From Octopus bimaculoides (taxonomy: Eukaryota), in assembly GCF_001194135.2 (NCBI RefSeq), contig NC_068981.1:41118417-41167952 (forward strand): 49,536 bases of DNA, given 5' to 3'. Position numbers and translations under genes: made by a program. Below, piece by piece: positions 1 to 49,536 of this stretch. Each line of letters begins with the position of its first letter. Within the stretch, counting starts at the first letter, position 1. A model generated the notes under the pieces. The model was given only the letters and a program-made list of their open reading frames with translations. It was not told the origin of the DNA and made no database searches.

Positions 1-291
1 AAATGAAACATACTTTATAAACTATAGCAATTTCCCTCCCCCTCCCTCCCTCTGCTGTTCACACACCCCTGCACACCCCATATTACACCACTAGGTTGCC
101 AAACATATTAGGAAAATAAGATTGGACTGAAACTTCACTAAGTCATCATCTTGCCTTAAAATTTGCTGTTTACATCATCATCATGTGAATATTTTTTTAT
201 ATCACTCTCTCATCACCTTTTTTATTATTTTGTTTATTTTCTCAATTTTTTTTTTTTTTCTACACATCATTTTGTCAAATTTGGACTGTAG

Positions 292-408
292 TTTGAAGAT
301 TTAAATGGTGAAAAGCATGAGCATTCCATTTCAAGTAGAATAAACTTGATTGATTTGGCTGGCAGTGAAAGACAGTCGACATCACAGTCTTCTGGGGAGA
401 GACTCCGT
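292..408 (+). CDS. KIF14: KIF14-like exon 1 in window (motor, switch II)
   Basis: tag|[39 protein letters not shown]|gtaagt; 117 nt, phase 0-0. Confidence 0.96.
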
Positions 409-3400
409 GTAAGTAAATCTACAGAATTCACTTTTTTAGATATTTTATCAAAAATCTAAACTTATTAATAATATTTCAAATGAGTATTAAAAATAAATGC
501 TTATTATTTGTGTGTGTATGTTTTGATTTCCAGCATCTGCTTAACACATTCCTGTTGAGATTGTGATTTCCAATCAGATATATTTTATTCTCGATTATTA
601 TTGCATCGATTTGGGCTATATATTTTCAAAAATCTTATAAGTATCATTTTCCCATCATTAATCAAATGATTTTGTTGAAACTTTTGCTTTAATTAATACT
701 GTCTTAACTTTATAACCTAAACCCAATCATTTTGAAAAAAATAAGCCATAAGATTTGTCAAATTGCTCTTTGTTATTACAATTTAAACTTGTTTTTGTTA
801 AATTTATGTCTACATATGATTTCTGTAAGAAATTAATGCAATGAGTCAATTGCACCTGGTACCATTTCTACATTTAAATTTTAATACCTAAAACATAATT
901 TTTTAATAAATACTTTTGTTTTTATTGCAGGAAGGTATTAATATCAACAAATCATTGATGACACTTGGTAAAGTTATTTGTTTACTTTCTGAGGTATCTT
1001 CTAATGCTAGCAAGAAGAAAAAGGTCTTCATCCCATACAGAGATTCTGTATTAACCTGGTAACTAATTTGTCTTATTTTAAATGTTAACATAAACTTTTA
1101 CATATTTCTTTAAAAACTAAGGTAGAATATTTGTAAACTCATTAAAACATGTGTGCATGCAGGGGTATAGACTTAAACAACATGTCTTTAGGGCCTCATC
1201 TTTACTTAGACAGATGGGTTTTCTCAAGCGCAGCAAATTACCAATCATATCAGTCCTTTGTCATATCCTCTGTTAAACTCAACATCCAGATGTGGTTCTT
1301 CATCATTTTGTCACATGTCTTCCTAGGTCTCCCTCTTCCACAGATTGCATCCACTTCTTTATGCAGCTGTCCTCAGACATATGCATCTCATGACCATGCC
1401 AGCACATTCTTCTTTCTTGCTCACTATGGTACCTCTTATGCTCAATTTTCTGAGTTATGAGGCAAAATCAGTAGTATATTGAGGGAAGAGGGAGGATATA
1501 CTCCTGAATATTGTTTAGCCATCTTGGATGGGTTGTTGATGCCAAATAGCAAAGAATCACTGAAGATCTGATCAATTAAGTAAATTGTGTGACTACATAC
1601 AAACCAAGATTGTATTCTAAATTTTCAATTACAATCTAATCCTTTGAAAATACATAATCTAGATTATAAATTGAATGGGATAAAAATGAATGGAATAATA
1701 ATAGAGAGTACAGGATAGAATGTGCAGTAGGGTTTCAAAGGTAACCATATGGTTGGACATATCTGGTTTACTGAAACTGTGAATTATCCTAAGCCTGGTA
1801 AAAATATTTGTGTGAAGGAAGTTGACTTAACAATTACAGCTTCTAAAACGACCAGCGCCACTACCTAGAGATGAGAGAGAGCTTCTGTATGGTCATTCAG
1901 TCTGCAAGAAATAACCAAATTTCCCTCAGATCACATCATACTTTCTTAAAAGCAAAAAAAAAAAAAAAAAAAAAAGAAAAACCACTTTAAAAGTCTCTAA
2001 TATTAGATGTAAAGTTGATATCCTTTCTTTTTTTAAGTAGAAAACATTGAATAAGATTCTTCTAGTTAACAGCTTATAATGGACATTATTTACATTTGAT
2101 GAATATTTGTCCTCATCTTGTTTAACACAATGTTTTGGCTGATATACCCTCCAGCCTTTATCAGGTGTCTTGGGGAAATTTCAAACTTGGGTTCTCATTC
2201 CTAAGGTACTTTCTGTCATCATTGCCGCCGCCGCCGTTCAGGTCACTGCCTGGAGTTGAACTCGGAATCTTGGGGTTAGTAGCCCGTGCACTTAACCACT
2301 ATGCCATATGCCCGTGGGCAATTATAGAGTGAATTTTAGTGCTTATAAATCTAATATTTTCCTATCTTTTCTTAATACCTGTTCCCATATGCTATTCATA
2401 TCTGCACTCGGTCTGCTTAGGAGGTTGTTGTATCCTAGCATATGTGTTGCTTCTTTTGGTTTTCGTATTTTCCATTGGTGTTCTCTGTCTATTATTTTAA
2501 CTTCATCCCACAGGGGGAGGTGGTCTCTGTTTTTCCATACATGATCAGCTATACCTGATTTATCAATATCTCCTCGTGTCACAGCTATGCGATGTTCGTC
2601 TACGCTTATTTTGAGCGGGCGGCATGTTTCGCCTTTGTATAACCTACCACAGCTGCATGGGATGGAGTAAACACAGATTTGGATTTTCCATGTGGCTGCT
2701 GTTGTGTTGTCGCTGGAACTGGCAGTGTCTTGTGTGATCAGTGGCCAGACCTTAAAAGGTCTGGAACCGAATGACCTTGAGATGAGGAAAAGTTAGATTT
2801 TTTTATAAGGAGTTGTAGGCTCAGCTGAGATAGAAAAACAGGCTGCCATACGTGACCTTATTTGAAGGCTGCGATTGGTTGGGTTGCATATTGGCGTGTG
2901 GTAGAGCAAGAGACAAATTGGGCCAATACCAACCAATCAGAGTAGTAGACACAACAGGGTCCAAAATGCGATCAGAGGTTAGCTGTTGTTTTCTTCGTTT
3001 GTATGTATGTATATATATAATAGAGAGGAGAGGAATTTCATTGAAGTGTACGCTACAAGCTAATTAATTACTATAGAAAAAGCATTAATCTTCAGATTTA
3101 AATGGTATATATAAGAGAAATTTTAGATTTTTATGTGTTAGAAAAATTCAGATATTTGTAATTTAATTTTTGTCATTTTCACTTTTTTTATTCTTTCAAC
3201 TTTAATCTTTTCATGAAGATAATTAAAAATACTTTTTAAAATGTTTGTCAGGTCAGTCATTTCATTAAAGAAAAGGGACCATATAGATACTCATAGTTTT
3301 AACAATTTAATTTCTTTATAATAATTTCAATTTTGTTTTCCTAGCATGTCCCACTTTCCCCAATTTTAAATCACTTTCGGCAAAAAGGAAGAAATATATT

Positions 3401-6400
3401 ATTAAAAATAATTTCACTGTCCCCTTCTTTACCAGAATCCCATACAGTCATGAGCTTTGTAATTCCTTTACCTATTGATGTTAAAATTTAAAAAGATAAG
3501 TCAAAATGTCTTTATTACTAATGAATTTCATATAATTATTCCTAGAGACTATTAAAAGAAAATTTGGGTGGGAATTCTCATACAACAATGCTTGCTACCA
3601 TAAGCCCTGCAAGTATTCATTAAGATGAACTTTTATTATACTGTCTGATATCATTTTAGTGTCACTGATCATATTTTCTTTCCAAAGGTTGTTAAAAGAA
3701 AGTCTTGGAGGGAATTCTCGAACAGCAATGCTTGCTACCATCAGCCCTGCTAATATTCACTGTGAAGAAACTCTAAGTACTCTCAGATATCCTTTTATTG
3801 TCATCACTTTTTTTTATTTTATCATCATTTCATTTGTTAGATGAGAAGTAACACCAAAAATATCAAAGCATCCTTAATTTCCAGTTTTAAATTATTATAT
3901 ATAATTAATTTTTCCTATAATTATTTGTATTTTTCTTGCAGTTAATGTTTTAGGGTTTAATTTTAATTTCATCAAATTAAAATCTACTTTGTTTTTTTCA
4001 GATCCTCATTCTATATTTTCTTTACAGTTTTACTCCTACCTTGCAAATTTCATTGTTTCATTTTAGATATACCATATATTTTTGAGTTGTACTCATTTGG
4101 CAAATGCATTGATGTGTGAGACAGTTTGCTGAATCTGAAGTGATTATGTTGTGGAAGAGTCCATTTAGTTATTTATGAAGACACAAAAATTGTTACATTC
4201 ACTTTAAGTTATTTCTTAATAGTAATGTCTATTTAAAAAAGAAATCTTATTGTCAGGTGGGAAGACAGTGTCCATGACTGTTTATAGGATCTTTGATGGG
4301 TGGGGAGATATCCTCAATCTAGAGACCTGGCTTGAATGCTTGCAAAGGAAGTGAACTCCACTAAAGTTACTCAAGGTACTAGGCACTGGTGTTAAATCAA
4401 GTGATGGATCAAGTCAAGAAATTTTGTTGCACTCCTGCAACCTGGTCACCGATACAATTCCAGTGCAGTGAAATTTTGTCAGAAGTTAATCAAGAATTTT
4501 TGACACTTCATAATAGACAGTAATAAATGAAAAGTAAATATGACAGCTTTGGGGTATTCGTAAGTGGTTAAATAACTCTTCTACAATGTAATCAAATTAT
4601 CAAAAAGAGTGGAAGCTGCAAGAATTTTTTTCAATTGAATTTATTGAGATTTTTTTAAAATGATAGTGGGGTTTTTTTTCTTGTTTTATTATATATTATA
4701 TTCTTTAATGTGTCTTAAATATGCTCAGCAAGCTAGCTGTATTGTGAATCGTGTCCGAATCAATGAAGATACAAAAAGTAAAAAAATTCAAGGTTAGAGA
4801 ATTTAGTTTTTTTAGCAGTTATTTTTAATAATTCTCATTTTTATACTTCAAAGTATTTATATTCCAGTGTTGTTGATTTTTGTATCTATCATCATCATCA
4901 TCATCTTTGTTTAATGTCCTCCTTCCATTCTGGCATGGATTGGATAGTTTGACAGGAGCTAGCTAGGCAGAAGACTGCACCAAACTTTTGTGTCTGTTTT
5001 GGTATGGTTTTTACTGCTGGATGCCCTTCTTAACACCAACCACCCTGCAGAGTTGGCTGAGTGCTTTTTACCTGGCACCAGCACAGGCAAGGTCAGTTTT
5101 GGTATGGCTTTTACAGCTGGATGCCCTTTCAAATGCCAACCACTTTACAGTGTGAAGTGAATGCTTTGTACCTGGCACCAGCACTGGCAGGGTCACCAAA
5201 TAACTTTGCAAGACAAGGAATCTTTGAGAGGGGAGGGGCATTGGAGGAGGTGATCTTGTGCCAGATGATAAAAAGTTAGAGTGTGACAGAGAGACAGAAA
5301 CAAATGTCTTGCTGTAGACAAGGTACATGGTAATCCAGCCAGGGAGAGAGTTAACAAGAAAGAGGGCAGAAACAAGTGTGCTGCTGTAAAGGAGATACAT
5401 GGTTACCTAGCTGAGAAGGAGTGAGGGAGAGAGATCAAGAATTGGTTAGAAACAAGATGGCAGTGAAGGGTATACTCACGATGTACAGGGATCAGAGCAT
5501 AAATGGGATGGTAGAGTAAGGAAGAAAGAGATAAATGGTGGCAGGTGCCATCAAGGTATTGCCAAGAAAGTGTGAGTGGGGGTGGGGGAATGTTGTGACT
5601 AGTGAGAACCTGGGTATATAGAGGGGGTGGGGAAAGCAACACTACAGTGAGCAGGGTAGTGAGGAATGGATTGGAGAGTGGGAGATAATCATAGTGTATG
5701 AAGAGGAAATGTGAGGAAGAGAAGAGATAGTTTGGGAGAGGAGATGTAATCTGATTTGTTGGGGTAGGGTAGGTGGAACACAACACTTCTAGAACTCATG
5801 TTCACTGATGTGGGTGGATCTTCTCTAGAAACTCTTATTGCCAGATATCTCAGTCCATTGTTATTTTCTCTGTGAGTCCCAACATCCTGAGATCAGTCCT
5901 CACCACTTCATCCCATGTCTTCTTGGGTCTCCCTCTTTCATAGGTACCATCCACTTTCATTTTTATATATTTAGTGATCTTCACATAAAGAACGATATAC
6001 TGTGCTTGTGAAGACCTGTCAAGCCAAGTGAAATTGTAGTCATGGCTGATGCTAGTGCTGTATGCCTGGCATGTAAAAAGCATCATTTGAGCCTCATGGA
6101 GACAGTGACAGGTGTCCAAGACCTTTGGCGATATACTGTGCTTGTGTAGACCTGTCAAGCCAAGTGAGACCGTAGTTGTGGCCAGTGACACCTGTGCTGG
6201 CAGCACGTAAAAACACCAACTACACTCTTGGAGTGGTTGGCATTAAGAAGCGCATCCAGCCATAGAAATCTTGCCAAATCAGATCAAAACCTGGTGCAGC
6301 TCCTCAACTGACCAGTTTTCAATCAAACTGGCCAACCCATGCTAGCATGGAAAACAGATGTTAAATGATGATGATGAATCCTATTTATGCATTGAAGAAT

Positions 6401-9400
6401 GTCAAATCTCGTTCAGAATTAATCCATGATTTAAAACATACACCTAAATTCTAAATTTCAGTCATTTCATAATTCATATTATAAGTATTTGCATAAAACT
6501 GTTTTTTTTTTTATTTGTCATAACGGTAAAGAAGAACAATGCCTATTTTGTGATATTTAGACTAATATAAGATTATTACTTTGTTTTCTGTTCACATGCA
6601 ATATCATCATTAATATACAGTGAATGTTTCTTAAATTCTATGTTCTTTGAAAATAGCTCAGCTTTATGTGTGTTTCAAGGCAACTCATCACTGATGAAAG
6701 TAATTGCATTTATGAAGATGACATTCCTTCAAATTCTTATTTTTATATTTCTCATCAAATCATCGTATGTAATTTGATATTTTGTAATCTCTTACAGAGC
6801 TTTTAGCTGAGATTGAAAGGCTAAAAAGACTCACTTCAAAAGGTAGAAATATTGAACATGAAATACGTTTGGCAGAAATTACTTCTTTACGTTCAGAATT
6901 AAGTGGTAAAGAAAAGGAACTGCAAAATTTAAAAAGGTTTGTTTAATTGTTAAAATTTTCATTTTTTACTTTAAATTATCAGCATCATTGTTTTAATGTT
7001 TATTTTAATAGAATACAGTTGATCTTCATTTTTTTATTTATTATTAAATGAATTGTGCATTTTAGAACTTGGGAAATAAAGCTAACTGAATCCGAGAAAA
7101 TGAAAAAAAAACAGCTTGATATACTTCAGGTATTTACTTTCGTTATATATACTTTTAATTTAAATGATTATTTTTAGATTTGGTAGTGTTTACATTTACT
7201 GTGTTTCCAAATGCTAAATTAAGATTTTCATGTCTAGATTGTTGTTGAGCAGGATGAGAAAGTAGTCTTAAGTTTTCATTGCAATTTTCATATGTTGTAC
7301 AATTTTTCTCGTTTACTATGTTCCTCATATTATCAATTAGGAAGCCTAGAAAGGAGTTAAGAGATATTTATGGTTTTGCTTATGATTGTTCACTGAATCC
7401 AATGTTAATCATATTTTCCTTTATTTACAAATCATTTGATGATTACACCCCAGATTTGTACAGCTTTAATTACAGCTGGAGCATGTAAAATGTTTAGTTT
7501 GAGAGGTCTGCAACTTTACTTGCTTCTCCATGTAGTACTAAAAGCATCTCTCTTCTAAGAACTCTATTAACCATTTCGTTACTGTATTTATTTTGAGATG
7601 CTCTGTGTTTCTTACAATTACTTAAAATATAACAAAGAATTTAATCAAATAACTTAGGTATTATTAAGCTAGTGTTAGGAACATAAATTGTGACTGGTTT
7701 GGTGGAAGATTTTAATTCAAAACTTATGGAAACAAGGCATTTGTACTCAGAGCCAGTTTCAGCTGGGTTGGTAACGAAAGGGTTAAAAGATGTTGGGCTT
7801 GTTTAATCTTGTCTCAGTTAATATGGGATGCAGCAGATAATGTTTGGGAGCATTGTTAGTTATCTGAACCAATGAGTGGTTATGTAAGCACGCGAGAAAT
7901 AGTTGATTATTTAAGGTTCAGAACTCTACTGTCACTGAGTACTGACAGCCAATAGAGTTGACTGTCAGTATTTGGTAATGGCCAAATGCAGCTAATTTTA
8001 GAGGTTAGATCCCATCTTCAGAAGCTTGATTTTATGCACTTGGCTTGTCAGGAGTGCTGCTGTAACCATCTCTGTATGTTTTTCTTCTTGGCATTATAAT
8101 GCAGGAGTGATTTACACCAAGGGAGATCTCATCTGAACTGAGACACAGGGAAGCAGTTCTTGTATATGTGAACAGTATTATTCTCATTATGTTGAGTAAC
8201 TTGGGATTTGTGTTGATTCACATAAAGCTGGAACTAGGGCAGTTATTAACTAGGTCAAGTGAGCAACTTAACATATATTAGAAAGGGCATCCAACCATAA
8301 GAACTCTACTAAAGAAGACACAGGTGCATGGTGCTATCATGTGACTCATTGGATCCTGTTGAACTTTGCAACTCATACCAGTATGGATGATAGACATTAA
8401 ATGATCATGGTAATGGTAGTGGCAATGACAGCAATAACCAAGACTCCTCTATAAATCACTGAAGGATAGAGCAGAGCTTGTTGTTTGTGAGGAGCTGATA
8501 AAAACAACATTTTAAAGGATGTTGTGACTATATAGCAGTTGGTGATTTCATTAGTTTCTTATTTTCCTATGTAACACTCCTTGAATAATCCTATAATTTG
8601 TTTCACCAGCCATTGGTTGTTGTTGTTATAGATTTGATAGTTTTATGCATTATTGGCTTTATTTTCAATTACTTTCAGAATTCTGGTATAATCATAAAAA
8701 TGGATAAAACGTTACCACATTTGGTAAATTTAAGTGAAGATCCTCAAATATCTGAAGTCTTGCTGTATTTGATCAAAGATGGAAACACCCATGTTGGACA
8801 CAGTTCTTCCGATTCTGTTTGTGATATTCAGTTAATAGGGGCCCTAATTTCAAAGAATCACTGGTTTGTAACACTCTTATTTGTTACTTAAGAAGTAATT
8901 GCTTTTTCATCATTATCATTATCATCTTCTTTCTTTATTCTTCTTTTTTTACTTTTGCCTTCTATCTTTCTTAATTCTGTGCTAATATAGAAATTCAGTA
9001 AGTTCAAGGTTCCAATGAGCATACTATTGTTATACTTTCCTTTGTGAAACCTCACTTTGTAAGGTCTTGTATTATAAATGTAATTATATGTCTTTCTGAT
9101 GTAGAATTTTTTTTTTTTTTTTTCACTTTGCGTGAGTGAATAGGGCTTTTCCACATCTGTACAGACTTAATTCTTGCAGCAGTCATGCTAATTTAATTGC
9201 TTCCAGTCTGTGTTGTATGCACTTTATACACGACAGTTCATAGTCACTAGAAAGTTCATCTTTATACAACATTGTGATAGATTCAGTAATCCTGCATTTC
9301 TAATTCACAATATATTTACCAGTTTCTTGTGAATTAGAATTGGTAAATAGACAGAATAATTTCTGTTAGGAGGGACGTGTTAACTTCTTTTACATATTAG

Positions 9401-12400
9401 TAGGCTGTGATTTTGAAACTGTTACAGTTATAATTTACTGAAAGAATATTCAGTAACTTAAACCAGAATAATACTCTATAGAACAATGTTCTCTGCCTCT
9501 TCTACCACAAAACTGAACTTGCAAAACATTAAAATCAATGTGTCCCATCCTTTTCATTTCCCCATCTTTGTGTTTATATTACAAAAAGTTCTTGGTATTC
9601 AAAAATGACTGGATTTATGACTAGCAGCCAGTTAGTCAAAGCAGCAGAAAATGAAAGAGCGAAATATATGTGAAAATTATGTATTTGTGTAATAGTGATG
9701 TGATTTCTTGAAATAGATTTATGGCAGAAAAATGCTTGCAGGTTAAGTTAATTAATTTTACATACTTGGAAATTTGATATTATATCAATTATTTTTAATG
9801 GATTACTTGTTTATAGCGTATTTATTAATAAAGATGGTGTAGTGACACTCTCTCCAGTTGGTAATGCTCTTTGCTATATCAATGGTGTATTGATTAAGGA
9901 ACCAACTATTCTTCAACATGTAAGTATTGATTTTATTTGGTTAGAATTCTTTCCATTATTTTATTTTCAAACAAGTTATTAAGTAAAGACTTCATATTTG
10001 TATGCTTTCGTTTACCTAGTTGGAAAATAGATAACACTTCTACTCAAGTGATATGAATTAGAGCATCTAATTAATAAAATATTACTCATATGCAAGAAAA
10101 TTCAAACTTACAGAAATGGCTTATCTTTATTTCTAAGGAAAAATGTACATAAACAAGCAGGAAAAAAGATCTTGTTCATTTAAATGACGTTGCATTGTGG
10201 TAGTAAGAGTTGGTTATTCAAATTTAGATATTTGAATACGCTTATAGTAGTCAGGTACACCAGTTCTATCAGTTTGCACCTTAATAACCCAGCTATCATG
10301 TTTATGTAGATATCTTTTGAATAAACAGGAAAATAATTCTTAACAAAATAGTCAAATATTATGTTGATAAAGACAAAACAAGGTAAGAGTAAATTTATTA
10401 GAATAACCATCTATTTCCATTGTTTGGTGTCCTTTTGAAAAGTTTTATAATTATAACTAATTATTCAAAAGAAAATAATTACAAAATACTGCAGTTAGCT
10501 TTATAAAATATAAATGTACAAATGTTGTTGATTTTGTTCAATCCCAAATCAACTCCACTGAAACAGACAAATGATCAAATGTGTACCATGTCTGATCATC
10601 CTGTCTTTTTAAGGGTATTAGGGATTTCATTATCTAGTGCATCTTTTACTATTTTAAAATAGTTTGGTGTGTTTAAAGGGAGAATTAGCTGATATCTCTT
10701 ACAGGTCAGATGACAAAGTAGAGGATCTTTACATTCTGTACTATTCACAAACCAATGAAATGTACTTTAACAAATATTGACCAGTTGATCCTACTGGTCT
10801 CAGAGGCCCTGGACTGAACTCTTCCTCAAAATCACTTCCCCTCCCACCCCCAAAGTGTTTAATTGTATCTTTCCCCTTACAGCATATGGTATGAACTCTT
10901 ATGTTTCTGTAAGCACACTTAGTGTTGCTATGGGTATACTAGGCTTGAATAGTCAATGAAGAAATTGCTACATGGTCACTCAGTTTGCTAGAGATTGCAA
11001 CCAAATTTCCTTCAAATCACACATTGTTGTATTTCGAAAAATAGAGGAGGGAGACGTTGAATAATGAGGTTGGGGTACACTTTACTTTGATGCTTTTGAT
11101 TATAGGTCAGCTCAGTCAGGGCTGAATCAGAGCTAAACAAGGCATGATCAAAGTATTAGGAGACTTGAAATTAGAGTAGTGTATTCTAGTTTTTTATTCT
11201 TGGTAGGGTTCATTGAAACACGATGTACCCTATTTGTATTGAAAGATGATCAGATATTAATACAATGTTATAATTACACTAATGTTGGTAAAACAATTAT
11301 TCTTTATTTTTTTCTGCCTTTCAAATTTTGAATGATCACCCAGCATTCATATACTGGTAGTCACTGATAAAATGAAGCAAAAGACAAAAATGTTGAAAAA
11401 TAGATTTTAAAACTGTAATTTGCGTTCTAATTATTACATTGATGTTTTATATGTAAGGTTGTGAATTTTATATACTATACGTACTCCATGTGAAATTATT
11501 GCTAGGGTTTAAGATATTCTGATGAAGGACAATGAAACTAAATGAAGTTAAATTACAATTAGGTTAATTTTTGTTTTATAAAGCAAAAATGTATCATTTT
11601 TTTTTTTAATCTGTTTTGAAATTTCTTTCTCTAGGGAGACAGAGTTATATTAGGAGGAAATCACTATTTCCGGTAAGTGACCATTGGTTTTTGTACTGTT
11701 AAAATAATATCCTTGTTTACTTTTTTTGTTTTATCGGATTAGTAAAGCCATTAAAGCGTTGGACAAAATGCCTTGCAGTTTTTCTTTCAGCTTTATATGT
11801 CTGGAGTCCAAATACTGCTACAGTCAATTTGTCTTCCCCTAAATTCATTAACTGTAAAAGTGTTTTGCATGGACTGGCTCTTGTGCGGGTGGCACATAAG
11901 ACACCATTTCGAGCGTGGCCGTTTTCGTGCGGGTGACACGTAAAAGCACCCACTACACTCTCTGAGTGGTTGGCGTTAGGAAGGGCATCCAGCCGTAGAA
12001 ACTCTGCCAAATTAGATTGGAGCCTGGTGTAGCCATCCGGTTGCACCAGTCCTCTGTCAAATCGTCCAACCCATGCTAGCATGGGAAGCAGACGTTAAAC
12101 GATGATGATGATAACAAATTAAAACTTACCACTAAATCTATAAAACCATTGAGATGATCCACATAGAATTTGATGATGATGATAATAATACGAATAAAGA
12201 TTTCTTAAAGAAGCACAAGGCCTTGAATTTGGGGGAGGGTAAATTGACCTTAGTAGTATTTAAACTGAGTGATGGGAGTGTGAGGTCAGTCAGAGAAGCA
12301 GAGTTCACTGTAGTAGTGATAGGAATGTTAGGGAGAGAGCAACAATATACCTCTGGGCAGCTGTGTTGGTGAGTGACTTCATGATAGTCAGTTGAATAGC

Positions 12401-15400
12401 ATTCCACACAAAGCTCTTACAACTAACTTCGATTCACATATATCAGAATTTTCTCAGTGCTATATTAATTCCAGACACCTTTCAATCTTTAGTATTACTT
12501 TTGCTTCAACTCTTAGGAGGAAGAATATAATCAATTAAAATTTTTTTTTAGTACATGATTTATTTAAGTGGATTTTATTTTTAGAAGATAGCCAGAAGAG
12601 GAAGAGTAGTGTTCATAAGCTCTGTGGTCCCTTGTTTCCCCATCAGCCATAAAATTGATGCAATTAATAGTAAATGAATTCCAGCAGATTAGGGAAAGAA
12701 GCAAATGGTAAAGAGTTTAGAACTGAGTAAGGGTATTGTGTAAGAAGAAGGGATTTGAATGAAGAGGTTTTGTTGTGTGCTAGTTCAGAAGAGCCATTAT
12801 TATATATAGAAGTGTTAGATGTGCAGAGGTAACAGCTTGTTTATGAATTATTGTTGTAACTTGTTGGTAACTGATTCTTTATTGGTGATATTCTTTTGAA
12901 TGTGTAGCAGCAGCATCATTGTCCCATAGATATAAGCAATATGCTAATGTGGGTCAACATGAGCTTTGTAAAGGGTCAGCAAAAGATCAGTTAGTCTATT
13001 TCTTGAGTCTAGAGGAATACTAGTCTCTAATACACATTTAGCAATGTTATATATGTGTGTGTGTGTTACCTTGAAAGATAATTATAGATTATGAGTTTTA
13101 GCAAATGTAGTGGTTTTGAAGATTTTGGTTATAGTGTTCATAAGTAGAGATGCAGTTTTCTAGTGATGTGTAGTGATTGTGTAACTCAAAATCTTCTGTT
13201 TAATCAAGTATAAGGAATGAGGACTAGTCACAAAAGGGATGGAACCACTTAAGATTTTTCAAGCTGGGAAACTGCACTTCTTGACAAATCATTTAAAAAA
13301 ACTTTTACACATTATTTACTTACTTTAAACAATTAAACTAATTGAAATAATTTTACCAATTAAACCAATTGAATAATTTCTAAAAATATTTTTCAGATTT
13401 ATGTATCCTATGAAATCATCTGATTCAAAAGAAAATAGTAAATCTGCTTGTAAAGAAGTGAGAGATTTCGATTTTGCCCACAAGGAATTGATACGAGTAC
13501 AAGAATTAAGGTTTGAGATTTCATTTTTAGTTTATATACTAATTAAAACATTAATAGCACACTAATTAAAGTTGTTAATAATAGTACCAGTCTTTCTTTC
13601 TCCTTAGGAAAAAAATGAATTAGTCCTTTGATAGAAAAGATTTTTAATAAGTTTAATTGTAATCAGAAAGCACAGAGAAAGAGAGACTGAAATTTTATAT
13701 TTTGACTTAAATAAAAAGTCTTTCAATTTAGTCTCTAAAGTATGGAAGTAGCCCTAGATAAGCATCCTGTAATGGGGCTCTGGTTCAGGAGTTCCAGGGC
13801 TTTGAGGAGTGTGGGACCACCTTTTAGTCACTGTTGTTTTCAGGTCTGTTCTGACCTGGAGTAATAGCACGTCAGGGTCCCAGCTATGGGTTACTTGCAA
13901 GTCAGTCACGCAGATAGAGCTCTTTAGCCTATTGGGGTAACCAATCTAGTGGAAGGAAAACTCTGATTCCAAAACTCTTCTGTCTTGCGGCTATACTCAG
14001 CCATGGGAAAAACTATGGGAGTAAACCTTGAAGAAAAATTGGGAGTTGGAGCCCATGAGGCAGGTCGACATTGTCTACAACCTCATTCTGGCAACTCCTG
14101 TGACAGCACTGGTGCCAAATTGTAATGGCCATCCTGTTCCTTTGGATCCATCAGTGATGGAGATGGGTGGGATATGCTGCATGGGCAACAACTTGTCCTT
14201 CATATCTTTCTGCCCAGGCTGGTATCCTTTTGAATCCCCAATATTGGAGAGATAGAACTGGCAGTCATAGACAAAACTGTTTCAGTAGGGTGGACAACTA
14301 GGGCTTTCATCCATTGTCATTAATGACAGAATAGTGATATCATGGCATATCTTACCTTTTATATAATGATTATAAGGTAAGTATATTCGTATGTAACCAA
14401 AACTTTAATCAACCTTTTTAACCAAACTAAAATGACAGTAAAACCCTAAAAGTTCTTTATTTAAATAAAAAGATTGCATTTATTGTTCATTTTGAATACT
14501 AAAATGTGTTTACTTAACACCCACAGCTCACTCTCTACAGTTCTGATTCATTGCATTATAGAAATATCGACTTCTATCTTGTCTCTAATTTTTGTTTCAG
14601 TCCTTCCATACATTTTGAAAGCTCAGGTATATGTACAGTATAGGATCACTTATTTCCTCTTAGTGTCTTTCTCACTACTGACATTAACAGTCACTATTGC
14701 CATTTTCAATATCCTAAGAGAGCAATTCAAATATATTTTCAGAATTATTTATTGTTGATCAAGAAATATACATCAATGCACCTTTCTATTATTAACATCT
14801 AAATATAAAAAATTACATGCACAAAATTGCAGGCCTCTCCAGGGGCCACACTAGATCTAAATCTGGCCCTGGTGTGAACAGTCTTTCAGAGGTAATGTTT
14901 TACAGCTATATGCCCTTCATGTTGTCAACCCTTTTAGGCACCTGTTAAGGTAATTACTTATTACCTTAGCCATTTGTTTTTAATTTGATGTAATTAAAAT
15001 CAAAAATTTGTGGTTATATTTTCAGACTTGCACAACAGTTGGAAGATACTAAAAATATGGTTCAAAAGGAATTATATCAAAAAATTAATGAAGAAAAGCA
15101 AAATGGTTTTTATAATGACAATCAACTTATACAAAATGGCGTGAGTATTTTCAATTGTAAATTGTTGAATATGGAGTCAACTTTATCTTTTATACATTAA
15201 ATAAACATTTAGCCCTGCTGCAAATAGACTCTGTTAAATCAATGAACATTCTGAAGAATGAATAAAGAACAACTCAATTAGTTTCATCTTTCTTCAGCTT
15301 GGCAGGAGTGTTTACTTCATTTGATCTACAGAGAGTGAGTGTGTGTAGCTTACAACTACCTATGAAGGATACTATAAACCACAAGTACTGCTTTTGCTCA

Positions 15401-16595
15401 TTTGGATATTGGTACTTTTATTGGCTGCACAGATTAACTAAAGTACATTGTTAGACTTGTTGTAAATAAATTTACATGCATATATTAAAATAAACATACA
15501 TGAAGTGTAGCACAGTAACACTCAATGTATGTAATTTCAGGACCCAGGGGGTCTGTAACAGCATTACAGACTCCCTGGGCAAATCAATGCATTATCAGTT
15601 AGTGTTACAAAGACCGAGACACTGGTCCTCCAGAAAGTCTTCCTTGTGCACTCTGCATGTTAGTGGAACATTACTGAGACAAGTGGAGATGTTTAAATAT
15701 TTCAGGTGCTGGCACAGTAATACACCAACATCATAAGAGGAGAGATTGATTAAAAAGCCAAACTTGCTATCTTCAATTCAGTTTTTGTGCCTATTCACAC
15801 CTGTGGTCATGAATGTTGCATAATGACCAAAAGAGTATGATTGCAAATGCAAACAACCAAAATGGGGGTTCCTCTGAAGGAAATCTCTTGTAATGTTGCA
15901 TAACTCAGAATCAAGGAGTTTCTCTGCATTGAGAAGTCACAACTCTGATGTTATGGACATAAGATTAGAATGTTGCAGAAAAAAAAAGACAGATTCTTCA
16001 AGCTCAGTCAACTAGCAGGAGACCTATGGGTTGAACAAGAATGAAATAGTTGGATAATAGCCATAGTCTTAGTCAGCTTTGGGAATCCAGCTGGAAAGTA
16101 ATGATTGTTGCTTCTGATAGGACCCAATAGAGGAGGTGTCTGAGGACTCAAGCGCCATGATCCTTGCAAGAATAGTGGGTGGAGATGGATCTGGACCATA
16201 CCTCAACAGAAGTGGATAATGCAAATTTTGCTTGACCAAGAGGGCAAGGATCCTAAAATATTTGTTTGATCTGGGGGCCTTCTTAAATTCAAATAATGGC
16301 TTCCCCACTTGCTGACTAGTGAACAGAAAATATAAACTGACCCTTTTCAGAAACAACTGGTACTGCTCAAAGGAAGATAACTTCATCTTGTCCAAAAGGG
16401 ATTTTCACTTCTAAGAATTTCGTTTCAGGGTTTTGTTTTTCACCACTATGTTGACCAAGACTGTGTTCTTCTGTAAGTAAACAGGTTGTGTGCCTCCAGC
16501 CAGCAGGTTTGATTAGTTTCCTATGATGCTAAGAGCAATAACAGATGTGAACCCAATGATAACTTTCTGACTGGCCATAATGGCTACATAAAATA

Positions 16596-16642
<47 letters not shown>

Positions 16643-19600
16643 TATGTGTGTGTGTGTGTGCTAAGTAAGCATACAAAATTATTGCAGCAGTTTTAATGAC
16701 ACATAGCACTAAAGCACCTCATGTTATGAATGTTCAGATCTAGCAACCCAAGTTTATTTAAATATGAAATAATTTATGGAAATGCAAATTTAATGTGATG
16801 ATTCCTTAAATACAACCTTCTTTGTAAAAATTTTCCTTGATCTTAATAACCTAGCATCTTCACATTCTTCAATCTATAATTTCAAGCCAAAAAATTAGTT
16901 AGCTGAATTCTATATTGCATCTAATAACTTGGCTGTCTTTTACATTCTGTTAGTTGTTTGAAATATGATTTCTTGTTTTTTTTTTCTTTCTTCCTTTCAT
17001 TTGTTAGTTCAACACCCTGACCAGTGTAACACCTCTTACTTCAACTCACTCTCACTTTAATACTCCCATTCTCACTTGCTCTTTCTCTGTAGTTTGCTAC
17101 TTTTGCCAAGGTGATAAAACATCATCCTTCAACTCTTTTTCATTTCTATTCTACTCTGTCACTCTCTCTGTTTGTCATTTGATAACTTCCTGCTTTCCCC
17201 CGCCATTGGAAACAGAAAAAAAAGAAAACATGTGACAGGCTTTTATATATTGATAATATTGCCTGTTTAATGAATCACATTTTTCTTCTATTTGTGTTGT
17301 TACTCAATTTTAATGTCATAGTCCTCTTTATGTATAAATTTTAAAATATTAAAGTTGTTATTATTTGTAACATCAGAAAGTATTTTGTTTAATGGTACAT
17401 TTTATTCTGTAATACTGAATATATCTATAGTATTTTTATCCATTGTTTTATATATAGTCCAGATTAAAACACTTAATCTTTCTATACAATATATTTGAGG
17501 ATTAAAAAGAAAAAAAGGTACCAATTGAACTAATTTTAGTCATCTTATGCTGGGATTTCATCAATGACTGAGTCCCCTATTTTGACTATTCACATAGATA
17601 TTGCTTGTAAAGCCACTTTTACTAAGATTAATATAATGTGTTAGCAGTTATTTTATTTTTTACTTATTTCAGCCATTGGACTCTGGTCTGGCTGGGGTAT
17701 CACTTTGAACAATTAACCCCGAGTACTTACTTTTTCAATCTATTCCTTATTGTATCAGTTTCTTCTGTTGAACTGCTAAGTTACAAGAGCTTAAACAAAC
17801 CAACACTGGCTGTTAAGCACTGTGGAGTCACACACACATGCAATTGGCTTCCACACAGTTTCCATCTACCAGATTCACTCACAGGGCATTGGTCAGCCCA
17901 AGGCTATAGTAGAAGACACTTAACCAAGGTGCCACATGCCAAAACCATATAGATACAAACTGAGCTTCTTAATCACACAGCCATCCAAAACATCTAATGA
18001 AATATTCCTGTTTTAATTGTTTTTGTAATTCAATCCAAATATTAGGTATTAGTTTTCTTGTGACATTATTTTATCAAGTAACTATTTATAATAATGATAA
18101 TAATGAAATTATTGTATACAGTGCTCAGGTGCACTACAGCTTGTCAAAAGTGTGCATAAAGCATATGCAGTATTGTACAAATGTCTGGAAAGTGAACAGT
18201 GTATGAGTCAGATACATGCTTGTGTGTGTATGGAGAGGAGAAAATCAGGTATAGTGATTATGAAACTTTTATATTTAAACAAATTTTTTTTTTCTTGATC
18301 TCCAGGATCGACCAGAAAATACACTCTTAAAGGAACTCGAAAAAGCAAAAGGTCATGCTGAAGAAAATTTAAAACAACTTTCATTATATCAGAATGAAAC
18401 TGAGCTTAAATCAAAATCATTGTCAATTTCATCTGAGTCTAGTAATTCAAGCTCTTTCGATTCATATAATCAAGCCATGTTGATGATAAATTCATTATCA
18501 GCAATTGTTAATGATGCTCATGGGAAGAGTCAATTTTGTGTTGAAAATTTAAAGGAGAGACAATGTAACTTGGAATCTAATCAGTTCAACACACCATTAT
18601 CTGCAAAAAGAAAACAAAAGCTAACTATTGGTTCCTTTGGATTGTACCACACATATTTGGCAATATGTGAGGCCAATGCAATTTGTTGGCATTTAAAGAA
18701 AAACATCGTAAATATTAATTTAATTAATTTTTTTTTAACCGTTTCATATCATTTTTCTTTTGTTTAAGTATCATTTTGTTTGGTGTACTTATTCATTTTA
18801 TGTTCACTTTTTCTATCTTTACTTGGGTTAGCTGGGTACATTATGGGGCATTGTTTTACAGCTGCATACCCTTCTCATCACTAACCCTTACCTGCTTTTG
18901 AAATAAGGAATTGTTTTTGGTCACTCATCTATGAAGATGCAAAACAATTGAATAAGTTTTTGACAAAAGTGATAAGAAATCCACTTGAAGTGACTGTTGT
19001 AAGACACAAATGTAAACAAACACAGACATGCATGCATACACACATACACACAGCAGGCTTCTTTCAGATTCGTCTATCAAATTCACTTACAAGACTTTGA
19101 TCATCCTGGGGCTATAGTAGAAGATACTTGCCTAAAATGTTTAGTGGAATTGAACCTGAAACTATATGGTTGGGGAGAGAACTTAATTATACAACCATGC
19201 CTTTACCTAATAGCTTTGAATATCTGATCCATATATCATATCTAAATAAGCACATATATATACATTCATATGTATATGCACGTTTGTCTATGCACATATT
19301 TATAGCAGTATGAATAATATGAGTAATTGTAAATGCTGAGAATTGAAAGCAAATTCGTTTTGTAACTGAATCTGCATTTAAACTGTAAAGAACGCATTTG
19401 TTTCATACAATCATTACAGCAGTTGGATTTCTTTGAAGACTCATGTTTTGCTCAAGCTACTGTTCTTTTCATGTCAAAAGAAGATAGTATCTACAGTAAT
19501 GTGATCAAGTCAGAAAATCCATTAAGACTGGCTGAATTCACTTCAGAGATTGTCATTATCAACTATTTCGGATATTGAAATAGATAATTTAAAGACAACA

Positions 19601-22600
19601 GCAAAATTGTATGTTCTTCCACACTTTTACTGGTACCATGGAACTAATGTTGCATCTCCAAAAACAGATAATATTTTTCCACTTCTCAAGTTATCAGTAG
19701 AGTGTTAAATTTTTCCACCATGACTGCACATATGGTAGTAAACTTGTAGGAAATCGATCACATCAGCATTTCTCACTTTTTAGAAGTATACTATATTTTT
19801 GTAGTGATGGACAAAGGTAGAATTAATAACATTAGTGATGGTACAATGTACATGATACCTAGTTGCTTCCATACTATTGCATACATATATTTGCCAACTT
19901 AAACATTACTTTCAAATTGAGGTCAAATTCTGTACATTTATTGAGAGATTTCATGTCATTGCTGTTTTTTATATTAATGTTGTGTTTGCATAGCATTCTT
20001 TCCTAATTCTGATTGCAACCAACAGAAGTTTCTCGACAAGATTAGCTCTTGTGGATTGTCACTAGGAAAAGAACAGAATTGAATTATGATAGAACGAATC
20101 CATTGTGCTTTCAATGGACATTGTAGTGTATATGCATGGTGATTGCTGGTTGAAAAATGTACATAAACATCAGGAATCTAACAGGTGCTTCTCACAGTTA
20201 TGTTATTACACATATCTTCAACTGGTCTAGGAAAGAGCAGTTAATCTGAATTCAAATTACAATAATCCAAGAGTTAACTTTGATTGCCAAGTGGTTAGAT
20301 AAAATCTGAGTTAAAACCAAGCCATCTACAAACAGAAAGGCCCTGAAGTCAAAAGTGCAATGGATGGTTCTTGGAAAATATGTGAACTCTTAAATTCTAG
20401 GACCTGAGAGTGTTTAAAGTCTAAAAGAGTTGTACAAGTAAAATAAACCAAAAATAAAGAAATTTGTTTGCTATGTAGTTGGAATTGTTATAGACCAGGT
20501 GTATGGGAGACACATCTGTGCTTGGTATTTGTGGCTCTCCAATCATCTCACAATCTGACATACAACACTCCATGCATCTGTACAGAAAATGTCAATTTGA
20601 TGGTGGGAGTGAGCTAATGTACAGCACAAACATTTGATCACTAAACAAATCATCTATGCAGGTTGTTCAGCGAGAAATTGTTGAACCTTCATCTGGATGT
20701 GTGTAGGTATATGTACAGAATAGTAATTTTTTCAGTTTCAATCTACTGAAACCACTCACAAACTTTTGGACAATAGTAGAAGACATTTGCTCAAGGTGCC
20801 ATATAGTAGGACTGAACATGAAACCACATGGTTGGGAAGCAAACTAAATTCATACAAGACTAAAGTAGTAAATTGTTTGATACAATATATGTTTCCATTA
20901 AAAAAAGTTTTTAAATGTTTTCTTTTAAACCAATTAAATTTGTTCTTTACAGGTATTTTCAAGAGAAGATTATTTTGATGATGAAAACAATCTAAAAATG
21001 CTCATAAAATGTAGCTTAACTGATATGAAGATCTGTACGTTTTGGTCCTTTGAAGTGTTTATGAATAAGTTGCACTTACTGAGAGATGTATATCAGGTAA
21101 TATGGAGATTTATAAAATTTTTATTACCTTTCAAGTTAAGATTTTCATTTAATTAAATTTGAATAGCTTAAATATGACAAAAAGCTATATATATTGCATT
21201 CTTCTTTTAACTAGACCGGTGATAATAATATTGAAGAAATCATTGCTGATGAAAACAACTGGAAGAAAGATGACAACTTTGAGTTAACTGACATATCTTC
21301 TCCAGAAAAGTTAGTTCCTTTCATTATTTTTTCTGAAGAAAACAGGAGGCAGTAAATTAAGGACAATCTTTTTGTCACACTTCAATAACAATGATAAATT
21401 ACTCCATTTAGTTTGCTAATATTTGATGCTCTCATATATGAATCAATGACTCAACTTCATTCTCAAAGTAATTTTAATTTTGTTCACCAATTATTGTATA
21501 TTTTTAATATTTACTTCAGTAAATATAGCAAATTCTGTGCTTTACTAATGAGACCAAAACATGTCTACAATTGTGTCCCCTACTTATTGAAAAAACAATA
21601 TTAGTCATCATCATCATTTAGCATCTGGTTTGACTGTATGGTTTCTATAGCTGGATGACTTCCTAATGCCAACCACTCCAAGAGTGTAATGTGTGCTTTT
21701 TACATGCCATTGGCATGGGTGCTTTTATGTGACTTTGGCATTGGCCATGATTATAAGTTCGCTTGGCTTCTAAAGCACAGCATATTGCCAAAGGTCCCGG
21801 TCACTTGTTATCACCTCCATGAGGACCAACGCTCAATGATCATGCTTTACCACCTCCTCCCAGGTCTTCTTGGGGCTGTCTCTACCATAAGTTCCCTCCA
21901 CAGTTAATGACCAGCACTTCTTTATGCAGCTGTCTTTGTCCATACGCATCATCTCTCTTGCACACCACATCTGATGCCTCTTATGCCCAATTTTGCTCTC
22001 AAGACACCTATACTCTGTTGTATATGCACATTGACATTGCACATCCAGCGAAGCATGCTAGCTTCATTTCTTTCAAGACTTTGCATGTCCTCTGCAATCA
22101 TAGCCCATGTTTCACTGCCGTGTAGCATGCCTGTCCACACACACAGACATCATACAATCTGTCTTTCACTCTGAATGAGAGGCCCTTTGTTACCAACAAA
22201 GGTAGAAGCTCTCTCTTTTCCCAGCCTGTTCTTATTTGGGCAGTTACACTCTTGGAGCATCCACCTCCACTCCTGACTTGGTCACCTAGATAATGAATTC
22301 TATCAACTACTTCTAGGTATCCCCACTGGCACTTGACGGAGTCTATTTTCTGTACATTTCTTGTACCTGTACATCTGCCACGCACAAAGACTATATTCCC
22401 TGTTAACCACCCTCTGATATTGCTGCACCTCTTATGTGCCCATAGCTTGCATTGGGTACATCTTATGGAGTTTCTACATATTGAGCAGGGCCATTTACCA
22501 AAAGGGATTTGTGATTTGTCCGCTTTCCTACTTACTAAGACTTTAGCTTTTACTAAATTAACGTTAAGGCCTTTGATTCTAGACCTTGCTTCCACACCTG

Positions 22601-25600
22601 CATTTTCGTAACTGCCTTATTATCTGTAGTGGAGGCGCAATGGCCCATTGGTTAGGGCAGTGGACTCGCGGTCATAGGATTGCGGTTTCGATTCCCAGAC
22701 TGGGCGTTGTGAGTGTTTATTGAGCAAAAACACCTAAAGCTCCACAAGGCTCCGGCAGGGGATGGCGGCGAACCCTGCTGTACTCTTTCACCACAACTTT
22801 CTCTCACTCTTTCTTCCTGTTTCTGTTGTACCTGTATTTCAAAGGGCCAACTTTGTCACACTGAATATCCCTGAGAACTACGTTAAGGGTACACGTGTCT
22901 GTGAAATGCTCAACCACTTGCACGTTAATCGGATCAACTGGAACCCTCGATGTCGTAAGCGACGGAGTACCAACAACAACATATTATCTGTAGTTAGCTT
23001 TTTAATGTTCTTTGCATGAAATATTTTAACACTAACTTAACTATTATTTTACACTTAGATTATGTTTCTGAGTAATTTATTCTGTAACTAATATTTTCCA
23101 TATGTTTATTGATATTTCTTTTGAAATATGTATTCTTTAGTTGTGGTCTACCTGTTGTAATTGCTTCACCAGAAAAATCTTTGATGGTCATGCGTCGATG
23201 TAGCTTACCAAATCATATACCGAAAAGATCAAGAATAAGTAAGAAAATTTTGTTAATTACTAAACCATTTTAACAGTTTTTAAACATAATTGAATAGTGA
23301 ATTCTTGCTACATTAAACAAAATGCCATTAACATTTTCTATAAATGAAGATGAAGTGTTTACATTTGTTTAAAGATACAATATTGACTGAGAATCTACAA
23401 GTGTATTTTGTGATGCAGTATAGAGAATCATCAAGTAAAGACAGCATAACTGCTTTCTTTCAAAAAGATTGGACAAATATTTCTCAAAACCCTTTTGTAT
23501 ATCTATATCTGTTTGGACATCTGCTTTAAATATGAAGAACAGGAGCAATAGTACATAATTATTCAAAAGCAATTGGTCATGTTTTAATTATTCTTTCATA
23601 AATATTGAGCTAGTAATTTACATTACAGTTTCATGAAAGAGTGTAACCTTCTAAATGCCTAACATCTACTGATATCAACATACAAAGTATGGAAAATTTC
23701 CATTGAGAAATGAACCAAAGTTGGAATTACATGGGAGATCCATCTTCCAAGCTGGTAAGCCAGAGGACTGCACCAAACTCCAATGTCTGCTTTGGCATGT
23801 TTTTTATGGCTGGATACCCTTCCTAATTCCAACCACTTTACAGAGTGGACTGGGTGCTTTTTATGTGGCATCAGCAGTGGCTAGGTCTGCTTTGGTGTGG
23901 TTTTTTTACAGCTGGATGCCCTTCCCAATACTAACTACTCTACAGAGGAAGATTTAAATTCTTTGAAAACATTTCTAAAAAGAAAAAGAACCAAAAAAAG
24001 ATCATTAATATATGTTCTATTATTATTGAAATGACTCCAAACACTATGTAAATTTTTTAATGTATTTTATTCTGGAATAGAAATACCTTGCAGTGTTTAT
24101 TTCAGTTGTCTGCATTCTGAGTTCAAATCCTGCTTAAGTTTAACTTTGGCTTTCATCCCTCTGGGCTTCTGAACAAGATGTCTTGTGGTATTTGTTCTGG
24201 CCCTCCATTCTTAGTTCAGATCTTCTGTGGCTTACATGGATAGTAGATTTAATCTCTAACTCAGTTTAACACCACCACTTGGCCCTTTGGAACTTTCAGC
24301 AAAGTTCACTCTGTTGCAAGCATTCACACCAGACTCCAGTTTGATGATACCTTCCTCTCAACTGTGTTGAGGGTTCTGAAAAGATCCTTTTTATCAACTA
24401 AACAAAATTTTTTAATGAAACAGTTAAACAATATGAATCAAGGAAAGTTCTGTTAGTTGTGTGGTCTGCAAGAAAATGTGGATAGAATGTTTATCAATTC
24501 AATCAACTCTGTTCAAGTAAATTGGCGAATGCTTAAGATCATCCTATGAGCTATGAAACCTATCAGTCAGCTCTGGAGTCATGTGGCATATTTTGCTATA
24601 CAATGACTGAATAAATGGAATCAAAATTTTTATTAGTGCAGTCAACAGACTAACTGAATGAGTATTCATAACCATTTTTGTTACAACAAACAAAAATATT
24701 ATGTTACTGTGCTGTTGTGCCTTATCAAAATATAATGTCTTATGTATAATATTTCATATTTATTTACTAAAACATCAGCATTAAACTAAATTTCTATTAA
24801 ACCTTGTATGATAAGTCTTAAGTTATTAAAAGTTACTTTATTTTGCTCACTTTTTTTAATGACTTGTAAATATCAGAATGTAGCAAACCAGATCAAATCT
24901 GCTTAACAGCCAGTTTTCCTTCCAAATTGTAAACACTATAAAATAAGGTGGTATAAAAGACAGTGAAGTATGGTCTGTCCAGATGGTTGTGATCTGTTAT
25001 GGACTATCCTCAAGCATATTCCTGACAAGAATTAACAGTAAGATCTAAATAAAGTTTTTGAATACTATAAATGAAATAGTCAAGGTCTTTTTTTTTTTTT
25101 NNNNNNNNNNNNNNNNNNNNNNNNNNNNNNNNNNNNNNNNNNNNNNNNNNNNNNNNNNNNNNNNNNNNNNNNNNNNNNNNNNNNNNNNNNNNNNNNNNNN
25201 NNNNNNNNNNNNNNNNNNNNNNNNNNNNNNNNNNNNNNNNNNNNNNNNNNNNNNNNNNNNNNNNNNNNNNNNNNNNTTTTTTATTATTAATGAGAGATCT
25301 GTTTTGTATACTACTGCTTTTAAATATTTAAAATCACTTATGAAAAAAACATTTTATTTAAAATTGTTTCTCTTATTGGTTTTCTTTGTGCTACTACTTT
25401 ATTTTTTTAACTATTATTCATCAGAGTATAAAAATCATTCAAATGAAAAGGGATGCTTTTTTTAAAATATATATGTTTAAATTTTCTCAACAGAAAATAT
25501 TTCTAAGAACACATTGTCATCAGTGTTAAGTAAAATCATAGAAGTGTCACCATTAAAGTTACCTCAAGGTAATACAGGTGAGTAGATTTTCTTCATAACT

Positions 25601-28600
25601 TGTAATATTAAGATATACTGAATCAACTTGTCAAGTTTTCTTTTATTTTATATCATATGTTAATATATATTGATAATTACTAAAGAGGACTGATAATCCC
25701 AGCATATGCTACTGGTTGTCTTAATTCAAATAAATGACAAGTGTGACTGTGTGGTAAGAAGCTGGCTTCCCAACCACATGGTTCCAGGTTCAGTCCCACT
25801 GCATGGCACCTTGGAAAGTGTCTTGTGAGTGAATTTGGTAGACAGAAACTCAAAGAAGCCCATTGTATCTGTGTGTGACTTTGTGTCTGTGTTTGTTCCC
25901 ACCCCACCATCACTTGACAACTGATGATGTGTTTATGTCTCCGTAACTTAGCAGTTTAGCAAAAGAACCAATAGAATAAGTACCAGGCTTACAAAGAATA
26001 AGTCCTGGGGTCAATTTCTTTGACTAAAAAAACAATAAACATGTGCAAAGCAAGTCATTATACTAGCCAAACAAACAATTTCTTTGTTATTGTTAAACAA
26101 AAACAAAGCAATTCAATGATCTATTGTCTGTCATATGATCATTTAACTACACACATGCACAAATGTACACAGATATATGTATACAGTACATTGCTCTAAC
26201 ATGAATGTACAATTTTTACCTCTGTAATTTTAGCAGTTTTTCTTTCCTTTGTATTCTACTTCTAATAATAATGACTTTCCATCACTGATACGTCATCAGT
26301 TGATACAGGAGGATATAATAAATTGAATTAACTTTTGTACATGGCTACTACTTGATTTATTAACTCTAAGGAGCCTCTGCATATCTTCTTTGAGCTGGTA
26401 GAAATTGCAGTCAGAGCTCACCTTACCATCTTGGGACACATTCGTCATCACCATATGTGTGTTTTCCATGCTGGCATAGGTTGCACGGTTTGACAGAAGA
26501 TGGTAAGGCTAGAAGCCATACCAGATTCCAGTCTATTTTGGCATAGTTTCTGCATTTGGATTCCCTTCCTAATGCCAACCACTTTACAGAATGTATTGGA
26601 TGCTTTTTATGTGGCACTGTCACTATTGGGTTTTACATGGCACTCTCACTAGTGCTCTTTATATGGCACTAGCACCAGTGCTTTTTTTTGGGGGGGGGGC
26701 ACCAGTACCAGAGGATCATTGAGTATCTTGCAAGACAAGATCCCCTCAATATAGTGGGAATAGTATTGATGGGGTGTGGCTTTGTGACAGGGTAATTATA
26801 GCTGGAATGCCGTAACAATAACAACCCTGGATGGTTGAAGCACAAAGTCATCTGTGTGATTTTTCTTATTGCTTTAATTATTTTTTGTTATATTTAATGG
26901 GTTTTTTCTCTAATGGAGAGGTGTAATGGACAGATGTTTATGTATATTAGGGTTACTAAATGTACTGTATGAATGTAAGGTTCCCATGTCGNNNNNNNNN
27001 NTAATTATAGCTGGAATGCCGTAACAATAACAACCCTGGATGGTTGAAGCACAAAGTCATCTGTGTGATTTTTCTTATTGCTTTAATTATTTTTTGTTAT
27101 ATTTAATGGGTTTTTTCTCTAATGGAGAGGTGTAATGGACAGATGTATATGTATACTAGGGTTACTAAATGTACTGTATGAATGTAAGGTTCCCATGTCG
27201 GTGGTACAGATGAAAAGTTACTTGATGTCCCACGTCAAGCTGTTACATGTAAATAACCGAAAACAGGATGAAACATTGTAATAACATCGAAGAGAAAAGG
27301 AATCCTATTCACAAACTTATTTGCTGGTAGTAATTGACATAGTAGTAATTGACAATAGTAATAATGTTTTGGTAGCTCACTGGTAGTTGGTACAGTGTAA
27401 GTTGTGCTCTGTGCTGACAGAGAGGAAGAAAGGGTAAGGATTACATTGTCCCTTTCCATTCGCTGATGCTATTGCTCATGGTTAACAGCTGACACAAATA
27501 GGGATGTGTGCTCTTTACTAGCCAGTTGAATCAAAGAAGGTGAGAGAGAGAGAGATGATGTCAATTATAAAGGGTATGGCCAGCAAGTAGGTCAAACCTA
27601 AAACAATGGACTGAGCTTTCAATGACTGGCAAAGGTTCTAGGAGGTTAGATATTTCTCATTAATCTCCCAGCATTGAGATAAAACACAATGGAATCAGAC
27701 AGCTGTCTGATAGGCAACAAGTGTGAAAATTCAGTTTCGAATCTTAGTTAGGCAGGGCTAAGTGAGCTCTTACAAAGGGCATATATTTACCTCTCCTTTT
27801 AATGCTAGGACACTGTATTCTCCACAATGAAGGTAAGTTTATTAATTTGCTTTTTAGACAGGGTCTTTCGGGAGTTAGTATATGGTGTTTGATTTAGTTT
27901 TAAATCTTTACATCTTCATATTATGATAGGTGTAAAGAGAGTGTTTTTGCCTTCATGATATTATTAATGAATAAAGAAGAAAAAGTTATTAATGATAGTC
28001 ACTCACAGTAGATTTAAATATCCTCACATAATTATGTCTAGTACTGGATCATCATTTGCTAAAAAAATCAGAAGAGTGTTACTAAATACTGGTGGGCTTC
28101 CTTGTTGGCATTTGAAGATGTGTTCTCTGATAGTGTTTTGAGAATCTGAAAAGAGAATGTTAAATTTCATGAATACTTATTTGTTTTCTGGTATTGTCCC
28201 ACAATATATTTCAAACTGTCACTGCCAATCCCAGATTCATGCATTCAGTATATCATATTGACACAAGCATACTTTTCAAATACTGATAACTGAATAGCTC
28301 AAAATGGCATGAAATCTGAAGCAGAAGTATTGATCTTTCATTTGATATATAAATATACATGTGTACGCACATGCACACACTACATTCTTTTCTTTTTCAG
28401 TTCAGCATCTAACTGATATTTTCTCTCAATTCTTCCCCAGATTAAAATTTTCCTCTGAGTGTCAAGTGTCTCTTGTTTGAGAACTATTGGTCTATTACCT
28501 GTTTAATAATTCTTAATATTGTGTTTTATTAATGTATGAATTGTGTTTACAATTTGTGTTACAAAAAGGTTTTGTTGTAAATATACAAAAAAAAAATTTG

Positions 28601-31600
28601 AAATGAATTGAAATCATGTATTTATTTATGTAATGTATGTATTGAAATACATCCTCTATTTTTAACAGATGACATTCAACCAAGTTATACTGATTTATGT
28701 CTGGAATGTTGCAAGACTATTCTACAGTCAGTAAATGAAATACTTATACTCAGTGCACATGTAAAAGGTAAACATTTTGTAATTGTTAAATTTGGTATTA
28801 AATTACACCCACCCCCCGCATTGTTATCATTTTTCATGTTGGACAAGTCTCTGTATCTCATGGACATTCACCATTTGACACATAAAAACAGAAAAGTAGC
28901 AGGCTAAGTGGTTATGCTTGTTTCTCTGCTTTTCTTATTTGACAAAGTTTTAATGGTTGGACACACATGAACACACCCCTTCTCTTTCCAGATGGGCAAG
29001 CTTTGTATTCACCTCTCAAACAAGACACCTGCTCTTGTCCCTCTATCATAGTTTTTGTCCTTCAGTACTATACCCCATTCAGTTGAGGGGGCTTTGTCTT
29101 ACAGGTACTTGGTGTCATGGAATATGCACCCAGTATACTCTGTGAAGTGGCTGATATCTAGAAGGGCATCCAGCTGTAGAAACCAATCCAAAACAGACAT
29201 TGGAGCTTGGTGCAGCCCTCTGGCTTGTCTTTTTGTGTTGAATCATCTAACCAATGCCAGCATGGAAAAAGGGATGTTAAATGATGATGATGAAGCATAC
29301 ACACGTATGTGTGTACATGCACATGCACACACATATGCTTCCTAGCTGCTATCACTACAACCATTTTAATGTTAAATTTGCTATGCTTGTTTGGATAGTC
29401 AGGTTTTCTCCAGCTCTGCAGATTGCCATCAACATGGTCTTTGCTATTTTTTTCATGAGTCAGCTTTCACCACTTTATCCCCAATTCTTTCTGGTCTCTC
29501 TCTTCTACATCTTCCATTCACTTTGTACACTTGATATTTGCTTATATACAGCTGTCATCCTCTATATTCATCACATGCTTGTACCAGTGCAGTCTTCTTT
29601 TATGCACACTGCATCAGATTTCTCTGTTATCCAGTTTCTGAAAGAGAAATTGGACAAAAGAGGAATCAAATGCAGATATACATTTAGATAGAAAACACAT
29701 AATATATTGCATTGCTACTATTTCATTTCTTGTGCTGTTATCCCATCTCCTGTAATCTACACATCATCATCATCATCATCACCATTATTCCTACTGCTTT
29801 TATTTATCATCTGACAATTCCTTAATCCCAAGTTACCATTACTGGTTAGTATTACTGTCTAGCATCATTGCTTGCATTTTCTATTACTGCCTCACACACA
29901 ACAACCATTGTCTTATTGTTGTTACAAGAATAATATCACAAGCTCTGTGGCATTGCTCCCATTACTTCCTTTACCAGCCTCATTGGTTTCCGGTATTTAT
30001 TATCATTAGCACATTGGACAAAATGATTAGTGGCATTTCTTCCAGCTCTTTACATTCTGAATTCAATAAATACCAGTTGAACACCAAGGTTGATTCAATT
30101 AACTTATCTCTTCCTCTAAAATTGCTGGCCTTGTGCCAGAATTTGAAACCATTACCATTAGGTTATTATTAAATCAAATGATGTTTAGAATGCTGTTCTA
30201 CTCCCAAACACTCTATCACCATATCATTATGAGGTACCCCCTTACCCCCACTTCACTCTTTTCTGAACACTATATCTGCATATGTATTGTTGTATGTTTC
30301 TGTCCAAGTATATGTTTTTATTGGGATGCCTGAATGCTATGTTTTGTAGACTTGTCTGCATTTAAACTGAGGTGTATTTTGATACATATATTTACTTGAA
30401 GTGTCTGTGAGCATTAAATATATAGAAAAGATCTGAATGAGTATGTTTGTGTGCATATATACACAAGTATGTACTTGGGTGCATATACATAGATTCATGT
30501 CTGTCAAAACCATCTGTGTGTGTGCTTGTATGTATGTGTATATATTATGCAAAACACATGTATGTCTGTGTGTTTGCACACAGTGGTAATGTATGAAGTG
30601 TTAGTGTACAAGTGAACTACCATGTTTATGGTATTTAGTTGAACATGCATGTCTCCAATGAGTTAGCACTTGAACATGTGTATGATTGACGTATGTAGAT
30701 ATATGTAACTGTGTGTTTTTGTATTTACAAATACGTGTATATGTGTCTCTCACACTAAATGTGCATGTGCTAAACTGCACTTCAAAATCTGTACTGCATG
30801 TGTAAACATCTTATCTTTATTATAGAATATCTTAGTAAACAATAGAAAAAGGGGGATCAGCTGAATTAATCTCAATCCTGTGTCGGGATTTTATCAGTAG
30901 CTGAGTACCCCACAGTATTAGTCTAAAGTTGTATTCTATAGTTCAGAACTACAATGAGTGGAAAAAACCCCCCAGAATTACTGTATCAATAATTTGTACA
31001 TATGTATGTATATACCTATGGACAAGTGTGCTATATTATACATAGCTCTCTAGGTGAGTGCCAGTCTGTAAATGCATGGCTGCTGCTGGTATTCTTCGAT
31101 GTGTATAAGGGGATAATTTTCTTTATTTTTCTCTCTTTATCTATATTATACTTTATCATGTTTCTTTCATACTTGATCACACAACCCACTGGTCTCTCTC
31201 ATTTACATTCTCTTTCCTACCTGAAGCTTGTCCTCAAACAGATTCATCATCATCATCCTTCCACTAATAATCAGTTCCTTTCCATCTATGTACCTGTGAG
31301 AGAGCATGATATACATGTGTTTTTATAAATATAACATACATACGTGTTTGTGTGTAAATGTAATATCAATCTCACAAATATGTGGTATCTATTTTGCAGT
31401 TATTTTACTTGAAGAAAATGTTGAAAAAGAATTGATTGAACTGTCATCAGTGTTATTTACATTATCATCATACTATAATAGTTGGTTCTTATGCCAAAAC
31501 ATGGCATCTTTTTCTCATTTATGTAATTCACTTATAACTGCACTCAAAAAGCTAAAATTTGAAATGATGCAATTTTTCAAGGTGAGATATTCCAGTTTTA

Positions 31601-34600
31601 TATTCTAACACCTGTTATTTCTAATTATTTAATAACTAGAGTTGTACTTGCCTAGACCATGTCATTGAAACTGAAGCAGTTACATTATAGAAGAAACATT
31701 TTAACCATCTTAAAAAAGAAAAACCTTTATGTGTTTTAGATGGCTAAAATGACTCTTCCATGATTAGTTGCTGTTTTGCAGAAAGGAAGATTTTTAAAAA
31801 AAAGCATATCTGTTGTAAATAATACATTTCATTTGAATTTCAAATATATTATAACCTTACTATTTTCATTTATTGAAACAGGATATTCTGATTGCCATTG
31901 GCTTGTAGCTTAAACATATAATAAGACCATTAATGTGTCTTTCAAATCACACCTTGGTATCTTTAAAAAAAAATGAAACATACATTGGATAATGTAGTCC
32001 TAGATACCCTTAGAAAGGCTGACTTGGAACTAAACAACAGTATGCTCAATTTAACTGTATTATTACAGTGACAGTAACGAGCTTATATTAAGTTAGTTGT
32101 ATTCGATTGAAGTATTCAATAGAAGTGCTATAAAACATGATTTAAAAGTTAAAGTTATAACTCATAAAAGGCATGTAGATAGTGAAATGGCATTGCAAAA
32201 GTACAAAATACTTAATAGTGATCAAGTTATTTAAATTTTAGCTAACACATTTGACAATAATTCATTATTTTATTTTATATTTTTAAGGCTTTTAGCACCC
32301 AGTGTAAAAAAAGTATTCAAGAAATTGGTGGAAACATTAATAATTGTATTGAAGATATAATTTTGAAAACTGCTAAATATTCATTGGTTACAAATCAACT
32401 TATAAGTTTGCCTTGTGTTGATCTTGACATAGAGGTAAGACTGGTTATATTGCTATATACTGCTAGAAATCTTATAAATTTATATGACTATATATATTTT
32501 TTGATATAAAAATATCCATAAGCATGTTTTTATAACTAAATTTAAATTTATATGAAAGTGTATAAATGCACATGATTTTTTAGGAGTTTACATTTCCAAC
32601 CAAAGAGAGATGCCATGTCTGTTGTATTTTTTACAGTCTCTCCTAGACTTTTGAAGTTGACATGATAGATCTTCAGCTTGAATTTTTGTAGGCTGATGTT
32701 AGGAAAATTGTGAACAGGTTTGTCTCGTTGGAGTTACACCTTTCTGTGGGTAACGGTTTCATTAATGTAGATTTTTATGGATGAGGCCCATAGATAGATT
32801 AGAGGTTTCCTGTCAATGAAGCTCTCTTCAACCTGGAACCCATAGTTGTCAACTTTACTGATAGATTTTAATGTCTTTTAGTAATATTGATTGATGCCTA
32901 CAAAACCTAAAGGAAATCTAAGTTCACCTGCATAAAGAACCACTTTGCAGATTTGAGGAATGTAAAGGAGATTGTTTAAGTCACTTGCTTATCTCTCTAA
33001 TAGATCGGAAGTCAAGCACATTTATTGCCTAGAGTAGTCAGTTTAGAATGGATAGACCCTCAACAAATCAACTGATTCATGATTCCTGATGAAAACTATG
33101 GTGTGGGATTGTATCAACTAGGCAATGATCATATATTTGCATGGAATCAAAGCCTATGGTGAAATAAATTAAGTAATCCAAGTCTTTTGCTCTTGCATTC
33201 TCTCCAGTTTCTTTTGAGAAAGATATTTGATTCTCTTTTTGTTATATTTAAAAGCATGCTTATTCTTTTTCTATGTTACACCTTTTCATTCTCCAAAAAG
33301 ATCTTGTTTGCCTATAATACATATTACTCAGTTCTGTTTCCTTCTCTATTATTGGTATTTAATCCAGAAATATTGATTATATGATTTGTCATAAAATATC
33401 TTTTATCTATTGACTTGTTTTTTTTTTTTTTTTCAGATCAATAATTCTAATATATTAAAAATATTCTTGGAAAGTTGCAAATTTTTTATAATCAACAATA
33501 TACAAGAAGCTATTAAAAACATAGACCAAGTGTTACTTCCTCATTTAATTCCTGCAGCAATTAACGTGACAAAGGTCAAGATTTTTTTTTTGTAATATTA
33601 TTTTGTTTCATAACTGTTAAAATAGATAAAAATAATATTTTGAAATTTTGTGATTTTATATCTTCTTTCAGCTGGACCTTTCCAAAGCCATTCTACATTT
33701 GGTTGCAACAATAAAATTATTCTTAAAAGAATCTTGTAAAATTTTGGTAAGCCAAATTTGTTTTACTCCTTCACACTTCTTGAAACACCAACTTGGTAAG
33801 TAGTTGAAGTATTAACCTTCAGTTTATCCCCTTTGCTAAGCTAGTAGTTGAAATCCAACTATTTGCTCATGTCATCCTAACTTAATATTTCAAAGAAAAA
33901 CAAAGCTTCCACTATATTTGAGTTTTGTTTTTCAAATCCAAACAATTATTACAAATAATCCTGAAGGATTTTGGTATTTATATTTTCTGACCACTTCCAC
34001 TGCTGATGTTGATGTTGATTCAAGAAGTGATTTAGAAATATGAATAAAAAGTACTTACAGGCATTTCCTCCATCACTCTGCCTATCCCAGTACTACCATT
34101 ATACCCAGTTATTGTTTGCAAGTATGCTACCCCTCTGCATTCCCTACAGTCATCAACTTGTAACTGTTCAAGAGAAACAAAATTATATCAGCCTCACTGG
34201 TCTTGAAGGACTTATGATGGTTATAAATATAGTCCCTTCTTCCACACTAAACCAAAAAATGATTGTTTTACTATGATTGGAATTGTTCTGAGGGGTTAGA
34301 GAGAGAGAGAGAGGGATTATATTATGATGGCAGAAAGAAAGAAAGATTATGTAAAACAAGTGGAAGTAATATGATGGGGTGGGGAGAAGTTTATCATACA
34401 ATACAAAAGACAATTGAAATATGCACACACACATCAATATCAGTTCTTAGCTTGGAGTTACTGCCCTTCTAGACAGGCCAAAGAACGGCTTACTCAAAGC
34501 ATTCCATTTTTGACATGGTTTCTAGGCTGGATTGCTCTTCCTGACACCAACCATTTTATAGAGGCACTAGCAAGGCAAACCAAAGGACCCTCTCAATTTT

Positions 34601-37600
34601 TGTCCTAGTTACTAAACAGACTGTACTGGTTGCATTTTATACAATGTGCCTACTTGTTTAAGGCAACATGTCCTAGAGTGGGACAGTGATTGGAGGGAGA
34701 AAGAAGGATGAGCATTGGTGCTTATTTTCAGTGTAGTGCACATTGATGCTACATTCTTCATGTACACTAACATTACATATATAAGAAAGCATGCTCATTT
34801 CACTTTTTTCTAGTCTTTGTGAATCTTCTACATTCAAGGCCCATGGTTTGTTAGCATGCTGTATCGCATTTCATGCTACCATCCCTTCACTCTGAGAAAT
34901 CCTTTATTATCAGCAGAGATCATGATTCCTTGAACTATTTAGTTCTTTCTCTGCTGTCAGAGACCTCCAGTTCCACTTCTATTTAGATTGCTTAATAGAA
35001 ACTATCATTTATTTCTAGGGAGCTGTTTGAGCATTTGTCAGAGTCTATTTCATGTGTGTTCTTGATACTCACTACACCAGTGTATCTCCTGCATCTGAAG
35101 TCTTATGTGTGAATATATGAAATATAAAATAATTTACTTACCTTACATACTAATGGAACTAGCAATGATCTAAGAAGGAAGCCTATATATGGTTACTCAA
35201 CTTGCTAGAAATAATAGCCAAATTTCCCTTAGCAGATGCTATTGTCTTTTTTAAAAAAAGGATACATTGGATAAGGTAATCCTTGATAGAAAAAAAGATG
35301 GATGATCATGGCTAAAATGTCTGACCACAGGTCTACTCAATAAGGGCTGACCTGGAACTAAAGAACAACAACATAACAAGCAGTGTATCAGGAATGCAAG
35401 CAGCAGACAGAGAGAGGGAGATAACAACATTGAGAAGTGCAAAGAGTCATGATAGAGAAAAAATTTACACTAAGTAAAAGAGCAGAAGAAAGTGAATTTA
35501 GGTTTCTATAAAGACAAAACAAACAATTGTGATCTTTATGAGTAGTAGTAGTAAATGGCAGGAAGATAAAGGCTGTGCATAGAGAAATGGCAAAACAATT
35601 ATTCTATTTGTCAACTGATTACCAAAATTTGGAATTATTTGAAAGAATTTGTATCAGAATGTGGAATCACAAATACATTTCTTGTGAGTCAGCTTAAAAT
35701 TTCTTTTGCAGTTAACTTTAAAGTGGTACACTGTAGATAGGCAGGGTCTGAGAAACTAGATATAGATTATTAGCTTTATGAGCTCTGTTCAAGCCATTTC
35801 GTAGCTACATTAAGATTGGCAATGAGTTCAAAGAATTTTCTTCTCCCAGGGCTTTGTCCTCAACTCCCTACTATTCATTAAATGTTATTGAAGCAATAAT
35901 ATTTAAATTCAAGACTAGATGTCATTGAAAATATTTATAGGTATTTGGATCAAAGTTCTCGTAACAGAATTTGTTAAAAAATCTCCAGTAATATTTTGAA
36001 ACCTTAGAGTTCAACATGGCAAAGACAGAGTGATAGTTAGAAAAGTACACCTAGTATGGTTGAGAAAGTTTCTTTGCTTGATGTATGAGGAAGATAGTTA
36101 GAAAATTGATAGTGTGTGAAGAACTGGTACACACAAAGCAAAGAGGAATATTCTGCTACCTAGGACCTAATTAGGTAATTAATATGAATGTATAGAATTT
36201 AGAATAAGAAAGGTAGTGATGAGATCTAGTGAACTGTTACTTTTTCTTTTGGCAGCTGTTAGCTTTTTTTTTTTTTGTCTGTTTTGGTATTATGCAAACA
36301 GCTACATGGTAATCTAACATGGGTGTTTGATATGGAAAGCTAGTAAAGGCTAAAAAGAAAGAAGTTCAATATGATCCATTACATGTGCAGCATTAATTAA
36401 ACTTGAGAGTGTCTGGGCATTAAAGGTTAAAGGCATCAGCTAATGTTTGCAGGATTGCCGTACCGTATGGACAATTGATACAAATAGATGTCAGTGTTTG
36501 GTAGAGATGTGCTTTCAGTGGAAGGTATCAAGGAAGACATGGGAATTTGTAATGGGATAGTGATCACACTATTGGATATTGATGAGGGATTAAAGGATCA
36601 AAACTAGTGGTAATATGTTAAACAACAGATCCATGGAGAAGCAATGTTACCATTATCTTTTGGATTTGTGAAGGAATATCACTGAGAAGAAATCTATTAA
36701 TTTATATTACATTTTAGAAAATGTTGATGGTTTGATGGTATATCGATGCTCTTCTTTTATCAAAAATGATTTACAAAAATGTATCTTTGGGAATATTGGT
36801 ATCATTCTTTTTTATTGTAGGAAAAAAAAGTATTTGGTTATGAAATAGTAAAATAAAATATAAACTTGTTGAGAAATGGATGTAAATTTTTTTTATTTGT
36901 TGTCCTTTCATGATCATCATCATTATTTTACATTGTTAGCATGGGTTGGATAGGTTGTCACAGTCCAAATCATTTTTTATTGGGAGCTAGTGCTTGTACC
37001 TTTAATTATGGCTTAGTTTCTACAACTGGATGACTTTCCTATCATCAACCACATTAGAGTGTACTGGGTCATTTTCTTGTGGCACCAGCACTAGAGAAGT
37101 TCTCGGGAGGTCAACTCTCAATCTTTTCCTCTGCAGCATTTCTCAACTGGGGTTCCATTGGAACCCTAGAGGTTCTGTGAGAAAGAGTGAGATAAGCTAA
37201 TGCTAATTTCATGATCGTAATATTACTATACATGCACAACGTATTGGTTATTGTAATATAAACATCATCCTTTCTAACCTATTATGTTATCAAAAAAAAA
37301 TATAACCTTTGGGGATATATTTAGTGAACTATGATGAAAAAATATGAGAAAGATATGGTATATAATTTCTTTTGTGCAGAGGTTCCTTGAGATGTAATTT
37401 ATTTTAAGGGTTATGCAAGGGTAAAAAGGTTGAGAAACACTGCTCTAGAGGGTGCATTAAGAGTGGAAAAGCCTTTCTCTTTGCACTAGCACAGCAGTTG
37501 CCATACAAAGAGTACTAGCTACCTTAAGGCTGTATGTATGTTACCGAGAAGGGGAATAGGAAAGAGCATGATAATAGAGACAGTGACTAAGCTAAATTTC

Positions 37601-38510
37601 GAAATTAATATAAAATATTTTAGAATGTTTAGGAAATTTCTCATTTAAAAAACATTTTTACATTCAGACAAACAAGTTTGACAGTAGCTGGAAAACAAAA
37701 GCATTCTTCACATCACATATGTACAAAAATTATCAAAGTTACCATTTCAACACGAAAAAACTTGTTGCAAGTGGATCATCTCTAATACTTGTTCTTAAGA
37801 CAACTTCCAGTAAAGGTTTGTATTATGATACTTTTCTTTTAATGAAAAAAAAAAATGGATTTTTTCAATGTGTTTGATAATTGCACAATTTCCCATTAGT
37901 AATTGATTTTCCAAAATCAACAGAAGAATAAAATTAATGTAAGAAAAATGCAGAAAAGCCAGTATCAAGATTCTAATCCTTTGCTCCATAATCTATTTCT
38001 TTGTTTTGGTAAGTATTTTTTTGGTACTATATTCATACTTAATTTGTTTGCAATGATGCTTTTTGTAACTTCATTTAGGACATGTTTACAGTCATATCAA
38101 TATTATGTGTTGCCAAATTAAAAACCTATTGGCTTTTCCAACAGAATTTTAAATTTCCAAATATAAAGAAGCCAAAAGTTGATAAAGTGATTGTGAATAT
38201 TCTGAATTAATTGTTTTTATATGCTTTTGTTAATTTTGCAGATAAACTCAAAAAAGCTGACAATGTAATCATGACGGTTGATGAAATTTCTTCCACCATA
38301 GAAAAACTTTTTCTTTTGTTAAAAGAACCGAAAAGTGGTAAACCAACTACCAGTGGCAGTAAAAGTAATTCTGATGACTCGGATACAGTTGATGTTACAG
38401 AAGAAAATAGTTTAAAACAATTGGAGGGTATTAAGCAAGAAACATTAGTGATAGCTAACAAATTAAAATCAATTGCTGAAAAGCCCTCATTTGTATCTAA
38501 ACGTTACTAG
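292..38510 (+). CDS. KIF14: KIF14-like kinesin-3 motor protein, 5'-partial; spliced join of 23 exons listed below (3057 nt, 1018 aa + stop)
   Basis: Spliced translation contains [122 protein letters not shown] and TFWSFEVF. These match my recollection of vertebrate KIF14 (e.g. [23 protein letters not shown]) better than other kinesin-3 members. All 22 junctions are phase-consistent and there are no internal stops. Confidence 0.92.
931..1058 (+). CDS. KIF14: KIF14-like exon 2 (motor alpha4, L12, alpha5)
   Basis: cag|[42 protein letters not shown](W)|gtaact; 128 nt, phase 0-2. Confidence 0.96.
1211..1454 (-). mobile_element. RTE-clade LINE, degenerate 3' end of ORF
   Basis: Minus strand reads, with frameshifts, [46 protein letters not shown]; homologous to the longer fragment at 21605-22612. 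Confidence 0.75.
2124..2169 (-). ncRNA. Decayed minimal type-I hammerhead ribozyme of the PLE
   Basis: Minus strand GACAC-CTGATAA-A-GGCTG-gagggtatat-CAGCC-AAAAC-ATT-GTGTT. Stem I is GACAC/GTGTT and stem II is GGCTG/CAGCC. The core is three G>A changes from CUGAUGA...GAAAC-GUU. Confidence 0.75.
2241..2313 (-). repeat. tRNA-like sequence (Pol III A/B boxes), not a functional tRNA
   Basis: GGGCATA-TGGCATAGTGG (A box)...CTACTAA loop...GAGTTCAACTCC (B box); acceptor and T stems contain mismatches. Confidence 0.75.
3548..3647 (+). pseudogene. Decayed tandem duplicate of KIF14 exon 3 (pseudo-exon)
   Basis: Reads [26 protein letters not shown] versus [27 protein letters not shown]; 65/81 nt identical by hand count. 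It is offset 140 bp from the real exon, preceded by AG and followed by a degenerate U12 donor ATATCATTTT (3648-3657). Confidence 0.93.
3688..3786 (+). CDS. KIF14: KIF14-like exon 3 (motor beta8/alpha6), ends at a U12-type donor
   Basis: aag|(W)[32 protein letters not shown](R)|atatcctttt; 99 nt, phase 2-2. Confidence 0.95.
3787..4718 (+). other. U12-type (minor spliceosome) intron with AT-AA termini
   Basis: 5' end ATATCCTTTT matches the U12 donor consensus RTATCCTTT. TTCTTTAAT at 4701-4709 resembles the U12 branch consensus TTCCTTAAC, about 10 nt from the 3' end. There is no polypyrimidine tract between the branch site and the 3' end. Splicing here yields LRYAQQA. Confidence 0.9.
4719..4792 (+). 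CDS. KIF14: KIF14-like exon 4 (end of motor, neck linker)
   Basis: ttaa|(R)[24 protein letters not shown]|gttaga; 74 nt, phase 2-1; restores the conserved LRYA motif. Confidence 0.92.
4888..5240 (-). mobile_element. Older (GAT)n-tailed RTE-3'UTR-type repeat with an internal ~100-bp duplication
   Basis: Plus strand starts (ATC)n. The GCTGGATGCCCTT..CCAACCAC..CCTGGCACCAGCAC block occurs twice (about 4997-5085 and 5096-5185). Confidence 0.8.
5800..5965 (-). mobile_element. RTE LINE ORF C-terminal fragment
   Basis: [35 protein letters not shown], the typical RTE RT tail (GRPxKTW). Confidence 0.85.
5993..6377 (+). mobile_element. RTE LINE 3' end: last codons, 3' UTR and (GAT)n tail, with an internal duplication
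   Basis: [14 protein letters not shown] at about 6120-6168 runs into the common repeat ending CCATGCTAGCATGG...GATGATGATGA. GATATACTGTGCTTGTG..AAGCCAAGTGA is present at 5994 and at about 6131. Confidence 0.85.
6798..6936 (+). CDS. KIF14: KIF14-like exon 5 (neck coil / CC1)
   Basis: cag|(E)[45 protein letters not shown](R)|gtttgt; 139 nt, phase 1-2. Confidence 0.93.
7066..7129 (+). CDS. KIF14: KIF14-like exon 6
   Basis: tag|(R)[21 protein letters not shown]|gtattt; 64 nt, phase 2-0. Confidence 0.92.
7571..7782. mobile_element. piggyBac-type MITE (212 bp)
   Basis: TTAA at 7567-7570 and 7783-7786 flank 12-bp TIRs CCATTTCGTTAC / GTAACGAAAGGG (11/12 complementary). Confidence 0.88.
8679..8863 (+). 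CDS. KIF14: KIF14-like exon 7 (start of FHA)
   Basis: cag|[61 protein letters not shown](C)|gtttgt; 185 nt, phase 0-2. Confidence 0.95.
9817..9919 (+). CDS. KIF14: KIF14-like exon 8 (FHA)
   Basis: tag|(C)[34 protein letters not shown]|gtaagt; 103 nt, phase 2-0. Confidence 0.95.
10968..11140 (+). repeat. Old dispersed repeat with CAA-type tail (SINE-like 3' part)
   Basis: TGGTCAC..TGCTAGA..CCAAAT..TCAAATCACA...GGGCTGA..GCTAAACAA. Related copies are at about 1886-1975, 31930-32038, 35184-35372, 43580-43745 and 47296-47410. Confidence 0.65.
11635..11672 (+). CDS. KIF14: KIF14-like exon 9 (end of FHA, 38-nt exon)
   Basis: tag|[12 protein letters not shown](R)|gtaagt; phase 0-2. Confidence 0.95.
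11871..12112 (+). mobile_element. Young (GAT)n-tailed RTE-3'UTR repeat
   Basis: Closely matches 45187-45473 and the reverse complement of 47856-48126; 14-bp palindrome CCATGCTAGCATGG at 12071-12084; (GAT)4 tail. Confidence 0.92.
13397..13510 (+). CDS. KIF14: KIF14-like exon 10
   Basis: cag|(R)[37 protein letters not shown](R)|gtttga; 114 nt, phase 2-2. Confidence 0.93.
13748..14330 (+). mobile_element. Probable RTE-clade LINE 5' leader fragment
   Basis: GC-richer island containing GGGGTAACCAATCTAGTGGAAGGAAAACTCTGATTCCAAA, resembling (from memory) RTE/Rex3-like 5' leaders; not verified. Confidence 0.35.
15026..15140 (+). CDS. KIF14: KIF14-like exon 11 (coiled coil)
   Basis: cag|(R)[38 protein letters not shown]|gtgagt; 115 nt, phase 2-0. 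Confidence 0.88.
15590..15760 (+). mobile_element. Degenerate RTE/Rex3-like RT fragment
   Basis: KTETLVLQ...[19 protein letters not shown] (with a frameshift) resembles the post-YADD RT motif KxxxMV...L.QV..FKYLG. Confidence 0.5.
16603..16660. repeat. Compound (TA)n-(TG)n microsatellite
   Basis: About 19 TA units followed by 8 TG units. Confidence 0.97.
17846..17984 (-). mobile_element. tRNA-derived SINE head fragment (same family as 25741-26030)
   Basis: GGCTATAGTAGAAGACACTT..CCAAGGTGCCAC on the plus strand; further copies at about 19052-19201 and 20729-20858. Confidence 0.75.
18306..18707 (+). CDS. KIF14: KIF14-like exon 12
   Basis: cag|[15 protein letters not shown]...[18 protein letters not shown]|gtaaat; 402 nt open frame containing the kinesin-3 EANAI motif; phase 0-0. 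Confidence 0.9.
20953..21096 (+). CDS. KIF14: KIF14-like exon 13
   Basis: cag|[48 protein letters not shown]|gtaata; 144 nt; TFWSxExFxxKL is a kinesin-3 tail motif. Confidence 0.92.
21215..21309 (+). CDS. KIF14: KIF14-like exon 14
   Basis: tag|[31 protein letters not shown](N)|gttagt; 95 nt, phase 0-2. Confidence 0.87.
21605..22612 (-). mobile_element. 5'-truncated RTE-clade LINE: RT C-terminal half with PHD-like Cys/His insert, ORF end, 3' UTR and (GAT)n tail
   Basis: Frameshifted reading [106 protein letters not shown], continuing into the GAGTGGTTGGCATTAGGAAG repeat and GATGATGATGA. Confidence 0.93.
22631..22980 (+). mobile_element. Full-length tRNA-derived SINE with (CAA)n tail and 13-bp target-site duplication
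   Basis: A box TGGCCCATTGG, B box GGTTTCGATTCC, tail CAACAACAAC; TATTATCTGTAGT at 22618-22630 and 22982-22994. Confidence 0.93.
23141..23238 (+). CDS. KIF14: KIF14-like exon 15
   Basis: tag|(N)[32 protein letters not shown]|gtaaga; 98 nt, phase 2-1; supported by splice signals and phase continuity. Confidence 0.82.
23740..23945 (-). mobile_element. Old (GAT)n-family RTE-3'UTR repeat fragment
   Basis: GCTGGATACCCTTCCTAATTCCAACCAC..GTGCTTTT block followed by a second GCTGGATGCCCTTCC. Confidence 0.7.
25101..25276. other. Assembly gap (176 N) between poly-T runs
   Basis: N run in intron 15. Confidence 1.
25494..25577 (+). CDS. KIF14: KIF14-like exon 16
   Basis: cag|(K)[27 protein letters not shown]|gtgagt; 84 nt, phase 1-1; a second in-frame donor lies 9 nt upstream. 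Confidence 0.78.
25741..26030 (+). mobile_element. tRNA-derived SINE with internal deletion
   Basis: TGACTGTGTGG (A-box-like), GGTTCAGTCC (B box), (TG)-rich middle, ..ATAGAATAAGTACCAG.. core. It lacks the CTACTATAGCC segment seen in the minus-strand copies at 17846 and 19052. Confidence 0.85.
26444..26750 (-). mobile_element. Old (GAT)n-family RTE-3'UTR-type repeat
   Basis: TTTTCCATGCTGGCATAGG..CCCTTCCTAATGCCAACCAC..TTGCAAGACAAG, shared with 4888-5240. Confidence 0.75.
26793..27200. repeat. 199-bp direct duplication across a 10-N gap (probable unmerged contig overlap)
   Basis: 26793-26991 equals 27002-27200 except two substitutions. Confidence 0.9.
28669..28767 (+). CDS. KIF14: KIF14-like exon 17
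   Basis: cag|(D)[32 protein letters not shown]|gtaaac; 99 nt, phase 1-1. Confidence 0.8.
28990..29292 (+). mobile_element. Old (GAT)n-family repeat
   Basis: GAAGGGCATCCAGCTGTAGAAAC..GCCAGCATGGAAAA..GTTAAATGATGATGATGA. Confidence 0.8.
29395..29690 (-). mobile_element. RTE LINE ORF 3' fragment
   Basis: Minus strand [30 protein letters not shown]...[10 protein letters not shown] (frameshifted). Confidence 0.72.
30015..30150 (+). mobile_element. SINE fragment of the GGTCGACTTTGCCTTTCA / AAGTACCAG core family
   Basis: TTTACATTCTGAATTCA..TACCAGTTGAACAC..GGCCTTGTGCCAGAATTTGAAAC. Related copies: about 24070-24170 (+), 38530-38650 (+), 39660-39870 (-), 43966-44145 (-), 12190-12260 (-). Confidence 0.65.
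31400..31581 (+). CDS. KIF14: KIF14-like exon 18
   Basis: cag|(V)[60 protein letters not shown]|gtgaga; 182 nt, phase 1-0. Confidence 0.82.
32288..32434 (+). CDS. KIF14: KIF14-like exon 19
   Basis: aag|[49 protein letters not shown]|gtaaga; 147 nt, phase 0-0. Confidence 0.8.
33437..33574 (+). CDS. KIF14: KIF14-like exon 20
   Basis: cag|[46 protein letters not shown]|gtcaag; 138 nt, phase 0-0. Confidence 0.8.
33672..33746 (+). CDS. KIF14: KIF14-like exon 21
   Basis: cag|[25 protein letters not shown]|gtaagc; 75 nt, phase 0-0; 97-nt intron upstream. Confidence 0.8.
35700..36200 (+). mobile_element. Highly degenerate RTE RT core
   Basis: [21 protein letters not shown] (QGSVLSPLLF motif) followed by traces of N.AKT.V and the Cys/His insert. 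Confidence 0.55.
36912..37095 (-). mobile_element. Old (GAT)n-family repeat fragment
   Basis: CATCATCAT..TAGCATGGGTTGGA..TTTCTACAACTGGATG..TGGCACCAGCAC. Confidence 0.7.
37134..37442. mobile_element. hAT (Charlie-like) MITE
   Basis: Termini CAGCATTTCTCAACT / GGTTGAGAAACACTG. Right flank CTCTAGAG fits the NTCTAGAN target preference; the left TSD is not conserved. Confidence 0.7.
37668..37815 (+). CDS. KIF14: KIF14-like exon 22
   Basis: cag|[49 protein letters not shown]|gtttgt; 148 nt, phase 0-1. Confidence 0.76.
38242..38510 (+). CDS. KIF14: KIF14-like terminal coding exon 23
   Basis: cag|(D)[29 protein letters not shown]...[19 protein letters not shown]; phase 1 fits the preceding exon; AATAAA motifs follow. 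Confidence 0.82.
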
Positions 38511-38529
38511 TATGATATCAATATTTATG

Positions 38530-38650
38530 CTGCCAAGGTCGACTTTGCCTTTCAGGATTGATAAAATAAATACCAGTTAAGCACTGGGGTTGATGATATT
38601 GACTTACCCCTTCTCTTCAAATTGTTGGTTGTGTGCCAAAACTTAAAGCC
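38530..38650 (+). mobile_element. SINE fragment within the KIF14 3' UTR
   Basis: GCCAAGGTCGACTTTGCCTTTCA..GATAAAATAAATACCAGTTAAGCACTGGGGT..GACTTACCCC, starting about 20 nt after the stop codon. Confidence 0.8.
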
Positions 38651-38811
38651 ATTATATTAATAATATTTATCTGTGATATGTGAATTGTATTAATTTAATA
38701 TTACTAAAGCTTGTAAATGAAAAAATAAAATGAAAACTAATTCAAAATCTAGTGTAAATACCAATATTTTAATTTTTACAAAAATATATGTAATTAAAAT
38801 TTCCAAATAAA
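38565..38811 (+). terminator. Candidate polyadenylation signals for KIF14-like mRNA
   Basis: AATAAA at 38565-38570, 38724-38729 and 38806-38811 downstream of the stop codon. Which one is used cannot be told from sequence. Confidence 0.45.
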
Positions 38812-40567
38812 ATGGGTAAAAACAAATTTAGGGTTTTATTGAGTCTCTATATCAATGCAATACTTAATATTTATGTGCATTTTCAGTGACATCACTTCTA
38901 TGTAATGAATTCTTTCTTCTAAACTTTACCATAAAACTGGATATCTTTTTTGGTTAAGTGCAAAGAAGAGCCTGTTTAAATGAAGCTATAGTGGTAACCA
39001 AGAAGTAAAATTAAACTGCTGAATAATACATAGATTACTTCTATATATGTCATGGTAAGACAAGGAATTAGGTCAGCTGGTATAGATCATGGAATTCTTA
39101 AGAGAAATTACAGTGGATTCCTGGTTAGAGAACACCCCTCATGTGGTTACATGAATATGATGAAGAGCTATTGGGAGTGTAGCAGCTATGTTAGCAAACA
39201 TTTGTTCAGAAAAAATATCCTGCTCTACCTAGCAAAATTGACTGTCAAAAATGCACATGCTAGTAACTGAATCAACAGCTTAGAGGATTCTATTTAAGAA
39301 AATTGTTAATAACATATCAAAGTAATAGAACTACTGCCATTACATGAACATGGTAATCAACAATTAGAAATAAGTGAAGGATACAAATAGCTGAACACAC
39401 AGCTTACAGTAAGATTCAAGATTTTCACAATTTATATCAATAGATCACTAAATGAACATTTTTTTAGTCAGGAGAGAAAGCAATGCCTATGACCCTTTAC
39501 AGGATCTCTGACACTAGTAAGAGTGAGGGAAGAAGAAATCCTCAAACTGGAGACCTGGCTCATGAGCTTGCAACACAGTGGAGTTCACTAAAGGAGTGAA
39601 CAGATAGTGTGCCAGATAGTGATTTTAAACCGGGAAAATAATTCAGTCTACCACTAAAGTAGGCCATGGCAGCATTTGAACTTAGAAGGCAATGAGCCAG
39701 AACAAATACAGTAAGGCATCTGGTTTGACATTCCTACAATTCTGCCCTGGATTGGTATTGCTTCTATTGATCCAAAAGGATAAAAGGTAACGTTGACATC
39801 AGCAAAATTTAATCTCGGAGCACAAATAGAACAAATACTTCAAGGTATTCTACCTGATATCTTAAGATGACTCTGACAATTCATTGATCCAATGTTTGTG
39901 AGATGAGTCACTTGAAAATCTACTGGTTTGATGTTGTCAATGAGTTTCCTAGTTGCTAAAGAATACCAAGCACAAAATAATGGCCCAGTTTTTAGACATT
40001 GAATGCCTTATTATGTTGCAATTATTTGTCAAATAGGATTGGCATAAATCAATCAAAATGATAATATGCATAACTAAATTACTTGTCTCCCCCAAAATAC
40101 CAACAAAATGAGAGAAAAACATTGAATAATATAATTAGGTTACAAAATGAATTCACAAGTCCCCAAACATGATTTTATGATAGACTCCCCAAGAGCCATT
40201 GGCGCTGCCAATGAGAGACATACAAATAAACTAATTACTTATAAACTATGAATAATCAAAACCTAAGATATTACAAGAACATAAGACTAGTAACTATAAT
40301 TTTGTGTTAAATTCAAACTGTACATTGCAACAACCCTCAAGGTTGTAATAGCTTCTCCTTAGCATCATCTGGAATCATCCTGGGAGAAATATGGAATGTA
40401 AAAAAGGCAGTAGAACTGATGGAGCATGGTTATATGGGCTATGGAATGAGTACTGTGCAAACATCTTTCCTAAAATGTGTGACAACACTAATGAATAGAA
40501 AGTTACTGGAGAGAGACTTGATTGTCAGATATTAATACTGGAAGCTCACATTCAAGACACATATATA

Positions 40568-41426
40568 CGTGGTCTGATCAATAAGTATCCCGACTGTTGC
40601 CATAGAAACGAAGCTAAAGCATGCAACGTGAAGTCACTTGGTACAGATTGACCTTGAACTCTGCTGTGCATGTGCAGCAAGTTTTAGCGTTCTAGCTCAC
40701 TTCCGCTGTTTAAAGCAGTGCTTGGAAGGGAGGTGTGTAGTGTGTGATCATCGTATTGACTATGACAGAGAAAGTTGAGCTGAGAATCTGCATCAAATTT
40801 TGCCAAAAGCTTGGCAATACCTGCTCAGAGGTCTATGCAAAGTTTTCATCATTCTTGACACAATCAAGATCTTGTGCAACTAAACTCGAGTGTCTTTTTG
40901 GTCAGCTGAAAGCAGTATTGATATAAACTTGGCAGATACGTGACTCGTACCCAAATCTACAGTGAAAATGGACTGAACTGAACCATAACCAATCTGCACA
41001 TCCTCTGATAACTCATGGACGGTGATTCAATGATTTCCCTTCACAGCTGGACACACATCTGCAATGTTTTTTTCAGTTCTGCTGGTTGTAGGTCACCCAG
41101 AACATTCGTCAACATCAACATTTTTTTGGCCATCTTGGAAACATCTGAACCATTCATACACCTCTGTGCAGCTCATACATTCCTCTCCATACACTGTCTG
41201 CAACTTTGCGTAGGCCTCTGAGCAGGTATCACCATGACAACTTTCTGTCATGGTCAATGCAACGATCACATGCTACACACCTTCCTTCCAAGCACTGCTG
41301 TAAACAATGCAAGTAAGCTAGAATGTTAAGCAGAGTTCAAGGTCAATCTGTGTCAAGCAGCTTCACACTGCATGCTTTAGCTTCATTATTATGGCAACAG
41401 TCTGGATACCTATTGCTCAGATCTCA
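40568..41426. mobile_element. Mariner-family element built from two inverted 5' ends (859 bp)
   Basis: TA at 40566-67 and 41427-28. TIRs CGTGGTCTGATCAATAAGTATCC / GGATACCTATTGCTCAGATCTCA. Plus arm encodes MTEKVELRICIKFCQKLGNTCSEVYAK; minus arm encodes DTCSEAYAKLQTVYGEECMSCTEVYEWFRCFQDG..ITVHELSEDVQIGYGSVQSIFTVDLG..VSAKF. Confidence 0.9.
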
Positions 41427-41445
41427 TATGTGTTTATTATTACTA

Positions 41446-41644
41446 TCATCATCATCAACGTTTAACGTCCGCTTTCCATGCTAGCATGGGTTGGACGATT
41501 TGACTGAGGACTGGTGAAACCGGATGGCAACACCAGGCTCCAATCTGATTTGGCAGAGTTTCTACAGCTGGATACCCTTCCTAATGCCAACCACTCCGAG
41601 AGTGTAGTGGGTGCTTTTACATGCCACCAGCACGAGGGCCAGTG
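41446..41644 (-). mobile_element. Young (GAT)n-tailed RTE-3'UTR repeat, truncated by a gap
   Basis: (CAT)n..CCATGCTAGCATGG..GTGCTTTTACATGCCACCAGCACG. Confidence 0.9.
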
Positions 41645-41732
41645 NNNNNNNNNNNNNNNNNNNNNNNNNNNNNNNNNNNNNNNNNNNNNNNNNNNNNNNN
41701 NNNNNNNNNNNNNNNNNNNNNNNNNNNNNNNN
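41645..41732. other. Assembly gap (88 N)
   Basis: N run between two near-identical repeat tails. Confidence 1.
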
Positions 41733-42145
41733 ACTATCATCATCATCAACGTTTAACGTCCGCTTTCCATGCTAGCATGGGTTGGACGATTTGACTGAGG
41801 GACTGGTAAGCCAGAAGGCTGCACCAGGCTCCAATCTGATTTGGCAGAGTTTCTACAGCTGGATACCCTTCCTAATGCCAACCACTCCGAGAGTGTAGTG
41901 GGTGCTTTTACATGCCACCAGCACGAGGGCCAGTGACACGGTACTGGCAACGGCCTCACTCAAAAGGTGTTTTTTACGTGTCACCTGCACGGGAGCCAGT
42001 CCAGCGGCACTGGCAACGACCTCGCTCGAATGATTTTCTAACGTGCCACCAGCACAAGTGCTAGAAAGCAACGCTGGTAACGATTATGCTCAAATGGTGC
42101 TATTTACGGGCCACTAGCACGGAAGCCAGACAGCTGCTCTGGCAA
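41733..42145 (-). mobile_element. (GAT)n-tailed RTE-3'UTR repeat with four ~65-bp modules
   Basis: GGTGC..TTTTACG/ATG..CACC..GCAC units at about 41901, 41966, 42030 and 42096. Confidence 0.9.
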
Positions 42146-45030
42146 AGAAGACAGATGGTTGTAGTTGAAAGACTTTCATCATTGGTCTGTTCAATCATAG
42201 TTGACCTGGGTTAAAGAACAACAATTATGTTTCCATCCAAAGAAGCTTCTTCATTTGTGATTCTCAAACATTCTGTTATTTACACTTCCTCCCAGTCTGA
42301 CATATTTCACCATTAATCCCTTACTCCCAAAAATCATTGCCAAAATGTTCTCTTTAAGATGGTGTGTAAGCATCAGTTGCTTAATTAAACATTTGATATA
42401 CATTGTTAAAAAAAAATTGGTTTCACAAATTTTAAAATGTTTACTTAAATATGAATCTAATACCAGCTTAGCTTCAAAAAAATCATTCAACAATTTATCC
42501 TTTAATTACTCTTGTCGATACTCTTTATAAACCCTATATTACTTCTGTAATATTCTTAGCCCTAAAATAAAAGCTTTTTATACCAAAGAATGCTAAATAC
42601 TAAGCTTATAATTACAGCATTATGGTTTACAAGGCAGAAAAGTAACCCTTTAAAAGTGTAAACAGTATCTTAAGCTCTTGAAAACAAGTATAATTCATGA
42701 TGTTTCTCATGGTTCAATACTTTGAACTCTCTATTTTACCGTTTACATCAAGAATGTATGTGATAATAGATTTCTCGTTTTAATCCAGTTTACAAGTGAT
42801 AAAATTGCATTCTTCAGTGAAACCAATTTTAAAATGTACACTAAACTGAATAATCACTTTATCACTCATGTCTAAAAATGCCCCAACCTTATTTATGTCC
42901 CATTTTTCTTTGTTTTTAAATAATGAGGATTTAGAGGGATTTAGTAAAATATTTTCTTTACAGTTCAGATGGGGTATGGAACATAAAGAGTTCTAACAAA
43001 TTTAAGACAAATTTTAATTTTAATATAAACACTTTAAAACGAGAGGGTCTTTTTATATTCATAGAACCACAGGTGATGTTAGATGGTTGGTATCAAAAGG
43101 ATTAAACACTGATAAGCCTTTCTACAATAATTTCAGAAAGCCAACAACTACTCGGGTAGATGTAAAAGCTAAATAAACCTTGTTCTAAGCACATCAACTT
43201 ACCAAACACTAAAGTACTAACCATTGATGAGGAATATACTCCCACTTTTAATCAGACTGGTTTCAAACTGAAAACAGGGAAGGTTAAAAGAAAGATGAAA
43301 GTTAGAAAGAAGTTAAATTATCTTATGGGAAATAGAAATTCCAATTAATGATAGATAATAGGCAGAGTTATAGAGAGCAGAATGTTCTTACTTTAAATTA
43401 ATCTACAGATTAACCTCAGAGTGTGAACAACATAAGCTAGAAAAGGCCAGGAAGTGACAGAGGTGGTTTTCATATGCCCTTGAAAAAGAAGTTGGGAAAA
43501 CCCTGATTTTCAAGTGTGAGTTACAAAGGCAGTCATGCAAATGGTTACATGACTGATGCAACAAGCAAATGAAGGAACTTCATGTGGTCATGGCAACTTC
43601 TAGAAATATCAACTAAATCTTTTCAAAACAACACCTCTACTATTTCAAAAGATGAAAGACACAAGATAAAGGAGTTCTAATGAAAATAGAACATAATTGA
43701 CATATAGCTGGAATGCAACTATGACCATAGTATCAAGCCTGTTTTAAGTCAGGTAGACAGACACAAGCATATAAAGTTATATGTGCATACTAATAAACAC
43801 TACTACATAGTAATTACTTCAGACCTACAGCCTAACTCTACAATCTTGTGTCTGTCTGCCTGACAAATAGGTTTTGACAGCCAGAGTGTCTGGAGTAGCA
43901 TCCTAAACATTAGCTGCACCAGTCATGAGATGATGACAGTCCTTATTAATCTTAAATAATTGTTGCTAACATAGGCACAAGGCTTGAAATTTGGTGGGCA
44001 GAGGGACAGTTGATTATATCAAGCCTGTATTTGACTGGTCAATTTTTTTTTTTATCAACCCCAGAAAGATGAAAGACAAAGTTGTGTTTGGTGGAATTTG
44101 AACACAGAGCCAGAACAAATAAAGCAAGGCATTTGTCTAACTCTCCCAATCCTTTTGATTTTAAATAATAAAAATACATAAAAACCTTATAATTTAATGG
44201 GGATGGCTTCTCTGAATTATTTAAACTCGAGACAATTTATTTTTCTACCTCAACAAATGTATTTCTATATGGTTTTTCTAGTAAGTAGTTCATTATTTTT
44301 TTCTATCATTACAGAGCACAGAATGCTTTTAACAAAGCCTCAAGCATCTAATAGATAAAAGGTTATTGTTATTAGTATTTAATTAAGTTCTGAGAAGGAT
44401 TGACACAGAAATCAAGGTTAATAAAAAAAAAGAAAAAGAAAACAGACAAGTGTTTACAAGTATATATATGTGTGTGTGTGACAGTTGTAACAATGTTTTA
44501 CTTTATGCTGATTTTTTTTTCTTTTTTCAGTTTAGCCTTGAAAGTAGAAATGTATTTTATGGTAGCTTTGTAAGAAATCAACATAATCAAGCAATTATAA
44601 ATTAGGTCTGTAAAGAAAATTGGTGAATCCAGGCAGTAATGCTACTCATAATTATTTATATTAGATCTTATAGTAGAACAGTTTTCTTATAAACACATTG
44701 CAAATAGTTCAGATTTGTACAGCCTGGAGGTGAATATGTTGGTAGTTATTTCTTAGTGATACCATTACATGAAGATCACTTGTATCTCTACATCTTTCAA
44801 ATCTAGAATTTTAATAAATTGTTAAATATCAGTAGTTTCTATTAATAAGGACCCCACAATGAATCCTACATTGAGATTTGACAGTCTAGTAAAGACTTAC
44901 AACGTTAAAATGTAAACATTATTTATTTCAAGCAATAAAAATAAAAACCTATATTATACACGATTCATGTTCATTCACGATGTGTGTGTGTGTGTGTGCA
45001 TATAATTTGATGAAGCATGTTTATCTGGAT

Positions 45031-45120
45031 CAGTGGCTCCCAACCATTTTTTGCCTAAGGACCCCTTTGATTCCTATTTTACAGGGGTGCTCCACCATTC
45101 GATGTGTATATATAAAAAAA
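45031..45120 (+). mobile_element. Left end of a hAT (Charlie-like) MITE, interrupted
   Basis: CAGTGGCTCCCAACC terminus preceded by ATCTGGAT; no right TIR found. Confidence 0.5.
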
Positions 45121-45138
45121 TCCTGCTGTATTTTTGTT

Positions 45139-45473
45139 GCCAGTACCACCTGACTGGCCATCGTAGGATTTTTGAGCGAGATTGTTGCCAGTGCCCCTGG
45201 ACTGGCTCTTGTGCGGGTGGCACATAAAATACACCATTTTGAGCATGGCCGTTGCCAGTACCGTCTGACTGGCCTTAGTGCCGGTGGCATGTAAAAAGCA
45301 CCCACTACACTCTCTGAGTGGTTGGCGTTAGGAGGGGCATCCAGCTGTAGAAACTCTGCCAAATCAGATTGGAGCCTGGTGTAGCTATCCGGTTTCACCA
45401 GTCCTCAGTCAAATCGTCCAACCCATGCTAGCATGGAAAGTGGACGTTAAACGATGATGATGATGATGATGAT
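45139..45473 (+). mobile_element. Young (GAT)n-tailed RTE-3'UTR repeat, three GCCAGT-N8-ACTGGC modules
   Basis: Hairpins at 45139-45158, 45187-45206 and 45254-45273; palindrome 45423-45436; (GAT)7 tail. Confidence 0.93.
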
Positions 45474-45570
45474 TACACTCTCACCTCACAACTCTATACT
45501 CATATAGCCACACATGTTAAGTTTTAGCTCATGTAATAATGGGAACTAAGACTTGTATGTATATGGATAT

Positions 45571-45601
<31 letters not shown>

Positions 45602-45612
45602 ATATATATATA
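45571..45612. repeat. (TG)12 microsatellite followed by TA-rich repeat
   Basis: Direct reading. Confidence 0.95.
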
Positions 45613-46163
45613 TTATTAAGAAATCTAATTTGGCGATATTTTTTCCTCTTAGCGGCTTTAATTGAACTAGTTCAATTCAAAGTCTACTTACATTATACAC
45701 TTGTGCTCTTGGAAAACTTGGTCCAAACAAAGTTATTCATGAGCTCTCAAGTCAGTTCTGTAACCAACCCGTATTTCTCTTCTATGCATGTACCACCTAT
45801 ATCCTGTCATCCTTCCTTCATCTATCCTCTGAATCATTATGCCTGAATGAAGTAGTGTTGCACACTAACAACCTTTACTCACCCACTCTCTCTAATTTTC
45901 CTGTCATCATGCTGTTGGACATATCCTCTTGAAGATATGCTTTAGATCCTTATCACTATCTTATCTCACCTTCTCTACCCACCCATATATAATACATCTC
46001 CAAACCCATACAAGGTATTCAAGCTACATTTGATGACCTTTTATGTCACTTTTTTTCAAGAATAGCTTGATGTATATTGGAGAAGAATCAACAACATTCT
46101 AGAGAAAAAAGATTACAGTTGTAGTTGAGAAAATGTTAGCTGCCATGGAAGACAGGAAACCAT

Positions 46164-47208
46164 ATGAATATTGAAAAAGACATATATATCATGATGATTC
46201 ATGTTGGGTATCAAATTGCCATCATTGTGATTGCTGCTCAAAGTTCTGTGAATACTGTAAAAGCTCTAAGATATAACATAGACAGCTGCAACAGAGGCTA
46301 CAAAGCCATGGCCAACAGGAAGGGATGCAATGGACACCAGAATTCATCCAACAACTGCAAGACAAGGTAATGGAAGATCTGTGCAAGGGAATTTAGGCTT
46401 TGGTAAAAGAGATGAGTGTTGAAGTCAAAACCATGACACTGATCTTGAATGAGGACCTTTGCTACTACTTGTATAAGAATCCCAAGGGAAAATTATGACA
46501 GTCAAAGCCAAGGAGAACAGCTTGAGGAAGGCAAAGGAGCTCCTGATCAAGCAGAGGCATCTTGTTGGGCTGAGGATGATCTGGTTCTTCTCAGATGAAA
46601 AGAACTCCTGCCAGGACCAGTTGCAAAACACCCAGAACAACAGTTCCCTCAAACTGTGAAGGTTTTTGTGTACATTTCCAGTGAGGGTGATGTCATGCCA
46701 CCCAATACTTTTGAAAAGGGCCTTAGGCTCAAATCAGACAGTGACGTGAAGCTGCTGGAGATGGTGTTCAAACCTTGGCTGAAGAAGGTCGCTGCTGGAA
46801 GACCATATGTGTAGCATTATGATTCAGCTTCTTGTCATACCTCTGGAAAGTATCAGAGAATTTTTATGACTTCACTAGTCTCACAATTTCTAGCCTCCTT
46901 ATTCCTTCAATTGTAATCCTGTGGATTACTATGTGTAGGGTGCAGTTGAGGAAGACACTAACCACTCTGCCTGCACCACCAAGGCCAAGCTGGTGCCCAA
47001 GATCAAGAAGGTGTTTGAAGATCTTCTTAGGGACACCAGGAGCTGTCTTAAGGCCTTGGTGGAAGCTGAAGGAAGCTACCTTGAGTAAACTATTCTCTCT
47101 TCTTAGCAATAATCTAGATATTTTTTTGATTTTTTAAAATACTTTCATTTTTGGATGGGATATTTATTTTCCTTTTATGCAAACTGTCAAATTTAACCCA
47201 AACACCTT
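46164..47208 (+). mobile_element. Decayed Tc1/mariner-superfamily transposon, maT (DD37D)-like transposase pseudogene
   Basis: TPEFIQQLQDKVMED (HTH region), WFFSDEK (46588-46599), N.QNN, FPQTV..F..ISSEGDVMPP, PWLKKVAAGRPYV*.YDSASCHTSGK, PP.S..CNPVDYYV*G, LKALVEAEGSYLE* (stop 47086-47088). Multiple stops and frameshifts; probable right TIR about 47180-47206. Confidence 0.85.
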
Positions 47209-47855
47209 TAGACAAAGAGTGCTTCAAAAATCTATGAGCTTGGCATATATCTTCAATCTTTCAGAACAGTAAACCTTTATTTTCAATGAGGGCTTCCATG
47301 TGCTTACTTGACTTGTTAGGAATAGTAGCTAAATCTCTCTCCACATCAAATCATATTATCTTTAAAAGAAAAGGAGAATACATTGGATAATATAATCTTA
47401 GATATGCAATGCTTGTGAGAACAGGGTGCAATCACCTAGGTTTAAAACTCTCTCTCTCATACACACACACATTTAACTGCAAAAATTGGATATTTTATGT
47501 ATTAAGTAAAACATTAATAAGTATATAACTGATTGAGCTAGAACACTTCCAAAGAGTTGTATGCACCTAGGTAATGTGTACAAAAGTTTATGGTTATTAT
47601 TATCAGCCTAATTGAGAAGATCTATAACCATTAGCACTTCAACTGTAACTATGCTGCCTAGTTTTCTGACTGTCCTTTTTTTTCTTTTAGATAGTAGTGT
47701 GTGATTTGAGGAACATCTGGAGTACATAGTCTTCCTCAGCTCGATTGCACAAGTCTGACCTATAAAGTGTGACTTGGCTGTACACAGTCACCTTTGTCGA
47801 CTGAATCAACTTCACAGTAGAGTCTTTCGTTACATTTAGTAGTAAATGATGTCAA

Positions 47856-48126
47856 CATCATCATCGTTTAATGTCCGCTTTCCATGCTAGCATGGGTTGG
47901 ACGATTTGACTGAGGACTGGTGAAACCGGATGGCAACACCAGGCTCCAATCTAATTTGGCAGAGTTTCTACAGCTGGATGCCCTTCCTAACGCCAACCAC
48001 TCAGAGAGTGTAGTGGGTGCTTTTACGTGTCACCCGCATGAAAACGGCCACGCTCGAAATGGTGTCTTTTATGTGCCACCCGCACAAGAGCCAGTCCAGG
48101 GGCACCGGCAACGATCTCGCTCGAAA
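47856..48126 (-). mobile_element. Young (GAT)n-tailed RTE-3'UTR repeat
   Basis: Reverse complement differs from 45297-45455 at 6 of about 160 positions by hand count. Confidence 0.93.
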
Positions 48127-48269
48127 ACTATTCAAAATTGCAAAAGAATCATAAACTTATTTTCTGGTGAAAAGAATAGGCAGTATCGATATGGAAGCTT
48201 GAAATCTCACTTTTATAGATAAAGCCAGTGCTGATGGAAGTAGTTACGCTGTTAACTTGTAGCAGACAC

Positions 48270-48960
48270 AAGGGTTATAAGATGGTGGTGGTGGTGATGT
48301 TATTGATGAAGATGATGATGAGAGGAATATTAATGGTGGTAACCATTGTGATGATAATGATAGAAATAGTGATGCAGAAAGGTAGAGAATGATGTTAATG
48401 AAAACAATTATTATAGTGGTGATAAGTGTAGAGCTGATGGTGGAGAAGTTAGTGTTTGTGATGTTGTTGGTGATAAGTGTGATAATGTTACCAGAGTGGA
48501 GATTAAAACTTGAGAACTAAATACCTTGATTATATATTTACTGGCAAATCAAGCAAAGTTCAAGATCAGATCAACTAATCATGTTTATAGTTGCCAGGTA
48601 TAAGACACAGAAGTACATCCAGACATAAATACACACATGTATGCAAACACATTTGCAGACACTGATGTGTGTGTACATACATATACATGCACATTCATTG
48701 TTTTATGTATATATAAATATATACACATGTTCATTAGACACGTTTGTATATCTGCATATTCACACACACACGCAATTATGTCCAGGTGTATCTGTGCATG
48801 ATGCATTGCTATGCATATCTGTAAGTTCACCTGAATATCTGAAGTACTATTTATGTTCATAGATAAGGTCCAGCAAAAATAAAAATACGTCAGCACACAT
48901 GCAGACACATGCTCATATATACACATCTACATAAGTAATGATGTATGTGTATGTGTGATT
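48270..48960. repeat. Degenerate low-complexity DNA: (GAT/GGT)n followed by CA/TG/TA-rich tract
   Basis: Direct reading; a similar TG/TA-rich tract lies at about 30330-30800. Confidence 0.75.
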
Positions 48961-49536
48961 AATGTGAGAAGACAACAAAACTGGATATCTACCTCATGGT
49001 TTATTTGAGCTGAAAAGTTAGAGGTAAGCAAGATTTAGAAAGTACATTATCACAGGAAATAAGAACCACCTCTGCCACCATTCTACAATCATCATCATCA
49101 TAATTAAATTTTTTCATGAACATTATTTTACCATTTATTCTTCTATATAGTCTGGTTTCAATTGAGTTGCATCAGCAGCTCGCAACTTTTCTTCACCTCT
49201 ATTGTTGAGCTCATGTAATTATGGATTTAAATATGGAATCAGTCTTATATTTATATCAAGCAACTAATAAAATGTTCACTAACATTTGAGCAGCAACACA
49301 AACACATGCAAACTTCTTTCCCCAACATATATCACCACCCCTTCTCTCTTTCACACACACATTTTTTCATTCTCTCTCTGTTTATTTTCTCTTATTCCTT
49401 TCTGTTGAAGAGCATAGGCTTGAAATGTAAAAGATTTCTTCATTTTCCTGAACATCAAACTAATACACCTGCTTATTGTTCATACACCTGTCTTCATCTT
49501 TTGTTTTTCTATAAATTTCAACTATATATATATATA

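Follow-up and report, generated by a model that had tools for sequence, protein, structure and literature searches.

The stretch of DNA analysed here (the window, 49,536 nucleotides of Octopus bimaculoides contig NC_068981.1) carries most of a kinesin-3 family gene, KIF14. The gene structure was obtained by threading of the RefSeq protein XP_014783784.1, whose sequence from residue 279 onwards aligned to the window with 100% identity as far as the stop codon at 38510, together with tblastn. The best PDB matches of the motor domain were KIF14 motors, the octopod proteins contain PF00225, PF16796, PF16183 and PF00498 (a kinesin motor, then Kinesin_assoc and FHA domains), and the NCBI name is KIF14. 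The preliminary description, made from the letters alone, had placed an unusual intron in the motor domain of a KIF14 gene, and this identification was borne out, the host being a mollusc. Full-length octopod KIF14 proteins were retrieved through a representatives search and a full-length query; PF23313 (4HB_KIF14), which is listed for other mollusc orthologues, was absent from the octopod domain listings. A scan of the whole window against Rfam gave no match. According to the threading, 21 of the 22 introns are GT-AG, the sole exception being that at 3787-4718. The features of the locus are as follows.

291-38510, + strand: KIF14, 3' two-thirds of the gene, coding for residue 279 onwards in 23 exons separated by 22 introns and closing with the stop codon.
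3552-3664, + strand: degenerate tandem copy of exon C and the first ~17 nt of the following intron; 79% identical, with an in-frame TAA and the donor decayed to GATATCATTTTAG.
3688-3786, + strand: motor-domain exon C; (W), 33 protein letters and (AG), ending in phase 2; preceded by GT-AG intron 1059-3687.
3787-4718, + strand: 932-nt AT-AA intron, probably of the U12 type (minor spliceosome).
3787-3795, + strand: U12-type 5' splice site ATATCCTTT.
4701-4709, + strand: U12-type branch-point sequence TTCTTTAAT; candidate branch adenosine at 4707 or 4708, 10-11 nt from the 3' end.
4717-4718, + strand: non-canonical 3' terminal dinucleotide AA, needed for the frame and for LRYA, and conserved in octopods.
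4719-4792, + strand: motor-domain exon D; (R) and 24 protein letters, followed by GT-AG intron 4793-6797.
3777-4732, + strand: in-frame GT-AG pseudo-intron of the UniRef O. bimaculoides model, with an equivalent in O. vulgaris; deletes STLRYAQQA.
3800-4728, + strand: second in-frame GT-AG alternative; gives RYPFIQA.

Exon C ends in ...ACTCTCAG at 3786, the intron begins with ATATCCTTTT at 3787 and it ends in ...GTGTCTTAA at 4718; the donor, the branch-like element at 4701-4709 and the intron end ...CTTAA of the preliminary description were thus all present. U12 signals were scored by mismatch counts, and U2 sites by a small position weight matrix derived from the 21 U2-type introns of KIF14 itself. 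The donor has no mismatch to [AG]TATCCTT, compared with 3-6 in the other 21 donors. At 4702-4709, 10 nt from the intron end, TCTTTAAT matches TCCTTAAC except for two C-to-T mismatches, and the remaining 21 introns show at least three mismatches at either U12 signal. A branch match of this quality (at most two mismatches to TCCTTAAC) lies 9-13 nt upstream of 2.3% of window positions. RTATCCTT was found seven times on the two strands (2 x 49.5 kb) against 4.5 expected, so the motif by itself is not rare; here it sits exactly where the protein homology stops, for which the frequency is ~4.5e-5 per position. Two further + strand ATATCCTT sites were considered as donors of a second U12 intron and rejected: the site at 11707 falls 34 nt downstream of the donor (CCG|GTAAGT at 11673) of an ordinary GT-AG intron, and the site at 2018 lies inside GT-AG intron 1059-3687. 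At the 3' end of 3787-4718 no distinct polypyrimidine tract is present, only TGTGTCTTAA separating the branch site from exon D. Scored as U2 sites, both ends of the intron fall below every real site of KIF14, the 3' end scoring -3.2 against a minimum of 1.3 among the 21 real acceptors.

Joining 3786 to 4719 gives 33 + 24 protein letters that align without a gap to the motor domain of mouse KIF14 (PDB 6wwi, E=2e-17). Since ATAT stands at both flanks of the intron, the junction is formally ambiguous across five registers (AT-AA, TA-AA, AT-AT, TC-TA and CC-AT); no register is canonical, and AT-AA is the one that begins on the U12 donor. This join alone restores LRYA, a motif kept in 469 of the 490 kinesin sequences retrieved, and the expected spliced sequence is ...ACTCTAAGTACTCTCAG|ATATGCTCAGCAAGCTAGC. 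LRYAQQA, exactly the predicted junction, is present in the RefSeq proteins of both O. bimaculoides and O. sinensis, in agreement with the earlier argument that the intron must end ...CTTAA for LRYA to be formed. It is noted that these RefSeq models may derive partly from protein homology instead of RNA-seq. Comparison of exons C and D between O. bimaculoides and Argonauta revealed 23 synonymous and two non-synonymous codon changes.

The same site was then compared among molluscs and other animals. The independent assemblies of O. vulgaris and Argonauta hians have the AT-AA ends of O. bimaculoides (...TTAA|ATATGC), and although the intron interior cannot be aligned between Octopus and Argonauta, ATATCCTTT, the branch site and the terminal TTAA have been retained. 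Outside the cephalopods, the clam Solemya has an AT-AA U12 intron at the same position and phase, ending ...CCAA|ATATGC, and the oyster Saccostrea cucullata an AT-AC U12 intron, also at the same position and phase (9338-9550 of its sequence L006). The donor is identical through ATATCCTT in O. vulgaris, Argonauta, Solemya and Saccostrea. The branch sites are ATCCTTTAAC in Argonauta and GTCCTTAAT in Solemya, with the O. bimaculoides spacing to the 3' end, and TTCTTAAC in Saccostrea, ~10 nt from the intron end. In Lottia, Sinanodonta and M. gigas (K1RN18) the annotated protein continues through 'YPF' (= TATCCTTT), indicating the same donor in these species. The abalone Haliotis has a U2-like GT-AG intron at the identical site (GTCAGA...CTCCCCAG), and no intron was found at the LRYA site in Lymnaea, Ruditapes, Lingula, Owenia, amphioxus or the shrew Sorex. 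The cephalopods sampled were octopods. A U12 intron at the orthologous site was therefore confirmed for other mollusc KIF14 genes, and was not found in the one vertebrate examined (Sorex). Two intronless Logan contigs of ~5 kb (P0383 and P0389), taken to be transcripts, read LRYAKQA and are identical here to the Crassostrea gigas protein, indicating that the orthologous oyster intron is excised exactly at the LRYA site.

Together, the donor, the branch site and its spacing, the orthologous U12 introns and the RefSeq junction support the earlier proposal, and 3787-4718 is very probably an A-type U12 intron with AT-AA termini that splits the R codon of LRYA in helix alpha-6 of the KIF14 motor. 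A different reading takes an in-frame U2-type GT-AG pair, 3777-4732 or 3800-4728, as the true intron boundaries and the U12-like motifs as coincidental. Both pairs keep the frame, and such pairs are used in three deposited annotations (UniRef O. bimaculoides, O. vulgaris and Argonauta). These annotations are however mutually inconsistent, A0A0L8G5V4 (O. bimaculoides) and CAI9714843.1 (O. vulgaris) using GT3777-AG4732 and reading ETL-T-SCIV, and the Argonauta hians model GAB1597550.1 reading RYPFLSSCIV; all delete or replace the widely kept LRYA, and the RefSeq models contradict both pairs. None of the four sites (3777, 4732, 3800 and 4728) reaches the score of any of the gene's 21 real U2-type sites. 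Moreover, the segments that the GT-AG models count as intron contain four changes between Octopus and Argonauta, all synonymous in the AT-AA frame, and the oyster orthologue is an AT-AC intron whose presumed transcripts contain LRYA. We consider this reading very unlikely; the two pairs could see low-level use as cryptic sites.

The preliminary description had expected gene predictors to mis-splice here as GT(3800)-AG(4728). That pair is present, in frame, and gives RYPFIQA as described; LRYA was indeed lost from several models, but the Octopus models use 3777-4732 and the NCBI pipeline is correct. With the Solemya velum model (RYPYLNRQTGFQD-ARSIVN) and K1RN18 of M. gigas (RYPFIARAIVN), at least five deposited models (A0A0L8G5V4, CAI9714843.1 and GAB1597550.1 being the others) carry a wrong KIF14 junction in which an in-frame GT-AG workaround has destroyed LRYA, because the pipelines permitted GT-AG only. 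The wrong junction removes or corrupts helix alpha-6 and misleads modelling or alignment of these motors, for which the RefSeq form is the correct one.

It is also conceivable that the AT-AA intron is spliced by the major, U2-dependent spliceosome, in the manner of divergent U2-type AT-AC introns. U2-type AT-AC introns have U1-like donors (ATAAGT), whereas the donor here is a perfect U12 donor. U2-dependent AT-AC introns are known (Wu & Krainer 1997, as cited in PMC3584512), and 85 major AT-AC-like introns have been listed (PMC8280824). The U12 branch site at 10 nt, the lack of a polypyrimidine tract or AG, and a U2 site score below all real sites of the gene likewise speak against this course, which we regard as very unlikely.

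The preliminary description had also allowed for a single-base assembly error or polymorphism (AC versus AA), in which case the terminal AA would be a miscalled base or a rare allele of a true AT-AC intron. AA and AC are one base apart and the oyster orthologue is AT-AC; however, TTAA|ATATGC in three independent octopod assemblies and CCAA|ATATGC in Solemya velum exclude an assembly error, leaving this explanation with almost no probability. Equally improbable is a recent insertion of the 932-nt segment, in which a transposon or 'introner' would have entered a decaying copy of the gene and duplicated ATAT as its target site. ATAT does stand at both ends, a degenerate exon copy lies just upstream and interior parts weakly resemble dispersed repeats. 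Yet the gene is intact across 23 exons, and bivalves and gastropods have an intron at this position too, which makes the intron ancient. The codons AG|A TAT (R, Y) dictate the exon-side ATAT and the U12 consensus the intron-side ATAT, and the exon copy, 21% diverged, includes the intron's first ~17 nt, so that the 5' end of the intron is older than the duplication. The sharing with bivalves and gastropods, together with the codons and the U12 consensus, thus ruled out ATAT as the trace of such an event.

Returning to an A-type U12 intron, we infer actual use of the minor spliceosome at 3787-4718 and, likewise, the efficiency of splicing there. The U11 snRNP, and then U6atac, would recognise the donor ATATCCTTT, and U12 snRNA would pair with the branch site TTCTTTAAT. 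At both mismatches the branch site has U where the consensus has C, and pairing with U12 snRNA would persist there as G.U wobbles. What marks the 3' splice site would mainly be its position a short 10-11 nt beyond the branch adenosine rather than an AG or a polypyrimidine tract, and a terminal A may for this reason be tolerated instead of C. This distance is marginally short relative to the published optimum of 11-13 nt, and non-canonical termini have been found experimentally to support U12 splicing (PMC3584512); AU-AA was put to experimental test by Dietrich et al. 2005, as cited in PMC3584512 and PMC8280824.

AT-AA ends had previously been described as a rare tolerated variant of U12 introns. 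They are uncommon, accounting for 1.117% of orthologous animal minor introns, yet they are the most frequent non-canonical minor-intron type (PMC10639083, supplementary table), so that the KIF14 intron belongs to a known kind and is a newly added case of it. Minor introns are present in molluscs, including Octopus sinensis (PMC10639083), and AT-AA U12 introns have been listed for human, mouse and Arabidopsis (PMC1557818). Those of human and mouse RASGRP4 and human MSH3 (PMC1557818, Sheth et al. 2006) have, like that of octopus KIF14, both U12 signals (donor and branch site) but end in A where C is usual; the host gene and lineage differ, and in KIF14 the AT-AA ends are common to lineages as distant as octopods and a protobranch bivalve. 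Human MSH3 with AT-AA and mouse Msh3 with AT-AC (PMC1557818) present the same subtype switch as KIF14 of octopods and Solemya versus that of the oyster. The Saccostrea intron shares position, phase, the donor ATATCCTT and branch spacing with the octopus intron, and differs in its terminal AC and in its length, at 213 nt much shorter.

The octopus intron also falls in the terminal class (AT-AN) of the A-type, CENATAC-dependent minor introns, and likewise lies in a gene of mitosis and cytokinesis (PMC8280824). In human cells, splicing of the A-type introns is less efficient and depends on CENATAC, and cell-cycle regulators are over-represented among their host genes (PMC8280824). The preliminary description had given as background that U12 splicing often limits the rate of expression of cell-cycle genes. 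Mammalian KIF14, judged from the shrew, has no intron here, and the octopus case is known from sequence. As KIF14 is a cytokinesis motor, the minor intron could, by analogy with the human set, be a point of regulation in molluscan KIF14.

The intron would be at least as old as the ancestor shared by cephalopods, bivalves and gastropods. Thereafter, AT-AA may have been kept or acquired in octopods and Solemya, with AT-AC in oysters, a U2-like GT-AG intron in Haliotis, and loss in Lymnaea and Ruditapes. The common ancestor of cephalopods and bivalves dates to the early Cambrian. Possibly, though not probably, AT-AA rather than AT-AC has been the ancestral state since that ancestor and the oysters switched to AC; on present sampling an ancestral AA needs one change and an ancestral AC two. 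As a separate and similarly tentative matter, the absence of an intron in Lingula, Owenia, amphioxus and shrew suggests that a rare gain of a U12-type intron may have occurred on the mollusc stem. If either is true, the site is a natural series for the evolution of terminal nucleotides and intron class. For minor introns, conversion from U12 to U2 type and loss are the classical outcomes (Burge et al. 1998; Lin et al. 2010, PMC2831892; PMC10639083), matched here by the GT-AG intron of Haliotis and by the absence from Lymnaea and Ruditapes, with the difference that in KIF14 all are seen at one site in one phylum. With AT-AA kept, AT-AC kept, U2-like conversion and loss at a single position, the locus is a compact case on which to test models of how minor introns evolve.

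The degenerate copy of exon C at 3552-3664 was considered as a mutually exclusive exon and rejected, as an in-frame TAA is present in both Octopus species and the donor has decayed. The copy was not detected in Argonauta; in O. vulgaris it lies at 23705-23791 of sequence L003.

The window carries the KIF14 gene of O. bimaculoides, because the RefSeq protein XP_014783784.1 threads on it without a single mismatch (100% identity) from residue 279 onward, reaching its stop codon at 38510. This threading gave 23 exons and 22 introns in the window, and 21 of the 22 introns have GT-AG ends, the exception being the intron at 3787-4718. A search of cluster representatives retrieved the full-length KIF14 of Argonauta hians (90% identical), which, used as query, returned its KIF14 counterparts from O. 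bimaculoides and O. vulgaris; XP_014783784.1 and XP_029645137.1 (O. sinensis) are members of the octopod KIF14 clusters.

Features around the junction
291-408: exon encoding DLAGSE, flanked by ordinary GT-AG introns
931-1058: exon encoding EGININKSL...YRDSVLTW, likewise flanked by ordinary GT-AG introns
3688-3786: exon C, ending ...GAA ACT CTA AGT ACT CTC AG
3787-4718, plus strand: AT-AA intron, starting ATATCCTTTT, with TTCTTTAAT at 4701-4709, ending ...GTGTCTTAA
4719-4792: exon D, starting A TAT GCT CAG CAA GCT

Joining of 3786 to 4719 gave a peptide that aligned without gaps to the motor domain of mouse KIF14 (6wwi, E=2e-17), LSTLRYAQQA facing LSTLRYATQA. The sequence statements of the preliminary description were confirmed as written, because the boundaries, the joined peptide, its gap-free match and the GT(3800)-AG(4728) alternative giving RYPFIQA, which is present in the window, all check out. 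Since ATAT is present on both sides of the intron, five protein-compatible registers are possible (AT-AA, TA-AA, AT-AT, TC-TA and CC-AT). All five are non-canonical, and AT-AA is the sole register that starts on the U12 donor. Between O. bimaculoides and Argonauta, 25 codons of exons C and D differ, 23 of them synonymously. The stretches called intron by GT-AG models hold four codon differences (ACT/ACA, CTC/CTA, GCT/GCC and CAG/CAA), all of which are synonymous in the frame of the AT-AA junction.

The donor at 3787 has no mismatch to [AG]TATCCTT, compared with 3-6 in the remaining 21 KIF14 donors. The branch-site candidate TCTTTAAT departs from TCCTTAAC at two positions, each with T for C, and the second A of the candidate lies 10 nt from the final intron base; no branch-site match under three mismatches was found among the other 21 KIF14 introns in the window. 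In a window this rich in AT, RTATCCTT by itself is no rarity, with 7 occurrences against 4.5 expected; its coincidence with the exact base at which protein homology breaks has a chance of roughly 4.5e-5 per position, and a branch-site match of equal quality 9-13 nt upstream precedes just 2.3% of positions. When scored as U2-type sites with a position weight matrix trained on KIF14's own 21 introns in the window, the real junction, the cryptic GT donors 3777 and 3800 and the AG acceptors 4728 and 4732 all fell below every genuine KIF14 site.

The donor and branch site would be recognised jointly by the U11/U12 di-snRNP, and the two C-to-U departures of the octopus branch site would form G.U wobbles with the branch-site-binding sequence of U12 snRNA. 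The 3' site would then be picked by its distance of 10-11 nt from the branch A, so that the first position to suit would be used although it ends in AA. There is no AC near the 3' end of the intron in the window sequence, and use of the next AG (4727-4728), 20 nt from the branch A, would shift the frame so that a TGA stop follows a few codons later. U12 splicing with non-canonical termini is experimentally supported (PMC3584512). The KIF14 intron belongs to an already known class, because AT-AA minor introns have been documented as the commonest non-canonical type in animals and plants, with a share of 1.117% among the orthologous minor introns of animals (PMC10639083 and its supplementary table), and in three human, four mouse and one Arabidopsis cases by Sheth et al. 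(PMC1557818). Within the literature searched, no paper was found that mentions both KIF14 and minor (U12) introns.

Introns at the LR/YA position in homologous loci (slash, exon-intron boundary)
O. vulgaris, L003 23943-24851: CTCAG/ATATCCTTTTATTG...TTCTTTAATGTGCCTTAA/ATATGCT
Argonauta hians, L004 17461-18648: CTAAG/ATATCCTTTTTTGT...ATCCTTTAACACTTGTTAA/ATATGCC
Saccostrea cucullata, L006 9338-9550, AT-AC U12 intron: CTCAG/ATATCCTTAC...TTTTTCTTAACAAAGTTCAC/ATATGCC
Solemya velum, L010 39945-41678, AT-AA U12 intron: CTCAG/ATATCCTTATC...GTCCTTAATTGTGTCCAA/ATATGCC
Haliotis rufescens, L005 14504-18494, U2-like GT-AG intron: CTCAG/GTCAGATTG...CTTGTCTCCCCAG/ATACGCC
Lymnaea stagnalis, Ruditapes philippinarum: intron absent
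Lingula anatina, Owenia fusiformis, Branchiostoma, Sorex araneus: intron absent

An assembly error at the intron end was rejected, as O. vulgaris and Argonauta have the same ends; the earlier caveat of a single-base error or polymorphism was thus not borne out, the terminal TTAA recurring in both species. In a MAFFT alignment the intron interiors of Octopus and Argonauta were not alignable; common to both are the initial 9 nt, the terminal TTAA and the branch site with its 10-nt spacing.

The preliminary description had proposed looking for a U12 intron at this position in vertebrates and other molluscs; one is present in Saccostrea and Solemya, but the intron is U2-like in Haliotis and absent from Sorex araneus, Lymnaea and Ruditapes. 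The same TATCCTTT donor is indicated in Lottia gigantea, Sinanodonta woodiana and M. gigas (K1RN18), because their annotated proteins continue as LRYPF.... Logan contigs of ~5 kb, encoding ~1500-aa proteins identical here to the Crassostrea gigas protein, are taken to be spliced transcripts; because LRYAKQA stands in them, removal of the orthologous oyster intron falls, on that premise, exactly at this junction. The intron dates back at least to the ancestor that cephalopods share with bivalves and gastropods. For the species sampled, an ancestral AA terminus requires one change and an ancestral AC two, and switching between AT-AA and AT-AC has a precedent in MSH3 of human and mouse (PMC1557818). 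On the same sampling, the intron may have arisen on the mollusc stem or may have disappeared from each of the four outgroups. The KIF14-like ORF of the Logan contig P0131 continues ...SLSTLRYVGCYHS..., which fits AG/GTATGTGGG, a U2-type GT intron of identical position and phase. No intron is present there in the close relatives of this ORF, P0122, P0126 and P0129.

RefSeq already has the AT-AA junction right, in its O. bimaculoides protein as well as in that of O. sinensis. Gene predictors had been expected to mis-splice here as GT3800-AG4728. Several models are indeed wrong, but that pair is not the one used, and the NCBI pipeline is correct. A0A0L8G5V4 (UniRef, O. bimaculoides) and CAI9714843.1 (O. 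vulgaris) use GT3777-AG4732 or its equivalent and read ...CEETL-T-SCIV..., with STLRYAQQA deleted, and the Argonauta model GAB1597550.1 reads ...LRYPFLSSCIV... via GT17475-AG18662 in L004. LRYA is missing or corrupted in these three, in the mis-spliced Solemya model ScPMuIL_011624 (RYPYLNRQTGFQD-ARSIVN) and in K1RN18, a mis-spliced KIF14; Lottia XP_009062894.1 and Sinanodonta KAL3870517.1 are truncated models that read into the intron.

Octopod KIF14 proteins (P0243, P0381 and P0382; 1258-1296 aa) are ~200 aa shorter than full-length models of other molluscs (~1380-1685 aa); PF23313 (4HB_KIF14) has no recorded hit in them and is recorded in every other listed full-length mollusc orthologue. 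In Lingula KIF14 the LLKESLGG...IIR exon occurs twice, identically (L007 7002-7172 and 9269-9439, ~2.3 kb apart), which may reflect either a duplication made in assembly or a genuine tandem repeat; the MetaClust protein P0242 has the same internal duplication.

Exon C has a degenerate tandem copy (3552-3664, 79% identical to 3692-3803) that takes in the acceptor region together with ~17 nt from the start of the U12 intron, with an in-frame TAA and a donor decayed to GATATCATTTTAG. It arose in the Octopus lineage when the intron already existed, because the copy carries the intron start, occurs in both Octopus species (O. vulgaris, L003 23705-23791) and was not detected in Argonauta.

Other features of the window
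25101-25276 and 26992-27001: N runs (assembly gaps) inside KIF14 introns
41645-41732: N run (assembly gap) downstream of KIF14
4941-5200: dispersed short repeat, containing a 100-bp tandem at 4992-5195
Near 11927-12011, 21636-21709, 23750-23965, 26536-26617, 29110-29225, 41549-41633, 41840-41924, 45265-45368 and 47955-48038: further copies of this repeat

The repeat (core ...GGATGCCCTTCYTAACACCAACCACCC...) occurs on both strands, in introns and the downstream region, at about 74-81% identity, and is probably a SINE-like element. The intronic ORFs at 5850-6206 and 22098-22595, both on the minus strand, look by eye like tails of retrotransposon proteins.
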